Source: a virus
Lineage: Duplodnaviria; Heunggongvirae; Uroviricota; Caudoviricetes
Reading direction: 5' to 3' (one strand)
IMG/VR virus record: IMGVR_UViG_2909303794_000004
Length of the DNA stretch: 52,859 nt
Under the pieces are notes generated by a model. It did not search any database and was not told the origin of the DNA. It worked only from the letters and a program-made list of their open reading frames with translations. Below are positions 1-52,859 of the stretch, piece by piece. The number at the start of each line of letters is the position of its first letter. Positions within the stretch are counted from its first letter, which is position 1. The position numbers and the translations under genes were made by a program.

Positions 1-19
1 CTATTTGATAAATATTAAA

Positions 20-1315
20 TTAATTTTTCATTGCTTCGTTATGGGGCATGGTTGGGGCAAACTCGCTTAACTGTGTATTTAACAAAGCTACCTGTGCATT
101 ATTGTTTTCAGACATCCATTTTCCGTATACCTGAAATACCATTTGCGCATCTGCATGGCCCATCTGGTTTGCTATAAATGCCGGGTTAGCACCAGCTGTC
201 AGCGACCAGCAGGCATAAGTATGTCTCGACTGATATGATTTTCGATGGCGGAGTCCGGCACGTTTTATCGCTGCGTCCCACATCTGCCTTATTGAGTCAA
301 CGGTAAAATGGTCACCATAATTTTTTACTCTCGCTGACACTTCAGGTTGAAAAACAAAGGTGCATTTTTGTTTTTCTGTTCTGCCATACTCTCTGAGGTG
401 AACATCAATGATATGCTCTTTGCTCAGTCTCGTTAATGTCATCTGACTCCGGAGAGCGTCGATTGCTGGCTTAATAAGATGAATGACCCGATTGGTTCCC
501 GCCTGTGTTTTTGGTACCGTGAAACGGTCTTTTGCTAAATTTCTCCTGATCATCATTGTTCCATTTTTCAGATCTATGTCCTCCCATCCAAGTGCACACA
601 GCTCACCAGGGCGAACGCCAGTATAAACAGAAACACACCATAAATTTTTGGCTTGCTGATTTCTGCACGCATCGATAAGACGGATGAATTCCTCCCGCGA
701 AAGAGGATCCGGAATGGTTCTTGATTCCTTTAATGGCGAGATCCCCTTAAACGGGTTATCTGCCAAGTAACCGTTATCAACACCAAACTGGAACACGGCG
801 TTAAGATTTGTCATGTAATTATTTACAGTTACAGCCGATCTCCCTGGTTGTGTAACAATATAGTTACTTTTGGGGATCTGGTATCCAGTCAGTAGCTCTT
901 TACGAACCTCCAGTAATTTTTCTTTATTAATCGATGAGGCAAGATTTTTTTCACCGATTATGCTCAGGATATTTTTGATGACGGCACGGTATGTGTTGAG
1001 TGATGTTTTTGCGACTTCAGTTTCTTTCAGTGCCAGAAATTTTTCAGCCAGTTCTTTTATGGTTAAATCTTGTCGGGCCTCACCAAATTTTTCCAGATTG
1101 CGTGAGGAGGGAAACTGTTTTGCATAGTCGAAAACACCAGTTTTTATTGCGTAACAAACAGAGGCGCGTAGTTCACCTGCAACGCGCCTGTTTTTTGCTG
1201 TGTCAGGAACCCCCAGATTTTCCCTGACTCTTACGCCTTTATAAACAAACCAGATACGTAATTTCCCTCCATGGTTTTCCACGCCTGTCGGATATTTCAT
1301 TTCAACTTCTCTCAT
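20..1315 (-). CDS. int: phage integrase, tyrosine recombinase family
   Basis: 431-aa ORF at the prophage edge; C-terminal region carries the tyrosine-recombinase catalytic pattern (…RHTYACW…GH…YGKW); directly followed by a small excisionase-like gene in the same orientation. Confidence 0.9.
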   Translation of the reverse strand: MREVEMKYPTGVENHGGKLRIWFVYKGVRVRENLGVPDTAKNRRVAGELRASVCYAIKTGVFDYAKQFPSSRNLEKFGEARQDLTIKELAEKFLALKETEVAKTSLNTYRAVIKNILSIIGEKNLASSINKEKLLEVRKELLTGYQIPKSNYIVTQPGRSAVTVNNYMTNLNAVFQFGVDNGYLADNPFKGISPLKESRTIPDPLSREEFIRLIDACRNQQAKNLWCVSVYTGVRPGELCALGWEDIDLKNGTMMIRRNLAKDRFTVPKTQAGTNRVIHLIKPAIDALRSQMTLTRLSKEHIIDVHLREYGRTEKQKCTFVFQPEVSARVKNYGDHFTVDSIRQMWDAAIKRAGLRHRKSYQSRHTYACWSLTAGANPAFIANQMGHADAQMVFQVYGKWMSENNNAQVALLNTQLSEFAPTMPHNEAMKN

Positions 1316-1334
1316 TAGTTAGTGTGGCTTTTAG

Positions 1335-1586
1335 TCAAGTAAGATGACGTCTTGGTCTCGCTGATGCCTGGCGCTCAATCCAGCGATCAATTTCTTCCAG
1401 GTTGTAAAAGCATGGGCTGTTATCCCATGGCATACCGTCATGAGCGACATGCTTATATTCCCTTCCTTCCATAAACGATTTTTCCCGGGCCTTTTTTAAC
1501 GTACCTTTTTTTATTCCTTTCAGCGCAATTAACTGCTCTTCGGATACCCATTTGCCGGGAGAGACAATCATGATTACTTCGCTCAT
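1335..1586 (-). CDS. excisionase-like small DNA-binding protein
   Basis: 83-aa ORF immediately upstream of int on the same strand, the canonical xis position; no motif confirmed. Confidence 0.55.
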   Translation of the reverse strand: MSEVIMIVSPGKWVSEEQLIALKGIKKGTLKKAREKSFMEGREYKHVAHDGMPWDNSPCFYNLEEIDRWIERQASARPRRHLT

Positions 1587-1658
1587 CGATTTCTTTATCT
1601 CTTACATTAGACGAGCGCCGGTTGCAGAATACCAGTCACAACCGGCGACAGTTGAACA

Positions 1659-4130
1659 TTAAGAATCAGCCTGACTCGGGATCAGTTTTTGCCAGATAAC
1701 TGAAACGTATTTTGCCTGGTAACGGGCGTCATCAAGTGCATTATGGCGCTCACCTTCGAATGGAATAGCCGTTCTGGCATCGAAGTCTATGGCTTTCCCC
1801 AGCTCAACGATTGTGCGTACATCGCGATCGTTGTAGTAACGCCACGGGCAGGGGATCCCCTGCCGTTCGTATGAACGGCGCAAAATCGTGTTGTCGAAGT
1901 TGGCTCCATTTCCCCAAACCTGAACAAAAAATTCACCGGAGTTTTCGTCGATAAATTCCCGCAATTGTAACAGTGCATCATCTAACGGGATTTCATCGGT
2001 CATAATGGCAGATTGCGCTTCGCGTGATTGCTTAAGCCACCATTTAATGGTGTCCCGATCAATGACTCCGCCAGCAGTTTCCAGATCGATAGTCTTACTA
2101 AATTCCGGTCCCATATCTCCGGTTTGCGGATCGAAAAATATTGCACCTATTGAGATGATCGGGGCATCAGGATTTTTTCCCATGGTTTCAAGGTCGATCA
2201 TTAGATGGTCACACGTCCTGCTGGTGGATGTGATTTCGTGATGACCGTTCACCTTAATTGAGTGATCTGCCGTCTCGCCAGTTTCATTATCGCTATTGTG
2301 ATGCTGATTGCCGCCAGTGTTCTCCTTGTGTGGATGTTCAGCGCCTTCCATTTCCTCCAGATCATCTTCCTGAACTTCAACCTGATACTCTTCATCGAAT
2401 GTTTCCTGGTATGTTGCGTCGCCCATCACCGCGCCACAATCAGGGCAGTTGCCGCCGCCGGTCTGACCGCAGGCGGTGCAGACTTTTTCCACTTCCAGTT
2501 GCGCCACTGGTTCAGGCTGTTTCGTTTCTGGCTCGTTTTGTAACGCATTTGTGCTGTTTTGTTCCGCTTTTTGGTAGTTCCGTTCCGATTCATGCTGGTT
2601 CTGGTTCACAGAATCGCGGGTCTGGATCCCCTTAACCCATTTCGGATCATTCGGGTCACTAATCCCTTCAACAAATTCACCACGTGATGCAGCAAGCAAC
2701 TTATCGGCGTCAGGCTGGCTGATATTGGCTGCCTGCATAATTTTGTTTACTTCGTCAGCGGTAACTTTTATCGGCTCTGGTTGTTCTGAATCTTCAGCGG
2801 TATCTACATTTTGCGGTAAGCCCGTGTATGTGCCATTTTTTCGGGCAAAATATTCTTCTTTTGTGATTTCAGTGGCGCCAGCAGCCAGTGCCTTATCCAG
2901 ACCAGAAAGTTTGTTTGCGCGACCGTATTTTTCTCCGTCCTTATCTGCGAAGAGGAAATAGAACGGCCCCTCACGCTCTACAGATGGTTCAGCTTCCGGC
3001 GCGGTTTCATTTTTTGGGATATCAGATACCTCAGTTTCCACTGCATCAGTTTGTGTTTCTGATGACTGGAGAACATCAACAGTGCCCAGGTCTGTTTCTT
3101 CATTCTCAAACACGCCCTTTGTCGTCAGGTATTCGCAGATATATTTGTTCAGTGCTATGGGATCTTTGTGAATGTCGATCGGACGCTCACGGACAAGGCC
3201 AAAAATAGTCTGGCGGTCGTAGCGAAGGGCATCAGGCTGTTTGCGCATTGATGCCGAGATACGCTTCCAGTCTTCGCGGTCGTTGTCGATAACTTCTTTT
3301 TTTGCCCAGCGATGGATGCTGCCGTCAATGTTTCCGGCATCCACATCACCAGGCCAGAGAGCGTAGGCCAGTTCGTCATCCAGTGTTTTCCATGTCTGCT
3401 TGTATTCGCGATGAATGGCAGCAATGACCGGGCTGATTTTTCCTGTTGAATTTTCAGTGTACTGTTGATTGGTTCTGGCGCGGGCGAGATCAACAACAGA
3501 CGTGTATTTTCCGGTTTCCTTGCGTTCACCTTCGCGACGTTTTTTCCAGATGCGCATCTCTGCCTGAATTTCGGGCCATTTAGCACCAGGAATACATTTA
3601 TGCTTAACCCACCCAATGGCGTGCAACTTAAGCTCCGGATACATGGCGTTAACTTCTGGCATTTTCATCAACGCTTCAACGATATGTCCGTCGAATGTTG
3701 CCATGTCTTCCTGCAACAATTCCTGTGCGCTAATAACCATATCAACGGTGATGTTTTCACATGTGTCGAACTTAACCATGACAGCGTTCTGTACTTCAGG
3801 GGCCAGCTTGTCAAAAGTGACGTTCATCGGATCGGATTCAGTCTCAACCGGGACAAAAGAAGCAGACTCCTCATCCCAGCGGTTTTCCTGCATATATTCA
3901 GCATCCCATGAATCGAGGGCAGGGCGGGGTATACCGGGTTTATCCTCGCAAACAAGAAATTTATAAGCGCAGTCCTGAGCAGCCGGATAATGTTCCAGGA
4001 ACTGCCAGTGAAATTTTGCTCGAGCACGGCGTTCGTCGCCAGCTTCAATGGCTGTGGCTACAGCCACAGCGCCTTCTTCCCTTGTTGCCAGTTCGTCAGG
4101 AATAGCGGCGCAAATAAAGACTTTACTCAT
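1659..4130 (-). CDS. large exonuclease-family protein: C-terminal DEDDh (DnaQ-like) 3'-5' exonuclease domain, central CxxC…CxxC zinc ribbon
   Basis: 823-aa ORF; C-terminus shows the three exonuclease motifs (DLETMG; NGANFDNTIL; HNALDDARYQ); zinc ribbon CTACGQTGGGNCPDCG mid-protein; sits in the early-left operon where lambdoid recombination exonucleases lie; probably the intact form of the truncated K-12 ydfE. Confidence 0.8.
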   Translation of the reverse strand: MSKVFICAAIPDELATREEGAVAVATAIEAGDERRARAKFHWQFLEHYPAAQDCAYKFLVCEDKPGIPRPALDSWDAEYMQENRWDEESASFVPVETESDPMNVTFDKLAPEVQNAVMVKFDTCENITVDMVISAQELLQEDMATFDGHIVEALMKMPEVNAMYPELKLHAIGWVKHKCIPGAKWPEIQAEMRIWKKRREGERKETGKYTSVVDLARARTNQQYTENSTGKISPVIAAIHREYKQTWKTLDDELAYALWPGDVDAGNIDGSIHRWAKKEVIDNDREDWKRISASMRKQPDALRYDRQTIFGLVRERPIDIHKDPIALNKYICEYLTTKGVFENEETDLGTVDVLQSSETQTDAVETEVSDIPKNETAPEAEPSVEREGPFYFLFADKDGEKYGRANKLSGLDKALAAGATEITKEEYFARKNGTYTGLPQNVDTAEDSEQPEPIKVTADEVNKIMQAANISQPDADKLLAASRGEFVEGISDPNDPKWVKGIQTRDSVNQNQHESERNYQKAEQNSTNALQNEPETKQPEPVAQLEVEKVCTACGQTGGGNCPDCGAVMGDATYQETFDEEYQVEVQEDDLEEMEGAEHPHKENTGGNQHHNSDNETGETADHSIKVNGHHEITSTSRTCDHLMIDLETMGKNPDAPIISIGAIFFDPQTGDMGPEFSKTIDLETAGGVIDRDTIKWWLKQSREAQSAIMTDEIPLDDALLQLREFIDENSGEFFVQVWGNGANFDNTILRRSYERQGIPCPWRYYNDRDVRTIVELGKAIDFDARTAIPFEGERHNALDDARYQAKYVSVIWQKLIPSQADS

Positions 4131-4223
4131 TTTGTTTTAACCTCATGACAGATTTAAGGATGAACAAATCCCTGCCATTGCTGGCATATAAGAATGAAAC
4201 CGGATATTTATTACGGAACTGTT

Positions 4224-4415
4224 TTAAAGACCTGCCGGGATTTCGATATTATCCTGGTGAATAACTTTATCGACCGGGTAACAGTTACCGGGAATTTTCT
4301 GTTCGGTTGCTGCAGTCATACACTCCTGCATTGTCCTGTGCACACTGACTGCAATATCAACTGGCTCTCCGGAAACAAGAAAAACTGTCAGAACAAGCAC
4401 AAATGCTGAATTCAT
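4224..4415 (-). CDS. ydfD: small membrane lysis protein, YdfD-like (63 aa)
   Basis: internal start MNSAFVLVLTVFLVSGE… with N-terminal hydrophobic helix; start overlaps the dicB stop (ATGA); matches remembered K-12 YdfD. Confidence 0.7.
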   Translation of the reverse strand: MNSAFVLVLTVFLVSGEPVDIAVSVHRTMQECMTAATEQKIPGNCYPVDKVIHQDNIEIPAGL

Positions 4416-4600
4416 TGTGCACATCCTTTTGGCATCAGACGTAAACGAGCCAGCATTGAAACAATGCATATTTTATTTAATAGCTCCCGTTCTTGTTTTC
4501 TCTTGTTAATGGCATCTTCAGTAAATACTGGGTTACTGATAGTGACACCAATTTCAAAACAACCTTCAGACGTATTAACGTTTGGTAATAACGTTTTCAT
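4412..4600 (-). CDS. dicB: cell-division inhibitor DicB (62 aa)
   Basis: MKTLLPNVNTSEGCFEIGVTISNPVFTEDAINKRKQERELLNKICIVSMLARLRLMPKGCAQ matches remembered DicB; lies downstream of DicF as in the K-12 dicB operon. Confidence 0.85.
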   Translation of the reverse strand: MKTLLPNVNTSEGCFEIGVTISNPVFTEDAINKRKQERELLNKICIVSMLARLRLMPKGCAQ

Positions 4601-4769
4601 TATCGCGTCCTCAACAATGAATTTTGTGATGCAGTGCCTGGTGCCTCCAGGTGACGTTAACCAGTTAACAATTAACGCCGGATACAGAGAATCCACCCAT
4701 AACACTGTTTTTGGTTTTAACTGTTCCGCGTGCGCTCAGCCGCATTCACCACATCACAAAATTCACTTT

Positions 4770-4827
4770 AAAAAGGGCGGCAGAGCAGTCACGGAGTAAA
4801 ACTGATACCGCCAAACGTCACCAGAAA
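4770..4827 (-). ncRNA. dicF: DicF small regulatory RNA with intrinsic terminator
   Basis: minus-strand sequence UUUCUGGUGACGUUUGGCGGUAUCAGUUUUACUCCGUGACUGCUCUGCCGCCCUUUUU matches remembered DicF, including GC stem and U tail; located between ydfC and dicB. Confidence 0.8.
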
Positions 4828-5167
4828 ATTGATAACAGAGGGCGTTGCAGCGGGGTTGTCACTTAAGCGTATGGTCAACCTGACAACCCGGTGTCCTCAA
4901 CGGGGAAGGAATAACCCCGCCATACTTACCGCCGCGCCATTTCGCGGGTTGCCACAACCGGAAGCGCACGGTCGACGAAAATTTAACGACAGGCTATCTA
5001 TGAACCAGCTACCTCGCCGTGCGCTTTCGCGTTATGGTCTGACCTTTCAGGGAAATATCCTTTCAGTAAACTGTCAGTGCCGGATGCTCACCCGTGTCCG
5101 GCGCACGCACTCCACCTCACCCGTGGAGAACTCCTTAATTACTAACCTTAGCTTTGTTGATTAGCTA

Positions 5168-5386
5168 CTAACGCGGGTATGTAATCATTCTGGCAATGCT
5201 TAATGCCGCTGCTTTTTCCAGATTGGTGATATCCTGCTCCAGAGCGGACAGATTTTCAGCCTGCTTAGCCCTGGTTTCATTGGCCCATTTCAAATCCTGC
5301 GCTGCATTAATTTTCTGGCGCATCCACTCATAAAGTTCATCATCGGTATAGTCTGGCGCGATGATGACGGGTTCTCGTTTCTGCAT
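5168..5386 (-). CDS. ydfC: YdfC-like small protein (72 aa)
   Basis: ORF in the dicB operon position between ydfB and dicF. Confidence 0.65.
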   Translation of the reverse strand: MQKREPVIIAPDYTDDELYEWMRQKINAAQDLKWANETRAKQAENLSALEQDITNLEKAAALSIARMITYPR

Positions 5387-5415
5387 ACTGATTCCTCGCG
5401 GTGCTGTTTCGCTTA

Positions 5416-5544
5416 TCAGCCGTTAGATTTTGCCGAACTGGAAAGCGCCTGTTTAAATTCGTTGAAGCTGAGAGCTTCTTCGCCGTCGGCAAGACCTTCG
5501 AAGTATTCTTCGTAAGCCTTTTCCATGATTGTGTCGAAATCCAT
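5416..5544 (-). CDS. ydfB: YdfB-like small acidic protein (42 aa)
   Basis: manually translated minus-strand ORF MDFDTIMEKAYEEYFEGLADGEEALSFNEFKQALSSSAKSNG; start 1 nt after the ydfA stop; below the 60-aa cutoff of the ORF track. Confidence 0.55.
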   Translation of the reverse strand: MDFDTIMEKAYEEYFEGLADGEEALSFNEFKQALSSSAKSNG

Positions 5545-5545
5545 A

Positions 5546-5701
5546 TCACTCACCTGGGTTTCTTTCCAGCCAGCGACGGGCACCATTTTCGGTTTTAAAC
5601 GTTTTGCTTTTGGTATACGTCATCGCGGTGAACGTACCGTCCTGGTTGGGGAACACGCCACATACCAGAGATTCGCTGTTGCCAAGATCGATAGTATCCA
5701 T
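5546..5701 (-). CDS. ydfA: YdfA-like small protein (51 aa)
   Basis: internal start MDTIDLGNSESLVCGVF… of the 69-aa track ORF; first gene downstream of dicA as in K-12. Confidence 0.6.
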   Translation of the reverse strand: MDTIDLGNSESLVCGVFPNQDGTFTAMTYTKSKTFKTENGARRWLERNPGE

Positions 5702-5815
5702 GCTGACCTCATTTCCCCTTAACGCCGGGGTAGCGGAACTGTTTGCTGAGAACACCGTGCGGTGTCTTGATGGAAAATAATTTAGAATAACCTAACATGA
5801 GAGGCAAGTGTTTTT

Positions 5816-5833
5816 TGTTAGATTGATCTAACA
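5816..5833. promoter_or_regulatory. operator-like palindrome TGTTAGA-N4-TCTAACA in the dicB-operon promoter region
   Basis: inverted repeat read directly (TGTTAGATTGATCTAACA) between the dicA stop and the ydfA start. Confidence 0.5.
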
Positions 5834-5869
5834 AAAAGGGTGGGCGCAACTAATCACTTGAAAAGAATG

Positions 5870-6277
5870 TTATTTTATTGATTTATTTTTACGCGCTTTA
5901 AGCATTTCTTCGAAGAGTTTGTTGAAGTTTTCTACTCTTGCGCGCATTTCAGACAGCAAGGCTTCCTGCTCGGAAGATGGAAGAGCATCGAATAATTCGA
6001 TCAATTCTTTGTGGTTGGGAGTTAGCTCTGTTTCCACATGAAGTTCTTGTGCAGGCACTGGTGCCTTGTCTTCGTCACCAAACATTAGCCATGTAGGTGA
6101 GCACTTCAGAGCATCCGCTAAAGCAAACAATCGTTTTCCGACTGGCTGGGTTTCGTCTCTTTCCCATTGTGAAATTGTGACGTGAGCAACTCCAGCGAGG
6201 CGCGCGGCTTCTCGTTGTGTTAAGCGTAATTCTTTTCGTCGCGCCAGAACTCGCTGGCCCAGGGTTCTTGTATCCAT
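5870..6277 (-). CDS. dicA: HTH XRE-family prophage repressor DicA (135 aa)
   Basis: N-terminal HTH (LTQREAARLAGVAHVTISQWERDE) and C-terminal …EMRARVENFNKLFEEMLKARK closely resemble remembered K-12 DicA; divergent from a Cro-like gene. Confidence 0.9.
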   Translation of the reverse strand: MDTRTLGQRVLARRKELRLTQREAARLAGVAHVTISQWERDETQPVGKRLFALADALKCSPTWLMFGDEDKAPVPAQELHVETELTPNHKELIELFDALPSSEQEALLSEMRARVENFNKLFEEMLKARKNKSIK

Positions 6278-6326
6278 AGTTAGGTAATTCTAATTTTTCT
6301 TGACTTAGGTATCCCGCGCACAATAA

Positions 6327-6344
6327 TGTTAGAAAGGTCTAACA
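6327..6344. promoter_or_regulatory. operator-like palindrome TGTTAGA-N4-TCTAACA in the dicA/dicC divergent promoter region
   Basis: TGTTAGAAAGGTCTAACA between the dicA start (6277) and the dicC-like start (6359); same half-sites as the 5816-5833 site. Confidence 0.55.
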
Positions 6345-6358
6345 AGAGGGGGGCTTTG

Positions 6359-6584
6359 ATGCTTAAAGTTGACGCAATTACTTTTTTTGGCAGCAAAACA
6401 AAGCTTGCCAATGCCGCAGGAGTGAGGCTGGCAAGTGTTGCTGCTTGGGGGATACTTTCCTGAAGGTCGCGCGATGCGTCTACAGGAGGCATCTGGCGGG
6501 GAGCTTCAGTATGATCCCAAAGTTTATGATGAATATCGTAAGACGAAGCGGGCGGGGCGGTTGAACAATGAAAATCACTCCTGA
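6359..6584 (+). pseudogene. dicC: Cro-like regulator DicC homologue, reading frame broken at a G5 run
   Basis: N-terminal HTH part (MLKVDAITFFGSKTKLANAAGVRLASVAAWG) stops at TGA 6461-6463; C-terminal part (…PEGRAMRLQEASGGELQYDPKVYDEYRKTKRAGRLNNENHS) is in the +1 frame to 6584; frames overlap at GGGGG 6447-6451. Confidence 0.5.
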
Positions 6585-7089
6585 ACAGGCTCGTGAGGCT
6601 CTGGATGCCTGGATATGTCGACCAGGAATGACACAGGAGCAGGCGACGATATTAATCACTGAAGCATTCTGGGCTTTGAAAGAGCGCCCGAACATCGATG
6701 TTCAGCGTGTCACAGATGAAGGTGGTGCGGTTGATCAGCGAGCGCTTGGTGTTAATCGAGTGAAGATATTCGAACGCTGGAAGGCTATCGACACCAGGGA
6801 TAAGCGTGAAAAGTTCACGGCGCTAGTGCCTGCGATTATGGAGGCTATCCGGATTAGTGATTTCAGGTTGTATCGTGAAATTACTGACGGAAAAAGCATC
6901 ACGTGCATGATCGCCGGGTTAAACAAAGAATATGGCGATGTGGTGGAGTCCGGACTGCTTTTTGCTGATCCTGCCGTAGTGGATCGTGAAACTGACGAAC
7001 TTATAGAAAAAGCAATTGCTTTCAAGCTTGCGTATCGACAGCAATACCAACAAAAAGCTGGATGGAATTATGAGCCTTCTTTTTGCTGA
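6568..7089 (+). CDS. hypothetical early regulatory protein, possibly YdaT/CII-like
   Basis: 173-aa ORF directly after the Cro-like gene and before the replication gene, the cII position; family assignment is a guess from memory. Confidence 0.45.
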   Translation: MKITPEQAREALDAWICRPGMTQEQATILITEAFWALKERPNIDVQRVTDEGGAVDQRALGVNRVKIFERWKAIDTRDKREKFTALVPAIMEAIRISDFRLYREITDGKSITCMIAGLNKEYGDVVESGLLFADPAVVDRETDELIEKAIAFKLAYRQQYQQKAGWNYEPSFC

Positions 7090-7990
7090 ACGCCCACTGG
7101 TTATAAACACGCAGCTGGCAATGAAAATTGGCTTAAACGAAGCCATTGTTTTGCAACAACTGCACTACTGGTTGAGAGATACCAACTCCGGCATGGAATG
7201 TGATGGTGTTCGCTGGATTTATAACACAACGGAACAATGGCTGGAACAGTTCCCATTCTGGTCAGAGTCAACGTTAAAGCGCGCGTTTGCAAGTCTGAAA
7301 ACGCTGGGGCTTTTGCGTTGTGAAAAGCTCAATAAATCAAAGCGCGATATGACCAATTTCTACACGATCAACTATGGGAGCGAGCTTTTAGATGGTGGCA
7401 AATTGAGCGAATCCATCGGTTCAAAATGCGCCGCTCCATCAGGTCAAAATGACACGATGGAAGAGGTCAAAATGAAACGCTCCATTGGTTCAAAACGACC
7501 CAATGTCATCGGGTCAAAATGGCCTGATGATCTTACAGAGAATACAACAGAGATTACTACAGAGAATAAAAACACTTTTCGTCCGGAAGCTTCGCAACCG
7601 GACCCGCAGACGACTGAACAGGATTCTTTAACCCGGAACTCCGACGCGGTTGTGTTTAGTGCGAAAAAACGCCAGTGGGGTAGCAGGGAGGATTTGGCGT
7701 GTGCGCAGTGGATCTGGGGGCGGATCGTGGGTCTCTACGAACAGGCAGCCAGTGATGATGGCGAGATCATGCGACCAAAAGAGCCTAACTGGACTGCCTG
7801 GGCCAATGACGTGCGCACAATGCGGATGCTGGATGGCAGAAGCCACAGACAAATTTGCGAAATGTTTGGTCGGGTTCAGCGAGATCCATTCTGGGTAAAA
7901 AACATCATGAGCCCGTCAAAGCTCCGCGAAAAAAAAATGGGACGAACTGGTCATCCGCCTGGGACGTTCACCTGTACAGCGTTGTGTTAA
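7070..7990 (+). CDS. phage replication initiation protein (lambda O analogue) with origin iterons inside the gene
   Basis: 306-aa ORF in the O position; N-terminal HTH-like domain; central region encodes a repeated IGSK motif generated by iterons. Confidence 0.75.
   Translation: MSLLFAERPLVINTQLAMKIGLNEAIVLQQLHYWLRDTNSGMECDGVRWIYNTTEQWLEQFPFWSESTLKRAFASLKTLGLLRCEKLNKSKRDMTNFYTINYGSELLDGGKLSESIGSKCAAPSGQNDTMEEVKMKRSIGSKRPNVIGSKWPDDLTENTTEITTENKNTFRPEASQPDPQTTEQDSLTRNSDAVVFSAKKRQWGSREDLACAQWIWGRIVGLYEQAASDDGEIMRPKEPNWTAWANDVRTMRMLDGRSHRQICEMFGRVQRDPFWVKNIMSPSKLREKKMGRTGHPPGTFTCTALC
7411..7523 (+). repeat. candidate replication origin: five direct ~18-bp iterons (consensus TCCATCNGGTCAAAATG) at 23-24 bp spacing, followed by an A-rich tract
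   Basis: repeats at about 7411, 7435, 7458, 7480 and 7505 read directly; A-rich ACAGAGAATA-type segment at 7530-7575; same arrangement as lambda ori inside O. Confidence 0.6.
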
Positions 7991-8079
7991 TCATATTTCT
8001 GAACCGGATACAGAAATTCCGCCTGGTTTCAGAGGATAAGTGTTGATTTCAGGTCATGAGGTAATTTTAAGGGGGACTT

Positions 8080-8502
8080 GTGGCAAAAGTTTTTACACAA
8101 GAAGAGCGGGAAAAAATTAAATGGCAGGTGGTGGAACTCGTGCGCCAGAGCGGCCGTGAGACGTTACGGCAACTGGAAGCTAAAACAGGTGCGACTAGAT
8201 ATCTGATGAGCGTTCTTGCCAGAGAGCTGGTAGCCAGTGGCGATGTATACAACTCCGGCTACGGGTTATTCCCCTCTGAACAGGCGCGTAAGGACTGGCA
8301 AAACGCCCGCAAAAAACTCTCGAGGGCAAAGGTGAAGAAACCTGCTGTGGTTGATCCGGACCTTATCTGGTCATCACCTGACGGAGAAATACGTCGCTAC
8401 GACAGTCGCCTAAACATAATCTGTCGCGAGTGCCGGAAGAGCGAAGTTATGCAGCGCATACTGGCTTTCTATCAGGGTAATTTTCAGGACGTGGCGCAGT
8501 GA
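8080..8502 (+). CDS. hypothetical phage protein (140 aa)
   Basis: GTG start 7 nt after a strong Shine-Dalgarno (AAGGGGGA); occupies the position of lambda P but is too small and unlike a helicase loader. Confidence 0.55.
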   Translation: MAKVFTQEEREKIKWQVVELVRQSGRETLRQLEAKTGATRYLMSVLARELVASGDVYNSGYGLFPSEQARKDWQNARKKLSRAKVKKPAVVDPDLIWSSPDGEIRRYDSRLNIICRECRKSEVMQRILAFYQGNFQDVAQ

Positions 8503-8844
8503 GTGCACCGGCAACCATTCTTGATATGTGCTGTGGCAGCCGCATGTTCTGGTTCGATAAGTCTGACGAACGGGCGATATTCAGCGATATCAGAAAAGAA
8601 GGATACACATTACGCAATGGGAGACGCTTGATTATCAGCCCTGACATTATCGCAGATTTTCGTGCATTATCATTTGCAGACGCATCTTTTTCGATGGTTG
8701 TATTAGACCCTCCGCATCTTGAGAGTGTTGGTGATAACGCCTGGATGGGAAAGAAATATGGACGGCTGAATAAAGATGCCTGGCGTGATGATTCGCGACA
8801 GAGATTTAAAGAAGCCTTTCGGGTGTTGAGGCCGCACGGCGTAC
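8499..8844 (+). pseudogene. DNA methyltransferase gene, 3' end removed by IS insertion
   Basis: SAM-binding motif ILDMCCGS and a DPPH(L) motif; reading frame runs into the IS629-like left end at 8845. Confidence 0.65.
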
Positions 8845-8898
8845 TGAACCGCCCCGGGAATCCTGGAGACTAAACTCCCTGAGAAAGAGGTAAACAGG

Positions 8899-9225
8899 AT
8901 GACTAAAAATACACGTTTTTCCCCCGAGGTCCGTCAACGGGCAGTTCGTATGGTTCTGGAAAGTCAGGGCGAATATGACTCTCAATGGGCGGCAATTTGT
9001 TCCATTGCCCCAAAGATTGGCTGTACACCAGAGACTCTGCGTGTGTGGGTTCGTCAGCATGAGCGGGATACCGGGAGTGGTGATGGTGGACTCACCACCG
9101 CTGAACGTCAGCGTCTGAAAGAGCTGGAACGTGAAAATCGTGAACTGCGCCGCAGTAACGATATCCTTCGCCAGGCTTCCGCTTATTTTGCGAAGGCGGA
9201 GTTCGACCGCCTCTGGAAAAAATAA
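8899..9225 (+). CDS. IS3-family transposase OrfA (108 aa)
   Basis: [50 protein letters not shown]… matches remembered IS629 OrfA. Confidence 0.9.
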
Positions 9226-10112
9226 TGCCGCTGCTGGATAAGCTGCGTGAGCAGTACGGGGTCGGACCGGTATGCAGTGAACTGCATATTGCCCCGTCAA
9301 CGTATTACCACTGTCAGCAACAGCGACATCATCCTGATAAACGCAGTGCCCGTGCTCAGCGCGATGACTGGCTGAAGAGAGAGATACAGCGCGTATACGA
9401 TGAAAATCATCAGGTGTACGGTGTGCGTAAAGTCTGGCGCCAGTTGTTACGCGAAGGTATCAGGGTGGCCAGATGTACAGTGGCGCGCCTCATGGCGGTT
9501 ATGGGACTTGCCGGTGTTCTCCGGGGTAAAAAGGTCCGTACTACCGTCAGCCGGAAAGCCGTTTCCGCAGGCGACCGCGTAAACCGTCAGTTCGTGGCAG
9601 AACGTCCTGACCAGCTGTGGGTGGCTGATTTTACTTACGTCAGCACATGGCAGGGCTTCGTCTATGTGGCGTTCATCATTGATGTGTTTGCCGGATGTAT
9701 CGTGGGGTGGCGAGTCTCATCGTCTATGGAAACGACATTCGTGCTGGATGCACTGGAGCAGGCGTTGTGGGCCCGTCGGCCGTCCGGCACAGTCCATCAC
9801 AGTGATAAAGGTTCTCAGTATGTATCACTGGCCTATACGGAGCGACTAAAAGAAGCAAAACTGCTGGCATCAACAGGGAGTACAGGTGACTCGTATGACA
9901 ACGCGATGGCGGAGAGCATCAATGGTCTTTACAAAGCGGAGGTAATACACCGTAAGAGCTGGAAAAACCGTGCAGAAGTGGAACTGGCCACACTCACGTG
10001 GGTGGACTGGTATAACAATCGACGATTGCTGGGAAGGCTGGGTCATATCCCTCCGGCAGAAGCAGAAAAAGCTTATTATGCTTCCATCAGAAACGATGAT
10101 CTGGCAGCCTGA
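9225..10112 (+). CDS. IS3-family transposase OrfB (DDE domain)
   Basis: 295-aa ORF overlapping orfA in the -1 frame near an A-run, typical of IS3-family OrfAB. Confidence 0.9.
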   Translation: MPLLDKLREQYGVGPVCSELHIAPSTYYHCQQQRHHPDKRSARAQRDDWLKREIQRVYDENHQVYGVRKVWRQLLREGIRVARCTVARLMAVMGLAGVLRGKKVRTTVSRKAVSAGDRVNRQFVAERPDQLWVADFTYVSTWQGFVYVAFIIDVFAGCIVGWRVSSSMETTFVLDALEQALWARRPSGTVHHSDKGSQYVSLAYTERLKEAKLLASTGSTGDSYDNAMAESINGLYKAEVIHRKSWKNRAEVELATLTWVDWYNNRRLLGRLGHIPPAEAEKAYYASIRNDDLAA

Positions 10113-10778
10113 GTTCACAGATAAAACACTCTCCAGGAAAACCGGGGCGGTTCATTCTGATTTTTTAATGGAATGAAACGCAAATACCGGTAAGCCAGAT
10201 TCTGGCACTGACAGACAGAAAACCTGTTATCTGTCAACGAACAGGGAAAAAACGATAAAACCCACTGGATTATTTTTATGAAAGAGGCATCCAGTGAGTA
10301 GATTCGTAAGGCTACAGATACGTATATCTGAATAATTAAATTCAGTTCTGTAAATAAAATTTAATCCTTAACCGGATGGATTTCTGCACCCTCAGAACAT
10401 CAGGAGGCCGCCCGAAAGGGCGGTAGTGAAATGCGAAAGTTCAAAATTATTATTGAAACGGGAATAGCTGGTGGAGATTTTGAGGATGTATTCGAAGTGG
10501 ACGATGACGCAACACCTGAGGAAATTCATGACGGAGCATAAGAAATTTTCTTTAACTACTGCAATTACTCATACCACGAAATAAAAGACGATGAGGAAGA
10601 ACAAAGTGGCTGATTTTTGTTCAGCTAAATATAACATCAGTTTTGAAGAGCGGGATGAACTATTAATGGACTATGGTGAGTTACGCGGTGGAAGTGCTGC
10701 TGATGTCGAATCCTAGCGTGATGACTATGAAGCGGGAAAAACTCCGGTCGAAGCATATTGTGATGAGTGGGGCGATGA

Positions 10779-11108
10779 ATGAGCGAGATTAATTATCAGG
10801 AAGGGCATGAAACGGCGGGGCAAGCAAAACCAGTGGCATGGCGATATCGCTACGTGAAAAAAGGCGTTACGGACTTTCAGGGGAAGTAGTGGTCTGGTGA
10901 CTGGAAATATGTACCGAAAAAAGAGGATTGTAACGACAGGCCGAACTATCAAATTCAGGCCTTATTCACTGCCTCACCAGTCCCAGTTACATCAGAAGAA
11001 CTGGTTAAAGCTGTGCACTTTTATGAACAACTAAAACGCGAAAATCCACCAACATCCGGCAACAAGATTAATGGATTAACTATGTCGGTTAAACGACCAG
11101 CCAACTGA
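10779..11108 (+). pseudogene. decayed ORF with in-frame amber codon
   Basis: MSEINYQEGHETAGQAKPVAWRYRYVKKGVTDFQGK, then TAG at 10887-10889, then 72 further in-frame codons; upstream short ORFs show serial +1 frame changes and an in-frame TAA at 10539-10541. Confidence 0.3.
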
Positions 11109-11320
11109 AAAAGCGGAAACCTGATTACAGGTTGCCAGATAAGGCAATGAGCTACCTGGCGCGGAACGGACTGATAAGTATGGGGAATGTTTTACGATGA
11201 ACCTTTAGACTAAAGAGTTTGTAACGCTATGTAAGTGATTTTTTCTGGTTTAGATATTTATATGTCCGGCCAAATTGAGGTGTGTTTAAATGTAATTGCA
11301 CATTGATTGTAGGAGGAATA

Positions 11321-11500
11321 ATGAAAAACGCATTGCAGTTTTTGTTTGTTGCGTTCTGGTTGTTCGCATCATGTATGCCCATCATCTTCACAGCAAGGTA
11401 TATGGAAAAAGTTGATGTTTTGATATTAATATTTGGATATATAAATGCCCTTTTTTTAGGGGTGTTCATGGCGGTCATGTGCATTGAATACTGGCGGTAA
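11321..11500 (+). CDS. small hydrophobic membrane protein (59 aa, two predicted TM helices)
   Basis: ATG 7 nt after a perfect AGGAGG; MKNALQFLFVAFWLFASCMPIIFTARYMEKVDVLILIFGYINALFLGVFMAVMCIEYWR. Confidence 0.45.
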   Translation: MKNALQFLFVAFWLFASCMPIIFTARYMEKVDVLILIFGYINALFLGVFMAVMCIEYWR

Positions 11501-11855
11501 ATACAGCGAACTCCATTGGTTTAGTTGGATATTTACTGTGCTGGACAAAAACGGTTTGCGGGGAAATCTTAGTTAAGTAGAATGACTGCGGGTGCTTGAG
11601 GCTATCTGCCTCGGGCATGGACACCAACGGCAGATAGAGAAAAGCCCCAGTTAACATTACGCGTCCTGCAAGACGCTTAACATTAATCTGAGGCCAATTT
11701 CATGCTAGACACATGTAGGTTAGCCTCTTACGTGCCGAAAGGCACGGAGAAGCAGGCTATTGTTAACACCAAGCTGTAATGTCCCCTTTGAACCATTCTA
11801 AAATGTCCCCAGACAATTCTCTGGGGGATTTTTCATAATCAAAGAGACTGTTACG

Positions 11856-13148
11856 ATGAGTCATAAGGAACTCCACCGACTTCAGATTATTCAGGAACAA
11901 GCTGCGGCACGCATTGGCATTTCTATTCGGCAGGTTAAACGTCTGGTGCAACGGTATAGAAATGAAGGGCCTTCTGGTCTGGTTTCCCACCGACGTGGAA
12001 AGCGTCCTAATAATTCCTTTTCTACTGAATTCAGAGCAACAGTAATTTCACTCCTCAAAGGCCGTTACGCTGATTTTGGACCTACGTTTGCGTGCGAAAA
12101 ATTGCGCGAGATACACGGTTTATCTTTATCCGTTGAAACTCTCAGAAAGTGGATGATAGAAGAGGGGTTATGGCGTGAACGCCGTCGTAAAATTGCCCGT
12201 ATATATCAACGCCGCATGCGACGACCATCTTACGGTGAACTGATCCAGATTGATGGCTCACCTCATGACTGGTTTGAAAATCGAGGCCCCAGATGTACAC
12301 TGATCGTTTTCATTGATGATGCCACCAGTGCGTTGATGGCGTTGCGTTTTGTGCCTGCTGAAACAACCCGGGCTTACATGGAAACCCTCCGGGGTTACCT
12401 TAATGATCATGGCGTACCGCTCGCTCTCTACTCTGATAGACACAGTATATTCAGGGTAAATAACCCAGAGCGGGAAGGTGAGCTGACCCAGTTCACTCGT
12501 GCGATAAAGACACTGGGCATCGAGCCAATCCATGCCAACAGCCCGCAGGCAAAAGGGCGGGTAGAGCGCGCCAATCAGACACTACAGGACAGGCTGGTCA
12601 AAGAAATGCGGCTTCAGAATATCAGTGATATTGAAACAGCAAATGCATGGTTGCCGACCTTTATTGAAGCCTATAACAACCGGTTCGCTACGTCGCCTCG
12701 TACTACTGATAATGCTCATCTTGATGTGCACCATTCTGAAGAGGAACTGGGTTATATCTTCAGCCTACAGGCGAAGCGCGTTCTGTCTAAAAATCTCACT
12801 TTCCAGTACAAAAGCAGTGCGTTTCAGGTACGCAGTGAGGGCCGGGGATATCGACTTAGGCATTCGGTTGTTACTGTATGCGAGAACTTTGACGGTGAAA
12901 TTAACGTTCTGTATGACGGGAAAGCGCTGGGCTGGGAAAAGTATGTTGATGGCCCGGAGCCTATACCACTGGATGATGAAAAGAGTGTCCATGAACGAGT
13001 GGATAATGCCCGTATTGATTTACGCTCAAAATACTATGTTAAACCTAAAGCTGACCATCCCTGGCTTACGCGCCGAACGCAAAGTCATCAGCAAGTTAAG
13101 CCCCCGAAGTTACCTAAAAAGAAGCCTGATCCCGATAAAAAAGATTGA
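11856..13148 (+). CDS. DDE (rve-type) transposase with N-terminal HTH, IS481-family-like
   Basis: 430-aa ORF; HTH followed by integrase core (…IDDATSA…YSDRHSIF…HANSPQAKGRVERANQTL…); element ends not resolved. Confidence 0.8.
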   Translation: MSHKELHRLQIIQEQAAARIGISIRQVKRLVQRYRNEGPSGLVSHRRGKRPNNSFSTEFRATVISLLKGRYADFGPTFACEKLREIHGLSLSVETLRKWMIEEGLWRERRRKIARIYQRRMRRPSYGELIQIDGSPHDWFENRGPRCTLIVFIDDATSALMALRFVPAETTRAYMETLRGYLNDHGVPLALYSDRHSIFRVNNPEREGELTQFTRAIKTLGIEPIHANSPQAKGRVERANQTLQDRLVKEMRLQNISDIETANAWLPTFIEAYNNRFATSPRTTDNAHLDVHHSEEELGYIFSLQAKRVLSKNLTFQYKSSAFQVRSEGRGYRLRHSVVTVCENFDGEINVLYDGKALGWEKYVDGPEPIPLDDEKSVHERVDNARIDLRSKYYVKPKADHPWLTRRTQSHQQVKPPKLPKKKPDPDKKD

Positions 13149-13584
13149 AACCAAGATCGATTCGGTTGAGTGCATATCCATTCATAGGGTAGATTCTTAA
13201 GTCGCGTTTCTGGTGTTCATTTTCGGGTGGTTTGTTACTTGTTTTACCGGGGATATGCCAGAAACGCGCTGAGTCAGTCTGGGCGGTGCGCGTAATGAGG
13301 CGTTATGGTAAATAGCCTATGCTAATGTCCGCTAAGAGCAAGAAGCGGAAGTTGGCAGTTTTGTGGACTGTCCCCACAAAAGTGACTACAGAAATAGTTG
13401 CAATTCATAATTGATCATGGGTTGTCAGTTAAACTCGTGGCGATTTAAATAGACTAATTGGGAGTGCGTCCATTACTTATATCTTGTAATGTTAACTATC
13501 AGAAATGATACAAAGATAATATGTCTTTAAAGAAAAGGCTGATGGCGAAAAGTGGCCCGATGAGGGCCACAATACGGCTGTCAC

Positions 13585-13692
13585 TTAGACGTAAATATCA
13601 ATGGTGCCAGCGGTATTTGTATCGTCTTTTTTCTCTTCTTTTTTATCAGGCTGAACTGTCGCGTCTTCATTCTTTTTCTCTGCCTGCTGCCT
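13585..13692 (-). pseudogene. flxA: flxA 3' fragment (C-terminal 35 codons) separated by ISEc8-like insertion
   Basis: reading frame is continuous with 16143-16367 once the IS and one duplication copy are removed, giving a 110-aa FlxA. Confidence 0.75.
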
Positions 13693-13771
13693 TAACAACT
13701 GTAAGCGTACAGCCTGAACCGTCTGGTCAGAATCTGACGAATTAGACAAAGTGGTGTCCACCAAATAAGTA

Positions 13772-14173
13772 GTGGGAACCAAAGTGTCAGATATGCAGAA
13801 AAATGTGACTCCCGGCAGGCGAAAAGGCTGCCCTAATTATCCTCCCGAATTTAAACAGCAGCTCGTTGCTGCCTCCTGTGAACCCGGGATATCCATCTCA
13901 AAACTTGCTCTTGAAAATGGCATTAACGCCAATCTGTTGTTCAAATGGCGACAACAATGGCGCGAGGGAAAGCTGCTATTACCTTCTTCAGAGAGCCCCC
14001 AGCTACTTCCTGTGACTCTCGATGCAGCTGCCGAACAGCCAGAATCGCTCGCAGAGGACCCGGAAACCCTCAGTATCAGCTGTGAGGTAACGTTCCGGCA
14101 CGGGACGCTCCGCTTCAATGGCAATGTCAGCGAAAAGCTCCTGACTCTGCTGATACAGGAACTGAAGCGATGA
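13772..14173 (+). CDS. IS66-family accessory protein (orf1)
   Basis: first ORF of the IS66-type three-gene set. Confidence 0.8.
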   Translation: MGTKVSDMQKNVTPGRRKGCPNYPPEFKQQLVAASCEPGISISKLALENGINANLLFKWRQQWREGKLLLPSSESPQLLPVTLDAAAEQPESLAEDPETLSISCEVTFRHGTLRFNGNVSEKLLTLLIQELKR

Positions 14174-14517
14174 TCCCGTTACCTTCCGGGACCAAAATTT
14201 GGCTGGTTGCCGGTATCACCGATATGAGAAATGGCTTCAACGGCCTGGCTGCGAAAGTACAGACGGCGCTGAAAGACGATCCCATGTCCGGCCATGTTTT
14301 CATTTTCCGGGGCCGCAGCGGCAGTCAGGTTAAACTGCTGTGGTCCACCGGTGACGGGCTGTGCCTCCTGACCAAACGGCTGGAGCGTGGGCGCTTCGCC
14401 TGGCCGTCAGCCCGTGATGGCAAAGTGTTCCTTACGCAGGCGCAGCTGGCGATGCTGCTGGAAGGTATCGACTGGCGACAGCCTAAGCGGCTGCTGACCT
14501 CCCTGACCATGCTGTAA
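14170..14517 (+). CDS. IS66-family accessory protein (orf2)
   Basis: 115-aa ORF overlapping orf1 by ATGA, typical of IS66. Confidence 0.85.
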
Positions 14518-14566
14518 ATCTCTTTATCCTGGTTGTCACAGAATAAGCCCGGTAAAATACGGGCTT

Positions 14567-16105
14567 ATGAACGACATCTCTTCTGACGACATCTTCCTGC
14601 TGAAACAGCGCCTGGCCGAACAGGAAGCGCTGATCCACGCCCTGCAGGAAAAGCTGAGCAACCGGGAGCGCGAAATAGACCATCTGCAGGCGCAGCTGGA
14701 TAAACTCCGCCGGATGAACTTCGGCAGTCGTTCCGAAAAAGTCTCCCGCCGTATCGCACAAATGGAAGCCGATCTGAACCGGCTTCAGAAAGAGAGCGAT
14801 ACGCTGACTGGTAGGGTGTATGACCCGGCAGTACAGCGTCCGTTGCATCAGACCCGCACCCGTAAGCCGTTCCCTGAATCACTACCCCGTGACGAAAAGC
14901 GACTGTTGCCTGCGGCGCCGTGCTGCCCGAACTGCGGCGGTTCACTGAGCTATCTGGGCGAGGATACCGCCGAACAGCTGGAGTTGATGCGTAGCGCCTT
15001 CCGGGTTATCCGGACGGTACGGGAAAAACATGCCTGTACTCAGTGCGATGCCATCGTGCAGGCACCTGCACCTTCGCGGCCCATCGAGCGGGGTATCGCC
15101 GGACCGGGGCTGCTGGCCCGCGTGCTGACCTCGAAGTATGCAGAGCACACCCCGCTGTATCGCCAGTCAGAAATATACGGCCGGCAAGGTGTGGAGCTGA
15201 GCCGTTCACTGCTGTCGGGCTGGGTGGATGCATGCTGCCGGCTGCTGTCTCCGCTGGAAGAGGCGCTTCATGGCTATGTCATGACTGACGGCAAACTCCA
15301 TGCCGATGATACCCCGGTCCAGGTACTGCTGCCGGGTAATAAGAAGACGAAGACCGGGCGGTTGTGGGCGTATGTTCGTGATGACCGCAATGCCGGGTCA
15401 GCGTTGGCACCTGCAGTGAGGTTCGCTTACAGCCCGGACAGAAAAGGCATCCATCCGCAGGCTCATCTTGCTTGCTTCAGCGGTGTGCTGCAAGCGGATG
15501 CGTACGCCGGGTTCAACGAGCTGTATCGCAATGGTGGGATAACGGAAGCTGCCTGCTGGGCTCATGCCCGCCGAAAGATCCACGATGTGCACGTCCGCAT
15601 CCCGTCAGCACTGACGGAAGAAGCCCTGGAGCAGATCGGTCAGTTGTACGCCATAGAGGCGGATATAAGGGGAATGCCGGCAGAGCAGCGGCTTGCTGAA
15701 CGTCAGCGAAAAACGAAACCGCTGTTGAAATCCCTGGAAAGCTGGTTGCGTGAAAAGATGAAGACCCTGTCGCGACACTCAGAGTTGGCGAAGGCGTTCG
15801 CGTACGCACTTAACCAGTGGCCGGCACTGACGTACTATGCGAACGATGGCTGGGTGGAAATCGACAACAACATCGCTGAAAATGCCCTGCGGGCGGTCAG
15901 TCTGGGTCGTAAAAACTTCCTGTTCTTCGGCTCTGACCATGGTGGTGAGCGGGGAGCGCTACTGTACAGCCTGATCGGGACGTGCAAACTGAATGACGTG
16001 GATCCAGAAAGCTACCTTCGCCATGTGCTTGGCGTCATAGCAGACTGGCCGGTCAACCGGGTCAGCGAACTGCTTCCGTGGCGCATAGCACTGCCAGCTG
16101 AATAA
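14567..16105 (+). CDS. IS66-family transposase (orf3)
   Basis: 512-aa ORF with N-terminal coiled-coil/leucine zipper and cysteine cluster (CPNCG…CTQCD), typical of IS66 transposases. Confidence 0.9.
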
Positions 16106-16142
16106 CACATCCCCGTCAATACGGCCCTCGCTGTACGCTTAC

Positions 16143-16367
16143 TAACAACTGCTCCAGTTGAGCCCAGAGGCTTTCAATTTGCTTCTGTACCAATGCAGCC
16201 ATTTCTTTTTTCTGCTGTGTCGTCATCCCCTCTTCCGATGAGATTTTCCCAAGCTTTTCAGTCAGCACCTGAATTTGTCTTGTGATTTTGGCTATTTCTG
16301 ATGTTCCTTCCGGGGCGGAGTTGTTTGAAATAACGGTTGAGGTATTTCCCTGAATTGTGACAGACAT
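16143..16367 (-). pseudogene. flxA: flxA 5' fragment (N-terminal 75 codons)
   Basis: MSVTIQGNTSTVISNNSAPEGTSEIAKITRQIQVLTEKLGK… matches remembered FlxA; reads into the ISEc8 right end. Confidence 0.8.
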
Positions 16368-16390
16368 AGATTTCTCCTTTTAAAAAAGCA

Positions 16391-16417
16391 CTATCGGCAT
16401 GCACAAAAAAATCTTTA
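16391..16417 (-). promoter_or_regulatory. sigma-28 (FliA) type promoter upstream of flxA
   Basis: minus strand reads TAAAGATT-N11-GCCGATAG against consensus TAAAGTTT-N11-GCCGATAA; about 25 nt upstream of the flxA start. Confidence 0.65.
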
Positions 16418-16569
16418 ATCGTATTTCTTGTGTCATTAATTGTTTGATGTTCAGATTGTTTTCCTCGCGGGCTGGCGCGCCTCAGAAAGTAAAGCTTGTT
16501 GACAGGGGTAAACGTTCGGCAATAATTTTCTGCCGCATGCGGGTGTTGCATAAAACGTGCTACGTTCCT

Positions 16570-16875
16570 TTATCGACAGGTCAGGTCACCGCTCACCCGC
16601 CGACGAGAAAGCAACACTGACATGCTAAAGCAAAAAATAGATGAATAAGTTGAGTTGTGCATATGTAGCCTGACCGTCACAAAGTATATGGTGTCTGTAC
16701 CAGTAAGATGATGGCCGGACTCTTTAAAAACGAGCTGACCTGCACAATACAGGATGGACTTAGCAATGGCTGCTCCTGGCACAAAGCGGACAGTGATCAC
16801 CGTTCTTACGACTACTTTCTGACTTCCTTCGTGACTTGCCCTAAGCATGTTGTAGTGCGATACTTGTAATGACAT
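16570..16875 (-). CDS. ydfV: YdfV-like hypothetical ORF (101 aa), doubtful
   Basis: ORF of the size and position of K-12 ydfV between flxA and relB; composition not convincingly protein-like. Confidence 0.3.
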   Translation of the reverse strand: MSLQVSHYNMLRASHEGSQKVVVRTVITVRFVPGAAIAKSILYCAGQLVFKESGHHLTGTDTIYFVTVRLHMHNSTYSSIFCFSMSVLLSRRRVSGDLTCR

Positions 16876-16887
16876 TTGTAATTACAA
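16864..16887 (+). promoter_or_regulatory. relBE operator-like repeats (TTGTAATGACATTTGTAATTACAA)
   Basis: palindromic TTGTAAT repeats immediately upstream of the relB start. Confidence 0.55.
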
Positions 16888-16899
16888 GAGGTGTAAGAC

Positions 16900-17139
16900 A
16901 TGGGTAGCATTAACCTGCGTATTGACGATGAACTTAAAGCGCGTTCTTACGCCGCGCTTGAAAAAATGGGTGTAACTCCTTCTGAAGCGCTTCGTCTCAT
17001 GCTCGAGTATATCGCTGACAATGAACGCTTGCCGTTCAAACAGACACTCCTGAGTGATGAAGATGCTGAACTTGTGGAGATAGTGAAAGAACGGCTTCGT
17101 AATCCTAAGCCAGTACGTGTGACGCTGGATGAACTCTGA
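16900..17139 (+). CDS. relB: RelB antitoxin (79 aa)
   Basis: MGSINLRIDDELKARSYA…NPKPVRVTLDEL matches remembered RelB. Confidence 0.9.
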   Translation: MGSINLRIDDELKARSYAALEKMGVTPSEALRLMLEYIADNERLPFKQTLLSDEDAELVEIVKERLRNPKPVRVTLDEL

Positions 17140-17426
17140 TGGCGTATTTTCTGGATTTTGACGAGCGGGCACTAAAGGAATGGCGAAAGCTGGGCTCGAC
17201 GGTACGTGAACAGTTGAAAAAGAAGCTGGTTGAAGTACTTGAGTCACCCCGGATTGAAGCAAACAAGCTCCGTGGTATGCCTGATTGTTACAAGATTAAG
17301 CTCCGGTCTTCAGGCTATCGCCTTGTATACCAGGTTATAGACGAGAAAGTTGTCGTTTTCGTGATTTCTGTTGGGAAAAGAGAACGCTCGGAAGTATATA
17401 GCGAGGCGGTCAAACGCATTCTCTGA
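17139..17426 (+). CDS. relE: RelE mRNA-interferase toxin (95 aa)
   Basis: MAYFLDFDERALKEWRKLGSTVREQLKKKL…; start overlaps the relB stop. Confidence 0.9.
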   Translation: MAYFLDFDERALKEWRKLGSTVREQLKKKLVEVLESPRIEANKLRGMPDCYKIKLRSSGYRLVYQVIDEKVVVFVISVGKRERSEVYSEAVKRIL

Positions 17427-17497
17427 ACCAAAGCATGACATCTCTGTTTCGCACCGAAGGTGACACTTCTGCTTTGCGTTGACAGGAGAAGCAGGCT

Positions 17498-17653
17498 ATG
17501 AAGCAGCAAAAGGCGATGTTAATCGCCCTGATCGTCATCTGTTTAACCGTCATAGTGACGGCACTGGTAACGAGGAAAGACCTCTGCGAGGTACGAATCC
17601 GAACCGGCCAGACGGAGGTCGCTGTCTTCACAGCTTACGAACCTGAGGAGTAA
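17498..17653 (+). CDS. hokD: Hok-family membrane toxin HokD/RelF (51 aa)
   Basis: manual translation MKQQKAMLIALIVICLTVIVTALVTRKDLCEVRIRTGQTEVAVFTAYEPEE; below the ORF-track size cutoff. Confidence 0.85.
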   Translation: MKQQKAMLIALIVICLTVIVTALVTRKDLCEVRIRTGQTEVAVFTAYEPEE

Positions 17654-17721
17654 GAGACCCGGCGGGGGAGAAATCCCTCGCCACCTCTGATGTGGCAGGC
17701 ATCCTCAACGCACCCGCACTT

Positions 17722-17748
17722 AACCCGCTTCGGCGGGTTTTTGTTTTT
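17722..17748 (+). terminator. intrinsic terminator after relBE-hokD
   Basis: AACCCGCTTCGGCGGGTTTTTGTTTTT hairpin plus T-run. Confidence 0.6.
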
Positions 17749-17869
17749 ATTTTCAACGCGTTTGAAGTTCTGGACGGTGCCGGAATAGAATCAAAAATAC
17801 TTAAGTAGCGCGCAGGGATAAGAGGGATGGTCCCTTAAAGGGGAGAGCTAATTATCCGGAAGGATTCTG

Positions 17870-18121
17870 ATGATGAACATCGAAGAACTGCGTAAAATTT
17901 TTTGTGAAGAGGGCCTCTATGCTGTGTGCGTTGAAAATGGAAATCTTGTTAGTCATTACCGCATTATGTGTTTGCGAAAGAATGGGGCTGCGTTAATTAA
18001 TTTTGTGGATGCTCGGGTCACGGACGGATTTATCTTGCGCGAAGGTGAGTTTGTCACTTCATTACAGGCATTGAAAGAGATCGGAATAAAAGCTGGCTTT
18101 TCTGCTTTTTCAGGAGAATAA
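17870..18121 (+). CDS. rem: Rem-like small protein (83 aa)
   Basis: 83-aa ORF in the K-12 rem position between hokD and ydfU. Confidence 0.6.
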   Translation: MMNIEELRKIFCEEGLYAVCVENGNLVSHYRIMCLRKNGAALINFVDARVTDGFILREGEFVTSLQALKEIGIKAGFSAFSGE

Positions 18122-18187
18122 ACTCATCTACAATCTTGCGCGGGGCTGAACTCCCGCTGAGTAACACCGTGCCACCGGAGAAAACCG

Positions 18188-18466
18188 ATGGCACGCAACG
18201 CAAAATATTACAATTCTGATAATTCGCCCGTTCTTGCCTGCACGCACGGGCGGTATTCTCACGCATTCAAGTCTGAATGGTTCCAGCACCCTCCATGCAC
18301 TGCAGAACAGGCCGAATGGCTGATTCATTCTTACCGCAGGCGCGGGTTCGAGGTTAAGAAAGCTCTCAGTCTCGACTATCGGCACTGGATAATCTCTGTC
18401 AGGCTGCCTTATTCCGAACGCCCACCACGTGCGTCCCGCACTTTCCAGCAACGGATCTGGAGGTAA
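18188..18466 (+). CDS. hypothetical protein (92 aa) translationally coupled to ydfU
   Basis: GGAG 7 nt upstream of ATG; stop TAA at 18464-18466 lies 1 nt before the ydfU GTG start and inside its Shine-Dalgarno. Confidence 0.5.
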   Translation: MARNAKYYNSDNSPVLACTHGRYSHAFKSEWFQHPPCTAEQAEWLIHSYRRRGFEVKKALSLDYRHWIISVRLPYSERPPRASRTFQQRIWR

Positions 18467-18467
18467 C

Positions 18468-19517
18468 GTGCGGGTATTACTTAGACCTGTTCTGGTGCCT
18501 GAGCTTGGGCTGGTGGTCCTTAAGCCGGGCCGTGAATCCATACAGATATTTCATAATCCTCGAGTGCTGGTGGAACCGGAACCAAAAAGCATGCGTAATC
18601 TGCCATCCGGAGTCGTTCCTGCCGTTCGCCAGCCGCTGGCGGAAGACAAAACATTGCTGCCGTTTTTTAGTAACGAACGGGTGATTCGTGCTGCTGGCGG
18701 CGTTGGCGCATTGTCCGACTGGCTATTACGTCATGTTACATCCTGCCAGTGGCCTAATGGCGATTACCATCACACTGAAACAGTCATTCACCGTTATGGT
18801 ACCGGCGCAATGGTGTTGTGCTGGCACTGCGACAACCAACTGCGTGACCAGACATCGGAATCACTGGAGCTGCTTGCTCAACAAAATCTGACAGCATGGG
18901 TGATTGACGTCATCCGTCACGCAATAAGCGGTACGCAGGAGCGGGAATTATCTTTGGCTGAATTATCCTGGTGGGCGGTCTGCAATCAGGTGGTGGATGC
19001 ACTACCTGAGGCTGTATCGCGTCGTTCGCTGGGATTACCAGCGGAAAAAATCTGCTCGGTGTACCGCGAAAGCGACATCGTACCGGGAGAGCAGACCGCC
19101 ACCAGCATATTGAAACAACGCACAAAAAATCTTGCACCGTTGCCTTACGCCCACCAGCAACAAAAATCACCACAGGAAAAGACGGTGGTAAGCATCACCG
19201 TTGATCCAGAGTCTCCGGAATCTTTCATGAAGCTGCCTAAACGTCGCCGCTGGGTTAAGGAGAAATACACACGTTGGGTTAAGACACAGCCGTGTGCTTG
19301 CTGCGGTATGCCAGCCGACGATCCGCATCATCTGATTGGTCACGGGCAGGGCGGAATGGGAACAAAAGCACATGATCTCTTTGTGTTGCCTTTGTGCAGA
19401 AAGCATCACAACGAGCTGCATACGGATACAGTGGCATTTGAAGAGAAGTATGGCTCCCAACTGGAGCTGATATTTCGTTTTATCGATCGCGTGCTGGCAA
19501 TTGGCGTACTGGCGTAA
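18468..19517 (+). CDS. ydfU: YdfU-like protein (349 aa) with C-terminal HNH-like Cys/His motif
   Basis: GTG start 5 nt after GGAGGT gives 349 aa; C-terminus CACCGMPADDPHHLIGHG…HDLFVLPLCRKHHNELH resembles an HNH nuclease motif. Confidence 0.65.
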   Translation: MRVLLRPVLVPELGLVVLKPGRESIQIFHNPRVLVEPEPKSMRNLPSGVVPAVRQPLAEDKTLLPFFSNERVIRAAGGVGALSDWLLRHVTSCQWPNGDYHHTETVIHRYGTGAMVLCWHCDNQLRDQTSESLELLAQQNLTAWVIDVIRHAISGTQERELSLAELSWWAVCNQVVDALPEAVSRRSLGLPAEKICSVYRESDIVPGEQTATSILKQRTKNLAPLPYAHQQQKSPQEKTVVSITVDPESPESFMKLPKRRRWVKEKYTRWVKTQPCACCGMPADDPHHLIGHGQGGMGTKAHDLFVLPLCRKHHNELHTDTVAFEEKYGSQLELIFRFIDRVLAIGVLA

Positions 19518-19530
19518 GTGGAGAACGAGC

Positions 19531-20283
19531 ATGAACCTTGAAGCCTTACCAAAATATTACTCCCCAAAATCTCCAAAATTGAGCGATGACGCTCCAGCGA
19601 CAGGCACCGGTTGTTTAACAATTACGGATGTAATGGCAGCGCAGGGGATGGTGCAGTCGAAAGCACCACTTGGGTTGGCCTTATTTCTGGCAAAAGTTGG
19701 TGTTCAGGACCCTCAGTTTGCGATTGAAGGCCTGCTAAATTACGCGATGGCACTGGATAACCCGACATTGAACAAATTGAGTGAAGAAATCCGGTTACAG
19801 ATTATTCCTTACCTCGTGAGTTTTGCCTTTGCTGATTACTCCAGGTCTGCGGCAAGTAAGGCTCGCTGTGAGCATTGTTCAGGTACGGGATTTTATAATG
19901 TATTGCGCGAAGTGGTGAAACACTACAGACGCGGGGAATCTGTAATCAAGGAAGAATGGGTGAAGGAACTATGTCAGCATTGCCATGGTAAGGGCGAAGC
20001 CAGCACAGCGTGCAGAGGGTGTAAGGGTAAAGGGATTGTTCTGGATGAAAAAAGAACCCGGTTTCATGGCGTACCGGTATATAAGATTTGTGGGCGTTGT
20101 AATGGAAACCGGTTTAGTCGTTTACCGATCACGCTGGCACGACGTCATGTCCAGAAGCTGGTACCAGACCTGACCGATTATCAGTGGTATAAGGGGTATG
20201 CGGACGTCATTGGTAAACTGGTAACAAAGTGCTGGCAGGAAGAAGCATACGCGGAAGCGCAATTGAGGAAGGTGACGAGATAA
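19531..20283 (+). CDS. quuQ: late-gene antiterminator Q (250 aa)
   Basis: 250-aa ORF with cysteine cluster (CEHCSGTG…CQHCHGKG…CRGCKGKG) upstream of a candidate late promoter and terminator; position and size match K-12 quuQ. Confidence 0.8.
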   Translation: MNLEALPKYYSPKSPKLSDDAPATGTGCLTITDVMAAQGMVQSKAPLGLALFLAKVGVQDPQFAIEGLLNYAMALDNPTLNKLSEEIRLQIIPYLVSFAFADYSRSAASKARCEHCSGTGFYNVLREVVKHYRRGESVIKEEWVKELCQHCHGKGEASTACRGCKGKGIVLDEKRTRFHGVPVYKICGRCNGNRFSRLPITLARRHVQKLVPDLTDYQWYKGYADVIGKLVTKCWQEEAYAEAQLRKVTR

Positions 20284-20314
20284 ATGATTTTTGCTGAAGA
20301 TGGCGACATGATGT

Positions 20315-20343
20315 TTGCATTTTTCAAAAAATATGGATAAAAT
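20315..20343 (+). promoter_or_regulatory. candidate late promoter (-35 TTGCAT, 17-bp spacer, -10 TAAAAT)
   Basis: hexamers read directly; 32 nt downstream of the Q stop; terminator about 50 nt further on. Confidence 0.5.
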
Positions 20344-20389
20344 TTTTTCAACGATGGGCTTTGTATACCCGACGTTAAGAAAAAGTAGA

Positions 20390-20416
20390 AAACCCGCTGA
20401 TGAGCGGGTTTTGTGC
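20390..20416 (+). terminator. intrinsic terminator downstream of the candidate late promoter
   Basis: AAACCCGCTGATGAGCGGGTTTTGTGCTTT hairpin plus U-rich tail. Confidence 0.65.
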
Positions 20417-20704
20417 TTTAAATGGGGCAATGGTAATGTTGAATCTCATCCCGGGACTCATGTCTGTTAACTTATTATTTAGCTGGTGACTTGGTTATTT
20501 GCCTGATGTTTAAAATGTTTTCTTCCAGTACAATGTCCCTAAACACAATGAGTCTGCTTATTATATTATTAGCAGAGCTATTACGGCCAAAGTACAGCAT
20601 AAGCTTTTAAAGCCAATCAACCAGTCATCAAGACAGACGGGGTTATTCATAAAAACTCTCCATGTGTGATCCGATGGGGCCTGAAATTAAAGCTTTAATA
20701 TAGC

Positions 20705-20917
20705 TCATGAAAGGTAAACATTGGCAGCTGAAGGGCCACGCAGACCATTTATCCGGCAAAATTCCACGCGTAATCCGGTGGTAATTTCTTCTGCATCGCG
20801 GAGATTGAGCGCTGAAACATGAAGCTGGACATCGATACGACCATCGGATGGGGTGATAAGACCCTTGCCGCTTTTGCCGTCAAAGGTTTTGACAATTCCT
20901 GTCATTTTACGGGACAA
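20705..20917 (-). CDS. cspF: cold-shock domain protein, CspF/CspH-like (70 aa)
   Basis: [27 protein letters not shown]…[19 protein letters not shown]; cold-shock domain with the divergent CspF-type sequence. Confidence 0.8.
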
Positions 20918-21217
20918 AAAAATTCCTTAATACTGATAACTTGGCGCACTATACACACGTTCCTGAAGAAAGCTATAGTTTTTTGATGGGGTTGAAGATG
21001 GCTGGATGTCTAAAATAAACATTGCTTCATATGTTCAACTATGCGTTAATGATTGCGTCGGTTTGAAGAACAGACGATATACGAAGTAGTTTACTAAAGC
21101 AGTTCTCATTTCAGGTGTTATTCACTTATTCCTTCTTTGAGTCTCTCCAATTAAGTACGAAGTCGTTTCTGTTATGCAAACCATTTATGCCGAAAGGCTC
21201 AAGTTAAGGAATGTAGA

Positions 21218-21433
21218 ATGTCAAATAAAATGACTGGTTTAGTAAAATGGTTTAACGCTGATAAAGGTTTCGGCTTTATTTCTCCTGTTGATGGTAGTAA
21301 AGATGTGTTTGTGCATTTTTCTGCGATTCAGAATGATAATTATCGAACCTTATTTGAAGGTCAAAAGGTTACCTTCTCTATAGAGAGTGGTGCTAAAGGT
21401 CCTGCAGCAGCAAATGTCATCATTACTGATTAA
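21218..21433 (+). CDS. cspB: cold-shock protein CspB (71 aa)
   Basis: [67 protein letters not shown]… near-identical to remembered CspB. Confidence 0.9.
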
Positions 21434-21714
21434 AATTCATCGCTCGTCTGTATACGATAACGAAGAAGGCTGATGCCTGAGTAGAGATACGGACAGAGTA
21501 GTGAATATTGGATCTCTTTAATAAAAAGTAAGGAGGTCCAATACATGAAACAATGGCTAGCATATTTGGCAAAATCTTAATCAGGAAAAGTATGCTAACC
21601 ATTGTGGTGAAGTGCAGGTTTGCTGCATGAATAGTTTTACAGCAGAAGCTAACTGCTGGCATGGCAAAACAAAGTGCGTAAGTGGATGACTCCCACAAAA
21701 AGCACCACAATCTC

Positions 21715-21738
21715 AAACCCGCTCAGGCGGGTTTTTTA
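21715..21738 (+). terminator. intrinsic terminator
   Basis: AAACCCGCTCAGGCGGGTTTTTT. Confidence 0.55.
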
Positions 21739-21796
21739 TTATCTGCTTTAAATATATTATTAAAATATAAAAAATACTTGTTACTAATAAAATCAA

Positions 21797-22018
21797 TCAG
21801 GCTACAGCTTTAAGATTTGTCTGGAATACTTTGTTGCAATGAGGGCAGATCAAAAGGGCACCTTTTTGTACTCTTGAAAAACTGTGTTCTGACTCTTGGG
21901 TGCAGTTTGGGCAGGAACATTTAACGAGATAATTACGGCGTGATTTTGAGTTTTTACGTTCTGACATAGGCTTTTCCTGTATAAATGGCCGTATACAGTA
22001 CACTAAATATGAAAACAT
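21797..22018 (-). CDS. small zinc-ribbon protein (CxxC…CxxC), hypothetical
   Basis: 73-aa ORF (probable internal start MSERKNSK…) containing CSCPNC…CPHC; between cspB and the holin gene. Confidence 0.4.
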   Translation of the reverse strand: MFSYLVYCIRPFIQEKPMSERKNSKSRRNYLVKCSCPNCTQESEHSFSRVQKGALLICPHCNKVFQTNLKAVA

Positions 22019-22186
22019 TTCTCGTATTATTATTTTATATATGACTTTCTTTCAAAATAATTACCCACATTTTTAATGTGTATGTTTTTTTAGCGCCGTT
22101 GAGAACAACGTGTGCTGTCAAAACTACCCCGTAGACTCCGATCTTTTCAAACATATTGCACCATCCGTGTACATCGGGGTGAGGAT

Positions 22187-22402
22187 ATGAAATCAATGGA
22201 TAAGTTAACAACAGGTGTTGCCTATGGCACATCGGCGGGTAATGCTGGTTTCTGGGCATTGCAGTTACTCGATAAAGTAACTCCGTCACAGTGGGCTGCA
22301 ATCGGTGTGCTGGGTAGCCTGGTTTTTGGCCTGCTGACGTATCTGACAAATCTTTATTTCAAGATTAAAGAAGACAGGCGTAAGGCTGCGAGAGGAGAGT
22401 AA
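22187..22402 (+). CDS. essQ: class II holin (pinholin-like, S21 family; 71 aa) with dual-start motif
   Basis: [53 protein letters not shown]…; GGTGAGGA Shine-Dalgarno; two TM segments; precedes a SAR endolysin. Confidence 0.8.
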
Positions 22403-22406
22403 TCCA

Positions 22407-22718
22407 ATGACTCAAGACTATGAACTGGTTGTGAAAGGAGTCCGTAATTTTGAGAATAAAGTTACGGTAACTGTAGCCTTACAGGACAAAGAACGCTTTG
22501 ACGGTGAAATTTTTGACCTGGATGTCGCCATGGACCGTGTTGAAGGAGCTGCGCTGGAGTTTTATGAGGCAGCAGCCAGAAGGAGCGTCCGGCAAGTCTT
22601 CCTGGAAGTAGCAGAAAAATTGTCAGAAAAAGTTGAGTCTTATCTGCAGCATCAGTACTCCTTTAAGATTGAAAATCCTGCCAATAAGCACGAGCGTCCT
22701 CATCATAAATATCTATGA
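22407..22718 (+). CDS. ydfR: YdfR-like protein (103 aa)
   Basis: 103-aa ORF between holin and endolysin as in K-12; stop overlaps the endolysin start (ATGA). Confidence 0.65.
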   Translation: MTQDYELVVKGVRNFENKVTVTVALQDKERFDGEIFDLDVAMDRVEGAALEFYEAAARRSVRQVFLEVAEKLSEKVESYLQHQYSFKIENPANKHERPHHKYL

Positions 22719-22832
22719 ACACAAAAATCAGATACGGCCTGTCGGCTGCCGTTCTGGCGCTGATTGGTGCTGGCGCATCTGCTCCTCAGATACTTGACCA
22801 GTTTCTGGACGAAAAAGAAGGTAACCACACAA
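22715..22832 (+). pseudogene. SAR-endolysin gene, 5' part (39 codons with N-terminal signal-arrest-release helix), interrupted by IS629-like insertion
   Basis: MNTKIRYGLSAAVLALIGAGASAPQILDQFLDEKEGNHT then the IS left end; frame resumes at 24146. Confidence 0.8.
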
Positions 22833-22874
22833 TGAACCGCCCCGGGTTTCCTGGAGAGTGTTTTATCTGTGAAC

Positions 22875-23765
22875 TCAGGCTGCCAGATCATCGTTTCCGA
22901 TGGAAGCATAATAAGCTTTTTCTGCTTCTGCCGGAGGAGTATGGCCCAGCCTTTCCAGCAATCGTCGATTGTTATACCAGTCCACCCACGTGAGTGTGGC
23001 CAGTTCCACTTCTGCACGGTTTTTCCAGCTCTTACGGTGTATTACCTCCGCTTTGTAAAGGCCATTGATGCTCTCCGCCATCGCGTTGTCATACGAGTCG
23101 CCTGTACTTCCTGTTGATGCCAGTAATCCGGCTTCCTTAAGCCGCTGTGTGTAGGCCAGCGATACATACTGAGAACCTTTATCACTGTGATGGACTGTGC
23201 CGGACGGTCGACGGGCCCATAACGCCTGCTCCAGAGCATCCAGCACAAATGTCGTTTCCATAGACGATGAGACCCGCCACCCCACGATGTATCCGGCAAA
23301 CACATCAATGATGAACGCCACATAGACGACCCCCTGCCATGTGCTGACGTAAGTAGAATCAGCCACCCACAACTGGTCAGGACGTTCTGCCACGAACTGA
23401 CGGTTTACGCGGTCGCCTGCGACAACGGCTTTCCGGCTGATGGTCGTACGGACCTTTTTACCACGGAGAACACCGGCAAGTCCCATAACCGCCATGAGAC
23501 GTGCCACAGTGCATCTGGCCACTCTGATACCTTCCCGTAACAACTGACGCCAGACTTTACGCACACCGTATACCTTGTGATTTTCATCGTATACGCGCTG
23601 TATCTCTTTCTTCAGCCAGTCATCGCGCTGCGCACGGGCACTGCGTTTATCCGGATGATGTCGCTGTTGCTGACAGTGGTAATACGTTGACGGGGCAATA
23701 TGCAGTTCGCTGCATAGCGGTCCGACCCCGTACTGCTCACGCAGCTTATCCAGCAGTGGCATCAT
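22875..23765 (-). CDS. IS3-family transposase OrfB
   Basis: 296-aa ORF homologous to 9225-10112. Confidence 0.9.
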
Positions 23766-24088
23766 TTTTTCCAGAGGCGGTCGAACTCCGCCTTCGCAAA
23801 ATAAGCGGAAGCCTGGCGAAGGATATCGTTACTGCGGCGCAGTTCACGATTTTCACGTTCCAGCTCTTTCAGACGCTGACGTTCAGCGGTGGTGAGCCCG
23901 CCATCACCGCCTCCGGTATCCCGCTCATGCTGGCGTACCCAGACACGCAGAGTCTCCGGTGTACAGCCAATCTTTGGGGCAATGGAACAAATTGCCGCCC
24001 ACTGTGAGTCATATTCGCCCTGACTTTCCAGAACCATACGAATCGCCCTCTGACGGACTTCGGGGGAAAAACGAGTATTTTTAGTCAT
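23762..24088 (-). CDS. IS3-family transposase OrfA
   Basis: 108-aa ORF, 2 substitutions relative to copy 1. Confidence 0.9.
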
Positions 24089-24145
24089 CCTGTTTACCTC
24101 TTTCTCAGGGAGTTTAGTCTCCAGGATTCCCGGGGCGGTTCACAA

Positions 24146-25055
<910 letters not shown>

Positions 25056-25416
25056 GGTAATATTAAATCGGAACATTTACATCGCGGAATGTAAAATTTG
25101 AATAAAAAGGACTCTTCCATGAGCCAAAATTCCTGAAATCTTAAGGGTAAGATAAAAGGTCTTAATCAGAATGACACGTTTTATTAATAAATAAAGCTAT
25201 TCTTTCATTGCTGTGTTTTTCTTTACAAAAGTAATCCTTGCTATGGGTGGTTAATCATGCGTTAATGGTGTTCTGGTTTGTTACAAATTTATCTGAAGCA
25301 GTCATTGTTATAATTTTATTATTTGTACCTCTTGAGATTTCCTTGTTGGTTTTTCTCTCTGATATTTTTTTCGGACCATTCTGCCCAAGGGCTAATTTCT
25401 TCAAAAGGTAATAATT

Positions 25417-25629
25417 ATGTCTAACAAAATGACTGGTTTAGTGAAATGGTTTAACCCTGAAAAAGGTTTTGGTTTCATCACGCCGAAAGATGGCAGCAAA
25501 GATGTGTTTGTCCATTTCTCAGCAATTCAGAGCAACGATTTCAAAACATTAACTGAGAATCAGGAAGTTGAATTTGGTATTGAGAACGGACCTAAAGGTC
25601 CTGCCGCTGTTCATGTAGTGGCGCTTTGA
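25417..25629 (+). CDS. cspI: cold-shock protein CspI (70 aa)
   Basis: [70 protein letters not shown] matches remembered CspI. Confidence 0.9.
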
Positions 25630-25835
25630 GGTAGACAATATTACAAACCATATTCACTTTAGATGCCCGTGTTGTCATGGTTCCCAGTATAGAACATCAT
25701 CTTTTGATGTTTCTGACATGAATCCTTTCGGGGCAAAATGTATCTTTTGTAAATCAATGATGATTACATTTGATAATATTTCACAATACTTAAATGCCAG
25801 CCGTCTGTCGTTGGATTTAAAAAAGTGAAAATGAA

Positions 25836-25857
25836 GGCTCCTTCGGGAGCTTTTTTG
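25836..25857 (+). terminator. intrinsic terminator
   Basis: GGCTCCTTCGGGAGCTTTTTT. Confidence 0.6.
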
Positions 25858-25900
25858 CTTGGTGTCTATTCGATGGATACTCACATACTACGGTAACATC

Positions 25901-26131
25901 ATGAAAAAAATCATAGTTTTTTTTAACTCTGAACCAGCAGTGGTAGTGCCAGCGATGACTGGAGTGAACACCATCATGCGTGAATATCCAAATGGCGAAA
26001 AAACACACCTTACTGTAATGGCCGCAGGGTTTCCATCTCTGACCGGAGATCATAAAGTCATTTATGTAGCCGCGGATCGACATGTTACTTCAGAAGAAAT
26101 TCTGGAAGCAGCAATAAGGCTCTTGAGTTGA
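25901..26131 (+). CDS. hypothetical protein (76 aa)
   Basis: internal start MKKIIVFFNSEPAVVVP… of the 90-aa track ORF; protein-like composition, weak ribosome-binding site. Confidence 0.4.
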   Translation: MKKIIVFFNSEPAVVVPAMTGVNTIMREYPNGEKTHLTVMAAGFPSLTGDHKVIYVAADRHVTSEEILEAAIRLLS

Positions 26132-26299
26132 TTTGATGCTATTGCATTGATAATTCAGGAAAATTCTCTTTGTCTGTTTGTGTAAAATTTAGACTATCGT
26201 ATGTTGATTATTGCGATGTTTCATCTTATCTTTTACACGTTTGCACCATATAATCGACTTACTGTGTAACTGGAAAGTCATAACAGACTAAAAGAGGAA

Positions 26300-26476
26300 A
26301 TGATGAATATTGAAGACTTAAAAACAAAAGCAGAAGCAGATATTTCTGAATATATAACAAAAAAAATTATTGAACTTAAGAAAAAGACCGGGAAAGAAGT
26401 TACCAGTATTCAGTTTACCGCACGGGAAAAAATGACGGGTCTTGAAAGCTATGATGTCAAGATTAATTTAATCTGA
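26300..26476 (+). CDS. gnsB: GnsA/GnsB-family small protein (58 aa)
   Basis: manual translation MMNIEDLKTKAEADISEYITKKIIELKKKTGKEVTSIQFTAREKMTGLESYDVKINLI resembles remembered GnsB; below the ORF-track cutoff. Confidence 0.65.
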   Translation: MMNIEDLKTKAEADISEYITKKIIELKKKTGKEVTSIQFTAREKMTGLESYDVKINLI

Positions 26477-26627
26477 TGTATTCAATAATAAAATTTATCC
26501 ATAAACCTCGTTTTTACGGGGTTTTGTTATATTTGAATGGTTCCGAATATCTAAATCACAATTGTTGATGTTTTTTATTAAACCAATGCAGTCCGGCTCA
26601 GGAGTGAGAGAAGCCGGACGTTATGGT

Positions 26628-27074
26628 TTAGCGTGGTAAGATCTGTGTAGTTTTCTGGATGCTTTCAGTAATTTTCTGGATGCTTTCAGTAAATAGTAAT
26701 GAGTTATCAAAGGCATAGTAATATCTTTGGTGTTCCTGGATATTTGTAACCCATCGGAAAACTCCTGCTTTAGCAAGATTTTCCCTGTATTGTTGAAATG
26801 TGATTTCTTTTGATTTCAACTTATTATAGGAGGTCTCTATAAGATGTTTGTTTCTGGAGAATTTAACATTTACAACCTTTTTGAGTCCTTTTACTAACAC
26901 TATGTTGTCGTTTTCTAACACAATGTGAATATTATCTGTGGCTAAATAGTAAATATAAAGTGAGACATTGTGACGTTTTAGCTCAGAATAAAATAATTCA
27001 CAGTTTAAATCTTTACGCACTTGATCGAATATTTCTTTAAAAATGGCAGCCTGAGCCATTGGTAAACCTTCCAT
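26628..27074 (-). CDS. ydfO: YdfO-like protein (148 aa) with C-terminal 7-aa tandem repeat
   Basis: ORF in the K-12 ydfO position; 3' end contains a 21-bp tandem duplication encoding [14 protein letters not shown]. Confidence 0.6.
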
Positions 27075-27359
27075 GTGATACGATGGCGCGTAGTTTGCAT
27101 TATCGTGTTTATTGTTTCAATCTGGTCTGACCTCTTTGTGTTTTGTTGATGATTTATGTCAAATATTAAGCCTGTTTTTAATGAATAGTGTTGATTGCGT
27201 AACAAAGTTGAGCCTTGCTGGCATCCAGGAGGGATATGCAACCGACAGATGTATGTAAGGTCGATGTACTCAAACTTTCATACTTTTCCTCTTTTATGCA
27301 GAAAGATTTGAAGTAATATTTTAACCGCTAGATGACGAGCAAACGCATGGAGCGACAAA

Positions 27360-27566
27360 ATGAATAAAGAAAAATCTGCTGATGAACTCTCGTTGGATCT
27401 GATTCGTGTAAAAAATATGCTTAATAGCACCATTTCTATGAGTTACCCGGATGTTGTAATTGCATGTATAGAACATCAGGTGTCTCTGGAAGCATTCAGG
27501 GCAATTGAGGCAGCGTTGGTAAAGCACGATAAGAATTCGAAGGATTATTCCCTGGTGGTTGACTGA
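27360..27566 (+). CDS. ynfO: YnfO-like small protein (68 aa)
   Basis: 68-aa ORF in the K-12 ynfO position upstream of the terminase genes. Confidence 0.45.
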
Positions 27567-27924
27567 GCACCATAACTGCTAATCATTCAAACTATTTCAC
27601 CTGTGACAGAGTCAATGTCGCATTCTGTCACTGTCAGGCTAATACAGAGCTGCAATTCAACTACTGCAATGTCCTCGTAATTAGGTGAATTTACAATATC
27701 GTCCTGTTTGGATGCCGGCTGCATTGCTGAAGATGAGGTATTTATGGTTCGCATATTTTCCCCTCATGCTCGTCAGTCCTGTGCGTAGGAAGAAACAGGA
27801 CACTCACACTAATTTGTGTGGGCATGCTGTGATGTCCTTCTGAATTATTCCTATGCCATTATGTAAAGCGCTGTATCAGATGCTCGTCACGGCTGTCAGG
27901 CTGTCGGGTCCTCCCGGTGGGGGC

Positions 27925-27960
27925 CCCTGCCACGGGGCGGGAGCGTCGCGGAAAAAGGCT
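27925..27960 (+). promoter_or_regulatory. candidate cohesive-end site (cosN)
   Basis: ACGGGGCGGGAGCGTCGCGG resembles the lambda cosN core ACGGGGCGGCGACCTCGCGG; lies about 195 bp upstream of the terminase small-subunit start, as in lambda. Confidence 0.5.
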
Positions 27961-28130
27961 AGTTTTTGCATTTCCATGGCGGCGGCAGCATGTTTGGTAA
28001 TTTATTGATAATTAAAAGTTATTTCTCTTTTCACCTGTACAATATTTTTTTCTCCCTGTCATTAGACCAGTTTGCAATTAATTGAAATATATAAATAAAC
28101 ATGATTTTCACCTGCCAGATGGAGTTGCTT

Positions 28131-28658
28131 ATGTCAAATGTGAGCGGGATCGGTGATGCTTATTACTGGAGTGTTTTTAAAATCGCTGAGGCCTTTGGGC
28201 TTCACCGGGACACAGTAAAAAAACGGCTCCTCGCGGCCAACACTCCTGTGGCTGCGACTGTCAGGGGGAACCCCGTTTACGCCCTGCAGCATGTCGGGCC
28301 AGCCCTGTTTAGTGTGAAGCATGAGGCAGCAGACTCTGTTCATGATCCATCCCGTATGGAGCCGAAAGAGAGAAAGGACTGGTACCAGTCTGAAAATGAA
28401 AGGATCAAGCTGGAAAAGGAGCAGCGAAAACTCATCCCCGTTGATGAAGTAGTCATCGTCTATTCGTCCATGAGAAAGGCTGTCGTCCAGGTTCTGGAGA
28501 CAATTCCGGATGTTCTTGAACGCGATTGCGCCCTGACTCCTCAGGCCGTCGGCGTTGTACAGCAGGCCATTGATGACCTGCGATACACTCTTCAGGAAAA
28601 ATCCTACGAGGCTTGTGCTGCTGAATTAATTCCTGATGAGGAAGGAGAGAGTCTCTAG
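28131..28658 (+). CDS. terminase small subunit (Nu1/NohQ-like)
   Basis: 175-aa product with N-terminal HTH-like region; immediately upstream of the large subunit and downstream of cos. Confidence 0.8.
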   Translation: MSNVSGIGDAYYWSVFKIAEAFGLHRDTVKKRLLAANTPVAATVRGNPVYALQHVGPALFSVKHEAADSVHDPSRMEPKERKDWYQSENERIKLEKEQRKLIPVDEVVIVYSSMRKAVVQVLETIPDVLERDCALTPQAVGVVQQAIDDLRYTLQEKSYEACAAELIPDEEGESL

Positions 28659-28666
28659 GAGGAATA

Positions 28667-30766
28667 ATGGGTTTTTCATCAGCCCGAAATTTGGGAAGGG
28701 ACATATCGGCAGGATTTTCCCCACCACGTCGCATGCCGATTTCGGAGGCTGTTAAAAAATTCATGCGTGTTCCCAAGGGGGCTGGTAACTCGGTGCCATG
28801 GGATCCTGAACTGACACCCTACATCATTGAGCCCATGAACTGCCTGGCATCGCGTGAATACGATGCGGTGATTTTTGTTGGTCCTGCGCGAACAGGGAAG
28901 ACCATTGGTCTGATCGATGGATGGATTGTCTATACCATCGTTTGCGATCCTTCGGACATGCTCGTTGTGCAGATGACCGAAGATAAGGCCCGCGAGCATT
29001 CTAAAAAGCGCCTCGACAGAACGTTCAGAAGCAGTGCGTCGGTAAAGAAAAGAATGAGTCCACGTCGTAACGACAATAATGTCCATGATAAGACGTTCAG
29101 GGATGGCTCGTTCCTTAAAATTGGTTGGCCCTCGGTCAACATTATGTCGTCGTCGGATTACCGGTTTGTCGCCTTAACCGATTACGACCGTTTTCCGGAG
29201 AATATCGACAGCGAGGGTGATGGTTTCTCCCTGGCCTCAAAACGTACCACCACATTTATGTCCGCCGGGATGACTCTGGTGGAGAGCTCGCCGGGACGTG
29301 ACATCTGCGACAGCAAATGGCGACGTAAGTCGCCTCATGAAGCGCCACCGACGACTGGTATTCTTTCCCTTTACAATCGTGGTGACCGCCGCCGCTGGTA
29401 CTGGTCATGTCCGCACTGCGGTGAATATTTTCAGCCAGCCATGGATGCCATGACCGGCTACCGTAATGAACCGGATCCCTTTAAAGCCAGTGAGGCGGCG
29501 TATCTACTTTGCCCGCACTGCAGCGGCATTATCACTGCGGAGAAAAAGCGTGAGCTCAATAGTGCAGGAGTCTGGTTGCGTGAAGGTCAGGTCATTGATC
29601 GTAACGGCAACGTTTCCGGTGAACCGCGCCGCTCCCGTATCGCCAGTTTCTGGATGGAAGGGCCAGCTGCTGCGTATCAGACCTGGGCGCAACTGGTTTA
29701 CAAATTACTGACTGCAGAACAGGAGTATGAAGCGACAGGAAGCGAAGAAACACTCAGGGCGGTTATCAACACCGACTGGGGATTGCCTTATCTTCCTCGT
29801 GCCAGCATGGAGCAACGAAAAAGTGAACTGCTTGAGCAGCGGGCAGAGCCAGTTCCTTCCCGCAGTGTGCCGGATGGCGTTAATTTCCTTGTGGCGACAG
29901 TGGATGTGCAGGCGGGACGTCATCGCCGTTTTGTGGTTCAGGTAACGGGCTATGGCAGTCGTGGCGAACGCTGGATTATTGATCGTTACAACATCACGCA
30001 GTCATTGCGCAGTGACTGCGACGGGGAGAGCCAGCGAATTGATCCGGCCAGCTATCCGGAAGACTGGGATGTCCTGCTGACGGATGTTTTTCATAAAAGC
30101 TGGCCGCTGGCCTCCGACCCTTCTCAACAAATGCGACTGATGGCAATGGCGGTGGACTCCGGCGGTGAAGACGGGGTCACTGATAATGCCTATAAATTCT
30201 GGCGTCGTTGCCGTCGTGATGGCCTTGGCAAACGTATTTACCTGTTTAAGGGCGACAGCATCCGGCGCGCAAAACTGATCACCCGTACATTCCCTGATAA
30301 CACCGGACGAACGGGCCGACGGGCGCAGGCCGCAGGTGATGTGCCGCTCTGGCTTCTTCAGACGGATGCCCTGAAAGACCGGGTGAATAACGCGTTATGG
30401 CGTGACTCGCCAGGTCCCGGCTATGTGCATTTCCCTGACTGGCTGGGGAGCTGGTTTTACGACGAACTGACGTATGAAGAGCGGAGCAGTGACGGGAAAT
30501 GGAGTAAGCCGGGTCGCGGTGCCAACGAAGCTTTTGACCTGATGGTGTATGCCGAGGCTCTGGTCATTCTGCATGGATACGAAAAGATCCGCTGGCCGGA
30601 TGCACCGGAGTGGGCGAGCCGGGAAACCTGGCTGGAGTGTGTCCCGGACAGTACCGAACCGTCACCCTCACCGGAACCGGTATCCACGCCTGTTAAAAAA
30701 CAAAAACGGAAGAAAACAGTAACTGACGATGTTAACCCCTGGCTGACTTCCGGAGGATGGTTATGA
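28667..30766 (+). CDS. terminase large subunit (gpA-like)
   Basis: 699-aa ORF after AGGAGG; Walker-A-like GPARTGKT and C-terminal nuclease region; lambda gpA architecture. Confidence 0.9.
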   Translation: MGFSSARNLGRDISAGFSPPRRMPISEAVKKFMRVPKGAGNSVPWDPELTPYIIEPMNCLASREYDAVIFVGPARTGKTIGLIDGWIVYTIVCDPSDMLVVQMTEDKAREHSKKRLDRTFRSSASVKKRMSPRRNDNNVHDKTFRDGSFLKIGWPSVNIMSSSDYRFVALTDYDRFPENIDSEGDGFSLASKRTTTFMSAGMTLVESSPGRDICDSKWRRKSPHEAPPTTGILSLYNRGDRRRWYWSCPHCGEYFQPAMDAMTGYRNEPDPFKASEAAYLLCPHCSGIITAEKKRELNSAGVWLREGQVIDRNGNVSGEPRRSRIASFWMEGPAAAYQTWAQLVYKLLTAEQEYEATGSEETLRAVINTDWGLPYLPRASMEQRKSELLEQRAEPVPSRSVPDGVNFLVATVDVQAGRHRRFVVQVTGYGSRGERWIIDRYNITQSLRSDCDGESQRIDPASYPEDWDVLLTDVFHKSWPLASDPSQQMRLMAMAVDSGGEDGVTDNAYKFWRRCRRDGLGKRIYLFKGDSIRRAKLITRTFPDNTGRTGRRAQAAGDVPLWLLQTDALKDRVNNALWRDSPGPGYVHFPDWLGSWFYDELTYEERSSDGKWSKPGRGANEAFDLMVYAEALVILHGYEKIRWPDAPEWASRETWLECVPDSTEPSPSPEPVSTPVKKQKRKKTVTDDVNPWLTSGGWL

Positions 30767-30975
30767 ATCAGAATGATATTGAAGCCATGATTCAGCGTTA
30801 TACGGAAGCTGAAATGGCGGTGCTTGACGGAAAATCCGTCACTTTTAATGGTCAGCAGATGACCATGGAAAACTTATCTGAGATCCGGCAGGGGCGGCAG
30901 GAGTGGGAGCGCCGCCTTGCGGCTCTGATTACACGACGACGTGGGCATCCCGGGTACCGGCTGGCGAGGTTCTGA
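30763..30975 (+). CDS. head-tail joining protein gpW-like
   Basis: about 70-aa ORF; start overlaps the terminase stop (ATGA); C-terminus …RRRGHPGYRLARF resembles lambda W. Confidence 0.7.
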   Translation: MNQNDIEAMIQRYTEAEMAVLDGKSVTFNGQQMTMENLSEIRQGRQEWERRLAALITRRRGHPGYRLARF

Positions 30976-32483
30976 TGGCAATTCTTGATGATGTGATTGG
31001 CGTTTTTTCACCAGGATGGAAAGCGGCAAGGCTGCGTTCCCGTGCGGTGATCCAGGCTTATGAGGCCGTAAAAACGACGCGGACACACAAAGCCCGACGG
31101 GAGAACCGAACTGCCGACCAGTTAAGCCAGTACGGGGCCGTGTCGTTACGTGAGCAGGCCCGTTACCTTGATAACAACCACGATCTGGTCATTGGTGTAT
31201 TTGACAAGCTGGAAGAACGGGTGGTGGGGAAAAACGGGATTATTGTCGAGCCACATCCGGTATTACGCAATGGGGCCATTGCCCGTGATCTGGCAGCGGA
31301 GATACGTACCCGATGGAGTGAATGGTCTGTCAGTCCGGAGGTCACCGGGCAGTTTACCCGTCCGATGCTGGAACGTCTGATGCTGCGTACCTGGCTGCGC
31401 GATGGTGAGGTGTTTGCCCAGATGGTTTCCGGGCGCATAAACAGCCTGACGCCTTCTGCCGGTGTTCATTTCTGGCTGGAGGCGCTCGAGCCAGACTTTA
31501 TTCCCATGACCAGTGATGAGAGCAACAGGCTGAATCAGGGCGTGTTTGTTGATGACTGGGGGCGTCCCGAAAAATATCTGGTGTATAAAAGCCGTCCCGT
31601 ATCCGGACGGCAGATGGAAACCAAAGAAGTTGATGCAGAGCGAATGCTGCATCTTAAATTTGTTCGCCGTCTGCACCAGATGCGCGGGACGTCTTTATTG
31701 TCCGGTGTGCTGATCCGCCTCAGTGCCCTGAAAGAATATGAAGATTCTGAGCTGACTGCAGCAAGGATCGCCGCTGCTCTGGGGATGTACATCCGGAAAG
31801 GCGACGGGCAGAGCTATGAACCGGATGGTAATGGCAGAAAGGAGAATGAACGTGAGCTTACCATTCAGCCGGGCATTATTTACGACGATCTGAAACCCGG
31901 CGAAGAAATCGGAATGGTGAAGTCGGATCGCCCCAATCCTAACCTTGAAACTTTTCGTAATGGTCAGTTGCGTGCCGTGGCGGCGGGCAGTCGTCTGAGT
32001 TTTTCCAGTACAGCGCGCAACTATAACGGCACTTACAGCGCCCAGCGTCAGGAGCTGGTTGAATCTACTGATGGCTACCTGATCCTGCAGGACTGGTTTA
32101 TTGGTGCCGTCACCCGCCCGATGTATCGTGCATGGCTGAAACAGGCTGTGGCATCCGGTGTTATCAGGCTACCCCGCGATCTTGACCGTTCTTCACTGTA
32201 TACCGCGGTGTATTCCGGACCAGTGATGCCGTGGATTGACCCTGTTAAGGAGGCTGAGGCCTGGAAAATCCAGATTCGTGGTGGAGCGGCGACAGAATCA
32301 GACTGGGTACGTGCTGGTGGTCGTAATCCGGATGATGTCAAACGTCGGCGCAAGGCCGAAATTGATGAAAACCGCAAGCTGGATCTGGTATTTGATACCG
32401 ATCCGGCCAGTGATAAAGGAGGCAGTAGTGCCGCAACGAAACGACAGGAGCCGCAGCACACCGACGACCAGTCCGAAGAATAA
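30975..32483 (+). CDS. portal protein (gpB-like)
   Basis: about 500-aa ORF; start overlaps the W stop (TGATG); canonical position. Confidence 0.85.
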   Translation: MAILDDVIGVFSPGWKAARLRSRAVIQAYEAVKTTRTHKARRENRTADQLSQYGAVSLREQARYLDNNHDLVIGVFDKLEERVVGKNGIIVEPHPVLRNGAIARDLAAEIRTRWSEWSVSPEVTGQFTRPMLERLMLRTWLRDGEVFAQMVSGRINSLTPSAGVHFWLEALEPDFIPMTSDESNRLNQGVFVDDWGRPEKYLVYKSRPVSGRQMETKEVDAERMLHLKFVRRLHQMRGTSLLSGVLIRLSALKEYEDSELTAARIAAALGMYIRKGDGQSYEPDGNGRKENERELTIQPGIIYDDLKPGEEIGMVKSDRPNPNLETFRNGQLRAVAAGSRLSFSSTARNYNGTYSAQRQELVESTDGYLILQDWFIGAVTRPMYRAWLKQAVASGVIRLPRDLDRSSLYTAVYSGPVMPWIDPVKEAEAWKIQIRGGAATESDWVRAGGRNPDDVKRRRKAEIDENRKLDLVFDTDPASDKGGSSAATKRQEPQHTDDQSEE

Positions 32484-32496
32484 TTCCTGGTTCAGG

Positions 32497-34455
32497 ATGC
32501 AGGCTGGTCACCAGAGTGACGCGGATATTTATATTTATGACGAGATTGGTTTCTGGGGTGTTACAGCGAAGCAGTTTATCAGTGATCTGAATGCACTGGG
32601 CGATATCACCCACATTAATCTCCATATTAATTCACCGGGTGGCGATGTCTTTGAAGGCATCGCCATTTTTAATGCGCTGAAAACACATGGTGCGTCCATT
32701 ACCGTTTATGTCGACGGTGTGGCGGCGTCAATGGCGTCGGTCATTGCGATGGTAGGAAACCCGGTCATTATGCCGGAAAACACCTTCATGATGATTCATA
32801 AACCATTTGGCTTTACGGGCGGTGATGCGGAGGACATGCGCACCTATGCCGACCTGCTCGATAAAGTTGAGGCGGTTCTGTTACCCGCTTATGCACAGAA
32901 AACCGGGAAAACCACCGATGAAATTGCTGCCATGCTGGCGGATGAGACCTGGATGTCCGGTGCCGAATGTCTGGCACATGGATTTGCTGATCAGGTAACG
33001 CCAGCCGTTAAGGCAATGGCATGTATTCAGTCAAAACGTACAGAGGAATTTAAAAAGATGCCGGAATCCATTCGAAACATGATTACTCCGCCACGCAACA
33101 GTGCTCCACGCGTACAGGATAATGAACCTGAAGCCTCCCGGACGCCAGTGCAGGCAGCAGCACCCGTGGTGGATGAAAACAGCATCCGTGCGCAGATACT
33201 GGCAGAGCAAAAAGCGCGTGTAAACGGTATTAATGATCTGTTTGCCATGTTTGGCGGGCGTTATCAGACGCTGCAGGCTCAGTGTCTTGCCGATCCTGAA
33301 TGTTCGCTGGAGCAGGCCCGTGAAAAGCTGTTGAACGAGATGGGGCGCGAGTCCACGCCATCCAATAAAAATACCCCAGCTCATATTTATGCCGGTAACG
33401 GTAATTTTGTGGGGGACGGGATTCGCCAGGCGCTGATGGCGCGTGCCGGATTTGAAAAAACCGAACGTGATAATGTTTACAACGGGATGACCCTGCGTGA
33501 ATATGCCCGTATGTCACTAACTGAGCGGGGTATTGGGGTTTCCGGTTATAACCCGATGCAGATGGTCGGTGCGGCGTTCACACACAGTACGTCTGACTTC
33601 GGTAATATTCTGCTGGATGTTGCGAACAAAGCCATTCTGCAGGGCTGGGAAGATGCCCCTGAAACCTATGAACAGTGGACGCGGAAAGGTCAGTTGTCTG
33701 ATTTTAAAATTGCCCATCGTGTGGGTATGGGTGGCTTCAGTGCTCTGCGTCAGGTGCGTGAAGGGGCGGAATATAAATACGTCACCACCGGAGATAAACA
33801 GGCCACTATTGCACTGGCGACCTATGGCGAGCTGTTCAGTATCACCCGTCAGGCCATTATCAATGATGATCTGAATATGCTGACCGATGTCCCGATGAAA
33901 CTGGGCCGTGCGGCGAAATCCACTATTGCCGATCTGGTTTATGCCATTCTGACGTCTAACCCGAAAATCTCCACAGATAATGTAAGTCTGTTCGATAAAG
34001 CGAAACATGCAAACGTACTGGAGAGCGCAGCAATGGACGTGGCATCGCTGGATAAAGCCCGCCAGTTGATGCGCGTTCAGAAAGAGGGGGAGCGTCATCT
34101 GAATATTCGTCCTGCGTTCGTACTGGTACCGACGGCGATGGAGTCTGTTGCTAACCAGGTCATTCGCTCCTCAAGTGTCAAGGGGGCTGACATTAACGCC
34201 GGTATTATTAACCCGGTGAAAGATTTTGCGACCGTTATTGCAGAGCCTCGTCTTGATGATAACAGCCAGACCACCTTCTACCTGGCTGCGTCAAAAGGCT
34301 CCGATACGATTGAAGTGGCTTATCTCAACGGTGTGGATACGCCATATATTGATCAGATGGAGGGCTTCAGTGTGGATGGCGTGACAACGAAAGTGCGTAT
34401 TGACGCCGGTGTCGCGCCAGTTGATCACCGCGGTCTGGTGAAATGTACGGCGTAA
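32497..34455 (+). CDS. fused prohead protease (ClpP-like serine protease) - scaffold-like linker - major capsid protein
   Basis: one uninterrupted frame; N-terminal ClpP-type motifs (INSPGGDVFEG…GVAASMASVIA), then a helical linker, then a capsid-like C-terminal domain of about 300 aa; start 32497 is the first ATG after the portal stop. Confidence 0.75.
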   Translation: MQAGHQSDADIYIYDEIGFWGVTAKQFISDLNALGDITHINLHINSPGGDVFEGIAIFNALKTHGASITVYVDGVAASMASVIAMVGNPVIMPENTFMMIHKPFGFTGGDAEDMRTYADLLDKVEAVLLPAYAQKTGKTTDEIAAMLADETWMSGAECLAHGFADQVTPAVKAMACIQSKRTEEFKKMPESIRNMITPPRNSAPRVQDNEPEASRTPVQAAAPVVDENSIRAQILAEQKARVNGINDLFAMFGGRYQTLQAQCLADPECSLEQAREKLLNEMGRESTPSNKNTPAHIYAGNGNFVGDGIRQALMARAGFEKTERDNVYNGMTLREYARMSLTERGIGVSGYNPMQMVGAAFTHSTSDFGNILLDVANKAILQGWEDAPETYEQWTRKGQLSDFKIAHRVGMGGFSALRQVREGAEYKYVTTGDKQATIALATYGELFSITRQAIINDDLNMLTDVPMKLGRAAKSTIADLVYAILTSNPKISTDNVSLFDKAKHANVLESAAMDVASLDKARQLMRVQKEGERHLNIRPAFVLVPTAMESVANQVIRSSSVKGADINAGIINPVKDFATVIAEPRLDDNSQTTFYLAASKGSDTIEVAYLNGVDTPYIDQMEGFSVDGVTTKVRIDAGVAPVDHRGLVKCTA

Positions 34456-34477
34456 ACGTCGCAGACAACAACTCTGA

Positions 34478-34499
34478 TGGCCCGTAAGGGCTTTTTTTG
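34478..34499 (+). terminator. intrinsic terminator after the capsid gene
   Basis: GGCCCGTAAGGGCTTTTTTT. Confidence 0.6.
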
Positions 34500-34541
34500 T
34501 ACCTGAAATCAGCCCCTGAACGGGGCTGTGCGGAGACAGTT

Positions 34542-34865
34542 ATGGCAAAGAATTTTGTAGAAGAAGGAAAAACGGTGGCGATTGTTGCCAGTGCAGCCAT
34601 CAGCAGCGGAGATCTGGTGCAGGTGGGCGATGTTTTTGCGGTGGCGCTGACCGATATTCCACAGGGTGAAACAGGCGACGGCATGACCGAAGGTGTGTTT
34701 ATGCTGCCTAAGCTGAAAACGGATGACATGAAAACGGGTAAGAAGGTTTATCTGAAGTCCGGAAAAGTTCAGCTGACTAACAGCGGCTCTGATCCGCTGG
34801 TCGGGGTTGTCTGGGCAGATGCCGGAACCAGTGCAGAAGAAGTGCCGGTAAAACTCAATGTCTGA
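34542..34865 (+). CDS. head-associated protein (107 aa), function unknown
   Basis: internal start MAKNFVEEGKT… after GGAGA; between the capsid and tail-completion genes. Confidence 0.6.
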   Translation: MAKNFVEEGKTVAIVASAAISSGDLVQVGDVFAVALTDIPQGETGDGMTEGVFMLPKLKTDDMKTGKKVYLKSGKVQLTNSGSDPLVGVVWADAGTSAEEVPVKLNV

Positions 34866-35133
34866 TCCCTTTTCCCGGCTGGCAGCGCGTATGGATGCTA
34901 TCACGGTCAGAAAGATGGGAAAGACAGCCTCGATTAATGATGTCGATATGACTGTGATCCCGGGAGAAACACTGGCAGAGCTGAATGCTCTGTCCGGACC
35001 TGCGGTCTCTCTGGTGGTGTTTTCTTCGGGATACCGCCCACGGCGCGGGGATCGCGTTGTTTATGACGGACAACAATGGACGGTCACACGGCATGAACGC
35101 TTTAACGGTAAGCCAATGATCTTTATTGAGTAA
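34858..35133 (+). CDS. head-tail adaptor-like protein (91 aa)
   Basis: overlaps the previous stop; position equivalent to lambda FII. Confidence 0.55.
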   Translation: MSDPFSRLAARMDAITVRKMGKTASINDVDMTVIPGETLAELNALSGPAVSLVVFSSGYRPRRGDRVVYDGQQWTVTRHERFNGKPMIFIE

Positions 35134-35144
35134 AGAGGTGTGGG

Positions 35145-35723
35145 ATGAAGGGGCTTGAGAATGCCATCCGCAATCTGAACAGCCTTGATACCCGTATGGT
35201 GCCACAGGCCAGCGCATGGGCGATAAACCGTGTGGCACAGAAAGCGGTCTCGGTTGCCACCCGGCAGGTTGCCGGGAATACCGTTGCGGGAGATAACCAG
35301 GTGAAAGGGATCCCCCTGAAACTGGTACGTCAGCGTGTCCGGGTGTTTAAAGCCAGTCCGTCAGGAAAAATGACGGCCAGGATCCGCGTTAACCGGGGCA
35401 ATCTGCCTGCCATTAAGCTGGGGACAGCCCGGGTCAGACTGGCCCGGCGTGGTGGAAAACTGCAGTACCGTGGCAGTGTGCTGAAGGTGGGTAAATATCT
35501 TTTCCGGGATGCGTTTATTCAGCAACTGGCGAATGGTCGCTGGCATGTGATGCGGCGTATTGATGGCAAAAATCGTTACCCCATTGATGTGGTGAAAATC
35601 CCGCTGTCCGGACCGCTGACACAGGCATTTGAAGATGCCCGCGACCGCATCATTGCTGCGGAAATGCCGAAACAGCTGGGGTATGCACTGAAACAACAAC
35701 TGAGGTTATGGCTGACCCGATGA
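35145..35723 (+). CDS. Z: tail completion protein gpZ-like (192 aa)
   Basis: MKGLENAIRNLNSL…GRWHVMRRIDGKNRYPIDVVKIPL… resembles lambda Z; same length. Confidence 0.85.
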   Translation: MKGLENAIRNLNSLDTRMVPQASAWAINRVAQKAVSVATRQVAGNTVAGDNQVKGIPLKLVRQRVRVFKASPSGKMTARIRVNRGNLPAIKLGTARVRLARRGGKLQYRGSVLKVGKYLFRDAFIQQLANGRWHVMRRIDGKNRYPIDVVKIPLSGPLTQAFEDARDRIIAAEMPKQLGYALKQQLRLWLTR

Positions 35724-36121
35724 ACCGACATACACAAATCCGCCAGGTCGTACTGGCACGCCTTCGGGAACAGTGTGGAGACAGCGCCACGTTTTTTGAC
35801 GGGCTTCCGGCATTTGTTGATGCGCAGGAACTGCCTGCCGTGGCGGTGTGGCTGAGTGATGCTCAGTACACCGGAAAAATGACGGATGAAGATGACTGGC
35901 AGGCTGTTCTGCATATTGCCGTCTTCATCCGGGCACAGGCACCGGATTCAGAGCTGGATATGTGGATGGAGAGCACCATTTTTCCTGCCCTGAATGATAT
36001 ACCGGCACTTTCCGGACTCATCGACACCCTGATCCCACTCGGTTTTAACTATCAACGTGATAATGAGATGGCCACCTGGGCGATGGCGGAAATCACGTAC
36101 CAGATCACGTACACGAATTAA
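35708..36121 (+). CDS. U: tail terminator protein gpU-like
   Basis: …ATFFDGLPAFVDAQELPAVAVWLSDAQYTG…DSELDMWMES…IPALS… resembles lambda U; true start may be the ATG at 35720 overlapping the Z stop. Confidence 0.85.
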   Translation: MADPMNRHTQIRQVVLARLREQCGDSATFFDGLPAFVDAQELPAVAVWLSDAQYTGKMTDEDDWQAVLHIAVFIRAQAPDSELDMWMESTIFPALNDIPALSGLIDTLIPLGFNYQRDNEMATWAMAEITYQITYTN

Positions 36122-36131
36122 GGAGGTGGTA

Positions 36132-36875
36132 ATGACCACACCAAATCCACTGGCAAAGACGAAAGGTGCGGGGACGACGTTCTGGATGTATACCGGCAAC
36201 GGCGATGCGTTTGCGAATCCTTTGTCGGACACTGACTGGCTGCGTCTTGCGATGGTGAAGGATCTGCAACCTGGCGAAATGACCGCTGATGCAGAAGATG
36301 ACACTTATCTCGATGATGAAGATGCAGACTGGAAAACGACAACCCAGGGGCAGAAATCCGTCGGTGATACTTCGGCGACGCTGGCCTGGCGTCCGGGTGA
36401 CAGCGGACAGAAAAAACTGGTTCAGTTGTTCGACTCCGGTGAAGTCTGCGCGTTTCGTATCAAATATCCCAACGGTACTGTTGATGTTTTCCGTGGCTGG
36501 CTGAGTTCACTGGGTAAAACCATTGCCTCAAAAGACGTGATGACCCGCACCGTGAAAATCAGCGGTGTGGGGCGTCCATATCTGGCAGAGGAGGGCACTG
36601 AAACCGTGGGCGTTACCGGGCTGACGGTGGCACCGGCATCCGCCAGTGTCAATGTGGGAGCAACCACCACGCTGACCTTTACAGTAAAACCTGACGGAGC
36701 CAGTGACAAAGCGATCAGTGTGCATTCGACAGATCCACAGACTGCCACGGTGACCCTGAACGGGCTTGTGGCCACGGTGAAAGGCGTGAAGCAGGGCAGT
36801 GTCAGCATTGTGGGCATGACTTCTGACGGCGATTTTGTGGCAGTGGCTACGGTGGCTGTCAGCGCCGCAGGTTAA
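36132..36875 (+). CDS. V: major tail protein gpV-like with C-terminal Ig-like domain
   Basis: MTTPNPLAKTKGAGTTFWMYTGNGDAFANPLSDTDW…YLDDEDADW… resembles lambda V; ATG after AGGAGG. Confidence 0.9.
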   Translation: MTTPNPLAKTKGAGTTFWMYTGNGDAFANPLSDTDWLRLAMVKDLQPGEMTADAEDDTYLDDEDADWKTTTQGQKSVGDTSATLAWRPGDSGQKKLVQLFDSGEVCAFRIKYPNGTVDVFRGWLSSLGKTIASKDVMTRTVKISGVGRPYLAEEGTETVGVTGLTVAPASASVNVGATTTLTFTVKPDGASDKAISVHSTDPQTATVTLNGLVATVKGVKQGSVSIVGMTSDGDFVAVATVAVSAAG

Positions 36876-36895
36876 CAGGACGATACTCATCATTT

Positions 36896-36920
36896 GCCCC
36901 GGTTATCCGGGGCTTTTTTG
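36896..36920 (+). terminator. intrinsic terminator-like hairpin between V and G
   Basis: GCCCCGGTTATCCGGGGCTTTTTT. Confidence 0.5.
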
Positions 36921-36935
36921 CAGGTGGAGAACATG

Positions 36936-37322
36936 ATGTTTCTGAAACAGGGCACGTTTAATTATGAAAAACAGTCCGTGGTGCTCAGTGAGCTGTCCGG
37001 GCTGCAGAGAATTGAATATCTGGCGTTTGTTCAGCAGCGAACGGCAAAGTTTGATGCCGAAGAGGGAGAACTGCCGGAGGCTGAACGACAGATTGCTTTT
37101 CTGCGGATGGGGATGGATATCAATGCCTGGCTGGTTTCCCGCTCACTGTGGAATGCGGAACAGTCTCAGGATGTTGAGACGCTTTGCGCATCCGTTATTA
37201 CAACATGGTCGTATGATGCCCTGGGTGCGGGGGCGGAGATGGTTCTGTCGCTGAGCGGTATGGGGGCCATTGAGAATGCCGGGGATTTGGAGCATGAGGC
37301 GCTGACGCCGGAAAAGTCCTGA
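36936..37322 (+). CDS. G: tail assembly chaperone gpG-like
   Basis: MFLKQGTFNYEKQSVVLSELSGLQRIEYLAFV… resembles lambda G. Confidence 0.85.
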   Translation: MFLKQGTFNYEKQSVVLSELSGLQRIEYLAFVQQRTAKFDAEEGELPEAERQIAFLRMGMDINAWLVSRSLWNAEQSQDVETLCASVITTWSYDALGAGAEMVLSLSGMGAIENAGDLEHEALTPEKS

Positions 37323-37330
37323 CGCGGGAA

Positions 37331-37660
37331 ATGCAGTTTGTCATGCGGCTTGCCCGGGAGTTCAGGCGAGCAGACTGGCGGCGGATGCTGTCGGAAATGT
37401 CGGCTACTGAGCTTGGTGAGTGGGGCGATTATTTCCGGATGCAGAGCTTCAGTGATGTGTGGATGGATGCGCAGTTTGCCTCGCTGAAGGCATTGATCGT
37501 GAGAATGGTGTCCGGCAGCAGTGATGCTGCGGTGGCTGATTTCAGCCTTTTACCGGAAGAGAACGGGATACCGGAGCGAACGGACGAAGAACTGATGCAT
37601 CTTGGGGAAGGTATTTCCGGAGGTGTGCGTTATGGACCAGATAGCCAACCTGGTCATTGA
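37331..37660 (+). CDS. T: gpT-like frame, expected to be expressed as a G-T fusion by programmed -1 frameshift
   Basis: -1 frame relative to G is open from 37298; candidate slip region GGAAAAG at 37310-37316 just before the G stop; lambda G/GT precedent. Confidence 0.7.
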   Translation: MQFVMRLAREFRRADWRRMLSEMSATELGEWGDYFRMQSFSDVWMDAQFASLKALIVRMVSGSSDAAVADFSLLPEENGIPERTDEELMHLGEGISGGVRYGPDSQPGH

Positions 37661-40600
37661 TTTGGGGATTGATGCGGCAGAGTTTAAAAATGAAATTCCC
37701 CGTATCAAAAACCTTCTGAATGGTGCAGCCAGCGATGCAGAACGGTCTTCTGCCCGTATGCAGCGTTTTATGGAGCGTCAGACTCAGGCCGCCCGGCAGA
37801 CAATGCAGGCGGCTTCTTCGGCTGCAACAGCCGCATCCGTCCATGCGCAGACGGTGGAGAAGAGCGCACAGGCTCATGAACGCATGGCCCGCGAGGTGGA
37901 GCAAACCCGCCAGCGTATGGAGGCACTGAGCCAGAAAATGCGCGAGGAACAGGCGCAGGCCATGGCTCTGGCGGAGGCTCAGGATAAAGCGGCTGCCGCG
38001 TTTTATCGTCAGATTGACAGTGTGAAACAAGCCAGTGCGGGGCTGCAGGAATTACAGCGTATTCAGCAGCAGATCCGACAGGCCAGAAACAGTGGCGGGA
38101 TTGGTCAGCAGGATTATCTGGCGCTGATTTCTGAGGTTGCTGCGAAAACCCGTGTTCTTACGCAGGCTGAGGCAGAGGCTACCCGACAGAAAGTGGCGTT
38201 TATCCGTCAGCTTAAAGAGCAGGCAACCCGCCAGAATCTTTCTTCTTCTGAGTTGCTTCGTGCTAAGGCTGCCCAGCTGGGGGTAAGCAGTGCTGCAGAA
38301 GTGTATATCCGCAAAATGGAGCAGGCAGGAAAAGCCACGCATTCGCTGGGTCTGAAAAGTGCAGCGGCCCGCCAGGAGATAGGCGTTCTGATAGGTGAAC
38401 TGGCTCGCGGCAATTTAGGTGCGCTGAGGGGATCCGGGATAACGCTGGCTAACCGTGCCGGATGGATAGACACACTGATGTCACCGAAAGGCATGATGCT
38501 GGGCGGGGTTATTGGCGGTATTGCCGCGGCCGTCTATGGTCTGGGTAAAGCCTGGTATGATGGTCAGAAGGAGGGGGAAGAATTTAACCGCCAGTTGTCG
38601 CTGACGGGGCATTATGCCGGAGTCACTGCCGGGCAGCTGTGGACGCTCAGTCGTGCTATTTCCGGGAATGGTATTACGCAACATGCTGCAGCCGGTGCGC
38701 TGGCTCAGGTGGTGGGGAGTGGTGCATTTCGTGGAAACGATATCGGTATGGTGGCGAGAGCTGCCGCACAGATGGAGCGATCGGTTGGCCAGTCGGTCAG
38801 CGATACCATAAATCAGTTTAAGCGGCTGAAGGATGATCCTGTAAATGCCGCGAAGGCTCTGGACAATGAGCTGCATTTTCTTACTGCCACTCAGCTTGAA
38901 CAGATACGCGTCCTTGGGGAACAGGGGCGGTCCAGTGATGCGGCACGGATAGCCATGTCTGCACTGGCGGAGGAAACCGGTCGGCGTACTGCGGATATTG
39001 ATAATAACCTCAATGCGCTGGGTAGTACGCTGCAAACCTTGTCTGACTGGTGGAAGCAGTTCTGGGATGCGGCCATGAATATTGGTCGTGAAGATTCGCT
39101 GGATGCGCAGATTGCCACTTTGCAGGAGAAAGTGTCGCGGGCGAAAAGACTCCCCTGGACGGCATCATCTTCTCAGGTTGAATACGATCAGCAGCGTCTT
39201 AACGATCTTCAGGAGAAAAAACGCCAGAAGGATTTGCAGGATGCAAAAGAGCAGGCAGAGCGGAATTATCAGGAGCAACAGAAACGCCGTAATGCTGAAA
39301 ATGCTGCACTGAACCGGATGAATGAAACGGAAGCAGCACGACATCAGCGTGAAATTGCGCGTATTAATGCCATGCAGTACGCCGATCAGGCTGTCAGGGA
39401 TGCGGCGATACAACGTGAAAATGAACGTTACGAGAAAGCCCAGGCATCCGGTAAGAAAAAAACACGCGAAACCCGTAATGATGAGGCCACCCGGTTATTG
39501 CTGCAGTACAGTCAGCAACAGGCACAGGTGGAAGGACAGATTGCTGCTGCCAGACAGTCAGCAGGCATTGCCACGGAAAGGATGACAGAAGCGCATAAAC
39601 AGCTTCTGGCTCTGCAGCAGCGCATCAGCGACCTGGACGGGAAAAAACTGACGGCAGATGAAAAGTGTGTGCTGGCCCGTAAAGATGAACTGATTCAGGC
39701 ACTGACGCTACTGGATGTAAAACAGCAGGAGCTTCAGAAACAGACGGCACTCAACGATCTGAAGAAAAAAACAATTCAGCTGACCAGTCAACTGGCTGAA
39801 GAAGAGCGCGCTCAGCGTCAGCAACATGACCTGGATATCGCCACGGTGGGTATGGGTGATCAGCAGCGACAGCGATATCAGGTACAACTGAGTCTTCGCC
39901 AGAAATACCAGCAACAGCTGGAGCAGTTGAGGCGGGATAGTGAGCAGAAAGGGACATATAACACGGATGACTACAGAAAGGCCGAGCAGGCGCTGACGGA
40001 GAGCCTGAACCGACAACTGAATGAGAATCGCCGTTACTGGCAACAGCTTGAAGTTGTGCAGGGTAACTGGAAAAACGGTGCCATGCGGGCGTTTCAGAAT
40101 TTTACGGCAGATGCGGATAATGCGGCAGGAACTGCTGAACAAATGTTTACATCGGCATTCAGCAGTGCGAGCGACGGGCTGGCGACATTCTGTACCACTG
40201 GCAAACTCAATTTCAAATCCTTCACCTCTTCTCTGTTGTCTGATATGGCAAAAATTATGGCACAGATGGCTATGATGCAGGCGGTAAAGGGCGTCGGTTC
40301 TTTATTCGGCATCACGGCTAATGCTGATGGCGGTGTTTATCAGTCGGCTGATTTGAGTCGCTACAGTGGCACGGTGGTTAACCGTCCGACGTTTTTTGCT
40401 TTTGCAAAAGGCGCGGGTGTGATGGGGGAAGCTGGACCTGAAGCCATTCTGCCACTGCGTCGTGGTGCTGACGGTAAGCTGGGGGTTGTGGCGGATATTG
40501 GGGGTTCAGGTATGGCGAGGTTTTCCCCGCAGTACAACATCGAGATCAATAACGATGGCACGAACGGGCAGATAGGTCCGGCTGCCCTGAAGGCGGTTTA

Positions 40601-40682
40601 TGACCTCGGGAAAAAAGCGGCAGCGGACTTTATGCAACAGCAGGCCCGTGATGGTGGTCGGTTAAGTGGAGCATATCGGTAA
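37632..40682 (+). CDS. H: tail tape-measure protein gpH-like
   Basis: about 1016 aa, long coiled-coil Q/A/R-rich sequence; between G-T and M. Confidence 0.9.
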   Translation: MDQIANLVIDLGIDAAEFKNEIPRIKNLLNGAASDAERSSARMQRFMERQTQAARQTMQAASSAATAASVHAQTVEKSAQAHERMAREVEQTRQRMEALSQKMREEQAQAMALAEAQDKAAAAFYRQIDSVKQASAGLQELQRIQQQIRQARNSGGIGQQDYLALISEVAAKTRVLTQAEAEATRQKVAFIRQLKEQATRQNLSSSELLRAKAAQLGVSSAAEVYIRKMEQAGKATHSLGLKSAAARQEIGVLIGELARGNLGALRGSGITLANRAGWIDTLMSPKGMMLGGVIGGIAAAVYGLGKAWYDGQKEGEEFNRQLSLTGHYAGVTAGQLWTLSRAISGNGITQHAAAGALAQVVGSGAFRGNDIGMVARAAAQMERSVGQSVSDTINQFKRLKDDPVNAAKALDNELHFLTATQLEQIRVLGEQGRSSDAARIAMSALAEETGRRTADIDNNLNALGSTLQTLSDWWKQFWDAAMNIGREDSLDAQIATLQEKVSRAKRLPWTASSSQVEYDQQRLNDLQEKKRQKDLQDAKEQAERNYQEQQKRRNAENAALNRMNETEAARHQREIARINAMQYADQAVRDAAIQRENERYEKAQASGKKKTRETRNDEATRLLLQYSQQQAQVEGQIAAARQSAGIATERMTEAHKQLLALQQRISDLDGKKLTADEKCVLARKDELIQALTLLDVKQQELQKQTALNDLKKKTIQLTSQLAEEERAQRQQHDLDIATVGMGDQQRQRYQVQLSLRQKYQQQLEQLRRDSEQKGTYNTDDYRKAEQALTESLNRQLNENRRYWQQLEVVQGNWKNGAMRAFQNFTADADNAAGTAEQMFTSAFSSASDGLATFCTTGKLNFKSFTSSLLSDMAKIMAQMAMMQAVKGVGSLFGITANADGGVYQSADLSRYSGTVVNRPTFFAFAKGAGVMGEAGPEAILPLRRGADGKLGVVADIGGSGMARFSPQYNIEINNDGTNGQIGPAALKAVYDLGKKAAADFMQQQARDGGRLSGAYR

Positions 40683-41011
40683 TGGAGACGTTTCACTGGA
40701 AAGTGCGCCCGGATATGAATGTGGTATCAGAGCCGAAAGTGGTGACAGTGAAGCTGGGCGATGGTTATGAACAGCGTCGTGCGGCGGGACTGAATAACCA
40801 GTTGTCGACTTACAGCGTGACGATACGTGTTCGTAAATGTGAACACCCATCTTTAAAAGCCTTTCTGGAACGGCACGGTGGCGTCCGCGCATTTCAGTGG
40901 ACGCCACCTTATGACTGGAAGCCGATCAGGGTGGTTTGTCGTAAATGGTCGGCAAGCGTGGGGGCGCTGTGGGTAACCATAACGGCAGATTTTGAACAGG
41001 TCGTGGCATAG
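40682..41011 (+). CDS. M: minor tail protein gpM-like (109 aa)
   Basis: METFHWKVRPDMNV…GDGYEQRRAAGLN…TYSVT… resembles lambda M; same length. Confidence 0.9.
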   Translation: METFHWKVRPDMNVVSEPKVVTVKLGDGYEQRRAAGLNNQLSTYSVTIRVRKCEHPSLKAFLERHGGVRAFQWTPPYDWKPIRVVCRKWSASVGALWVTITADFEQVVA

Positions 41012-41020
41012 GAGGCTCTG

Positions 41021-41719
41021 ATGCAGGATATTCCACAGGAAACACATCATGAGACGACACGCCTCACTCAGTCAGCCCAGGTGGTGCTCTGGGAAATCGA
41101 TCTGACAGAGGTCGGTGGTGAACGTTATTTTTTCTGTAATGAGCAGAACGAAAAAGGTGAGCCGGTTACCTGGCAGGGGCGGCAGTATCAGGCATACCCC
41201 ATTCAGGGGACGGGATTTGAACTGAACGGCAAGGGCAGTGCTGCCCGTCCGACACTGACGGTTTCTAACCTGCACGGCATGGTCACGGGGATGGCGGAAG
41301 ACCTGCAGAGTCTGGTCGGCGGAACGGTGGTCAGGCGTAAGGTTTACGCCCGTTTTCTGGATGCGGTGAACTTCGTCAACGGAAACAGCGACGCCGATCC
41401 GGAGCAGGAGGTGATCAGCCGCTGGCGCATCGAGCAGTGCAGCGAACTGAGTGCGGTCAGTGCCTCCTTTGTGTTGTCCACACCGACGGAAACGGACGGC
41501 GCTGTTTTTCCGGGGCGCATCATGCTGGCCAACACCTGCACCTGGACCTATCGCGGTGATGAGTGCGGTTATAGCGGTCCGGCTGTCGCGGATGAATATG
41601 ACCAGCCGACGTCCGATATCACGAAAGATAAATGCAGCAAATGCCTGAGTGGCTGTAAGTTTCGCAATAACGTCGGCAACTTTGGCGGCTTCCTTTCCAT
41701 TAACAAACTTTCGCAGTAA
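41021..41719 (+). CDS. L: minor tail protein gpL-like (232 aa)
   Basis: size, position and C-terminal cysteine cluster (CSKCLSGC) as in lambda L. Confidence 0.9.
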   Translation: MQDIPQETHHETTRLTQSAQVVLWEIDLTEVGGERYFFCNEQNEKGEPVTWQGRQYQAYPIQGTGFELNGKGSAARPTLTVSNLHGMVTGMAEDLQSLVGGTVVRRKVYARFLDAVNFVNGNSDADPEQEVISRWRIEQCSELSAVSASFVLSTPTETDGAVFPGRIMLANTCTWTYRGDECGYSGPAVADEYDQPTSDITKDKCSKCLSGCKFRNNVGNFGGFLSINKLSQ

Positions 41720-41724
41720 ATCCC

Positions 41725-42468
41725 ATGACAGAGACAGAATCAGCGATTCTGGCGCACGCCCGGCGATGTGCGCCAGCGGAGTCGTGTGGCTTCGTGGTGA
41801 GAACGCCGGAAGGGGAAAGATATTTTCCCTGCGTGAATATCTCCGGTGAGCCGGAGGCGTATTTCCGGATGTCGCCGGATGACTGGCTGCAGGCAACACT
41901 GCACGGTGAGATTGTGGCGCTGGTCCACAGTCACCCCGGTGGTCTGCCCTGTCTGAGTGAAGCCGACCGGCGGCTGCAGGTGCAGAGTGATTTGCCGTGG
42001 TGGCTGGTCTGCCGGGGGGCGATTCACAAGTTCCGCTGTGTGCCGCATCTCACCGGGCGGCGCTTTGAGCACGGGGTGACGGACTGTTACACACTGTTCC
42101 GGGATGCTTACCATCTGGCGGGAATTGAGATGCCTGATTTTCATCGTGAGGATGACTGGTGGCGTCACGGTCAGAATCTCTATCTGGATAATCTGGAGGC
42201 AACGGGGCTGTATCAGGTTCCGTTGTCAGCGGCGCAGCCGGGCGATGTGCTGCTGTGCTGTTTTGGTTCATCGGTGCCGAATCATGCCGCCATTTACTGT
42301 GGTGACGGCGAGCTGCTGCACCATATTCCTGAACAACTGAGCAAACGAGAGAGGTATACCGACAAATGGCAGCGACGCACACACTCCCTCTGGCGTCACC
42401 GGGCATGGCACGCATCTGCCTTTACGGGGATTTGCAACGATTTGGCCGCCGCATCGACCTTCGTGTGA
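41725..42468 (+). CDS. K: tail assembly protein gpK-like (JAMM/MPN plus NlpC/P60 domains)
   Basis: HSHP metalloprotease-like motif and a C-terminal Cys/His peptidase-like region. Confidence 0.85.
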   Translation: MTETESAILAHARRCAPAESCGFVVRTPEGERYFPCVNISGEPEAYFRMSPDDWLQATLHGEIVALVHSHPGGLPCLSEADRRLQVQSDLPWWLVCRGAIHKFRCVPHLTGRRFEHGVTDCYTLFRDAYHLAGIEMPDFHREDDWWRHGQNLYLDNLEATGLYQVPLSAAQPGDVLLCCFGSSVPNHAAIYCGDGELLHHIPEQLSKRERYTDKWQRRTHSLWRHRAWHASAFTGICNDLAAASTFV

Positions 42469-43037
42469 AAACGGGTGCCGAAGCCATCCGGGCGCTGGCC
42501 ACACAGCTCCCGGCGTTTCGTCAGAAACTGAGCGACGGCTGGTATCAGGTACGGATTTCCGGGCGGGACGTCAGCACGTCCGGATTGACGGCGCAGTTAC
42601 ATGAGGTTCTGCCTGACGGCGCTGTGATTCATATTGTTCCCAGAGTCGCCGGGGCCAAGTCAGGTGGCGTATTCCAGATTGTCCTGGGGGCTGCCGCCAT
42701 TGCCGGATCATTCTTTACCGCCGGAGCCACCCTTGCAGCATGGGGGGCAGCCATTGGGGCCGGTGGTATGACCGGCATCCTGTTTTCTCTCGGTGCCAGT
42801 ATGGTGCTCGGTGGTGTGGCGCAGATGCTGGCACCGAAAGCCAGAACTCCCCGTACACAGACAACGGATAACGGTAAGCAGAACACCTATTTCTCCTCAC
42901 TGGATAACATGGTTGCCCAGGGCAATGTTCTGCCTGTTCTGTACGGGGAAATGCGCGTGGGGTCACGCGTGGTTTCTCAGGAGATCAGCACGGCAGACGA
43001 AGGGGACGGTGGTCAGGTTGTGGTGATTGGTCGCTGA
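42366..43037 (+). CDS. I: tail assembly protein gpI-like (223 aa)
   Basis: MAATHTLPLASPGMARICLYGDLQRFGRRIDLRVKTG… resembles lambda I; overlaps K. Confidence 0.85.
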   Translation: MAATHTLPLASPGMARICLYGDLQRFGRRIDLRVKTGAEAIRALATQLPAFRQKLSDGWYQVRISGRDVSTSGLTAQLHEVLPDGAVIHIVPRVAGAKSGGVFQIVLGAAAIAGSFFTAGATLAAWGAAIGAGGMTGILFSLGASMVLGGVAQMLAPKARTPRTQTTDNGKQNTYFSSLDNMVAQGNVLPVLYGEMRVGSRVVSQEISTADEGDGGQVVVIGR

Positions 43038-43054
43038 TGCAAAATGTTTTATGT

Positions 43055-43082
43055 GAAACCGCCTGCGGGCGGTTTTGTCATT
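43055..43082 (+). terminator. intrinsic terminator-like hairpin between I and J
   Basis: AAACCGCCTGCGGGCGGTTTTGTCATTT. Confidence 0.5.
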
Positions 43083-43097
43083 TATGGAGCGTGAGGA

Positions 43098-46000
43098 ATG
43101 GGTAAAGGAAGCAGTAAGGGGCATACCCCGCGCGAAGCGAAGGACAACCTGAAGTCCACGCAGTTGCTGAGTGTGATCGATGCCATCAGCGAAGGGCCGG
43201 TTGAAGGTCCGGTGGATGGATTAAAAAGCGTGCTGCTGAACAGTACGCCGGTGCTGGACACTGAGGGGAATACCAACATCTCCGGTGTCACGGTGGTGTT
43301 CCGTGCCGGTGAGCAGGAGCAGACACCGCCGGAGGGGTTTGAATCCTCCGGCTCCGAGACGGTGCTGGGTACGGAAGTGAAATATGACACGCCGATCACC
43401 CGCACCATTACGTCTGCAAACATCGACCGTCTGCGCTTTACCTTCGGTGTACAGGCACTGGTGGAAACCACCTCAAAGGGTGACAGGAATCCGTCGGAAG
43501 TCCGTCTGCTGGTTCAGATACAACGTAACGGTGGCTGGGTGACGGAAAAAGACATCACCATTAAGGGCAAAACCACCTCGCAGTATCTGGCCTCGGTGGT
43601 GGTGGATAACCTGCCGCCGCGCCCGTTTAATATCCGGATGCGCAGGATGACGCCGGACAGCACCACAGACCAGCTGCAGAACAAAACGCTCTGGTCGTCA
43701 TACACCGAAATTATCGATGTGAAACAGTGCTACCCGAACACGGCACTGGTCGGCGTGCAGGTGGATTCGGAGCAGTTCGGCAGCCAGCAGGTGAGCCGTA
43801 ATTATCATCTGCGCGGGCGCATTCTGCAGGTGCCGTCGAACTATAACCCGCAGACGCGGCAATACAGCGGTATCTGGGACGGAACGTTTAAGCCAGCATA
43901 CAGCAACAACATGGCCTGGTGTCTGTGGGATATGCTGACCCATCCGCGCTACGGCATGGGGAAACGTCTTGGTGCGGCGGATGTGGACAAATGGGCGCTG
44001 TATGTCATCGGCCAGCATTGCGATCAGTCGGTGCCGGACGGTTTTGGCGGCACGGAGCCGCGCATCACCTGTAATGCGTACCTGACCACACAGCGCAAGG
44101 CGTGGGATGTGCTCAGTGATTTCTGCTCTGCGATGCGCTGTATGCCGGTATGGAACGGGCAGACGCTGACGTTCGTGCAGGACCGACCGTCGGATAAGGT
44201 GTGGACCTATAACCGCAGTAATGTGGTGATGCCGGATGATGGTGCGCCGTTCCGCTACAGCTTCAGCGCCCTGAAGGACCGCCATAATGCCGTTGAGGTG
44301 AACTGGATTGACCCGAATAACGGCTGGGAGACGGCGACAGAGCTTGTGGAGGACACGCAGGCCATTGCCCGTTACGGTCGTAACGTCACGAAGATGGATG
44401 CTTTTGGCTGTACCAGCCGGGGGCAGGCACACCGCGCCGGGCTGTGGCTGATTAAAACAGAACTGCTGGAAACGCAGACCGTGGATTTCAGCGTCGGCGC
44501 AGAAGGGCTTCGCCATGTACCGGGCGATGTCATTGAAATCTGCGATGATGACTATGCCGGTATCCGCACCGGCGGGCGCGTGCTGGCGGTAAACAGCCAG
44601 ACCCGGACGCTGACGCTCGACCGTGAAATCACGCTGCCATCCTCCGGTACCACGCTGATAAGCCTGGTTGACGGAAGTGGCAATCCGGTCAGCGTGGAGG
44701 TTCAGTCCGTCACCGACGGCGTGAAGGTGAAAGTGAGCCGTGTTCCTGACGGCGTTGCTGAATACAGCGTGTGGGGGCTGAAGCTGCCGACGCTGCGCCA
44801 GCGCCTGTTCCGCTGCGTGAGTATCCGTGAGAACGACGACGGCACGTATGCCATCACCGCCGTGCAGCATGTACCGGAAAAAGAGGCCATCGTGGATAAC
44901 GGGGCGCACTTTGACGGCGACCAGAGCGGCACGGTGAATGGTGTCACGCCGCCAGCGGTGCAGCACCTGACTGCCGAAGTCACCGCAGACAGCGGGGAAT
45001 ATCAGGTGCTGGCGCGCTGGGACACGCCGAAGGTGGTGAAGGGGGTGAGCTTTATGCTTCGCCTGACCGTGGCAGCGGATGACGGCAGTGAGCGGCTGGT
45101 CAGCACGGCCCGGACGACGGAAACCACATACCGCTTCACGCAACTGGCGCTGGGACGGTACACGCTGACAGTCCGGGCGGTAAATGCGTGGGGACAGCAG
45201 GGCGATCCGGCGTCGGTATCGTTCAGGATTGCCGCACCGGTAGCACCGTCGCGGATTGAGCTGACGCCGGGCTATTTTCAGATAACTGCCACGCCGCATC
45301 TTGCGGTTTATGATCCGACGGTACAGTTTGAGTTCTGGTTCTCGGAAACGCGGATTACCGATATCAGGCAGGTTGAAACCACAGCCCGCTACCTTGGCGC
45401 GGGGCTGTACTGGATAGCCGCCAGTATCAATATCAAACCGGGCCATGATTATTACTTTTATATCCGCAGTGTGAACACCGTTGGCAAATCGGCATTCGTG
45501 GAGGCCGTCGGTCGGGCGAGCGATGATGCGGAAGGTTACCTGGATTTTTTCAAAGGCAAGATAACCGAATCCCATCTCGGTAAAGAGCTGCTGGAAAAAG
45601 TTGATCTGACGGAGGATAACGCCAGCAGACTGGATGAGTTTTCGAAAGAGTGGAAGGACGCTAACGATAAATGGAATGCCATGTGGGGCGTCAAAATTGA
45701 GCAGACCAAAGACGGCAAACATTATGTCGCGGGTATTGGCCTCAGCATGGAGGACACGGAGGAAGGCAAGCTGAGCCAGTTTCTGATTGCCGCTAACCGT
45801 ATCGCGTTTATTGACCCGGCAAACGGGAATGAAACGCCGATGTTTGTGGCGCAGGGCAACCAGATATTCATGAACGACGTGTTCCTGAAGCGCCTGACAG
45901 CCCCCACCATTACCAGCGGTGGCAGTCCTCCGGTATTTTCCCTGACATCAGACGGAAAGCTGACCGCTAAAAATGCGGATATCAGTGGCAGTGTGAATGC

Positions 46001-46395
46001 GAACTCAGGAACGCTCAACAATGTCACGATTAACCAGAACTGTACGATTAAGGGCATGCTGGAGGCGACCCAGGTCAGAGGGGATTTCGTTAAAGCTGTA
46101 TCAAAAGCCTTCCCGAAAAAAGTCGGTACGTGGGGTAACACGGAAACACCAAACGGGACGGTTACAGTCACCATCAGCGATGATCATAACTTTGACCGCC
46201 AGATTATTATTCCGCCCATTATTTTTAACGGTATAGCGTATGACGATCCGGGGAGCGGAAATAACCCAGGAGGCACGCGATACACGGGTTATGGTTTTGA
46301 AGTTCGCAAAAACGGCGTATTAATCGCATCCAGAGAAACTAAAGGGGCCATTCCCGGTAGTTACAGTGCAGTTATTGATATGCCTAGTGGTGGTG
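43098..46395 (+). pseudogene. J: tail tip/host-specificity protein gpJ-like, 5' part (1099 codons), interrupted by IS1
   Basis: lambda J-like N-terminus ([29 protein letters not shown]…); frame runs into the IS1 left end and meets a stop inside it at 46398-46400. Confidence 0.85.
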
Positions 46396-46450
46396 GGTGA
46401 TGCTGCCAACTTACTGATTTAGTGTATGATGGTGTTTTTGAGGTGCTCCA

Positions 46451-46726
46451 GTGGCTTCTGTTTCTATCAGCTGTCCCTCCTGTTCAGCTACTGACGGGGT
46501 GGTGCGTAACGGCAAAAGCACCGCCGGACATCAGCGCTATCTCTGCTCTCACTGCCGTAAAACATGGCAACTGCAGTTCACTTACACCGCTTCTCAACCC
46601 GGTACGCACCAGAAAATCATTGATATGGCCATGAATGGCGTTGGATGCCGGGCAACAGCCCGCATTATGGGCGTTGGCCTCAACACGATTTTACGTCACT
46701 TAAAAAACTCAGGCCGCAGTCGGTAA
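46451..46726 (+). CDS. insA: IS1 InsA
   Basis: [43 protein letters not shown]… matches remembered InsA. Confidence 0.95.
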
Positions 46727-47148
46727 CCTCGCGCATACAGCCGGGCAGTGACGTCATCGTCTGCGCGGAAATGGACGAACAGTGGGGCTATGTCGGGGCT
46801 AAATCGTGCCAGCGCTGGCTGTTTTACGCGTATGACAGGCTCCGGAAGACGGTTGTTGCGCACGTATTCGGTGAACGCACGATGGCGACGCTGGGGCGTC
46901 TTATGAGCCTGCTGTCACCCTTTGACGTGGTGATATGGATGACGGATGGCTGGCCGCTGTATGAATCCCGCCTGAAGGGAAAGCTGCACGTAATCAGCAA
47001 GCGATATACGCAGCGAATTGAGCGGCATAACCTGAATCTGAGGCAGCACCTGGCACGGCTGGGACGGAAGTCGCTGTCGTTCTCAAAATCGGTGGAGCTG
47101 CATGACAAAGTCATCGGGCATTATCTGAACATAAAACACTATCAATAA
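46645..47148 (+). CDS. insB: IS1 InsB frame (expressed as InsAB' by -1 frameshift)
   Basis: 167-aa ORF in the -1 frame overlapping insA. Confidence 0.9.
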
Positions 47149-47172
47149 GTTGGAGTCATTACCGTGGTGGTG

Positions 47173-47288
47173 GTAGCGTCACTCTGGAGTTTAAGATTTT
47201 CCAGAAAGGCAATCAGGGGGCAGGCAATATCACCGACTGTACGGTGATTGTGACCAAAAAAGCGGCTTCCGGCATCAGTATTCGTTGA
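47173..47288 (+). pseudogene. J: gpJ 3' fragment (last 37 codons) downstream of IS1
   Basis: in frame with 43098-46395 after removing IS1 and one duplication copy (…SVTLEFKIFQKGNQGAGNITDCTVIVTKKAASGISIR). Confidence 0.7.
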
Positions 47289-47358
47289 AATATTTATAAC
47301 CCCAATAAATGGCGTCAGGAATGACGCCTTTTTTATTGCAGAAAAGCGAGAGGTAATT

Positions 47359-47958
47359 ATGCGTAAAGTTTGTGCAGCCATTTTGTCCGCAGCCATTTGT
47401 CTGGCCGTATCCGGTGCGCCTGCATGGGCGTCTGAACATCAGTCCACGCTGAGCGCGGGGTATCTTCATGCCCGGACCAACGTTCCCGGCAGTGATGATC
47501 TGAACGGGATTAACGTGAAATATCGTTATGAGTTTACGGATACGCTGGGGCTGGTGACGTCATTCAGCTATGCAGGAGACAAGAATCGCCAGCTGACCCG
47601 TTACAGCGATACCCGCTGGCATGAAGATTCCGTGCGTAACCGCTGGTTCAGCGTGATGGCGGGGCCGTCTGTGCGCGTGAATGAATGGTTCAGCGCGTAT
47701 GCGATGGCGGGTGTGGCTTACAGCCGTGTGTCGACTTTTTCCGGGGATTATATCCGCGTAACTGACAATAAGGGGAAAACGCACGATGTGCTGACCGGAA
47801 GTGATGACGGTCGCCACAGCAACACGTCTCTGGCGTGGGGGACTGGCGTGCAGTTTAACCCGACCGAGTCCGTGGCCATTGATGTCGCTTATGAAGGTTC
47901 CGGCAGTGGCGACTGGCGCACTGACGGTTTCATCGTGGGTGTCGGTTATAAGTTCTGA
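47359..47958 (+). CDS. lom: Lom outer-membrane protein (Ail/Lom family)
   Basis: 199-aa ORF with signal peptide and beta-barrel-like alternating pattern ending in a C-terminal aromatic residue (…GVGYKF); lambda lom position after J. Confidence 0.85.
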   Translation: MRKVCAAILSAAICLAVSGAPAWASEHQSTLSAGYLHARTNVPGSDDLNGINVKYRYEFTDTLGLVTSFSYAGDKNRQLTRYSDTRWHEDSVRNRWFSVMAGPSVRVNEWFSAYAMAGVAYSRVSTFSGDYIRVTDNKGKTHDVLTGSDDGRHSNTSLAWGTGVQFNPTESVAIDVAYEGSGSGDWRTDGFIVGVGYKF

Positions 47959-47983
47959 TTAGCCAGGTAACACAGTGTTATGA

Positions 47984-48013
47984 CAGCCCGCCGTTTCAGG
48001 CGGGCTTTTTTGT
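47984..48013 (+). terminator. intrinsic terminator after lom
   Basis: CAGCCCGCCGTTTCAGGCGGGCTTTTTT. Confidence 0.7.
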
Positions 48014-48016
48014 GGG

Positions 48017-51000
48017 GTGAATATGGCAGTAAAGATTTCAGGTGTACTGAAAGACGGCACAGGAAAACCGGTACAGAACTGCACAATCCAGCTGAAAGCA
48101 AAACGTAACAGCACCACGGTGGTGGTGAACACGCTGGCCTCAGAAAATCCGGATGAGGCCGGGCGTTACAGCATGGACGTTGAGTACGGTCAGTATAGCG
48201 TTATTCTGTTGGTGGAAGGATTCCCGCCGTCACATGCCGGGACCATCACCGTGTATGAAGATTCCCGACCCGGTACGCTGAATGATTTTCTCGGTGCCAT
48301 GACGGAGGATGATGCCCGTCCGGAGGCTCTGCGCCGTTTTGAACTGATGGTGGAAGAGGTGGCGCGTAACGCGTCCGCGGTGGCACAGAACACGGCAGCC
48401 GCGAAGAAGTCAGCCAGTGATGCCGGCACATCTGCCAGTGAGGCGGCAACCCATGCGACTGATGCTGCAGGCTCAGCGCGTGCAGCCAGCACGTCAGCCG
48501 GACAGGCCGCGACGTCGGCTCAGGAGGCGTCTTCCAGCGCAGGAACAGCATCAACAAAGGCCACAGAAGCATCAAAAAGTGCTGCCGCTGCAGAGTCCTC
48601 AAAAAGCGCGGCGGCCACCAGTGCCGGTGCCGCGAAAACGTCAGAAACGAATGCTGCAGCGTCACAAAAATCAGCAGCCACTTCTGCATCCACTGCGACG
48701 ACGAAAGCGTCAGAAGCCGCCACTTCAGCCAGAGATGCGGCGGCCTCCAAAGAGGCGGCAAAATCATCAGAAACGAACGCCTCCACAAGCGCCAGCAGTG
48801 CAGCCTCCTCGGCAACGGCGGCAGGAAATTCCGTGAAGGCGGCAAAAACGTCCGAGACGAATGCTAAGTCTTCTGAAACGGCAGCGGAACAGAGCGCCTC
48901 AGCTGCGGCAGACTCTGAGACAGCAGCTGCATCATCGGCCCGTGAGGCGTCCATTAAGGCAGAGGAGGCAGCAGTCAGTGCCACCGCCGCCGGAAAATCG
49001 GCAGAAAGCGCCGCATCATCCGCTTCAACAGCCACAACGAAGGCTGGCGAAGCCACTGAACAGGCCAGCGCAGCAGCGAGGTCTGCTTCCGCAGCGAAGA
49101 CATCCGAAACGAACGCGAAAGCGTCGGAAACCAGCGCAGAATCCTCAAAAACGGCTGCCGCATCGTCCGCCAGTTCGGCGGCGTCATCGGCATCATCTGC
49201 GTCTGCTTCAAAAGATGAGGCGACCAGACAGGCGTCAGCAGCGAAGGGTAGCGCCACGACGGCATCCACGAAGGCGACAGAGGCAGCTGGCAGTGCGACG
49301 GCAGCAGCTCAGAGCAAAAGTACGGCGGAATCTGCAGCAACGCGCGCTGAGACAGCGGCAAAACGGGCAGAGGATATTGCATCCGCCGTGGCGCTTGAGG
49401 ATGCGAGCACGACGAAAAAGGGGATAGTACAGCTCAGCAGTGCGACCAACAGCACTTCCGAGTCACTGGCGGCAACGCCAAAAGCCGTTAAGGCCGCGTA
49501 TGACCTGGCTAACGGGAAATACACCGCACAGGATGCAACGACAGCACAGAAAGGGATAATCCAGCTAAGCAGCGCGACCAACAGCACGTCTGAAACGCTG
49601 GCGGCAACGCCAAAGGCAGTAAAAGCAGCCAATGACAATGCTGAGAAACGTCTGCAGAAAGATCAGAACGGTGCGGATATCCCTGGCAAAGACACCTTTA
49701 CGAAAAATATTGGTGCCTGCCGTGCCTTCGGTGGGTCAGTAAGCACAACAACAGGAAACTGGACGACTGCACAGTTTATCGAGTGGCTGGATTCTCAGGG
49801 AGCATTTAACCATCCATACTGGATGTGCAAGGGTTCCTGGTCTTATGGCAATAATAAAATCATTACTGATACTGGCTGCGGTAATATTCATCTCGCCGGA
49901 GCTGTCATTGAAGTAATGGGGATAAAGTCAGCGATGACGATCCGCATTACCACACCGACCACCTCCACTGGTGGTGGAACAACTAACGCCCAGTTTACCT
50001 ATATTAATCACGGAACAGATTATTCACCTGGCTGGCGAAGGGACTATAACTCCAGAAATAAGCCAACGGCATCAGAGATCGGGGCGTTACCGTCAGGTGG
50101 AACAGCAGTATCATCAGTTAATCTGTCTTCAAAAGGTCGGGTAACCGCGCTGACAGACAATACGCAGGGGGCAACAGGTCTTGAGTTATACGAGGTGTAT
50201 AACAACGGATATCCAACAGCGTATGGAAATATCATTCACCTGAAAGGGATGACAGCCGTTGGCGAAGGTGAGTTACTCATCGGCTGGAGTGGTACAAGCG
50301 GTGCTCATGCTCCGGCATTTATTCGTTCACGACGGGATACGACCGACGCAAACTGGTCGCCGTGGGCGCAGCTTTACACCTCGGCTCATCCTCCTGCAGA
50401 GTTTTATCCAGTCGGTGCACCAATCCCGTGGCCATCAGATACCGTTCCGTCTGGTTATGTCCTGATGCAGGGGCAGACTTTTGACAAATCTGCTTACCCG
50501 AAACTTGCAGCCGCTTATCCGTCAGGCGTGATCCCTGATATGCGTGGCTGGACGATTAAGGGCAAGCCCGCCAGTGATCGAGCCGTATTGTCTCAGGAAC
50601 AGGACGGCATTAAATCACACACCCACAGCGCCAGCGTATCCAGTACGGATTTGGGGACGAAAACCACATCGTCGTTTGATTACGGCACTAAATCCACGAA
50701 TAACACTGGTGCGCATACCCATAGTGTTAGCGGTACGGCTGCTTCAGCCGGTGCACATACCCATTCGATGACATTTGTTTCAGGTGGTTCCAGTGGTGCT
50801 CCGGGAAGTGGATCACCTGATTATTCTAAATACAGTGTTAACACTTCTTCTGCAGGCGCTCATACGCACTCTGTATCGGGTACTGCTGCAAGCGCAGGTG
50901 CACACGCACATACTGTCGGTATTGGTGCTCATACGCACTCCGTTGCGATTGGTTCACATGGACATACCATCACCGTTAACGCTGCTGGTAACGCGGAAAA

Positions 51001-51046
51001 CACCGTCAAAAACATCGCATTTAACTATATTGTGAGGCTTGCATAA
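48017..51046 (+). CDS. stf: side tail fibre protein Stf (1009 aa)
   Basis: N-terminus [26 protein letters not shown]… resembles lambda Stf; long Ala/Ser/Thr-rich repeats; C-terminal HxH-rich motifs ([17 protein letters not shown]…). Confidence 0.9.
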
Positions 51047-51621
51047 TGGCATTCAGAATGAGTGAACAACCACGGACCATAAAAATTTATAATCTGCTGG
51101 CCGGAACTAATGAATTTATTGGTGAAGGTGACGCATATATTCCGCCTCATACAGGTCTGCCAGCAAACAGTATCGATATTGCACCGCCAGATATTCCGGC
51201 AGGCTTCGTGGCTGTTTTCAACAGTGATGAGGCATCGTGGCATCTCGTTGAAGATCATCGGGGTAAAACGGTTTATGACGTGGCTTCCGGCGACGCGTTA
51301 TTTATTTCTGAACTCGGTCCGTTACCGGAAAATGTTACCTGGTTATCGCCGGGAGGGGAATATCAGAAGTGGAACGGCACAGCCTGGGTGAAGGATACGG
51401 AAGCAGAAAAACTGTTCCGGATCCGGGAGGCGGAAGAAACAAAAAACAGCCTGATGCAGGTAGCCAGTGAGCATATTGCGCCGCTTCAGGATGCTGCAGA
51501 TCTGGAAATTGCAACGGAGGAAGAAATCTCGTTGCTGGAAGCATGGAAAAAGTATCGGGTATTGCTGAACCGTGTTGATACGTCAACTGCACAGGATATT
51601 GAATGGCCAGCACTGCCGTAG
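51046..51621 (+). CDS. tfa: tail fibre assembly protein Tfa (191 aa)
   Basis: start overlaps the stf stop; size and position as lambda tfa. Confidence 0.85.
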
Positions 51622-51718
51622 GGTAAAACATATAAATTCTATAATTAGATGTATCTTTCCATTTACGGCAAGGAAGGTGGCTTGGAAGACGTAAAGCATC
51701 TCACACCGAGATTATTTT

Positions 51719-52309
51719 TTATATGTCAGGTGTCTGAAGTTTTGCTTTGGCTCTTAAAATGGTTTGCCGCGAGGTTTTGAATTCCCGGGCAATGGCACTT
51801 ATACTTACACCTGACTTAATTCGTTCGAATACCACCTGTTTCTGTTCTTCATTTAACACAGGTGGTCGACCAAAACGTTTCCCTGCGCCCCGGGCTCTTA
51901 CTATCCCGGAATGAGTGCGTTCAAGTAAAAGGTCTCGTTCAAATTCAGCGACTGCTGAAATTACTTGCATCATCATTTTTCCTGTTGGACTGGTCAGGTC
52001 AATGCCCCCCAATGCTAAGCAATGCACTCTGATACCTGTTTCGGTCAGTTGTTCCACTGTTTTCCTGATATCCATTGCATTACAACCAAGGCGATCCAGT
52101 TTTGTCACAATCAATTGATCACCACATTTCAGGCGAGCAAGCAACCGGTTAAAACCAGGACGCTCACTGGTTGCTGCTGAGCCGCTAATGTGTTCTTCGA
52201 TTATTTGCTGAGGTTTGATTTTAAAACCTGCACTTTCGATTTCCCGGCGTTGATTTTCGGTGGTCTGATCCAGCGTTGATATCCGACAGTAAGCAAAAAT
52301 TCGAGACAT
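51719..52309 (-). CDS. pin: serine recombinase, DNA invertase (Pin/Hin/Gin family, 196 aa)
   Basis: [20 protein letters not shown]… with catalytic-Ser context (CRISTLDQ) and C-terminal HTH; K-12 pinQ position. Confidence 0.9.
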
Positions 52310-52625
52310 AGTGAGACTCTATACGAAATTGGTGTTCATATCATAATGCATCTCAGAAAATAATTTTGATTATTTTTGTGCATATTTGTATGTACACGTT
52401 CGAAAATAAACGAATGCGTATGCAACCCCGTAATTTTGGTGAGACCCAAAATCGATTTTGTGAAAAATGGCTTTAACTCGGTTTGTTTTTCGAGTTCCGG
52501 GCGGACTCAAGGAAGAAGAATAGTGTTGCGTGTTATTTTAACCAGATTTCAAGTTGTTTGGTCGTGGAAAAGTGGAGCAAAATGTTGTTAAAGTGGAAAA
52601 ATGATAAAAAAGTAAGTTTATTATA

Positions 52626-52859
52626 TTACATTTTACCATTTAAATTTTGGTTGTCTTTAAGAACTGATATCGCTGTTTGTAATAATTCTTTGTTATCCAG
52701 CCATGATTTTTTCTTTATGTTTCCTTCAATGTAATCAAGCAATGTTCTGGTATTGATAGGTCTTCCCTGTTTTGCTACTTCCACTACAGCATCCCCTAGG
52801 ATAATTCTTACTTCAGGAAGCTGCGCAGGGAACCACTTTAGGGTGTCTTTTGATTTCAT
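52626..52859 (-). CDS. ydfK: YdfK/YnaE-family small cold-shock-induced protein (77 aa)
   Basis: MKSKDTLKWFPAQLPEVRIILGDAVVEVAKQGRPINTRTLLDYIEGNIKK… ; the ATG is the last three bases of the window. Confidence 0.7.
   Translation of the reverse strand: MKSKDTLKWFPAQLPEVRIILGDAVVEVAKQGRPINTRTLLDYIEGNIKKKSWLDNKELLQTAISVLKDNQNLNGKM

Follow-up and report, generated by a model that had tools for sequence, protein, structure and literature searches.

A prophage gene of the RecE family in which a predicted DexA-like DEDDh exonuclease domain takes the place of the RecE nuclease

The window analysed here, the whole 52,859-nt stretch of viral DNA, carries a prophage with several IS elements and, on the minus strand of its early-left region, an intact 823-aa gene (Table 1), just as a sequence-only reading had called it. 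That reading had also placed the gene where lambdoid phages encode recombination exonucleases, which is borne out by its location between xis and early-left genes of the dicB/kil type, the slot occupied by recE-recT in Rac. The presence of the DicF sRNA indicates a Qin-type dicBF early-left operon. No recT, ralR or rcbA lies between the exonuclease gene and xis, which follows 72 nt downstream. We found no sigma-70-like promoter between ydfD and the exonuclease gene, and a promoter/terminator scan near the gene returned nothing above the shuffled expectation. The gene is probably expressed together with the dicBF/pL operon. Given the several IS elements, however, the copy in the window may never be expressed during productive lytic growth.

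The protein belongs to PHROG 2082 and is the full-length counterpart of ydfE, a pseudogene in the Qin prophage of K-12 that is truncated by IS2; database copies of the gene are often frameshifted. The family has already been catalogued in Pfam, PHROG and RefSeq without a function, with RefSeq product labels of "exonuclease" or "3'-5' exoribonuclease", the latter being the PGAP product name. Phage records label the family "exodeoxyribonuclease VIII". Such exonuclease VIII labels are misannotations, since the protein has no RecE nuclease, no adjacent recT and a score of only 280.4 bits against the NCBIfam exonuclease VIII equivalog NF007259, whose cut-off is 1269 bits. In the literature we found no paper on the function of YdfE or on a RecE-DEDDh fusion; a Gifsy-1/RtcR paper and Lopes et al. 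2010 were considered and have no bearing on the protein.

Table 1. Features of the exonuclease locus, with positions in the window and the basis of each assignment.
Feature	Position	Strand	Basis
Integrase gene	20..1315	-	Gene call
Excisionase gene (xis)	1335..1586	-	Immediately downstream of the exonuclease gene
Exonuclease-fusion gene	1659..4130	-	ORF call: complete, 823 aa, ATG start, 0 internal stops
Predicted DEDDh 3'-5' exonuclease domain, DexA-like, aa 642-813	1692..2207	-	PF16473, catalytic residues, pLDDT ~97
Acidic, His-rich, predicted-disordered linker, aa 571-634	2229..2420	-	Composition, AF2
Segment B, codons ~476-623	2264..2706	-	DNA-level identity to K-12 recE and the L020 gene
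CxxC-x7-CxxC zinc ribbon, aa 551-565 (CTACGQTGGGNCPDC)	2436..2480	-	C551-x2-C554-x7-C562-x2-C565
Small beta-beta-alpha domain, aa 386-435 (GPFYFLFADKDGEKYGRANKL...)	2826..2975	-	pLDDT ~95
Acidic linker, predicted disordered, aa 346-385	2976..3095	-	11 acidic and 1 basic per 40 residues
Helical domain common to all RecE-family scaffolds, aa 221-345	3096..3470	-	hhalign, AF2
YdfE-type-specific N-terminal module, aa 1-220	3471..4130	-	Taxon scan, hhalign, AF2
ydfD-like small gene	4224..4415	-	PHROG 1092; directly upstream, same operon
dicB-like gene	4412..4600	-	PHROG 1251
DicF sRNA	4775..4826	-	Rfam RF00039, 76.7 bits
DicA/CI-type repressor gene	5870..6277	-	Head of the region

The C-terminal domain had been recognised from its motifs as DnaQ-like and of the DEDDh type, and the profile match, the catalytic residues and the predicted structure all agree with this. 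Residues 642-813 match PF16473 (Rv2179c-like 3'-5' exoribonuclease domain) with an E value of 2.3e-67 and 226.5 bits (gathering cut-off, 27 bits), covering positions 2-177 of the 177 in the profile, and Pfam additionally reports a weak match of the domain to PF00929 (RNase_T). The catalytic set is complete, with the DxE of Exo I (D646 and E648 in MIDLETMG), the D of Exo II (D746 in NFDNT) and the H-x4-D of Exo III (H796 and D801 in HNALDD); in a family alignment of 80 sequences, D646 is invariant and E648, D746, H796 and D801 are each at least 90% conserved. The AF2 model of residues 641-820 has a pLDDT of ~97, and Foldseek ranks T4 DexA first among the solved structures (8KEL/8KEN, E = 6.5e-11, target TM-score 0.64-0.72); the next matches are RNase T and Orn/REXO2. 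A phmmer search of PDB sequences also found T4 DexA (8KEL/8KEN, E = 1.6e-6) and, at E <= 1, nothing beyond it and a DexA mutant; Rv2179c was not among these matches and is thus more distant than DexA. A PD-(D/E)XK fold, the outcome named beforehand as speaking against a DEDDh domain, was not found, as the Pfam search of the 823-aa protein gave no match to the PD-(D/E)XK nuclease family PF12684 (DUF3799). Judging from its residues, the domain should be catalytically active with 3'-5' polarity, and by analogy with DexA, which is a DNA exonuclease (PMC12153337), its substrate is probably DNA rather than RNA. The name of the Pfam family, taken from the exoribonuclease Rv2179c, and the PGAP product name would both be compatible with an RNA substrate. 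Genuine stand-alone homologues are limited to a 189-aa gene of Salmonella and EcD; the 183-aa and 239-aa "stand-alone" homologues of E. coli and Enterobacter are frameshifted or uncalled remnants of fusions.

The N-terminal ~500 residues, described in the sequence-only reading as an acidic region, are indeed net acidic, but the region is made up of several folded modules with acidic disordered linkers between them. In a scan of genome contigs, run in a mode that detects close relatives only, the first module (residues 1-220) was found only in Escherichia/Shigella and one MAG. It has no detectable similarity to residues 1-235 of K-12 RecE, and its interpretation as a remote RecE N-terminus (PF06630) was rejected, as hhalign gave a probability of 0.1% and did not support the likeness to F-x-V-x-D-x-P...W...Y noticed by eye. 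AF2 confidence for this module is low to moderate, and its dN/dS is 0.07-0.10. The helical domain that follows aligns, over residues 221-338, with residues 235-353 of RecE at an hhalign probability of 99.8% and is predicted with a pLDDT of 92-98 over residues 245-345; it has no significant match among solved structures or viral models. The beta-beta-alpha domain (dN/dS 0.03-0.05) is found in YdfE-type proteins and in the protein P0244, but not in K-12 RecE. A DKLLAASRGEF motif is also contained in the scaffold (residues 1-625). The CxxC...CxxC ribbon reported ahead of the exonuclease is present, but it does not directly precede the domain, as a linker of ~65-75 residues lies between them. All E. 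coli-type relatives examined retain its four cysteines, including a homologue ~70% identical over the segment (CNTCGRAGGGKCPDCG) and K-12 RecE (CNACGQTGGDNCPDCG). More distant RecE-like/DEDDh fusions lack the ribbon, indicating that the architecture can do without it. On sequence comparison, the ribbon belongs to the RecE-type scaffold and not to the DEDDh module.

Alignments identify residues ~221-625 as the scaffold of RecE (exonuclease VIII). Only residues 246-625 align to NF007259, corresponding to RecE 271-602, and BLASTP against K-12 RecE gives 39% identity over 364 aa (residues 262-625, E = 1e-59), with ~90% identity across residues 474-625. At the DNA level, segment B is 78% identical to K-12 recE and 94% identical to a gene in L020 that combines a K-12-type N-terminus with a DEDDh domain; the DKLLAASRGEFV.GISDPNDPKWV motif lies within it, as do the zinc ribbon and the acidic linker. 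In a 900-aa relative, the DNA is 98.6% identical up to codon ~623 and then continues into the PD-(D/E)XK nuclease of RecE, followed by recT. The abrupt end of identity to this PD-(D/E)XK version, at ~2264 (codon ~623), marks the cassette junction. One N-terminus, 97% identical, occurs with either PF12684 or PF16473, and the K-12-type RecE N-terminus is also found fused to this DEDDh domain (P0241/L020). Other prophages encode diverged RecE-like N-termini with 25-37% identity, fused to DEDDh domains that share 55-60% identity with the one in the 823-aa protein. By these comparisons, the 823-aa gene represents a nuclease-cassette swap inside the RecE family and not a fusion of unrelated parts, and segment B is likely the homologous crossover region for module shuffling.

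The exchange extends to the neighbouring gene: among the versions examined, recT adjoins all three with PD-(D/E)XK and none of the 11 with DEDDh. Within the 52.9-kb window, tblastn with two RecT proteins as queries found no recT, and no annealing protein emerged from PHROG scans, which covered the early-left ORFs as well as early-right, IS and late-regulatory ORFs with a length of 110 aa or more. The 823-aa gene is among the commonest prophage genes of E. coli, with the cassette present in 4069 of 5426 complete genomes (about three quarters) in a total of 8102 copies, up to 7 per genome (6 in one O157:H7 genome); recE-recT is found in 1736 of the same genomes. The gene also occurs in the temperate phages mEp460, Tritos, HannyBb, PhiR42_1 and Evi, which form plaques or have been sequenced, and all folded modules are under purifying selection (dN/dS 0.03-0.26).

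We consider it probable that the protein is a 3'-5' DNA exonuclease tethered to a scaffold and encoded in the early dicBF/pL operon and, as no annealing protein is found alongside, not a two-component recombinase of the RecET/Red type. The scaffold consists of the type-specific N-terminus, the helical and beta-beta-alpha domains, the DKLLAASRGEF motif and the Cys4 ribbon, and a predicted-disordered acidic linker joins it to the DexA-like DEDDh nuclease (residues ~640-823). This domain takes the place of a cassette comprising the PD-(D/E)XK RecE nuclease and recT (with ralR/rcbA), the swap having presumably occurred via recombination within the conserved segment B. It probably functions as a two-metal 3'->5' exonuclease that removes nucleotides from free 3'-OH termini, with DNA as the most probable substrate, in line with DexA and EcD; the scaffold would deliver or tether the nuclease to the target of RecE scaffolds, probably DNA ends or a host factor. 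This targeting role is a conjecture, because the function of the RecE N-terminal region is not known (reviewed in PMC11611040). Expression would begin with that of the dicBF/pL operon once the repressor is lifted, and the role we prefer would be to degrade or trim linear DNA from its 3' ends in lytic development, the candidate targets being the DNA of the host or of a competing phage and 3' tails at breaks. The role had been called unclear in the sequence-only reading, a reservation that we uphold. The architecture, the swap, the lack of recT, the conservation, the purifying selection and the prevalence are shown by the comparisons above; catalytic activity and polarity, the preference for DNA over RNA, operon expression, targeting by the scaffold and the role in the phage are what we infer from them.

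One alternative, which we regard as unlikely, is an inter-phage weapon of the HREX type, in which the DEDDh domain selectively digests the DNA of superinfecting virulent phages that carries 5hmC or another modification, and the fusion serves prophage exclusion or defence instead of being a phage housekeeping nuclease. Very high prevalence with multiple copies per genome is typical of accessory and competition genes, and the neighbouring dicB, in the same operon, reportedly confers phage resistance. Further points in favour come from the homologue EcD, which is 38% identical over 183 aa (E ~1e-37), is itself prophage-borne in a P2-like element, and digests T4 DNA and protects cells against T4 (PMC12153337). 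The list of DexA homologues in the same study includes VUF53858.1 of phage Evi, a relative of the 823-aa protein. However, the gene is located in a repressor-controlled early operon and has no promoter-like site of its own, and none of the PADLOC models matches the protein. Of the DexA residues highlighted in PMC12153337, D90, the tetramer-forming Asp, is replaced in EcD by Ala78, whereas W152 and D169 have been proposed for 5hmC recognition. The 823-aa protein has an Asp at the D90 position (in IPLDDALL) and does not share the loss seen in EcD, while W152 aligns with a Tyr (in PWRYYNDRD) and the alignment of the D169 region with AIDFD is ambiguous. A defence function would also leave unexplained both the fusion to a RecE scaffold and the alternation with the RecE nuclease and recT.

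There is likewise only a limited chance that the protein is an accessory of recombination or repair, whose 3'-5' exonuclease would trim non-homologous 3' tails or make 5' overhangs in partnership with host RecA/RecFOR or with the annealing protein of another resident prophage. Such a role would suit the RecE slot, the RecE scaffold and the alternation of two cassettes in near-identical genes, and E. coli usually carries several lambdoid prophages, with recE-recT as frequent as given above. T4 DexA has been described as helping to process double-strand breaks in intron homing (PMC12153337). Nevertheless, none of the 11 DEDDh loci is linked to an annealing protein, and 3'-5' resection removes the very 3' tails needed by the RecA, RecT and Red-beta pathways. 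The stand-alone homologues, one adjacent to xis in a Salmonella prophage and one in a P2-like early operon, also have no recombination genes nearby.

Very unlikely, in our view, is a 3'-5' exonuclease acting on RNA in the manner of Rv2179c or of the ISG20-like "TONDO" defence exonucleases, which have auxiliary domains, with operon transcripts, sRNAs such as DicF, tRNA or RNA-phage genomes as possible targets. In addition to the Pfam and PGAP names, the ranking of RNase T and oligoribonuclease behind DexA in the structure comparison is compatible with this, and a preprint (PMC13344964) offers a precedent in DEDDh exonucleases of bacteria and prophages, which bear differing auxiliary domains and protect against RNA phages. 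The TONDO set, however, is an ISG20-like subfamily of proteins <500 aa, described there as distinct from other defence DEDDh domains. Moreover, the phmmer search reached T4 DexA and its mutant alone and not Rv2179c, EcD as the only characterised temperate-phage homologue was assayed on DNA, and the partner scaffold is derived from a DNA exonuclease. Finally, a non-functional relic of an illegitimate fusion, hitch-hiking in defective prophages, is strongly disfavoured and hardly credible: the IS elements in this prophage, the IS2-truncated ydfE of K-12 and the common frameshifted database copies would fit, but functional phages, like this prophage, have an intact ORF, the catalytic residues show conservation, every folded module is under purifying selection, and the architecture persists in other genera down to 30% scaffold identity.

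Recognising the 823-aa gene as a cassette swap corrects a misannotation in thousands of E. coli and phage records that say exonuclease VIII or RecE. Full-length RecE enables linear-linear recombineering and direct cloning, which makes its N-terminal region of practical importance, and the natural chimeras of two scaffold types with two nuclease cassettes offer a ready test of the role of these ~600 residues. The gene also ties lambdoid prophages to the newly described DexA/EcD exonuclease family. EcD was published as "bacterial" but is prophage-encoded; we located its gene via the published forward primer, as the printed reverse primer carries one extra A compared with the gene and, used as printed, gave one chance hit. 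With a DexA-like gene in lambdoid prophages and EcD borne by a prophage, temperate-phage 3'-5' exonucleases may be general players, acting widely in phage-phage competition or DNA-end processing. A bolder extension, which we consider quite unlikely, would make the RecE N-terminal scaffold a nuclease-agnostic targeting module and the DEDDh version a widespread, end-delivered prophage weapon. If this were true, phages would fit the scaffold either with a recombinogenic cassette (5'-3' nuclease and RecT) or with a destructive DexA-like 3'-5' nuclease, and the DEDDh version, which ~75% of E. coli genomes carry, would serve to destroy the DNA of competing phages or of the host. Exclusion or takeover systems directed at DNA ends would then form a new class, and the gene would offer a handle on the binding target of the RecE N-terminus.

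Compared with known systems, the gene shares an equivalent neighbourhood in lambdoid phages with lambda Exo/Bet and other SynExo recombinases, but the DEDDh fold and its expected polarity differ, and the window provides no annealing partner. RecE of Rac (K-12 b1350; NF007259; PF06630 and PF12684) occupies the same early-left slot upstream of xis-int and has the same layout of a long scaffold with a C-terminal nuclease, including the helical domain, the motif of segment B, the Cys4 ribbon and the acidic linker. Unlike K-12 RecE, the 823-aa protein has no PD-(D/E)XK domain, no recT beside it, an unrelated stretch of ~220 residues at its start and an expected polarity that is the opposite (3'-5').

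For the nuclease domain, Rv2179c of M. tuberculosis, the founder of PF16473, is a member of the family whose profile the domain matches over its full length, but it is a stand-alone cellular exoribonuclease. T4 DexA (exonuclease A) is the nearest solved structure and the sole PDB sequence match by phmmer, with aligned DEDDh catalytic residues, an identity of ~22-26% and common membership of PF16473/PHROG 255. DexA, encoded by a virulent phage, is a stand-alone protein of 227 aa that has additional loops and switches between dimer and tetramer, whereas the DEDDh domain in the window comprises 183 aa, is joined to a scaffold of 640 aa and comes from a temperate phage. EcD, or "HREX" (HAK9828821.1; PMC12153337), another member of PF16473/PHROG 255, stands alone as a gene of 189 aa beside a Dam-like methyltransferase in a P2-like early region, without scaffold or zinc ribbon; it has the same catalytic residues as the 823-aa protein and, like it, is carried by a temperate phage.

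The exonuclease gene is a single uninterrupted, ATG-started ORF encoding 823 aa, as the sequence-only reading had described, and its exact protein (WP_101972890.1) falls into a 90%-identity cluster of 23,183 members. The C-terminal DEDDh domain recognised in that reading was borne out: aa 642-813 match the Rv2179c-like 3'-5' exoribonuclease domain PF16473 in Pfam (E 2.3e-67; 226.5 bits, cut-off 27 bits) over the whole profile, and all five catalytic residues are present, i.e. D646 and E648 (MIDLETMG), D746 (NFDNT), and H796 and D801 (HNALDD). In an alignment of 80 sequences that includes relatives down to ~40% identity, D646 does not vary and each of the remaining four is at least 90% conserved. 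The per-domain profile search, for which a PD-(D/E)XK fold had been named as the competing outcome, returned the DEDDh family and no such fold. Among PDB sequences, phmmer reached only T4 DexA (8KEL) and its mutant (8KEN), at E 1.6e-6, and a Foldseek search of the PDB also placed DexA first (E 6.5e-11), followed by RNase T and oligoribonuclease/REXO2. In the full-length AF2 model, three confident domains are separated by disordered acidic linkers. Based on these similarities, the protein is a PF16473 member predicted to work like a DexA/EcD-type DEDDh exonuclease.

The N-terminal 625 aa correspond to a RecE-type scaffold, whose parts carry the precomputed Pfam names YdfE_N (PF27430) and YdfE_C (PF27432). 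The NCBIfam exodeoxyribonuclease VIII equivalog matches only aa 246-625 (RecE 271-602), scoring 280 bits where the cut-off is 1269 bits. By BLASTP, aa 262-625 align with residues 278-591 of K-12 RecE (reference sequence from NC_000913.3), with near-complete identity from aa 474 on. This stretch includes the zinc ribbon, a CxxC-x7-CxxC motif at aa 551-565 that reads CNACGQTGGDNCPDCG in RecE and is followed by a ~65-75-aa acidic, His-rich linker, predicted to be disordered, ahead of the nuclease domain. The ribbon noted in the sequence-only reading is thus present, but since K-12 RecE has it as well, it is part of the scaffold and not of the DEDDh module. Profile-profile comparison further identified aa 221-338 as homologous to RecE 235-353 (probability 99.8%) and detected no similarity between aa 1-220 and the first 235 aa of RecE, whose N-terminal domain was still listed as of unknown function in a 2023 structural review (PMC11611040). 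The scaffold itself appears to be mosaic, as the N-terminal region of a 901-aa library protein (P0244) mixes RecE-N-like segments with YdfE_N-like ones (window aa 80-240).

Searches with aa 1-630 found one N-terminus (97% identity) joined to either of two C-termini, namely PF12684, the PD-(D/E)XK domain of RecE, in proteins of ~900 aa, or PF16473 in proteins of 812-826 aa. At the DNA level, a locus with a 900-aa PD-(D/E)XK gene (L004) is 98.6% identical to the window gene between a point 100 nt before the ATG and codon ~623, and the similarity breaks off abruptly at about window 2264. The reverse combination, a K-12-type RecE N-terminus (88% over ~600 aa) with a window-type DEDDh domain (99%), exists in protein P0241 from locus L020, whose DNA agrees with that of the window between codon ~483 and a point 8 nt beyond the stop codon. 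Likewise, in more distant prophages, beyond the close Escherichia set, RecE-like N-termini (PF06630, 25-37% to RecE) are joined to DEDDh domains 55-60% identical to that of the window. These comparisons indicate a cassette swap and not a one-off event, with the conserved segment B as a plausible homologous crossover site for module shuffling. In a third variant (L019 6001-10013), a YdfE-type N-terminus leads into a diverged DUF3799 PD-(D/E)XK domain (987 aa) and is followed by a divergent 345-aa RecT; the scaffold thus takes at least three different nuclease cassettes.

The gene downstream differs between the cassettes. recT follows the nuclease gene in all three PD-(D/E)XK loci examined (K-12 Rac, L004, L019), whereas tblastn of 11 DEDDh loci, one of them that of the window, detected RecT in none (p ~0.003, Fisher exact, our own calculation from these counts); in these loci xis-int follows directly. 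PHROG scans of the window covered its early-left ORFs as well as those early-right, IS and late-regulatory ORFs that reach 110 aa, and found no annealing protein of any family.

In an exhaustive representative search, the nuclease family comprised 12,149 clusters, mainly stand-alone proteins of ~180-200 aa. Database entries of two kinds were rejected as stand-alone genes: a 183-aa E. coli exonuclease is the end of a frameshifted fusion with pieces of 456, 157 and 183 aa (L008 737-3127), and a 239-aa Enterobacter exonuclease has RecE-N-like reading frames upstream (L011 4246-6720). Such last pieces of frameshifted or uncalled fusions inflate the stand-alone counts in Enterobacteriaceae. A genuine stand-alone homologue (189 aa, 58% identity) is encoded in a Salmonella yfdP/yfdQ-type prophage (L005 4743-6570), also as the last gene before xis, with a DndB-family (DNA-modification-associated) gene ahead.

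The exonuclease gene is the final gene of a dicBF-type early-left operon ahead of xis, and no promoter-like site was found upstream of it. Along its whole length, this arm has the gene order of the K-12 Qin operon dicA-ydfABC-dicF-dicB-ydfD-ydfE, followed in K-12 by int; K-12 ydfE (b1577), a Qin pseudogene cut by IS2E, is a truncated remnant of the 823-aa gene. Over aa 1-257, loci from two strains of E. coli match the protein at 99%. The 72-nt spacer between the stop codon and xis contains a 9-bp perfect inverted repeat (CGCCGGTTG ... CAACCGGCG, 14-nt loop, window ~1616-1647, minus strand), which lacks a subsequent T-run, was not called by the terminator scan, and may serve in RNA processing or retroregulation. 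The prophage carries several insertion sequences and is probably defective, the exonuclease gene being intact nonetheless.

Features of the exonuclease gene, its surroundings and the EcD gene (window positions unless stated)
Feature	Location	Strand	pLDDT (AF2)	dN/dS	Remarks
Exonuclease gene	1659-4130	minus			
N-terminal region	aa 1-220			0.07-0.10	
Helical domain	aa 245-345		92-98		
Helical domain, dN/dS range	aa 221-345			0.23-0.26	
Beta-beta-alpha domain	aa 386-435		~95	0.03-0.05	
Segment B	2264-2706; codons ~476-623	minus		0.27-0.57	conserved, linker-rich
DEDDh domain	aa 641-820		~97	0.09-0.24	dN/dS where dS informative
dicBF-type arm, further genes	4224-4415, 4412-4600, 5870-6277				
DicF sRNA	4775-4826	minus			Rfam 76.7 bits; between ydfC-like and dicB-like genes
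IS3-type element (ORFs)	8899-9225, 9225-10112				after truncated DNA methyltransferase ORF 8499-8873
Transposase	11856-13148				
IS66-type trio	13772-16105				
Transposase	22875-23765	minus			
EcD	L046 6401-6970	minus			P2-like prophage early region

A 2025 paper reported the structure of DexA and an E. coli homologue, EcD, which digests 5hmC-containing T4 DNA and protects cells, an action termed HREX (PMC12153337). Using the published primers (the printed EcD_R contains one A more than the gene sequence), we traced EcD to a 189-aa gene on P2-like prophage contigs (L043/L046), with A78 as the paper states. It lies between a gpA-like replication gene and repressor/integrase genes, next to a Dam-like DNA methyltransferase. 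EcD, published as a bacterial defence exonuclease, is a phage gene and not a chromosomal defence gene. Together with the DndB gene in the Salmonella prophage, the methyltransferase raises the possibility that the nuclease family is tied to DNA-modification genes.

We favour a role during lytic growth, in which the protein would degrade or trim 3' ends of DNA. It would be made on derepression of the early operon, its C-terminal domain acting as a two-metal 3'->5' exonuclease tethered by the scaffold to whatever target the scaffold of RecE has. One alternative is an HREX-like anti-phage function, for which the residue logic of that paper neither includes nor excludes the window protein, as the position of DexA D90, Ala in EcD, is Asp, W152 aligns with a Tyr, and the alignment around D169 is ambiguous. 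The protein is unlikely to be a SynExo recombinase. Another alternative is a recombination accessory that would work together with annealing and strand-exchange proteins from the host or from a heterologous source. An RNA exonuclease, as for Rv2179c and the ISG20-like "TONDO" defence nucleases (PMC13344964), is a further alternative; DNA is the most probable substrate, since the nearest characterised relatives, DexA and EcD, and the scaffold source are all DNA exonucleases. A decaying relic is strongly disfavoured: the ORF is intact in the window, in the sequenced temperate phages mEp460, Tritos, HannyBb, PhiR42_1 and Evi, and in PPompW prophages of Stx strains, and pairwise dN/dS against the homologues of mEp460, Evi and one E. 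albertii genome ranged from 0.03 to 0.26 in the folded modules, in line with purifying selection, and from 0.27 to 0.57 in the linker-rich segment B. Of 5426 complete E. coli genomes, 4069 carry the DEDDh cassette (8102 copies, at most 7 per genome) and 1736 the RecE PD-(D/E)XK domain.

Existing catalogues list the family as PHROG 2082 "exonuclease", Pfam YdfE_N/YdfE_C/Rv2179c-like, and PGAP "exonuclease" or "3'-5' exoribonuclease", and the literature searched contained neither functional studies of the fusion nor an account of how scaffold and cassettes are related. The supplementary list of phage DexA homologues in PMC12153337 includes VUF53858.1, the 826-aa homologue of phage Evi, so the scaffold-fused family was swept into that set; the main-text passages covered here do not mention the fusion. 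The chief value of our analysis lies in the corrected annotation and in the natural experiment that these genes offer for studying the N-terminus of RecE and the 3'-5' exonucleases of temperate phages. An identity as RecE/exonuclease VIII was rejected, as nuclease domain, equivalog score and recT linkage all spoke against it. With RecE the window protein shares the scaffold, and its nuclease domain is 38% identical to EcD.

Follow-up and report, generated by a model that had tools for sequence, protein, structure and literature searches.

Operator-like palindromes on both sides of dicA in a Qin-like prophage of Escherichia coli

Genes and palindromic sites of the dicA region

The stretch of viral DNA analysed here, 52,859 bases long and referred to throughout as the window, is an E. 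coli Qin-like lambdoid prophage with a dicA allele other than that of K-12. A 1.3-kb query around dicA finds matches in 3,881 of 5,426 complete E. coli genomes, with at least 80% of the query covered in 538 and at least 99% identity in 183. The best genome match, strain MB22, is 99.8% identical and its RefSeq annotation agrees. The features of the region are the following.

4224–5701, minus strand: controlled operon ydfA-ydfB-ydfC-DicF-dicB-ydfD (Pfam, Rfam, RefSeq annotation of MB22)
4224–4415, minus strand: ydfD (operon annotation)
4412–4600, minus strand: dicB (Pfam DicB)
4775–4826, minus strand: DicF sRNA (Rfam, 76.7 bits)
5168–5386, minus strand: ydfC (operon annotation)
5416–5544, minus strand: ydfB (operon annotation)
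5546–5701, minus strand: ydfA (DUF1391; Pfam)
5779–5784, minus strand: putative −10 of the dicB-operon promoter (dicBp), TAAATT, 17-nt spacer (sequence reading; start predicted near 5771–5772)
5780–5797, no strand: candidate proximal dicBp operator, imperfect, TGTTAG-GTTATT-CTAAAT in the minus reading, TGTTAGGTTATTCTAAAT (relaxed core; K-12 position)
5802–5807, minus strand: putative dicBp −35, TTGCCT (sequence reading)
5816–5833, no strand: candidate distal dicBp operator, perfect, TGTTAG-ATCAAT-CTAACA in the minus reading (exact match; K-12 homology)
5870–6277, minus strand: dicA-family repressor gene, 135 aa (NF007257, HTH_3, K-12 homology)
6278–6295, no strand: weak 'Oa'-like site, AGTTAG-GTAATT-CTAATT on the plus strand, AATTAGAATTACCTAACT on the minus strand (relaxed-core match)
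6287–6292, minus strand: putative dicA −10, TAGAAT, with a poor −35, GGGATA, at 6310–6315 (sequence reading; start predicted near 6280)
6300–6327, plus strand: predicted dicC promoter, TTGACT (6300–6305), 16 nt, AATAAT (6322–6327) (promoter scan, 10/12 consensus; arranged as in the K-12 dicC promoter)
6327–6344, no strand: candidate operator equivalent to K-12 Oc, perfect, TGTTAG-AAAGGT-CTAACA (exact match; alignment with K-12 Oc)
6359–6463, plus strand: dicC (P22 Cro-like), cut to 34 aa, the remainder lying in another frame to 6584

The product of 5870–6277 matches the NCBIfam model NF007257, 'transcriptional repressor DicA', over its full length with 224.7 bits (cut-off 101) and is 57% identical to K-12 DicA. 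Pfam recognises only helix-turn-helix families in it (HTH_3), the S24 peptidase (autocleavage) domain being absent. Residues 1–71 align without gaps to the N-terminal DNA-binding domain of P22 C2 (E = 1e-18); the structure of a C2 complex with an operator is solved. The operon on the same strand contains Pfam matches to DUF1391, DicB and DUF1482, and its products are the division inhibitors DicF and DicB and the lysis protein YdfD. The labels dicA, dicC, ydfA, DicF, dicB and ydfD, which the earlier note had given from the letters alone, are all correct by profile, Rfam and homology matches. A consensus fold of the dicB-operon leader yields a second hairpin with modest covariation and a first hairpin that is broken by the alignment. 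On the opposite strand, dicC lacks 2 bp that strain MB22 (99.8% identical) has, as an alignment with MB22 and K-12 shows. The gene is kept open in all 83 related loci, at 74–75 aa except for a partial one with 60 aa, and its orthologue, when intact, scores 165.8 bits against NF007282 and also matches PF14549 (P22_Cro). In the window dicC is thus present as a gene and probably non-functional.

Two perfect palindromes lie on either side of dicA. TGTTAGATTGATCTAACA at 5816–5833 and TGTTAGAAAGGTCTAACA at 6327–6344 are the sole exact matches to TGTTAGA-N4-TCTAACA in the whole window, and none of 100 dinucleotide-preserving shuffles yields any copy. Both 18-mers that the earlier note had described at these positions are thus present, and the search for further copies showed that the motif is not common elsewhere in the window. 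The heptamer TGTTAGA alone is not enriched in the window (6 observed against 4.7 expected), so it is the pairing in inverted orientation that carries the signal. The whole window has just four matches to a relaxed core, GTTAG-N6-CTAA, all of them around dicA (5782–5796, 5817–5832, 6279–6293 and 6328–6343), against 0.19 expected, a count reached in 0 of 100 shuffles. This search leaves two recognisable sites in each of the two regions, dicA/dicC and dicBp. When three mismatches are tolerated the window contains two extra matches, at 5780–5797, which adjoins the first site, and at 26903–26920, a distant match that corresponds to the chance-level expectation. The inverted repeat at 5816–5833 grows through T5/A5 flanks to 11-bp arms spanning 5812–5837.

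In the dicA/dicC divergent promoter region, the first base of the palindrome at 6327–6344 is the final base of the dicC −10, and the site extends to about +10, over the expected start site. The second relaxed match of this region, the Oa-like site at 6278–6295, shares bases with the start codon of dicA and with its putative −10. It is invariant in 20 haplotypes, an invariance confounded by promoter and start-codon constraint, and it does not clearly track the immunity types described below; it may be a DicC site or just promoter sequence. About 9 nt separate the putative dicA −10 from the ATG, which would leave the dicA mRNA almost without a leader. This weak putative promoter agrees with the finding of Yun et al. 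(2012) that there is no consensus promoter and that DicA is needed for activation. An Om-like site is not recognisable in the window.

Reading along the minus strand, the dicA stop (5870) is followed by 36 nt, the palindrome (5833–5816), 8 nt, the putative −35, 17 nt and the putative −10 of dicBp. The window dicBp hexamers agree with the consensus at 8 of 12 positions, under the threshold of the promoter scan, and were not called; at the homologous position of type B and type C loci the scan calls TTGACC-18-TAAATT and TTGACG-17-TAAATT, respectively. The perfect palindrome lies upstream of the −35, off the core promoter, and alone may therefore repress weakly. A second, imperfect site at 5780–5797, absent from the earlier note, is located within the promoter spacer and over the −10. 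The earlier placement of 5816–5833 at the dicB-operon promoter holds, through its alignment with K-12 dicBp, whereas overlap with the core promoter belongs to 5780–5797 instead.

Conservation of the sites and co-variation with the repressor

Orthologous loci of E. ruysiae, E. albertii, two Citrobacter species and Buttiauxella carry TGTTAG-N6-CTAACA at both positions with different centres (ACCTTT, ACTTTT, ATATTC, GTATAT and GTATGT at Oc; ATCAAT, ACCAAT, TTTTAT and GTTTAC at dicBp). On this comparison the conserved unit reads as TGTTAG-N6-CTAACA, or, with its flanks, as the 20-bp TTGTTAG-N6-CTAACAA. The seventh base of TGTTAGA varies among the orthologues and is therefore not in the conserved half-site. 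The half-site first proposed, TGTTAGA, stands in its TGTTAG part and loses its inner A, the true half-site having 6 bp, or 7 bp with the outer T.

The same pattern is visible within the allele. Among 82 loci with the dicA allele of the window, whose haplotypes are related so that the statistics are descriptive, 3 of the 24 half-site columns of the two perfect sites vary (each an outermost base), against 8 of the 12 columns of the 6-bp spacers (Fisher p = 0.0018, the haplotypes not being phylogenetically independent); 48 of 139 other intergenic columns are variable. At 6327–6344 variation affects 1 of 12 half-site columns versus 3 of 6 spacer columns (20 haplotypes), and at 5816–5833 2 of 12 versus 5 of 6 (34 haplotypes). 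The proximal site at 5780–5797 is invariant in all 12 half-site columns of 34 haplotypes.

The same gene arrangement is found with other repressors in further E. coli prophages and in Enterobacter, Pantoea and Erwinia. Three immunity types were compared. Type A comprises the window, K-12, E. ruysiae, E. albertii, Citrobacter and Buttiauxella; type B comprises GN06098, FORC_044, Enterobacter, Pantoea and Erwinia; type C comprises 19AR0254, FDAARGOS_144, O111 strain 110512 and EL361. Their sites are as follows.

Type A: Oc TGTTAG-N6-CTAACA; distal TGTTAG-N6-CTAACA; proximal TGTTAG-N6-CTAAAT
Type B: Oc CCTTAG-N6-CTAAGG; distal ACTTAG-N6-CTACAC; proximal TCTTAG-N6-CTAAAT
Type C: Oc ATTGAG-TTTT-CTCAAT; distal CTTGAG-TTTT-CTCATC; proximal not clearly assigned

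Counts of the type-specific 5-mers were used in place of a cross-locus mismatch matrix. That matrix, built from the best 6-N6-6 palindrome of each locus, was rejected because the automatic choice fell on unrelated palindromes in K-12, in Citrobacter and in a single type C locus, and on the wrong register in type C. In 12 loci the words GTTAG, CTTAG and TTGAG correspond to types A, B and C; each locus has its own word on either side of dicA and neither of the others, apart from a single CTTAG that belongs to a dicC −35 region. Similarly, the left half of the proximal dicBp site tracks the immunity type. When the repressor changes, the operators to the left and right of dicA thus change along with it, which argues that one cognate protein would read both.

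At least 120 exact matches to TTGTTAG-N6-CTAACAA occur in viral contigs, of which only those next to a dicA gene were used. Among the 120 listed, 43 sit 39–62 bp from the gene of a DicA homologue; the other two thirds or so, with no DicA homologue nearby, are probably coincidental, the collection being very large.

The K-12 locus and other phage switches

K-12 Oc, TTGTTAGTTATGACTAACAA, aligns column for column with positions 6326–6345 of the window. This alignment, together with the overlap with the dicC −10, bears out the earlier assignment of the 6327–6344 copy to the dicA/dicC divergent promoter region. In K-12 dicBp, TGTTAGCTATAGCATACA, upstream of the −35 TTGACC, is homologous to the distal site at 5816–5833, and TGTTAGTCATGGCTAATC, across the spacer and the −10, occupies the same position as the proximal site at 5780–5797. 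The K-12 distal site (TGTTAG...CATACA) has two mismatches relative to the perfect palindrome of the window.

Work on K-12 has defined the function of these elements. Oc in high copy titrates DicA and mediates DicA-dependent repression in vivo, and a single A-to-C change (CTAACA to CTCACA) abolishes DicA binding and repression (Yun et al. 2012, PMC3441716). In the same study Oc overlaps the −10 of the dicC promoter mapped by 5'RACE, represses dicC, and is required for DicA-dependent activation of the weak dicA promoter. The K-12 operators are given as three, Oc, Om and Oa, of which DicA bound Oc alone, the proposed operators Om and Oa showing no DicA binding (PMC10448788; PMC3441716). Deletion of dicA derepresses K-12 dicBp 22-fold and deletion of dicC does not (Ragunathan et al. 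2023, PMC10448788). With reference to Béjar 1988 and Yun 2012, that paper places operators in both intergenic regions, and it terms DicA binding at dicBp 'predicted'; the operator maps of Béjar et al. (1986/1988) are taken here as later papers represent them. DicA lacks an Ala-Gly cleavage site, and induction in K-12 proceeds through the antirepressor Rem, heat or urea, with bistable behaviour (PMC10448788). Switching of dicBp, whether spontaneous or brought on by urea or heat, is lost when dicC is deleted from K-12.

The window shares with K-12 Qin the order and orientation of the genes, a 135-aa repressor, the downstream ydfABC-dicF-dicB-ydfD genes, the TGTTAG-N6-CTAACA core at the dicC −10 and two dicBp sites in register, 36 bp apart from centre to centre in the window versus 35 bp in K-12. 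The two loci differ in the diverged repressor, in the perfect distal site and in the frameshifted dicC of the window, and the window prophage retains an intact 823-aa exonuclease gene and others lost from K-12.

The immunity region also resembles P22 immC, as the DNA-binding domain of C2 aligns with DicA and DicC matches the P22_Cro family. Each P22 operator, too, is a pseudo-palindrome of 18 bp, whose 4-bp centre is unspecific and whose TTAA core is recognised by Val33 in helix 3. This valine is retained in DicA (AHVTISQW). In contrast to P22, DicA has 135 aa, against 216 aa for C2, and lacks an S24 peptidase domain, the TGTTAG half-site is not the P22 consensus, and two recognisable sites rather than three are found per promoter. 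The logic is that of lambda cI/Cro: a repressor that shuts the rightward lytic promoter and turns on its own weak divergent promoter, a second operator set for the leftward early operon, and a Cro-like antagonist acting on the same sites. The sequences and the operator motif are, however, unrelated to those of lambda, dicA and the leftward operon are co-directional and only about 100 bp apart, and there is no RecA-dependent cleavage. Gifsy-type repressors are similarly short, uncleaved and inactivated by a small antirepressor (PMC10448788), a likeness restricted to the mode of induction.

Probable control by DicA and alternative readings

The sequences and positions of the sites, their homology to K-12 Oc, their conservation and their co-variation with the repressor were observed directly, and others have shown in K-12 that DicA binds Oc, represses dicC and dicBp and activates its own gene. 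The two perfect palindromes are very probably the high-affinity DicA operators of a Qin-type (P22-like) prophage immunity region, normally shared with DicC. DicA-type control of both its own switch and the DicF/DicB/YdfD operon, the central proposal of the earlier note, is thereby supported by K-12 literature, homology and co-variation. A DicA dimer of this allele would read (T)TGTTAG half-sites through its P22-C2-like helix-turn-helix, the 6-bp centre being non-specific. At 6327–6344 the dimer would lie over the start site and the last part of the dicC −10, blocking RNA polymerase at the dicC promoter, and would stimulate the weak divergent dicA promoter (positive autoregulation). At 5816–5833 a dimer would abut the putative dicBp −35, and a second dimer on the weaker site at 5780–5797, over the −10, would probably join in to turn ydfABC-dicF-dicB-ydfD off. 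The strong distal site may help to load the weak proximal one, by analogy with lambda and P22. DicC, the Cro analogue, would normally compete for the same sites and is truncated here.

Two extensions of DicA control were considered for type A loci and are rather unlikely to hold: that DicA at dicBp also acts as a roadblock or in a loop with Oc, and that helix 2 or the N-terminal arm sets specificity. With no terminator or hairpin between dicA and the toxic operon, bound DicA would block read-through from the dicA promoter, and dimers at 5816–5833 and 5780–5797 could form a roadblock against transcription from this self-activated promoter. The distal operator might also pair with Oc in a loop enclosing dicA. 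The distance between the two centres is 511 bp in the window as in K-12, E. ruysiae and E. albertii, and spacings across loci also include 517–519 and about 564 bp; these values give no support to helical phasing between Oc and the distal site and no evidence for looping was seen in them. If either the roadblock or the loop were true, the repressor level would be directly coupled to silencing of DicF, DicB and YdfD. As regards specificity, types A and B have an identical recognition helix (AHVTISQWERD) yet different words, GTTAG and CTTAG, so the determinant would sit in helix 2 or the N-terminal arm.

The palindrome at 5816–5833 could instead function at the RNA level, as a 3' hairpin or terminator of the dicA transcript, with its likeness to 6327–6344 secondary. 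With its T5/A5 flanks (5812–5837) it folds as an 11-bp hairpin of −9.6 kcal/mol (z = −6.65), it is located 36 nt past the dicA stop in a region where nothing else up to dicBp folds (−0.7 kcal/mol), and types B and C have separate stable hairpins at the corresponding place. The stem is A/U-rich, however, with just two G-C pairs, and no U tract follows it on either strand (ACACUU or GGGUGG follows). Terminator scans call nothing there, and a Rho-independent terminator, which combines a G+C-rich stem with a U tract, was rejected for this site. After dicA in types B and C the scan called a terminator at the Pantoea locus only, the other structures being stable hairpins whose loops are long or whose T tails are weak. 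The K-12 homologue, TGTTAG...CATACA, makes a hairpin impossible and retains the operator half-site, and in types B and C the imperfect palindrome at this place still bears the half-site of its own Oc, which fits a protein site and not a hairpin. It is unlikely that 5816–5833 acts chiefly at the RNA level, and the version in which the resemblance to Oc is secondary is very improbable.

Equally improbable is that the sites are read mainly by a protein other than DicA, whether DicC by itself or some host factor, for example YjdC. In a preprint with DicC ChIP-seq data the motif is a TTAG/CTAA-like palindrome, TT(A/C/T)G...C(G/A/T)AA, and the top peak falls at the dicA/dicC promoter; according to a figure legend in PMC11430063, YjdC is able to repress the targets of DicA in its absence. 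Against this reading stand the specific binding of K-12 DicA to Oc in vivo with its sensitivity to one base (PMC3441716), the derepression of dicBp by loss of dicA and not of dicC (PMC10448788), and the intact sites of the window despite its truncated dicC. Sharing of operators between repressor and Cro is the rule in P22 and lambda, and DicC binding would thus be complementary to that of DicA and not a replacement for it. Functionless resemblance, by chance or through recent local duplication, is the least likely reading and was refuted: there are just two copies of a short, A/T-rich sequence, but no shuffle produced even one, flanks and central bases differ between the copies, so that these are no duplication, and both sites are kept in other genera with divergent centres and co-vary with the repressor type. 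Operators for DicA, normally shared with DicC, remain the preferred reading of the pair.

The DicA-operator model is already published (Béjar 1988, as cited by others; Yun 2012; Ragunathan 2023). The additions made here are modest and consist of the four-site anatomy, the 6-bp half-site, the population and cross-type support, and the dicC frameshift, which is found only in the window. Four operator-like sites and two promoters now have exact coordinates, and a widespread allele is placed in the published DicA/DicC model, with little import beyond confirmation. The co-variation in three immunity types constitutes comparative support for direct binding at dicBp, which the literature had termed 'predicted'. 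Provided that the dicC deletion is genuine and no error of sequencing, the switch has lost its Cro-like arm in the window; the frameshift would probably lock the switch in the DicA (repressed) state, which suggests a strain unable to flip it via DicC. In addition, the window allele and K-12 DicA are predicted to share specificity, and co-resident prophages could therefore cross-regulate.

DicA recognition specificity and the start of dicA

Alignment of the DicA protein of the window with those of four comparison dicA loci (L107, L110, L008 and L009) reveals that the recognition helix, AHVTISQWERD, is identical in type A and type B repressors, the immunity types whose operator half-sites carry the words GTTAG and CTTAG, respectively. 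The operators of the two types differ at half-site position 2, which is G in type A and C in type B. The repressors differ in helix 2: type A has TQREAARLAG there and type B has SQAALGKLVK, which closely resembles P22 C2. The specificity determinant of DicA may lie outside helix 3.

The region preceding the dicA ATG (6277–6292, minus strand) displays a good match to a -10 element, TAGAAT, while no Shine-Dalgarno sequence is visible there. Judged from the sequence alone, the dicA mRNA may be nearly leaderless, because TAGAAT ends ~9 nt before the ATG and no Shine-Dalgarno sequence is seen, an arrangement similar to that of lambda cI transcribed from PRM.

The dicC frameshift and the wider prophage

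In dicC, the divergent Cro-like gene (6359–6584, plus strand), a 2-bp deletion after ~6454 (GATACT^TTCC, against GATACTGGTTCC in the 99.8%-identical E. coli strain MB22) cuts the product to 34 residues. The gene is open in all 83 related loci, encoding 74–75 residues, or 60 in one partial case. Either dicC is a genuine pseudogene here or the deletion arose as an error in assembly. Features elsewhere in the prophage include:

1659–4130, minus strand, intact 3'-5' exonuclease gene (823 aa) downstream of ydfD
8899–10112, plus strand, IS3-family element with an ALIL frameshifting pseudoknot (Rfam, 120.9 bits)
~23691–23807, minus strand, second IS3-family element with an ALIL frameshifting pseudoknot (Rfam, 120.2 bits)

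In K-12 Qin an IS2 insertion has truncated this exonuclease gene, leaving the ydfE/insD remnant, whereas the window copy is intact; on this side the window prophage is less decayed than Qin. The first IS3-family element is preceded by a 124-aa methyltransferase-like ORF; the MB22 annotation lists the counterpart of this ORF as a SAM-dependent methyltransferase gene with a frameshift. Further Rfam matches, at 11590–11761, 21057–21449, 25272–25656 and 51389–51587, comprise a sok antitoxin RNA, two cspA-type thermoregulator leaders and an IS009 RNA, a content typical of Qin-like prophages.

From the dicA stop codon to the dicB-operon leader

Two hairpin-forming elements are located directly downstream of the predicted start site of dicBp, the inferred promoter of the toxic dicB operon:

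5753–5766, minus strand, first leader element, ACACCGCACGGTGT
~5714–5729, minus strand, second leader element, CCCCGGCGTTAAGGGG

Conservation of both extends across the three immunity types and to other genera. Three of eight loci show CG-to-GC swaps in the second element, and neither element matches a family in the Rfam search. These hairpins may act as a 5' stabiliser or as a nut/put-like antitermination signal.

The interval upstream, from the dicA stop codon to dicBp (5834–5869), contains neither a hairpin nor a terminator in the window, and the same holds in K-12. At the matching interval types B and C, compared through L107, L108, L008 and L009, carry stable hairpins, and that of Pantoea is called a terminator by the scan. 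In type A, transcription running on past dicA towards the toxic operon would need another stop, perhaps bound DicA.

Follow-up and report, generated by a model that had tools for sequence, protein, structure and literature searches.

A putative iteron origin of replication within the O-like initiator gene of a lambdoid Escherichia coli prophage

Introduction

Does the array of short repeats in the middle of an O-like phage gene serve as an origin of replication, or does it have some other role in the gene, its transcript, or its product? Lambdoid phages are expected to carry their origin inside the O gene, and RepA_N plasmids are arranged alike. We analysed one such locus in a window (the whole stretch of DNA under study, 52,859 nucleotides from a virus of the class Caudoviricetes) for which an initial annotation had proposed an iteron origin inside the initiator gene, as in lambda. 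Every computational test that we ran supports this proposal, and we consider it very likely that positions 7390-7575 are the vegetative origin of a lambdoid E. coli prophage of the Qin/DicA-immunity type, lying within its initiator gene, from which replication would fire. The reading is supported because the DNA itself is conserved, the repeat arms co-vary, the plan recurs across a family of genes, the adjoining block is a minimum of duplex stability, and the encoded segment is a predicted disordered linker. The layout is best read as one of a known kind, in the style of lambda and the RepA_N plasmids, with this origin as an undescribed member.

Results

The features of the locus are collected in Table 1.

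Table 1. Coordinates of the features at the candidate origin and in its surroundings (positions in the window).
Feature	Position	Strand	Basis
DicA-like repressor gene, divergent	5870-6277	-	promoter position fits
pR-like promoter TTGACT-16-AATAAT, before cro/dicC-like gene	6300-6327	+	consensus scan, 10/12; consensus match only
O-like replication initiator gene, frameshifted	7070-7990	+	PHROG 391 match; homology to PhiR42_1 gene and lambda O
N-terminal winged-helix-like domain, residues 1 to ~105, presumed iteron-binding	7070-7384	+	AF2 model
Iteron 0, degenerate	7390-7413	+	core GGCAAATTGA at 7396-7405, dyad centre 7402, 7/13 pairs
Iteron 1	7414-7436	+	core GTTCAAAATG, dyad centre 7425
Iteron 2, best palindrome TCCATCAGGTCAAAATGACACGATGGA	7437-7459	+	core GGTCAAAATG, dyad centre 7448, 10/13 pairs
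Iteron 3, outer arms degenerate	7460-7482	+	core GGTCAAAATG, dyad centre 7471
Iteron 4	7483-7505	+	core GTTCAAAACG, dyad centre 7494
Iteron 5	7506-7529	+	core GGTCAAAATG, dyad centre 7518, 9/13 pairs
A-rich block, three 12-mers (ACAGAGAATACA / ACAGAGATTACT / ACAGAGAATAAA), presumed DNA-unwinding element	7530-7575	+	TRF, stability minimum
Lambda-O-like C-terminal domain, residues about 183-289	7616-7937	+	BLASTP to lambda O; AF2 helical
A9 homopolymer, A5 in relatives, +4 frameshift	7929-7937	+	alignment with PhiR42_1 and mEp460_ev081; direct sequence reading
Out-of-frame remnant encoding the C-terminal end, including DnaT-like tail (...VNHISEPDTEIPPGFRG*)	7938-8039	+	translation

The array occupies positions 7390-7530 and comprises six iteron units, five strong and one weak, in a 23-bp phase with the core G(G/T)TCAAAAYG. 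A repeat search returned five copies in register with start-to-start spacings of 23, 23, 23, and 24, and TRF reported a period of 23 at 7412-7485 and a period of 12 at 7535-7568. The core GKTCAAAAYG occurs five times on the plus strand within 103 bp (7419-7521) and once elsewhere in the 52.9 kb, against an expectation of 0.61 for the entire window; none of 100 shuffles reached six. No second repeat cluster with this core, comparable to the array, was found across the window. Each iteron spans about 23-27 bp and is nearly palindromic (TCCATCnnGTCAAAATGACnnGATGGA; GGGT-CAAAATG-ACCC in the window) around a central A-tract, with 7-10 of 13 pairs formed at each dyad, and dyads with at least 7 of 13 pairs are found at only 2.7% of window positions. 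The degenerate iteron 0 is in phase, 23 bp upstream of iteron 1, and its counterpart in relatives, GAGGTCAAAGTGAC, is a good iteron there. A search for DnaA boxes found none near the origin, the sole match in the vicinity being at 8091, and no enrichment of the motif across the window.

The initial annotation had described five direct repeats of about 18 bp at 23-24-bp phasing, followed by an A-rich segment, in the middle of the open reading frame at the O position. The repeat search, TRF, and the core count recover these five units, the frame at 7070-7990 is indeed flanked by a cII/YdaT-like gene and a DUF977 gene and has the array in its middle, and the A-rich segment is there. Two details needed amendment: the sixth, degenerate unit had been overlooked, and the sequence does repeat, but the repeating unit is the longer near-palindrome rather than an 18-bp direct repeat.

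Conservation at the third codon position was measured among 10 relatives whose proteins are 70-100% identical. Here, identity is 0.57 for the N-domain and 0.81 for the iterons, rises to 0.97 in the 12-mers, and falls to 0.51 beyond them, whereas amino-acid identity in the same relatives is 0.85 for the N-domain vs 0.69 for the iterons. Judged from this pattern, the conserved signal is in the DNA rather than in the peptide.

The A-rich block that follows the iterons is 51% A (7529-7575) and lies at a local minimum of GC content (0.33 in 7520-7579), with the 12-mers proper (ACAGAGAWTACW) spanning 7533-7568. Positions 7527-7572 are the least stable 46-bp window of the region 6300-8600, with a dG of -51.4 vs a regional mean of -63.5 (sd 3.6), 3.4 sd away. 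Pantoea and Klebsiella phages have nearly the same block, as does a Stx-phage O gene that is otherwise unrelated, and the consensus of the block across the family is WACAGAGAWTACW. In members from Staphylococcus, Limosilactobacillus, Hydrogenimonas, and Paenalcaligenes, CAGAGAnTAC recurs at 11-12 nt in two or three reading frames. The near-identity among Enterobacterales could be due in part to recent recombination at the module boundary. We think it unlikely that the 12-mers are something other than an unwinding element, conserved as a peptide linker (TENTTEITTE) or as a recombination linker between modules. Their 12-nt period is in frame, the block sits exactly at the joint where the C-domains differ, and a 40-nt stretch of it is 97.5% identical in otherwise unrelated Stx-phage O genes, all of which speaks for a linker. 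Against it stand the near-complete identity of the third positions, the reading of CAGAGAnTAC in more than one frame in distant members, and the coincidence of the block with the regional stability minimum; recombination and unwinding roles can, moreover, coexist.

The initial annotation had suggested a search for the same iteron in related prophages, and the plan recurs at the same junction in about 50 of 79 homologous genes. In about that number, the strongest periodicity is 22-24 nt and starts at the end of the N-domain (z 5-15 vs codon shuffles); at least three phased cores are present in 51 of the 79, and at least two CAGAGA motifs just after the cores in 53, these and the other family counts given here being raw ones that ignore shared ancestry. 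From Enterobacterales to Bacillota, the common plan is a winged-helix-like N-domain, 23-bp iterons, (CAGAGAnTAC)n, and a variable C-domain, which is either lambda-O-like or Phg_2220_C. The N-domain itself was found in at least 551 viral contigs and 183 bacterial species genomes, and in 107 phage records that include the Staphylococcus aureus phages 96, 42E, and phiIPLA88, as well as Bacillus TP21-L, Lactobacillus mv4 (ORF292), and Pseudomonas AF.

This recurrence bears on a further reading, in which the sites serve control only (autoregulation, a transcription roadblock, copy-number handcuffing, or incompatibility) and initiation takes place elsewhere in the prophage. Plasmid iterons do have a double duty in control, and the sites here lie within a transcription unit, downstream of a pR-like promoter. 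We nevertheless regard a purely regulatory role as quite improbable: the array is always coupled to the low-stability 12-mer block, with both conserved at one junction across phyla, the same layout is a proven origin in lambda and pSK41 (PMC5703833), and the window holds no other comparable core-bearing cluster.

The symmetry of the iterons is itself conserved. When the left arm is compared with the reverse-complemented right arm across 27 distinct iteron types, 77 of 108 positions agree, a value reached in none of 10,000 shuffles of arm partners (48.8 +/- 3.9 matches), and the innermost arm position alternates among T:A, G:C, A:T, and C:G from one type to another. By this measure, the iteron appears to behave like a two-fold symmetric protein-binding site. 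Arm complementarity kept across lineages would also be expected of stems, and the region 7385-7585, treated as RNA, folds with a z of -2.6 vs shuffles, with one hairpin per palindrome. Hairpins in the initiator mRNA, or in single-stranded DNA, that control translation or stability or make the ribosome pause between domains are, however, very improbable as an explanation. The non-complementary arm pairs are A:C and G:A, not the G:U of RNA stems; the 7-nt centre CAAAWYG is conserved in sequence, which a loop would not need; a role as RNA gives no reason for the strict 23-nt phasing or for the 12-mers next to it; and no Rfam family matches the region. As for the repeated IGSK peptide of the initial annotation, a protein-level tandem repeat that serves the structure or the binding of the initiator can be dismissed as next to impossible. 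IGSK does appear three times in the translation, but with a period of 23 nt the units fall in different frames, all three of which are used (SIGSK in three of five, SGQND and EVKMK in the other two) and the segment, predicted to be disordered, is less conserved than the N-domain in its amino acids and more so in its third codon positions. The IGSK repetition is, on the reading-frame evidence, what the DNA repeat happens to encode when read in one of its three frames.

The gene that surrounds the candidate origin matches PHROG 391, 'replication initiation O-like' (E 2.2e-79, residues 17-288 vs profile 11-259 of 298), and is 99.4% identical to a 966-nt gene of phage PhiR42_1. Its authentic frame starts at 7070 and ends at about 7937, and an intact version, as in relatives, would end at 8039. 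In the AF2 model (whole-protein mean pLDDT 54), the N-domain has the order H-H-b-b-H-H-b-b (pLDDT 65-75), the C-domain is helical (pLDDT 70-84), and residues 103-177, encoded by the origin, have a pLDDT of 22-29; residues about 108-169 of this predicted disordered linker correspond to the iterons and 12-mers. The best PDB matches of the N-domain in Foldseek were 4pql_B and 5kbj_H (probability 1.0, weak E of 6e-3), with a TM (target) of 0.55-0.57 and an rmsd of 3.0-3.2 over 101 columns. The titles of these entries are 'N-Terminal domain of DNA binding protein' and 'Structure of Rep-DNA complex', and we take both to be staphylococcal RepA_N proteins. The fold assignment is suggestive only, because the model is mediocre and the E value weak. 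By sequence, the N-domain has weak or no homology to lambda O, Stx-type O, or any solved structure; Pfam matched it in none of 51 family members, and on the initiator protein Pfam and NCBIfam returned nothing but a match to a DnaT tail.

That tail has been lost from the frame in the window, where the A9 frameshift removes the last 32 residues of the initiator. In the remnant, the tail is identical to residues 160-179 of E. coli K-12 DnaT at 14 of 20 positions (70%, E 9e-8), and the NCBIfam DnaT model NF002770 matches at profile positions 160-179 only (16.2 bits vs a cut-off of 201). BLASTP and NCBIfam found no likeness to DnaT outside the last 20 residues, that is, none in its N-domain, linker, or three-helix-bundle ssDNA-binding domain. 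The label 'Primosomal protein I' that RAST gives to phage genes rests on this tail, which is found on two different C-domain types. Because the frameshift removes the tail, the copy of the initiator in the window is probably crippled; judging from the sequence, the origin DNA is intact and its own initiator probably defective or made only at a low level. The cro-like gene of the window is also frameshifted.

The neighbourhood follows the lambda order of repressor, cro, cII-like gene, and O-like gene, and transcription rightward from the pR-like promoter would cover the last three of these together with the origin. After the initiator come DUF977 and then a methyltransferase, and no helicase or loader domain was found among the larger ORFs of the window or beside the gene in related phages; P, DnaC, and DnaB genes are absent from intact relatives. 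Across the family, the C-terminal tail and the genes downstream go together (raw counts again): none of 26 PxGFRG-tailed genes has a helicase or loader homologue within 2.6 kb, both WNSPEAWENTL-tailed genes have a lambda P homologue downstream, and all five GFSEQDYG..NW-tailed genes are followed by DnaC-like plus DnaB-like genes.

Discussion

In the mechanism that we propose, the six palindromic iterons would be bound by dimers of the winged-helix N-domain of the protein encoded around them. The resulting nucleoprotein array would open the adjacent, least-stable, purine-rich 12-mers at 7530-7575, and the replicative helicase would be loaded at the opened block. In the protein, the origin DNA would correspond to no more than a disordered stretch that links the N- and C-domains, so that its sequence could evolve freely as a signal in the DNA.

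The locus resembles lambda in several respects. In both, the initiator gene comes after cro and cII behind pR and carries the origin in its middle, and the A-rich block is on the same side of the iterons. The origins of lambda, phi80, 82, and Stx-phage variants have four to six dyad iterons at a spacing of about 20-24 bp with a central A-tract, and the annotated lambda iteron CCCT-CAAAACG-AGGG has the same grammar as GGGT-CAAAATG-ACCC in the window; the 9-mer TCAAAACGA is common to iteron 4 and lambda iteron 1. The claim of the initial annotation that the protein does not resemble lambda O holds for one half only. The Pfam model PF04492 (Phage_rep_O), which finds lambda O itself at 5.7e-36, gave no match at E <= 1, and a 45-sequence profile of the N-domain aligned to the lambda O N-terminus with an hhalign E of 0.47, whereas the C-terminal half is clearly related (residues 147-294 on 135-270 of lambda O, 34% identity, E 1e-26 by BLASTP). 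The N-terminal DNA-binding domain is thus unrelated to that of lambda O by sequence, and there are further differences. No P gene adjoins the initiator of the window, intact relatives end in a DnaT-like tail where lambda O has its own C-terminus, and the A-rich block of the window is an ordered set of three 12-mers conserved across phyla. The lambda A-rich region holds one exact CAGAGAAT plus looser look-alikes, and nothing convincing was found there in the way of a 12-nt phasing.

The second likeness is to the RepA_N proteins. The gene of pSK41 Rep contains the Rep boxes to which the N-terminal domain of the protein binds, and its origin encodes a linker (PMC5703833). The central in-gene repeats that encode a linker are paralleled here, and the three-part layout of that protein, with an N-terminal winged helix and a host-specific C-terminal domain (PMC5703833), may be as well, the structural similarity of the modelled N-domain being modest. 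Unlike pSK41 Rep, the initiator of the window does not match the Pfam model PF06970 (RepA_N), it belongs to a phage or prophage rather than a plasmid, and the C-domains differ.

How the helicase would be delivered is a separate hypothesis. Because intact relatives have a copy of the DnaT tail and no P, DnaC, or DnaB gene, we propose that the initiator may recruit host DnaB/DnaC via whatever partner the DnaT-like tail docks on, a tentative suggestion from sequence to which we give somewhat less than even confidence. Residues 160-179 of DnaT are described in reviews as a highly flexible C-terminal tail. No partner for this tail is assigned in the available portions of a cryo-EM study of the preprimosome (PMC13377028), a DnaT-ssDNA structure (PMC4132743), or a review of replication restart (PMC5778457), and, as these portions of the literature define no function for the tail, recruitment of the helicase by this route is a conjecture. 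Relatives that have a copy of the DnaT tail and no loader would provide a testable handle on how DnaB is recruited without a loader of the phage's own and, equally, on what the flexible tail of DnaT binds.

A broader and rather doubtful possibility is that the locus is the type example of a very large cross-phylum family of 'solo' initiators with a universal origin grammar, a 12-mer for recognition or loading, and interchangeable docking tails. If so, the family would range over Enterobacterales, Pseudomonas, Vibrio, Staphylococcus, Bacillus, and lactobacilli, with a DNA-binding domain that has no Pfam model. Its grammar would consist of palindromes of the form arm-CAAAWYG-arm' every 23 bp and, after these iterons, (WACAGAGAWTACW)n, and the 12-mer would be a specific recognition or loading element, more than A/T-rich DNA. 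The tails would decide the helicase route, be it a lambda-P-type loader, a DnaC/DnaB pair, or, for PxGFRG, the host machinery without a phage loader, and a function would be assigned to the flexible tail of DnaT. The arms that co-vary across lineages would be a natural data set on how a winged-helix initiator changes its DNA specificity.

As an origin, the locus would be ordinary; its initiator type is common yet mostly recorded as 'hypothetical protein', with no described origin found. We found no paper on the origin or on the initiator family and, in the literature, neither an account of iterons, 12-mers, or origin mapping for any PHROG 391 member nor an experiment on binding, unwinding, or firing in the family, and an earlier description in reviews of phage replication modules is possible. 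One such review, by Weigel and Seitz in 2006, is said to cover phage replication modules and may classify loader-less ones.

The gene is also present in 161 plasmid records, mostly non-mobilizable circles of 40-55 kb. The two that we inspected are whole circular phage genomes, and such records were set aside as proof of autonomous replication. At least 80% of the segment 5800-8900 of the window is found in 518 of 5,426 complete E. coli genomes, and more than 4,000 protein clusters match the initiator. In phage records, the members carry automated labels such as 'DnaD-like helicase loader' and 'replication initiation protein', and most copies in RefSeq have the 'hypothetical protein' name; the anatomy seen here would permit automatic annotation of their origins.

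A probable replication origin within the initiator gene

The initiator gene of this prophage contains two adjoining repeat blocks, an array of iterons and a set of 12-mers, which very probably form the replication origin of the phage. The five direct repeats reported in the initial annotation were recovered by a repeat search, in register at 7411-7529 with start-to-start distances of 23, 23, 23 and 24 bp, and Tandem Repeats Finder gives a period of 23 at 7412-7485. Five copies of their 10-nt core, GKTCAAAAYG, lie on the plus strand within 7419-7521, and the rest of the 52.9-kb window has one; chance alone predicts 0.61 matches per window, and a total of six was reached in none of 100 dinucleotide shuffles. 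Scanning for two-fold symmetry revealed dyad centres in phase with the repeat at 7425, 7448, 7471, 7494 and 7518 (7-10 of 13 pairs each) and a sixth at 7402, 23 bp upstream of the first of the five, while at least 7 of 13 pairs are found at only 2.7% of window positions. Because these centres, including the one at 7402, stand in register, the iterons are six near-palindromes of the form TCCATCnnGTCAAAATGACnnGATGGA. The first of the six is degenerate in the window and a good unit in relatives.

Three 12-mers, ACAGAGAATACA, ACAGAGATTACT and ACAGAGAATAAA, lie directly downstream of the iterons, with a period of 12 detected by Tandem Repeats Finder at 7535-7568. They account for the A-rich segment previously noted after the repeats: the block is 51% A, and its GC content of 0.33 is the lowest of the neighbourhood. 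It is also the least stable 46-bp duplex in the whole immunity-replication region (dG of -51.4 kcal/mol against a regional mean of -63.5, sd 3.6), and we read it as a candidate unwinding element. At least two CAGAGA motifs are found within 260 nt past the N-terminal domain in 53 of 79 initiator genes, with the unit consensus W-A-C-A-G-A-G-A-W-T-A-C-W (174 units). In family members from Staphylococcus, Limosilactobacillus, Hydrogenimonas and Paenalcaligenes, copies of the motif follow one another every 11-12 nt and fall in two or three reading frames, so the 12-mer is a DNA signal as well.

The 12-mer block is almost identical among E. coli, Klebsiella and Pantoea phages despite diverged flanks. 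A 40-nt stretch (7529-7568) matches the O gene of many Stx1a/Stx2a-converting phages with 97.5% identity (L003:2501-2540, a Stx-phage locus), suggesting an origin module common to both or a recombination boundary; the iterons of those O genes are of another kind (GGGAAAC type), their N- and C-terminal domains differ too, and DnaC-like and DnaB-like genes follow them. Conservation of the 12-mers could be owed in part to recombination at a module boundary, and the block could serve additionally as a recognition element or as such a boundary.

Selection on nucleotides and co-variation of the iteron arms

The repeated IGSK peptide of the initial annotation is encoded by three of the five units, the other two reading otherwise (iterons 1-5 translate as SIGSK(C), (P)SGQND, (E)EVKMK, SIGSK(R) and VIGSK(W)). 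Since a 23-nt period is not divisible by 3, neighbouring iterons are read in different frames, and the IGSK repetition is a by-product of the DNA repeat. We compared codon positions among ten relatives with 70-100% amino-acid identity. Third-position and amino-acid identities are 0.57 and 0.85 in the N-terminal domain, 0.81 and 0.69 in the iterons, 0.97 and 0.79 in the 12-mers, and 0.51 and 0.49 in the segment that follows. It is thus the DNA sequence of the iterons and 12-mers, and not the encoded peptide, that is under purifying selection. Together, three-frame translation and third-position conservation exclude a reading of the iterons as a peptide repeat.

The array is a recurrent feature of the family. 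A period of 22-24 nt, starting at the end of the N-terminal domain, is the strongest of the whole gene in about 50 of 79 full-length genes (z 5-15 against codon shuffles), and at least three phased CAnnnYG cores are present in 51 of the 79. The core is constant among lineages and the arms vary: GGGT-CAAAATG-ACCC in E. coli, GAGGG-CAAATTG-CCCTC and AGGA-CAATTTG-TCCC in Pantoea and Mixta, GGTG-CAAtTTG-CACC in Comamonas, GGAT-CAAAATG-ATCC in Limosilactobacillus, and TGCT-CAAAATG-AGCA in Cellulosilyticum. When 27 distinct arm pairs are taken together, 77 of 108 left-arm positions agree with the reverse complement of the right arm, compared with 48.8 +/- 3.9 for shuffled partners (0 of 10,000 shuffles attain 77), and the innermost position alternates among T:A, G:C, A:T and C:G. 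Judged from sequence, such a pattern would be expected of a two-fold symmetric binding site whose protein partner changes specificity. RNA hairpins would equally produce arm complementarity, and the region does fold better than shuffles (z -2.6), but where the arms mismatch the pairs are A:C and G:A, not G:U, the iteron centre keeps its sequence, and the origin region has no match in Rfam.

The initiator family

The initiator belongs to PHROGs family 391, 'replication initiation O-like' (E 2e-79), and is matched by no Pfam model. Its N-terminal domain is covered by neither Pfam nor NCBIfam models and has no Pfam match in any of 51 diverse family members, while an alignment of about 105 residues from 45 members has 15 residues invariant across phyla (A17, G21, L22, N23, E24, A25, L28, Q29, Q30, Y33, W49, W57, T68, R71 and L76). 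We found this domain in at least 551 IMG/VR contigs and 183 species genomes, spanning Escherichia, Citrobacter, Klebsiella, Pantoea, Xenorhabdus, Providencia, Pseudomonas, Acinetobacter, Comamonas and Psychrobacter, and at 45-57% identity in Neobacillus, Staphylococcus, Limosilactobacillus and clostridia. Phage records with the domain number 107, among them S. aureus phages 96, 42E and phiIPLA88, Bacillus TP21-L and Lactobacillus mv4. The gene in the window is 96-99% identical to a 966-nt gene of phages PhiR42_1, HannyBb and mEp460_ev081, and at least 80% of window 5800-8900 is found in 518 of 5,426 complete E. coli genomes, in which PGAP mostly labels the gene 'hypothetical protein'.

The protein had been described as unlike lambda O, which is true of its N-terminal 110 residues, where neither pairwise comparison nor a 45-sequence profile found similarity to the lambda O N-terminus, but not of residues 147-294 of the intact protein, which align with lambda O 135-270 (34% identity, E 1e-26). 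The aligned stretch is the C-terminal half of lambda O, known as the part that interacts with P. An AlphaFold2 model of an intact copy, of moderate confidence (mean pLDDT 54), predicts a winged-helix-like N-terminal domain (residues 10-101, pLDDT 65-75), a low-confidence segment (103-177, pLDDT 22-29) that coincides exactly with what the iterons and 12-mers encode, and a helical C-terminal domain (183-297, pLDDT 70-84). With that moderate pLDDT, Foldseek ranks two PDB entries first, the N-terminal DNA-binding domain 4pql and the Rep-DNA complex 5kbj (probability 1.0, E 6e-3, TM 0.55-0.57), and the DnaD N-terminal domain ranks lower.

According to a review on plasmids of staphylococci (PMC5703833), the N-terminal domain of pSK41 Rep binds four Rep boxes central in its own gene, with an origin-encoded central segment as linker and a host-specific C-terminal domain, and the phage initiator has the same three-part design. 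The four annotated iterons of lambda (L004:1135-1219) follow the grammar of the initiator family, CCCT-CAAAACG-AGGG at 20-24 bp spacing, each with a 4-nt arm, a CAAAACG or CAAATTG centre and a complementary arm, although the N-terminal domains lack sequence similarity; the common grammar could reflect distant homology or convergence.

Rightward transcription from the pR-like promoter would express the initiator, whose winged-helix dimers would occupy the six phased, A-tract-centred palindromes; the resulting nucleoprotein array may destabilise the adjacent 12-mer block, where the helicase would be loaded. The anatomy, DNA-level constraint, co-variation, stability minimum and conserved plan are visible in the sequence, and from the analogy with lambda and pSK41 we infer initiator binding, 12-mer opening and origin firing. 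The coupled 12-mers, together with what is known of lambda and pSK41, make it improbable that the iterons serve control functions only. Because the ori-in-initiator layout is already known (lambda ori-in-O, RepA_N ori-in-rep) and PHROGs had labelled the gene 'O-like', we regard this origin as an undescribed member rather than a new principle. The anatomy of the embedded origin, the cross-phylum two-part grammar and the loader-less, DnaT-tailed design were not found in the literature and databases searched.

A DnaT-like tail and helicase delivery

No P, DnaC or DnaB gene adjoins the initiator in close relatives or is present among the larger ORFs of the window. The intact initiator ends in QRCVNHISEPDTEIPPGFRG (L001:4458-4517 in an intact relative; window 7980-8039, out of frame), and its last 20 residues are identical to E. 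coli K-12 DnaT 160-179 at 14 of 20 positions (E 9e-8). The NCBIfam DnaT match is confined to positions 160-179, and on the basis of this tail RAST names these phage genes 'Primosomal protein I'. A review describes DnaT 160-179 as a highly flexible 20-residue tail (PMC5778457), and the literature searched assigned it no partner.

The (I/V)PxGFR(G/S) tail is carried on two types of C-terminal domain, lambda-O-like and Phg_2220_C. We surveyed 79 genes (loci L088-L167) for helicase or loader homologues in the 2.6 kb downstream, taking raw counts regardless of shared ancestry. Such homologues follow none of 26 genes with the DnaT-like PxGFRG tail, while a lambda P homologue follows both genes with a WNSPEAWENTL tail, and DnaC-like plus DnaB-like genes follow all five with a GFSEQDYG..NW tail. 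As tail type tracks the downstream partner in these raw counts, we tentatively propose that the tail might be a docking peptide setting the helicase route, the DnaT-like version tapping host machinery directly. Elsewhere in the family the protein ends in an acidic or aromatic tail, for example EDFRFDDET, or DDLPF (locus L147), which resembles an SSB tail.

Prophage context and decay

The window is a lambdoid prophage whose immunity region is of the Qin type (Table); the remainder carries integrase, RecE-like exonuclease, Q antiterminator, terminase and tail genes. Outside this Qin (dicBF)-type region, the element is a full-length lambdoid prophage.

Table. Features of the immunity-replication region and other annotated elements of the prophage
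Feature	Position	Strand	Remarks
DicF RNA	4775-4826	minus	beside DicA-like repressor gene
ydfA/ydfB/ydfC-like small ORFs	5168-5755	minus	beside DicA-like repressor gene
DicA-like repressor gene	5870-6277	minus	
pR-like promoter	6300-6327		TTGACT-16-AATAAT
cro/DicC-like gene	6359-6584		
cII-like/YdaT-family gene	6568-7089		
Initiator ORF, repeat-bearing	7070-7990		ATG at 7070
DUF977 gene, then SAM-dependent methyltransferase gene			downstream of initiator
Interrupted methyltransferase gene with two transposase ORFs	8499-8873, 8899-10112		IS3-family element
ALIL frameshift pseudoknot	9180-9296		in IS3-family element
sok antitoxin RNA match	11590-11761		early-right cluster
rve-type transposase	11856-13148		early-right cluster
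IS66-family transposase	14567-16105		early-right cluster
cspA thermoregulator 5'-UTR family	21057-21449, 25272-25656	plus	two matches
Second ALIL match with transposase	22875-23807	minus	
Rfam family IS009	51389-51587	plus	221 bits

The origin DNA is intact, yet the prophage is decaying and several IS elements have inserted. An A9 run at 7929-7937, compared with A5 in PhiR42_1 and mEp460_ev081, causes a +4 frameshift that replaces the last 32 initiator residues, with the authentic C-terminus (WDELVIRLGRSPVQRCVNHISEPDTEIPPGFRG, stop) still encoded out of frame at 7938-8039. Judging by the run itself, slippage to A8, one A fewer, could restore the frame with one extra Lys, and the defect may be leaky. 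In the cro/DicC-like gene, 2 bp that E. coli 1368KP has are missing between 6456 and 6457, and the gene now consists of two ORFs, 6326-6463 and 6435-6584; the methyltransferase gene is broken by the IS3-family element. The early-right cluster of sok and transposase matches also points to decay and insertions.

Some E. coli genomes carry a deletion that has fused the YdaT/cII-like ORF in frame to the initiator, with the loss of about 40 YdaT residues and the first five of the initiator; the product (P0001, 448 aa, 56 contigs) bears the source label 'toxin YdaT family protein'. The two cspA 5'-UTR matches suggest phage-borne cold-shock-protein genes, and the strong IS009 match lies near the right end of the window.

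Follow-up and report, generated by a model that had tools for sequence, protein, structure and literature searches.

The first of two IS629-type insertion sequences in a lambdoid prophage of Escherichia coli (IMG/VR record IMGVR_UViG_2909303794_000004; "the window" is the whole stretch of 52,859 nucleotides that was analysed) is bordered by unlike triplets, TAC on its left and TTC on its right, and very probably arose by a plain insertion. A widespread IS629 subtype would have entered a methyltransferase gene at codon 115/116 by copy-out-paste-in transposition and duplicated the triplet TTC, the left copy of which reads TAC through one T→A, and no host DNA would have been lost. The methyltransferase gene was already a pseudogene when the element arrived: three codons beyond the point of insertion it has a nonsense codon, which is followed at some distance by a +1 frameshift. 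The pseudogenes on the right-hand side of the element were inherited from the prophage lineage. Observed directly are the boundaries of this element (copy 1), its empty site in IS-free relatives, the contiguity of its flanks in these relatives and the decay that preceded it.

Insertion of an IS629 subtype into a Qin prophage pseudogene is an event already known in kind, and its biological weight is small, since a common IS has entered a dead gene and the cryptic prophage is a familiar one. The value of the case is methodological: unlike flanking triplets are no proof of an IS-adjacent deletion unless the empty site has been checked, and decay beside an IS need not stem from that IS.

The Qin-type prophage and its two IS629-type elements

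By its gene set and gene order, the window belongs to the Qin (Kim) type of lambdoid E. coli prophages. It spans the integrase gene to the ydfK region, without chromosomal flank, and its first part holds the genes for integrase, excisionase and exonuclease, followed by ydfD, dicB, the DicF RNA (Rfam match at 4775-4826), ydfC/B/A, dicA and dicC. A YdaT-family gene, an O-like gene, DUF977, the methyltransferase, two pseudogenes, an ISNCY transposase gene, ydfW and flxA follow in the middle, and the last part carries relBE, hokD, ydfU, ydfT, cspB/F, essD, rrrQ, rzpQ, cspI and morphogenesis genes. The window has the Qin gene set and is collinear with annotated Qin regions (ATCC 8739, JP538, TOK-001 and many others) at 98-99.9% identity; in these relatives the chromosomal locus lies beside ydfJ and the rspAB/ynf genes. 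The same gene order is found in fuller forms of Qin (the three strains just named and 'Escherichia phage PhiR42_1' from ECOR13), which differ from the window in lacking its three private IS insertions, two of the IS629 type and one of the ISEc8 type, one of which breaks the lysozyme gene. Copy 1 is located in the early-right (nin-equivalent) region of the prophage. The features discussed here are collected in Table 1.

Table 1. Coordinates of the two IS629-type copies, their target duplications and the neighbouring genes and pseudogenes in the window
Feature	Position	Strand	Basis
Class I SAM-dependent methyltransferase pseudogene (Qin), N-terminal 115 codons + 1 nt	8499-8844	+	ORF list; WP_001310834.1 in IS-free relatives
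Left copy of the target duplication of copy 1, now TAC (ancestral TTC; T→A at 8843)	8842-8844
IS629-family (IS3 family) copy 1, intact, 1310 bp	8845-10154	+	End reading, inverted-repeat search
orfA of copy 1	8899-9225	+	HTH_Tnp_1 Pfam match
ALIL frameshift pseudoknot of copy 1	9180-9296		Rfam match
orfB of copy 1	9225-10112	+	rve Pfam match
Right copy of the target duplication of copy 1, TTC, ancestral state	10155-10157
C-terminal remainder of the methyltransferase pseudogene	10158-10301	+	Alignment with the EH0430 ORF and ATCC 8739
Premature TAA in the methyltransferase pseudogene (AAA in the intact homologue)	10166-10168
Extra G (+1 frameshift) in the methyltransferase pseudogene	run 10244-10246
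Original stop TAG of the methyltransferase pseudogene	10299-10301
DUF7167-family pseudogene, internal TAA at 10539-10541	10431-10613	+	PGAP on identical sequence in ATCC 8739, RM14721 and JP538
Hypothetical-protein pseudogene, frameshifted, with internal stops	10779-11200	+	Equal PGAP annotation in IS-free relatives
Lysozyme gene rrrQ, in two pieces around copy 2	22715-22832 and 24146-24561		Annotated in TOK-001 and JP538
CAA target duplication of copy 2, perfect	22830-22832 and 24143-24145
IS629-family copy 2, 1310 bp, within the Qin lysozyme gene rrrQ	22833-24142	-

Copy 1 begins with TGAACCGCCCCGGG and ends with CCGGGGCGGTTCA, and both copies have the termini TGAACCGCCCCGG / CCGGGGCGGTTCA, i.e., the length and the TGAAC inverted repeats of IS629/IS1203. 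Pfam matches to HTH_Tnp_1, HTH_21 and rve in the IS copies agree with the IS3-family organization into two overlapping ORFs, OrfA with an HTH and OrfB with a DDE domain; the Rfam ALIL pseudoknot is found in both copies with 120 bits, and identical copies elsewhere carry the PGAP label 'programmed frameshift'. The IS629/IS1203 elements of E. coli and Shigella share the size of 1310 bp, the TGAACCGCCCCGG inverted repeats, orfA/orfB, the -1 frameshift and ALIL, and like the copies in the window they make a 3-bp target duplication and prefer prophages (PMC3271280); a duplication of 4 bp is made at times. Copy 1 departs from them in nothing substantial beyond the one mismatch in its duplication of TTC, and copy 2 is flanked by CAA/CAA.

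A first-pass annotation of the window had correctly read the shared IS ends, the TAC and TTC flanks of copy 1 and the CAA duplication of copy 2, all visible directly in the letters. It had also placed the inverted copies about 12.7 kb apart, with transposases differing at about a dozen residues, and both estimates are fair: 12,678 bp separate the copies, which lie in opposite orientations, and 2 residues are changed in OrfA and 13 in OrfB (15 amino acids in total). At the nucleotide level 71 of the 1310 positions differ (94.6% identity), a divergence of 5.4% that we take as matching the 4-5% that lies between the three IS629 subtypes of O157:H7 (PMC3271280). Copy 1 has counterparts of 100% identity on numerous chromosomes and plasmids of E. 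coli, and copy 2 on numerous plasmids. Because each copy has exact counterparts elsewhere and their divergence fits that between IS629 subtypes, the comparison supports separate insertions of two known IS629 subtypes, in keeping with the independent insertion of related isoforms proposed earlier.

The two copies form the single long inverted repeat that a repeat finder detects in the window. Since the longest stretch identical in both is only 133 bp, recombination between them should be rare, and no flipped segment with exchanged flanks was found between copy 1 and copy 2. Window positions 6000-27000 match IS-free relatives on one strand and in one place, and the duplication at copy 2 is clean, which bears out the earlier argument against an inversion between the copies.

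The empty site of copy 1

Two random triplets agree at two of three positions with a chance of 14%, so that the TAC/TTC pair alone is uninformative and a comparison with the empty site is needed. For this comparison, a joined flank of 1943 bp (the IS and one triplet removed) was searched in 5,426 complete E. coli genomes. At least 80% of it was covered in 371 of these genomes, and among the matches listed, those in a single piece (e.g., ATCC 8739) covered 100% of the joined flank at 99.9% identity. The empty site of ATCC 8739 and RM14721 reads CACGGCG-TTC-TGATTTTTTAATGG, which is the left flank, TTC and the right flank of the window, and the uninterrupted site in these two genomes has the letters GGCGTTCTGATT. 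Likewise, the stretch CACGGCGTTCTGATTTTTTAATGG at the empty site of the IS-free relatives equals exactly the left flank of the window, TTC and the right flank. In ATCC 8739, RM14721, JP538 and TOK-001 the flanks of copy 1 thus adjoin each other base for base.

When the TAC version of the joined flank is compared with ATCC 8739, only two mismatches are seen, one at the middle base of the triplet (joined-flank position 799, where the window has A and ATCC 8739 has T) and the other at 11064, a substitution private to the window that lies in the hypothetical-protein pseudogene. The whole window minus both IS copies was also reconstructed and aligned to the relatives. This reconstruction crosses the site of copy 1 as a single HSP, from window position 1 to 11896 against TOK-001 and from 6457 to 13701 against ATCC 8739 and JP538, and it crosses the site of copy 2 without a gap in TOK-001 and JP538. 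Because the flanks, taken without the IS and one triplet, form an unbroken sequence in IS-free relatives, copy 1 is best read as a simple insertion without deletion.

The first-pass annotation had allowed for a matching duplication on re-examination of these flanks. Neither a 4-bp duplication nor shifted IS boundaries, nor any other parse, yields a perfect repeat; the empty site does show, however, that TTC was duplicated.

Origin of the TAC/TTC mismatch

The T→A at 8843 is synonymous (GTT→GTA, Val), and TTC is the reading not only in the IS-free relatives but also at the target site of the intact methyltransferase paralogue of an Stx2c phage. Matching duplications have been found at only 21 of 47 IS629 sites in O157:H7 (PMC3271280), so that this IS often has an imperfect duplication or none. 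Family membership suggests that copy 1 moved by the circular copy-out-paste-in route (bioRxiv 10.1101/2023.06.07.543989), and the change at 8843 may have occurred after the insertion or during integration, with the odds on its timing roughly even. Two observations sit less easily with a plain insertion: the duplication agrees at two of its three bases, and none of the complete RefSeq E. coli genomes has this exact insertion, so that no sister with TTC/TTC places the change after the insertion. Gene conversion from a paralogous methyltransferase was also considered as a source of TAC and rejected; the paralogue of the Stx2c phage has TTC too, and the IS in the O157:H7 paralogue lies ~800 bp off rather than at the site of copy 1.

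An origin of the mismatch at integration itself, through misincorporation during gap filling or through ligation of a donor-derived 3-nt 5' flap of the circle junction, is a tentative reading that we rate as possible without favouring it. The A at 8843 is the sole difference from ATCC 8739 and JP538 over ~1.8 kb of flank (between 7933 and 11063), the 1310-bp IS has copies elsewhere with 100% identity and private changes are sparse locally (~3-6 x 10^-4 per bp), so the mismatch could date from the integration step; fewer than ~0.4% of insertions of this age would be expected to have taken a later random hit among the six bases of the duplication. The IS3-family junction, moreover, carries short donor flanking sequence (bioRxiv 10.1101/2023.06.07.543989). 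However, this statistic is post hoc, as the site was chosen for its mismatch, and at three further sites in this prophage, in RM14721, RM10410 and cS100a, simple insertions of IS629-family elements made perfect duplications (GAC, TTG and ATT). A literature search for imperfect target duplications found no published precedent.

More specifically, the mismatch might be an integration scar in which a donor-derived TAC, as a 3-nt 5' flap, was ligated into the gap and not removed, although we consider this unlikely. Such a flap would pair with the target at two of three positions, and the resulting heteroduplex would segregate at the next replication. If this were true, imperfect duplications made by copy-out-paste-in transposition could preserve the sequence that bordered the donor copy, and any origin of the mismatch in the integration step would be a small addition to the mechanism of the IS3 family.

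It is very improbable that the duplication is in reality perfect and that an error of sequencing or assembly produced the A at 8843. The window does differ at 7924-7932 in the length of a homopolymer (A5→A9), possibly an assembly artefact, but the same left junction, including TAC, is present in an independent short-read metagenome contig (ENA ERZ27308828, k141_27413), which makes an assembly error at 8843 unlikely. None of the RefSeq complete E. coli genomes has either IS junction of the window, and an exact-pattern scan for the left junction, in which W stood for the variable base, gave no match in genome, viral and metagenome contig sets; the one ENA contig, of 708 bp, is the only other known instance of the left junction of copy 1.

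The proposed deletion and the decay beside copy 1

The first-pass annotation had explained the unlike triplets by an IS-adjacent deletion at copy 1. That such an event (mediated by transposase and IEE, or by intramolecular transposition) erased the duplication after insertion and truncated the methyltransferase is refuted by the comparison with the empty site: in IS-free homologues the flanks join without a gap, the remainder of the methyltransferase stands directly to the right of the IS and there is no space for even one missing base. A homologous prophage with the same junctions and no IS, which the deletion claim had itself named as its counterexample, exists in ATCC 8739 and others.

Deletions adjacent to IS629 are nevertheless a known process that is tied to the transposase and IEE, concerns the same IS family as copy 1 and also leaves unlike flanks (PMC9943667), as the TAC and TTC beside copy 1 are. 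They occur in this very prophage region, in CE10, MMC-J-0105, TUM3755 and 2018-10-1CC, where the exonuclease gene (window-equivalent 2250-2521) has been joined to the early-right operon (6659-8436), with 4-6 kb gone and an IS629-family element flanked by unlike triplets. Copy 1 differs from these true deletions in that its flanks, rather than being non-contiguous in the IS-free homologue, adjoin each other in the ancestor, and hence no deletion has taken place.

The methyltransferase gene had been described as ending at the IS. The ORF that starts with GTG at 8499 does enter copy 1, where it terminates at 8873, but the remainder of the gene adjoins the other end of the element. With the IS removed, the methyltransferase frame reads on as RPHGVLIF*WNETQIPVSQILALTDRKPV. 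An intact homologue of 164 amino acids in the Stx2c phage EH0430 exposes the change AAA→TAA and the extra G in the Qin gene, and this full-length comparison, of the kind proposed earlier for mapping what a deletion had removed, finds nothing missing from the gene in the window. What would be an uninterrupted ORF of ~160 amino acids is broken by the IS at codon 115/116, by the TAA at codon 119 and by the +1 frameshift. The TAA at 10166-10168 and the additional G are both present in the IS-free ATCC 8739; PGAP annotates a 357-bp methyltransferase CDS with the same TAA end in ATCC 8739, RM14721 and JP538 and describes the gene of TOK-001 as 'frameshifted; internal stop'. Because the nonsense codon and the frameshift occur in IS-free relatives, the alignments indicate that the whole gene is still in the window and was dead before the IS arrived, rather than truncated by a deletion as had been claimed.

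When repaired, the gene encodes a predicted protein of 162 amino acids that aligns over residues 1-162 with the ORF of the Stx2c phage (tblastn, 84.6% identity) and with methyltransferases from phages of Klebsiella, Salmonella, Erwinia and Pectobacterium over ~155-160 residues; the Pfam score to Methyltransf_11 is 20.2 bits, under the cut-off of 21.2. Small phage class I SAM-dependent (putative DNA) methyltransferases, which include the EH0430 ORF and the genes of Salmonella vB_SosS_Oslo, Pectobacterium ZF40, Klebsiella and Erwinia, have 63-85% identity over the whole repaired 162 amino acids. Unlike these phage genes, the Qin copy is defective, through the nonsense codon and the frameshift, in all relatives that were examined, and the IS divides it further in the window. 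The effect of copy 1 on coding is essentially none, as the last residues change from ...LIF* to ...LNRPGNPGD*, and at most the element adds polarity in an already crippled prophage.

The region downstream, a 'decayed island' at 10431-11200, had likewise been called fragmentary and linked to the supposed deletion. Its two pseudogenes are real, but the link to the IS does not hold, as positions 10155-11063 have zero differences from ATCC 8739 or JP538. Since the same stops and frameshift are annotated in the IS-free relatives, the decay to the right of copy 1 is ancestral to the prophage lineage and unconnected with the IS.

IS629-bridged deletions in Qin prophages of other strains

In the complete genomes of four E. 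coli strains (2018-10-1CC, TUM3755, CE10, and MMC-J-0105), the Qin prophage has a deletion with an IS629-family element bridging its ends. Each deletion extends from the interior of the Qin exonuclease gene into the early-right operon, and ydfD, dicB, dicA, and dicC are gone in all four. The end points differ among the deletions, the flanks are non-matching in every one, and the four are separate events, independent of one another. Their repeated occurrence suggests that the region is a hotspot or, alternatively, that loss of the ydfD-dicC segment is favoured by selection.

Insertion elements within the window

The inverted second IS629-family copy interrupts rrrQ, the Qin lysozyme gene, 118 bp into the gene, and the lysis cassette of the prophage is therefore disrupted. 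At residue 136 of OrfB, within the motif WVAD(F/S)TY, this copy encodes Ser and the first copy, which lies inside the methyltransferase pseudogene, encodes Phe; the adjoining Asp is presumably the first catalytic residue, by analogy with DDE transposases. Many plasmids nonetheless carry sequence 100% identical to the second copy, including its Ser-136 OrfB. An ISEc8-like element of the IS66 family is flanked by a perfect 8-bp duplication, TAACAACT (13693-13700 and 16143-16150), and is absent from the corresponding site in strain ATCC 8739. Strain JP538 has an ISEc8 copy at another place with 99.4% identity to it.

Features of the window and of related Qin prophages (the deletions are given in window coordinates projected onto the other genomes)
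Feature	Coordinates	Strand	Detail
IS629-bridged Qin deletions	2250-8436		loci L003, L005, L024, L025
O-like replication gene	7016-7990		final ~35 residues frameshifted by the longer A-run
A-run	7924-7932		A9
sok antitoxin RNA	11590-11761	+	Rfam match
ISEc8-like element (IS66 family)	13701-16142		2442 bp; ends GTAAGCG...CGCTTAC
cspA-type thermoregulator leader, first of two	21057-21449	+	Rfam match
rrrQ	22715-24561		interrupted
Second IS629-family copy	22833-24142	-	
cspA-type thermoregulator leader, second of two	25272-25656	+	Rfam match
IS009 small RNA	51389-51587	+	Rfam match

Small differences from relatives and RNA families

The A-run near the end of the O-like gene has nine bases in the window versus five in ATCC 8739, JP538, and TOK-001 (+4 bases), a difference that could be genuine or could have arisen in the assembly of this homopolymer. 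At 13481, on the downstream side of the ISNCY transposase region, 25 bp of ATCC 8739 are missing from the window. A Qin-like element from ECOR13 has been deposited as the complete genome (48.7 kb) of Escherichia phage PhiR42_1 (PV340562.1, locus L009); both the 357-bp truncated methyltransferase and the stretch downstream of it recur there.

Between the pseudogene stretch that follows the methyltransferase (10431-11200) and the ISNCY transposase gene, the sok family is matched with 104 bits, above its gathering score. Because the relatives have no annotated hok gene at the corresponding position, this match may mark a hok/sok remnant. The two cspA-type leaders coincide with the positions of cspB and cspI in annotated Qin relatives.

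Follow-up and report, generated by a model that had tools for sequence, protein, structure and literature searches.

What fills the DNA between an IS629-like element and the next transposase gene in this prophage, and how did the toxin gene hokD come to stand behind relB and relE, far from any leader of a hok mRNA? The window analyzed here, one strand of 52,859 nucleotides from a Caudoviricetes record, contains at 10155-11850 a stretch described in the initial annotation as a decayed accessory island with one small membrane-protein ORF, and as the least explained part of the sequence. Judged by its sequence, this stretch belongs to an Escherichia coli Qin-type cryptic lambdoid prophage, in which it closes the early (replication-to-Q) accessory region. 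It is 99.9% identical to the Qin prophage of strain ATCC 8739, where it lies between dicC and relBE-hokD. Little of it needs to be left unexplained; its final 300 nt consist of the promoter, leader, mok start and sok half of a hok/sok locus, followed by a target duplication and the left end of a transposon. We consider it highly probable that the locus as a whole combines a decayed prophage, an intact 59-aa gene and a hok locus split by a relBE-carrying transposon.

Remnants of Lambdoid Early-Region Genes

Four remnants, all on the plus strand, open the region.

10155..10168, plus strand: last 14 nt of a class I SAM-dependent methyltransferase gene (VLIF-stop), recognized by alignment with the uninterrupted ATCC 8739 copy (L001)
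10431..10613, plus strand: DUF7167 pseudogene, with TAA at 10539-10541 where intact copies have AAA
10606..10782, plus strand: phrog_519-like pseudogene of 58 codons, its start changed from ATG to GTG, with TAG at 10714-10716 where intact copies have TGG
10779..11200, plus strand: phrog_660-like pseudogene, with TAG at 10887-10889, an internal deletion of ~90 nt and a frameshift near 11093-11099

The methyltransferase gene is broken by the IS629-like element at ~8848-10154. The three ORF groups that follow derive from accessory genes of a kind ordinary in lambdoid early regions, now pseudogenes, with matches to PF23768/phrog_1997, phrog_519 and phrog_660, which bears out the description of a decayed island. 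The two in-frame stops listed in the initial annotation, TAA 10539-10541 and TAG 10887-10889, are both present, and the TAG at 10714-10716 is a third that it had left out. Two of its successive frame changes, at 10606/10611 and 10779/10780, are not lesions: there the stop of one gene overlaps the start of the next in the usual way.

Intact counterparts of these small genes, for which the initial annotation had proposed a search, exist in phages and viral contigs. The DUF7167 homologue is intact in phage L002 (PF23768, E=7.9e-15; phrog_1997, E=9e-31), whereas the window copy is interrupted by TAA at codon 37 and so falls short of the intact protein of ~60 aa. The phrog_660-like gene encodes 171 aa in its intact form (L213); in the window, CAG/CCG has become TAG at 10887, and the C-terminus ends at 11200. 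We also considered an 85-aa coding sequence of phage L002 as the intact version of this third gene, with the window copy frameshifted in an A-run, and rejected it: other alleles read through in the frame of the window, and the intact homologue has 171 aa, so that L002 itself is shifted and TAG 10887 is a true nonsense codon. The proviso that these might turn out to be ordinary nin-region genes with known functions thus held as to ordinary intact homologues, but not as to known functions. For the 99.9%-identical ATCC 8739 copy, PGAP reports a DUF7167 protein with an internal stop and a frameshifted hypothetical protein with an internal stop. As NCBI already labels identical copies as pseudogenes, this part of the locus is ordinary, and the loss of three accessory genes through nonsense mutations, deletion and frameshift would represent neutral decay in a grounded prophage.

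A Probable Gene, Still Intact, for a Predicted Membrane Hairpin

11321..11500, plus strand: intact gene for a 59-aa two-helix membrane protein, with AGGAGG at 11311-11316, 4 nt before the ATG

Is the one well-signaled ORF of the region a gene? It probably is, and the initial annotation was right to single it out. The ORF has a canonical start and two hydrophobic helices, and it is intact in all copies examined (81 of 81 viral loci, representing five alleles); in 42 of these loci it is followed by an uninterrupted hok gene. A word-indexed protein search returned only close E. coli/Shigella copies and fragments, and no match was obtained in Pfam, PHROGs or NCBIfam, nor did a literal search of the literature with the peptide sequence find any mention of it. 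An exhaustive HMMER search, in turn, yielded one distant homologue (P0039), also of 59 aa and 41% identical. The two proteins have the motifs SCxPIIxT, FGxxNALxxGVF and IExWR in common, and the P0039 gene occupies the same neighborhood, flanked by a DUF977 remnant and a fragment of hok. AlphaFold2 models the 59-aa protein as a helical hairpin with helices at residues 2-27 and 30-58 (pLDDT 75). The gene would encode an inner-membrane protein of a very narrow family, most likely acting at the membrane. A consensus scan found no sigma-70 promoter upstream of the ORF, whose expression most likely depends on the phage early operon and not on a promoter of its own.

Class II holins and pinholins have two transmembrane domains, a charged C-terminal tail and a place in the lysis cassette beside the endolysin. 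We tried and rejected this assignment: the two helices are present, but the C-terminus is only EYWR, PHROG and Pfam searches gave no match, and the gene, with early accessory genes on one side and hok on the other, is outside the lysis cassette. The protein is small and hydrophobic like the type I membrane toxins, but it has two helices, and no RNA family matches the opposite strand.

Two other readings of this ORF deserve consideration. It is unlikely to be a chance open frame in an AT-rich spacer (37% GC), with the whole interval from phrog_660 to hok non-coding. Such an origin would agree with the lack of database matches and of a promoter call, with PGAP leaving the ORF uncalled in ATCC 8739, and with one phage record that annotates the opposite strand there. 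The codon changes within E. coli, five non-synonymous and none synonymous, also point that way, and because of them the close copies give no dN/dS support for the gene. A chance frame sits poorly, however, with a homologue that keeps exactly 59 codons, start, stop and 21 invariant residues, on a contig of different composition whose flanking DNA cannot be aligned; nor does it fit the AGGAGG-4 nt-ATG start, the confident two-helix model, or the integrity of every copy in genomes in which three neighboring genes are broken. Quite improbable, too, is the idea that the protein serves the neighboring hok/sok locus, for example as a second membrane toxin, an immunity protein or a modulator, and is not an independent accessory protein. 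In E. coli prophages and on the P0039 contig alike, its gene does immediately precede hok, and no terminator was called from its stop (11500) to the hok promoter; yet plasmid hok loci do without it, Rac-type prophages carry an unrelated 87-aa ORF at the same position beside hok, and 38 loci retain it unchanged though hok has been split off. The two helices, which set the protein apart from known type I toxins, and the missing antisense RNA family speak against a partnership as well. We thus favor an independent accessory gene, whose product is a candidate addition to the lengthening list of small membrane proteins that annotation has missed; if this is true, the protein would represent an undescribed phage small-protein family.

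A hok/sok Locus Split at the Toxin Start Codon

11554..11589, plus strand: putative hok promoter, with a TTGCGG-like -35 and a -10 TAGAAT at 11578-11583, 7 nt before the leader start, by analogy with R1
11590..11760, plus strand: hok mRNA leader with the mok start (ATG 11703) and the Sok-complementary region, the sok gene lying on the minus strand (Rfam RF01794)
17498..17653, plus strand: hokD toxin ORF, the other half of the split hok (PF01848, E=1.2e-23), with the 3' hok mRNA region continuing to ~17748

An Rfam search revealed a hok/sok leader at 11590-11760 that the initial annotation had overlooked. The RF01794 sok model matches the window at 11590-11761 over model positions 1-157, with 104.1 bits against a gathering score of 59, and up to 'GGCTAT' the leader shares 93% identity with the unbroken hok locus of phage vB_EcoS-640R1. 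When the intact phage locus is aligned with the window, its first part falls on 11535-11760 and the rest on 17484-17748, the two segments overlapping by 16 nt. The hok promoter is assigned by position only, as the promoter scan called no consensus promoter for hok; the -10 element of R1 hok is TATGAT (PMC9841398). Sok antisense elements TAACCT and GTGCCT can be read to the left of the duplication, again by analogy with R1 (PMC9841398), and sok may still be expressed.

[quoted passage not shown] It differs in being split at the hok start codon: the toxin ORF lies 5.7 kb away from the leader, as the third gene of a relBE operon and without a Sok target. The mok ATG precedes the position of the hok ATG by 56 nt, but its frame enters the transposon end and stops after 25 codons, and mok–hok coupling is lost.

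The Inserted Element and Its Ends

11746..11760: target-site duplication, left copy, GGAGAAGCAGGCTAT, from the hok Shine-Dalgarno sequence through 'AT' of the hok ATG
11761..17484, plus strand: IS1202-family (ISEsa1) transposition unit, with TGT...ACA ends and a 15-bp duplication on either side
from 11761: left end of the unit, TGTTAACACC..., with two AATGTCCCC motifs
11856-13148: degenerate tnp
13702-16142: secondary IS66-family insertion in flxA
16570-16875, minus strand: ydfV
16900-17139: relB (PF04221, E=1e-32)
17139-17426: relE (PF05016, E=2.2e-13)
to 17484: right end of the unit, ...GCGTTGACA
17485..17499: target-site duplication, right copy, running into the hokD ATG (17498)

The sequence between the two halves of hok is a discrete unit. 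The 15-bp direct repeat at 11746-11760 and 17485-17499 is exact. When the 30-mer at the left end is compared with the whole 52.9-kb window, its best match, on the reverse complement, ends at 17484, exactly at the boundary of the repeat (22/30, against 20/30 for the runner-up), and ATGTC occurs twice near the terminus of each end, at about positions 18-26 and 42-50; imperfect TGT...ACA inverted repeats with an inner repeat are the ends of the IS1202 family. The downstream transposase, called IS481-like in the initial annotation, also belongs to this family: it matches NF033594 with E=7.2e-137, and plasmid copies with 98% DNA identity are annotated 'IS1202-like element ISEsa1 family transposase'. 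The copy in the window has a 9-aa deletion and has lost an upstream start. Between the left end of the unit and tnp, a hairpin lies at 11806-11827. The relB and relE genes overlap at 17139 and have the order of a type II relBE module, RelB followed by an overlapping RelE/ParE-fold toxin.

ISEsa1 has been placed in a third IS1202 subgroup, 'without TSD' (Harmer, Pong & Hall 2023, PMC10132070). We suggest that it appeared to lack a duplication because its real right end lies beyond relBE. Complete units are not simple single-ORF insertion sequences of 1.3-1.75 kb; they measure 2.6-12.8 kb and always contain relB-relE and variable cargo. The ISfinder entry gives a length of 1609 bp, and an inverted ATGTCC motif (a palindrome) lies near that position. 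Given this entry and this motif, the relBE unit could be derived from the element and rely on a surrogate right end, without being 'the' element itself. At the position of an ISfinder-style right end near 1609 bp, the best inverted-repeat match is only 12/22, and none of 34 contexts has a duplication at the 1.6-kb position expected of a solo element.

Members of the IS1202 family and the present unit have in common a TnsB-like HTH and DDE transposase of ~446 aa and TGT...ACA ends, near each of which the inner part of the inverted repeat occurs a second time, as well as insertion at a fixed distance from a conserved sequence and, in some members, passenger genes (PMC10132070). The ISAjo2/ISAba71 group of the family targets dif/pdif sites (PMC10132070), whereas the target of the present unit is a hok translation-initiation region and not a Xer site. 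Further differences are the duplication of 15-16 bp, where the literature gives none for ISEsa1 (PMC10132070), and the extent of the unit, which reaches past the 1609-bp entry to a right end behind relBE with 1-11 kb of cargo. The logic resembles that of Tn7, which inserts at attTn7 downstream of glmS, in the fixed offset from a recognized conserved sequence and the use of a 'safe' site; unlike Tn7, the unit has no TnsA/C/D-like genes. It also resembles that of ISEcp1-type units, in which one transposase end and a distal surrogate end mobilize adjacent genes, but here the right end is constant and not picked ad hoc.

Recurrence at Other hok Loci

Is the position of this insertion a coincidence? 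ISEsa1 units with other cargo recur at the same position of other hok/pnd loci, flanked by 15-16-bp duplications of the local sequence, in the window and at no fewer than seven other sites; examples are GGAGAAGAAGGCCAT (IncF), TGGAGGGGCTATGAT (IncI pndA) and 16-bp variants. These units measure 2.6, 3.3, 4.6, 6.1 and 7.7 kb; a 12.8-kb copy has a rearranged left flank and no duplication. An intact unit, with a tnp of 446 aa, occupies 57310-60610 of the IncI plasmid NZ_CP039299. The left end invariably lies 40 or 41 nt from the TAGCC motif, and in seven other loci a match to the whole Rfam sok model stops precisely where the unit begins. About 24 of 34 distinct right flanks are starts of Hok-family genes, from at least 12 alleles, and PF01848 was found in all seven that were tested. 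The remaining flanks (~10 of 34) are not hok; one such site (L007) has an imperfect duplication (13/15), and the pMS7884B copy has no matching left duplication. The survey probes were exact 19- and 26-mers, so these figures describe close relatives of the ISEsa1 unit.

Could hok have been split without transposition, by illegitimate or microhomology recombination that integrated a relBE cassette, with the 15-bp repeat as the microhomology and the arrangement then spread by homologous recombination through the hok flanks? Earlier literature speaks only of 'rearrangement' or 'integration', and a chimeric copy flanked by a pnd leader at its left end and by hokD at its right end (L187), with a similar one (L106), indicates that recombination between unit copies does occur. 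As an explanation of the split itself, however, this is very improbable and already disfavored. Each of at least eight sites has its own local sequence duplicated on both sides, which counts against homologous recombination because recombination would have carried the donor flanks along; the duplications are not pre-existing repeats, as the 15-bp sequence is single-copy at the empty sites of phage L002 and of the 42 viral loci with uninterrupted hok. The ends, constant to the nucleotide, are imperfect inverted repeats of each other whose sub-terminal motifs correspond, and a DDE transposase always lies at the left end. One locus has an insertion in inverse orientation at the same 15 bp (L018), and two have tandem double insertions (L092, L100).

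Transposition by an element that appears to target hok initiation regions is the reading we prefer, and these comparative footprints point to past transposition and target recognition. The transposase itself, or a partner, would recognize the hok leader. In its strongest form, the proposal is that ISEsa1-type elements are not duplication-less insertion sequences of 1.6 kb but relBE-armed transposons that home with single-nucleotide precision to the initiation regions of hok-family genes on plasmids and prophages; we judge the chances that this holds to be about even.

A Proposed Origin of the relB-relE-hokD Operon

We propose the following model. An IS1202-family (ISEsa1-type) element with a DDE transposase, whose right-hand module is always relB-relE, would have inserted into the hok locus by a 15-bp staggered cut starting 25 nt after the conserved TAGCC leader motif. 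The insertion point would lie between the hok Shine-Dalgarno sequence with the AT and the G of the hok ATG. Through the insertion, the Hok ORF would lose its own promoter, its coupling to mok and its control by Sok, and would come to stand directly behind the terminator-less relBE operon, yielding relB-relE-hokD (relBEF). That hokD lacks mok, sok and a promoter of its own would thus follow from the splitting of hok by the transposon.

Why has this origin not been apparent in K-12? The Qin relBEF region of K-12 has the same flxA-ydfV-relB-relE-hokD arrangement, 99.9% identical over window positions 16143-19000 and with the same RelB and RelE accessions. The window retains the hok leader, the left duplication, the left inverted repeat and the transposase, all of which are missing from K-12, where the segment corresponding to 6848-12963 is deleted. 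As K-12 has lost the ancestral left half, the origin of the operon is visible in the window and hidden in K-12. Pedersen and Gerdes, writing in 1999, are said to have used only the words 'rearrangement' or 'integration' for relBE/hokD. Ramisetty and Santhosh (2016), as cited in PMC6379469, hold that relBE is of plasmid origin and that the ancestral hokD ORF, into which it integrated, was longer. We found no description in the literature of the relBE-carrying vehicle or of its hok targeting.

What would such an element mean for its hosts? On Enterobacterales plasmids it has also moved nickel and chromate resistance genes, and its target rule helps to predict where such cargo lands. For the IS1202 family, hok initiation regions would constitute a second kind of sequence-targeted insertion site beside dif sites. 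Itself the carrier of an addiction module, the transposon would insert into a second such module. If the homing proposal is true, these elements would render the resident toxin harmless and supply an addiction function of their own in its place, and the textbook E. coli relBEF operon would be the scar of one such insertion. The split locus thereby offers a concrete, testable origin for relB-relE-hokD, previously attributed only to 'rearrangement' or 'integration'.

Results

The stretch 10155-11850 shares 99.9% identity with the Qin cryptic prophage found in E. coli ATCC 8739 and many other strains, and at least 80% of it is present in 1242 complete genomes of the RefSeq set. In ATCC 8739 the region is bordered on one side by dicA/dicC, ydaT-like, replication, DUF977 and methyltransferase genes, and on the other by an "ISNCY transposase", ydfW, flxA, ydfV, relB, relE and hokD. 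The methyltransferase gene is broken in the window by an IS629-like element (about 8848-10154), and the stretch therefore starts with the final 14 nt of that gene. Set against phage vB_EcoS-640R1 (L002), a Rac sequence (L003) and 81 viral contigs, the decayed part resolves into three distinct genes, upstream of a 59-aa ORF:

10431-10613, gene 1, DUF7167/phrog_1997; AAA to TAA at 10539
10606-10782, gene 2, phrog_519-like; start ATG to GTG, TGG to TAG at 10714
10779-11200, gene 3, phrog_660-like; TAG at 10887, internal deletion, frameshift
11321-11500, 59-aa ORF; AGGAGG 4 nt ahead of its ATG

Reading the sequence against intact relatives showed that the stops claimed in the initial annotation are real and in frame. 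Of its serial frame changes, those at 10606/10611 and 10779/10780 are normal overlapping stop/start junctions rather than lesions; gene 3 carries a frameshift near 11093-11099. Intact gene 3 encodes 171 aa (L213; E=4e-75) and carries CAG or CCG where the window has TAG; the window copy has also lost sequence between two ENPP repeats, and its true C-terminus falls at 11200. Intact counterparts were thus found for the decayed genes, the window copies are pseudogenes, and PGAP already labels identical copies in ATCC 8739 as "internal stop" and "frameshifted; internal stop". All three genes belong to families without assigned function, and this part of the stretch is ordinary. A GC-rich hairpin (GCCGCCCGAAAGGGCGGT, 10403-10433) lies between an SD-like AGGAGG and the ATG of the DUF7167 gene; its folding would place the SD near the start, and the arrangement is kept in L002 and L003. 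Two L002 annotations look like artefacts: an 85-aa CDS (2950-3207) that is a frameshift product of gene 3, and a minus-strand "hornerin" ORF (3343-3594) across the 59-aa gene.

The 59-aa ORF, singled out initially as a small, well-signalled membrane protein, bears out that description: beyond its start signal, it shows two hydrophobic segments with a polar loop between them, and it is intact in 81 of 81 viral loci (five alleles), where the three neighboring genes are variously broken. The AlphaFold2 model places helices at 2-27 and 30-58 (pLDDT 75). Close copies differ at five codons, all non-synonymous though conservative. Searches of Pfam, PHROGs and NCBIfam gave no match, a large protein collection held only E. 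coli/Shigella copies named "hypothetical protein" plus fragments, and PGAP leaves the ORF uncalled in ATCC 8739. When 1.84 billion representatives were searched exhaustively with HMMER, one informative relative (P0039) was added, of exactly 59 aa and 41% identity, with 21 invariant columns including SCxPIIxT, FGxxNALxxGVF and IExWR. On its 2-kb contig (36% GC) the remnant of a DUF977 gene precedes it and part of a hok ORF follows after 55 nt, so that the neighborhood is conserved as well. We consider it very likely that the ORF is a real gene; it makes a reasonable candidate for a new family of small proteins. A promoter scan found no consensus promoter upstream; since the upstream genes are all co-oriented and abutting, it is probably transcribed as part of the early operon. 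Nothing clearly marks it as a type I toxin. Nor is it holin-like, as the protein lacks a charged tail and is encoded outside the lysis cassette.

Pseudogenes and a small ORF were thus described correctly, and alone would be of modest interest. The initial annotation regarded this as the least explained stretch of the window, yet its 3' end is an unrecognized hok/sok half. The Rfam sok model represents the strand of the hok leader and matches 11590-11761 over its full length (104 bits; gathering score 59), and phage matches to this part carry hok/mok/sok annotation. The intact hok locus of phage L002 aligns up to "GGCTAT" at 11760 and breaks off there; its remainder aligns to 17484-17748, including a 51-aa HokD ORF. 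The interval 11590-11760 is therefore the promoter-proximal leader of hok, 5.7 kb from its toxin:

11590-11760, hok leader half; mok start at 11703 and Sok-complementary region
11746-11760, left copy of the 15-mer GGAGAAGCAGGCTAT
11856-13148, IS1202-family transposase ORF (NF033594, E=7e-137)
13702-16142, IS66-family element inside flxA; 133-aa, 115-aa and 512-aa ORFs
17485-17499, right copy of GGAGAAGCAGGCTAT
17498-17653, HokD ORF, 51 aa (PF01848, E=1e-23)

The repeated 15-mer runs from the hok SD as far as "AT" in the ATG. Immediately inside the two copies lie TGTTAACACC... on the left and ...GCGTTGACA on the right; the best match of the left-end 30-mer in the 52.9-kb window is a reverse complement ending at 17484 (22/30; runner-up 20/30), and each end has two sub-terminal ATGTC motifs at equal spacing. 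The transposase DNA is 98% identical to plasmid copies annotated "IS1202-like element ISEsa1 family", and is degenerate: 27 nt are missing from the HTH region and the upstream start is gone. The unit also holds ydfV, relB, relE and the secondary IS66-family insertion in flxA, which is absent from K-12 and ATCC 8739 and whose flanks overlap by ~9 nt, which would fit a target duplication.

Within the left end, a terminator-like hairpin (TCCCCAGACAATTCTCTGGGGG then a T-run, 11806-11827) directly before the transposase start could insulate tnp from hok-promoter read-through. A palindrome, AATGTCCGC...GCGGACATT, at unit ~1590-1625 (window ~13325-13360; also in L009) bears the inner end motif and marks both the endpoint of the ISfinder ISEsa1 entry and the start of at least eight different cargo segments; it could represent an alternative right end, or a vestigial one.

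In plasmid R1, the dcb box that precedes the hok SD is where Sok-promoter mutations fall (PMC9841398). By analogy, the sok promoter should lie wholly within the retained half. At 11740-11745, before the duplication, the window reads GGCAC versus GGCAA in 15 other loci and phage L002, giving a putative sok -35 on the antisense strand of GTGCCT versus TTGCCT, which possibly weakens the orphan promoter.

The same unit recurs elsewhere. Copies share the left 1.6 kb and the right 0.7 kb (relB-relE plus a 58-nt tail) and differ in the cargo between.

Copies of the unit on plasmids
Enterobacter IncF plasmid: 3.3 kb; duplication GGAGAAGAAGGCCAT
E. coli IncI plasmid, pndA-type gene: 3.3 kb; duplication TGGAGGGGCTATGAT
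pMS7884B (L023, NZ_CP022534.1 105917-118759): 12.8 kb; right flank plasmid hok, left flank rearranged, without duplication

The pMS7884B cargo between transposase and relBE includes ncrABCY (nickel), chrBA (chromate) and a HupE/UreJ gene, among others. Related transposase DNA matches at least 5000 PLSDB plasmids, mostly of Klebsiella.

With the end sequences as probes, species-representative genomes, metagenomes and viral contigs yielded 27 distinct complete configurations with duplications of 15 or 16 bp, and the left end lies a constant 40 or 41 nt from the T of a TAGCC motif conserved in the leader. In seven further loci the Rfam leader model stops precisely at the left end, and 42 of the 81 viral loci carry "empty", uninterrupted hok sites. 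Might the IS move alone? In 34 left-end contexts, a second left 15-mer was absent at the expected 1.6-kb solo IS end; it was found behind relBE in 21 of them. The relE tail was verified for 34 distinct right flanks; about 24 of these are Hok-family ORF starts (at least 12 alleles), and all seven tested match PF01848. Despite a verified relE tail, L007/L109 and the singletons L035, L041, L049, L054, L070, L075 and L110 have non-hok right flanks, so some insertions are off-target or were rearranged afterwards; in L007 the 15-bp duplication is imperfect (13/15) and sits at an apparent gene 3' end with a terminator. One insertion is inverted at the same 15 bp (L018), two are head-to-tail tandem doubles sharing one 15-bp repeat (L092, L100), and two are chimeras joining the left flank of one hok locus to the right flank of another (L187, L106), an arrangement that recombination between copies would explain. 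Together, the tandems and chimeras show such recombination and no obvious target immunity.

Discussion

Why is this structure not visible in the reference strain? In K-12 MG1655 (L292) a single deletion of window 6848-12963 joins the ydaT-like region/ydfX to the transposase 3' end (ydfW). The 59-aa ORF and the small genes are lost with it, as is the hok leader together with the left duplication and left end. Given their position on or beside this junction, ydfX and ydfW probably arose as by-products of the deletion and are not native genes. Pedersen and Gerdes, in 1999, reportedly blamed a major rearrangement for the inactivation of hokD.

A passage in Ramisetty & Sudhakari 2019 (PMC6379469, citing Ramisetty & Santhosh 2016) describes an ancestral hokD ORF of ~70 codons as shortened by integration of plasmid-acquired relBE. 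ISEsa1 itself is listed as 1609 bp, with TIR 15/22, a 439-aa Tnp and no detectable TSD, in the third IS1202 subgroup (Harmer, Pong & Hall 2023, PMC10132070). In the literature found on ISEsa1, and on IS1202 with hok or relB, we did not find the vehicle, its ends, the duplication or hok targeting described, nor in a 2026 Hok survey. Parts of it may already be published elsewhere.

The footprints fit a DDE transposon whose staggered cut of 15-16 bp falls at a set distance from a conserved sequence of the hok leader, a logic analogous to that of dif-targeting IS1202 relatives and of Tn7. The insertion detaches hok from its own promoter, mok coupling and Sok control, and places it behind the terminator-less relBE operon, the known relBEF (relB-relE-hokD) arrangement. 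A relBE-carrying, hok-homing IS1202-family transposon, as read from these sequences, would be the more interesting result of this analysis, and would bring with it an origin of relBEF.

Follow-up and report, generated by a model that had tools for sequence, protein, structure and literature searches.

Within a viral window of 52.9 kb (the whole stretch of DNA analysed), the minus-strand gene flxA is divided by a complete element of the IS66 family, ISEc8, which lies on the plus strand at 13701-16142. Its length of 2442 bp agrees with the initial annotation. The plus strand of the element starts with GTAAGCGTACAGCC and ends with GCTGTACGCTTAC, and both termini begin 5′-GTAA, as do those of the IS66 family and of ISEc8 itself. 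The left terminal inverted repeat, IRL (GTAAGCGTACAGCCTGAACCGT; 13701-13722, plus strand), and the right one, IRR (16121-16142, minus strand), each have an arm of 22 nt, and the repeat finder matched them at 18/22 positions (82% complementary), with a perfect match in the outer 13 bp alone. The terminal repeats had been called perfect; this holds for the outer 13 bp only, because the full 22-nt arms are 82% complementary. The terminal 13-mer GTAAGCGTACAGC is present in exactly two copies in the 52.9-kb window, inverted and one at each end of the element, against a chance expectation of 0.05. Both ends of ISEc8 are abutted by the same octamer, TAACAACT, at 13693-13700 on the left and 16143-16150 on the right, and one of the resulting junction 30-mers reads CTGCCTTAACAACTGTAAGCGTACAGCC. 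This octamer has only four occurrences on the two strands of the 52.9-kb window. At the empty site in Escherichia coli K-12 there is one copy of it, so that the 8-bp target-site duplication proposed from the sequence was confirmed, at the length typical of IS66-family insertions.

The element carries the three genes of the IS66 family in the order tnpA-tnpB-tnpC, the last of them encoding an IS66-type DDE transposase, and all three are full length and on the plus strand. The tnpA gene (13793-14173) encodes an IS66 accessory protein of 126 aa that matched the NCBIfam IS66 TnpA model NF047595 (97.7 bits; cut-off 74) and Pfam HTH_Tnp_1, and is identical to WP_001171554-type copies. An alternative GTG start at 13772 would give a product of 133 aa, the same length as L0013. 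The tnpB gene (14170-14517) encodes the IS66 Orf2 accessory protein of 115 aa, with matches to NCBIfam IS66_TnpB (120 bits; cut-off 50) and Pfam PF05717 (E = 1.2e-38). Its ATG overlaps the tnpA stop codon in the sequence ATGA (14170-14173), which is also characteristic of the family. The tnpC gene (14567-16105) encodes a full-length IS66-family DDE transposase of 512 aa (NCBIfam transpos_IS66, 460 bits; cut-off 180) with the Pfam domains LZ_Tnp_IS66, zf-IS66 and DDE_Tnp_IS66 (positions 1-283 of 284) and the C-terminal element. Taken as a set, the three genes matched PF05717, PF03050, PF13817, PF13007 and PF13005, with the IS66 domains running the full length of the proteins.

The element had been described as ISEc8-like, a description that our comparisons bore out and sharpened. 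By the ISfinder convention, elements share an IS name at >95% amino acid or >90% nucleotide identity. In a megablast search of 5426 complete E. coli genomes, copies annotated by RefSeq as 'IS66-like element ISEc8 family transposase' were 99.4-99.7% identical, with alignments reaching ∼20 bp into the flanks; when the element alone was compared with copies that RefSeq assigns to the ISEc8 family, nucleotide identity was 99.55-99.96%. The RefSeq ISEc8 copy in strain Res13-Lact-PEA14-20 differs from it at one of 2442 nt, with no indels and three identical proteins, and the copy in O157:H7 differs at 11 nt, again with no indels, and by four substitutions in TnpC. The ISEc8 open reading frames L0013, L0014 and L0015 are 133, 115 and 512 aa long (PMC2762410), and these are the lengths of the three frames here when tnpA is read from its GTG start. 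At this level of sequence identity, the element is ISEc8 itself, and the copy is apparently intact.

On the minus strand, ISEc8 separates codons 1-75 of flxA (16143-16367, with the ATG at 16365-16367) from codons 76-110 (13588-13692) and the TAA stop codon (13585-13587), a 3′ fragment that spans 13585-13692 and was defined from the open reading frame obtained on excision. The gene is thus divided into 75 and 35 codons, as had been reported. A Shine-Dalgarno sequence, AGGAG, was read 6 nt upstream of the ATG (16374-16378, minus strand). In-silico excision, which had been suggested as a check, removed ISEc8 and one copy of TAACAACT and rejoined the fragments in frame as an open reading frame of 110 aa. 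The restored protein matched the Pfam FlxA family PF14282 (E = 2.3e-14; 53.8 bits, cut-off 26.3); an NCBIfam scan of FlxA returned no families, and NCBIfam is without a FlxA model. In agreement, the restored locus of 521 bp, comprising the coding sequence, promoter, ribosome-binding site and terminator, is 100% identical to flxA of E. coli K-12 MG1655. The flanks are co-linear with K-12 on both sides of the element, with 100% identity for window positions 12964-13701 and 99.91% for 16143-22834. In K-12 the two aligned segments share 9 bp, made up of the duplicated octamer and one further base with a chance match. The neighbouring genes are those of the Qin prophage, namely ydfW, flxA and then ydfV, relB, relE and hokD. 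At least three further IS copies are present in the window. In its split form, the 5′ fragment reads into the right end of the element as a fusion open reading frame of 83 aa in the ORF list (16116-16367, minus strand), which consists of FlxA residues 1-75 and eight residues encoded by ISEc8, VSVQRGPY, followed by a stop codon.

Upstream of the flxA start, a consensus scan placed a FliA (sigma-28) promoter at 16391-16417 on the minus strand, with TAAAGATT as the −35 element, an 11-nt spacer and GCCGATAG as the −10 element. It matches the sigma-28 consensus TAAAGTTT-N11-GCCGATAA at 14/16 positions, and no other site in the window has two or fewer mismatches; 0.04 such sites were expected by chance, and any were seen in just 4/100 shuffled sequences. 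The −10 element ends 24 nt upstream of the flxA ATG, and transcription is predicted to start near 16383. Together with the next base, the promoter forms the 28-mer TAAAGATTTTTTTGTGCATGCCGATAGT, which is identical to the K-12 flxA motif in a FliA ChIP-seq table, where it has a fold-above-threshold (FAT) score of 16 (PMC4183435, Table 2). In the same work, flxA expression by RNA-seq was 280 in motile MG1655 and 2 in the ΔfliA strain (PMC4183435). In an independent array study, flxA fell 28-fold upon deletion of fliA and rose 8-fold on induction of sigma-F (PMC1935009). The near-consensus promoter noted in the initial annotation is therefore, base for base, the sequence of the experimentally validated FliA-dependent promoter of flxA in K-12.

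The native intrinsic terminator of flxA was identified by RNA folding at 13546-13570 on the minus strand, with a hairpin (GUGGCCC-UCAUC-GGGCCAC; 13552-13570) followed by UUUUCG. The fold of 13525-13590 on this strand has an energy of −18.3 kcal/mol (z = −3.33), and none of 200 shuffled sequences was as stable. With ISEc8 in between, this terminator now lies 2.45 kb farther from the promoter. A consensus scan, which is crude and blind to Rho-dependent sites, found the minus strand free of terminator-like sites from the FliA promoter to the element; the single one that it picked up, a weak site (13873-13857), is near the far, left end of ISEc8. Since no terminator-like minus-strand site precedes the element and the native terminator has been displaced, it is reasonable to expect, as the initial annotation did, that FliA-driven transcription would enter ISEc8. 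Because the genes of the element and flxA lie on opposite strands (plus and minus, respectively), such transcription would pass through the right inverted repeat and run antisense to tnpC. As ribosomes translating the fusion would stop at 16116, the rest of the antisense RNA would not be translated, which would leave it open to Rho. GC skew, taken as an indicator of C-rich antisense transcripts and hence of Rho loading, is only mildly favourable (∼+0.1 over 15200-16000). A sigma-70 consensus scan of the element and its junctions found no promoter created by the insertion, an Rfam scan gave no match within 13585-16417, and a tRNA search found none in the 52.9-kb window.

We favour an ordinary transposition of ISEc8 into flxA of a Qin-like lambdoid prophage of E. 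coli, with inactivation of flxA, and assign this reading a probability of about 0.93. No result of the analysis was at odds with the structure. In this sequence of events, an apparently transposition-competent ISEc8 encoding tnpA, tnpB and tnpC inserted at codons 73-75 of flxA, duplicating the 8 bp TAACAACT and inactivating the gene. Neither the FliA promoter nor the ribosome-binding site was altered, nor were the first 75 codons. Should FliA be active in the strain, RNA polymerase would start near 16383 and transcribe the truncated flxA, from which ribosomes would make the 83-aa FlxA′ fusion and stop 27 nt inside the element. Transcription would continue through ISEc8 antisense to tnpC, and its termination would probably be Rho-dependent, on the untranslated RNA. 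The insertion was probably neutral, and the simplest reading is that ISEc8, active in this lineage, struck a dispensable prophage gene by chance.

Two functional consequences can be envisaged for this arrangement, either that FliA-driven antisense transcription damps or otherwise modulates the transposase output of this ISEc8 copy while the flagellar regulon is switched on, or that the FliA-controlled 83-aa fusion keeps or alters FlxA activity. We consider it very unlikely that one of these applies. If either were true, the locus would represent natural control of an IS66-family element by a host sigma factor.

Slightly less probable still is that the arrangement is adaptive. According to this proposal, FliA-dependent antisense transcription over tnpC would couple the transposase to the flagellar regulon, through antisense RNA or by transcriptional interference, or else selection would have favoured a lost or truncated FlxA. 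The flxA promoter is indeed strong in K-12, as the RNA-seq values above indicate, and here it converges on tnpABC with no terminator-like site between them. However, the distribution of the allele gives no sign of spread or recurrence among complete E. coli genomes. A 160-bp probe for the left ISEc8-flxA junction, with at least 80% coverage required, had no match in 5426 of these genomes (0/5426), whereas the uninterrupted flxA site was present in 1168. As the allele is absent from all 5426, the population offers no evidence of selection either way. The only full-length match to the whole locus among the complete E. coli genomes has a different pair of IS66-family elements in flxA. In this strain, E. 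coli SCPM-O-B-9504 (NZ_CP144930.1), the gene was broken by ISCro1 followed by ISEc22, and this disruption is an independent event. That flxA has been struck more than once by IS66-family elements could be taken to favour adaptation, but the SCPM-O-B-9504 insertion is at another position and is accompanied by a deletion, which fits random insertion into a dispensable gene. Moreover, FlxA is without known function, and flxA has no known flagellar or motility role (PMC4183435, PMC1935009), which also argues against selection.

The target sites of ISEc8 bear on the same question. The first three insertions that we compared had similar flanks (CTGCTGCCTTAACAACT, CTACTGCCGGAACAACC and GATGCTGAATCAAT). 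When we enlarged the sample to 31 left-end flanks, the majority of them from Escherichia sp. MOD1-EC7003 and the others from E. albertii, Klebsiella and further hosts, six positions within the duplication carried 0.15-0.35 bit of information (roughly G-W-W-Y-R-W-N-N), against ∼0 outside it. We therefore rejected a strong ISEc8 target motif as the explanation of the flxA insertion, since the 31 flanks show a weak bias alone. The octamer in the window, TAACAACT, agrees with this weak bias at 5/6 positions. A bias of this size speaks against an adaptive arrangement, as does the existence of another strain in which ISEc8 lies elsewhere in the same prophage. This is the bovine strain UTAK-1, which has the element in the same prophage backbone and an intact flxA.

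We also considered that a repeat-induced misjoin during assembly might have placed a copy of ISEc8 within flxA. IS copies are a classic source of misassembly, and the window contains several besides this one. Against an artefact, both junctions are present and the K-12 target is duplicated exactly over 8 bp, which is the signature of a genuine IS66-family transposition. In addition, an exact search with the 83-aa fusion protein returned two short contigs only, of which one was retrieved. This metagenome contig (ENA ERZ27308828), an independent assembly, is 100% identical to window positions 16003-17624 (1622 bp), spans the right junction and encodes the exact 83-aa fusion product. The presence of the right junction on an independent contig indicates that the allele is real, but rare, and an assembly error is accordingly hard to credit. 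Least probable of all is that the element is no active ISEc8 but an IS66 relic, decayed or non-autonomous: its inverted repeats are imperfect (18/22), but other ISEc8 copies have the same imperfect ends, its 2442 bp align without indels and its three proteins match those of another copy exactly, the intact target duplication indicates a recent event without later rearrangement, and one genome with >20 junctions of the same left end shows that this sequence type is mobile.

On the preferred reading of ordinary ISEc8 transposition, the locus offers a clean and datable instance of ISEc8 activity within a Qin-like prophage, as well as a natural null allele of flxA that could serve as a strain marker. 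It may also provide a natural construct with which to ask whether convergent host transcription affects the expression of an IS66-family transposase. Beyond this, the insertion matters little, as it sheds no light on the function of FlxA and opens no long-standing question.

IS insertions upstream of flhDC change motility by activating this master regulator. The flxA insertion resembles them in that an IS meets the flagellar regulon; however, those insertions act from upstream, whereas here a class-3-type promoter precedes the element, and the gene destroyed is one without a known motility role. With ISEc8 of O157:H7 EDL933 (L0013-L0015), the element shares its 2442 bp, the GTAAGCG... termini, the ATGA overlap, the 512-aa transposase and the 8-bp duplication. 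The insertion site alone differs from that of ISEc8 elsewhere, with none in flxA among the 5426 complete E. coli genomes. In the Qin prophage of K-12, flxA (b1566) is unsplit, in contrast to the gene here, which is split after codon 75, and the prophage in the window is more complete than Qin and carries other IS copies. The closest parallel in flxA is that of SCPM-O-B-9504, where flxA likewise retains its FliA promoter and contains IS66-family elements oriented, with respect to the gene, as ISEc8 is here. It is unlike the present case in its elements and their position, in the deletion of ∼45 bp of flxA and in the truncation of ISCro1 by ISEc22. Judged by sequence, ISEc8, flxA and the FliA-dependent promoter have all been described already, at 99.9-100% identity, and what is new here is not a kind of system but the insertion allele alone, unrecorded among complete genomes.

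In the draft genome of Escherichia sp. MOD1-EC7003 (NZ_PTRE01; loci L006-L034), the exact left end of ISEc8 was found at over 20 contig ends or junctions, which indicates a large expansion of the element within one Escherichia lineage. Contigs attributed to Streptococcus sanguinis, as well as Corynebacterium and Oliverpabstia metagenome-assembled genomes, also contained exact ISEc8 ends, probably reflecting contamination or mis-binning.

The prophage carries further insertion sequences. An IS3-family element of ∼1.3 kb, whose RefSeq relatives are named as IS1203 family, lies at 22835-24140 on the minus strand and is additional to the K-12 content. Its ORFs (22875-23765 and 23762-24088) and ALIL pseudoknot (23691-23807) are likewise on the minus strand. 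In K-12, this place is held by the prophage lysozyme gene rrrQ, and the insertion would disable prophage lysis. The exact junction was found in none of the complete E. coli genomes. A second IS3-family copy is located at 8850-10160 on the plus strand, with plus-strand ORFs (8899-9225 and 9225-10112) and ALIL pseudoknot (9180-9296). The bovine strain UTAK-1 shares this prophage backbone and has an IS3-family element at the place corresponding to 8850-10160, directly adjoined by an ISEc8 copy (locus L035).

Between flxA and ydfV, we observed a near-consensus sigma-70-like promoter on the plus strand (16499-16526; TTGACA-16-AATAAT, 11/12 matches). It lies ∼370 bp upstream of relB and is directed away from flxA, antisense to ydfV; the site gave no match to any Rfam family. 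Elsewhere, a match to the sok antitoxin RNA (Rfam, 104 bits) was identified on the plus strand at 11590-11761, which implies that hokD (17498-17653) is accompanied by a second locus of the hok/sok type.

The sok match sits immediately upstream of an ISNCY-family transposase gene, an uninterrupted 430-aa ORF on the plus strand (11856-13148). Since the last 49 codons of this ORF (12999-13148) correspond to K-12 'ydfW', the latter looks like a C-terminal transposase remnant, left behind by deletion of the equivalent of 6848-12963, a segment that K-12 Qin lacks. Compared with K-12 Qin, the prophage in the window is the more complete one. The minus strand of 1-4130 has intact genes for an integrase (431 aa; 20-1315) and an exonuclease-domain protein (823 aa; 1659-4130), and genes for terminase and tail proteins follow further to the right. 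In K-12 Qin, the integrase and exonuclease-domain genes are both pseudogenes, split by an IS2 fragment.
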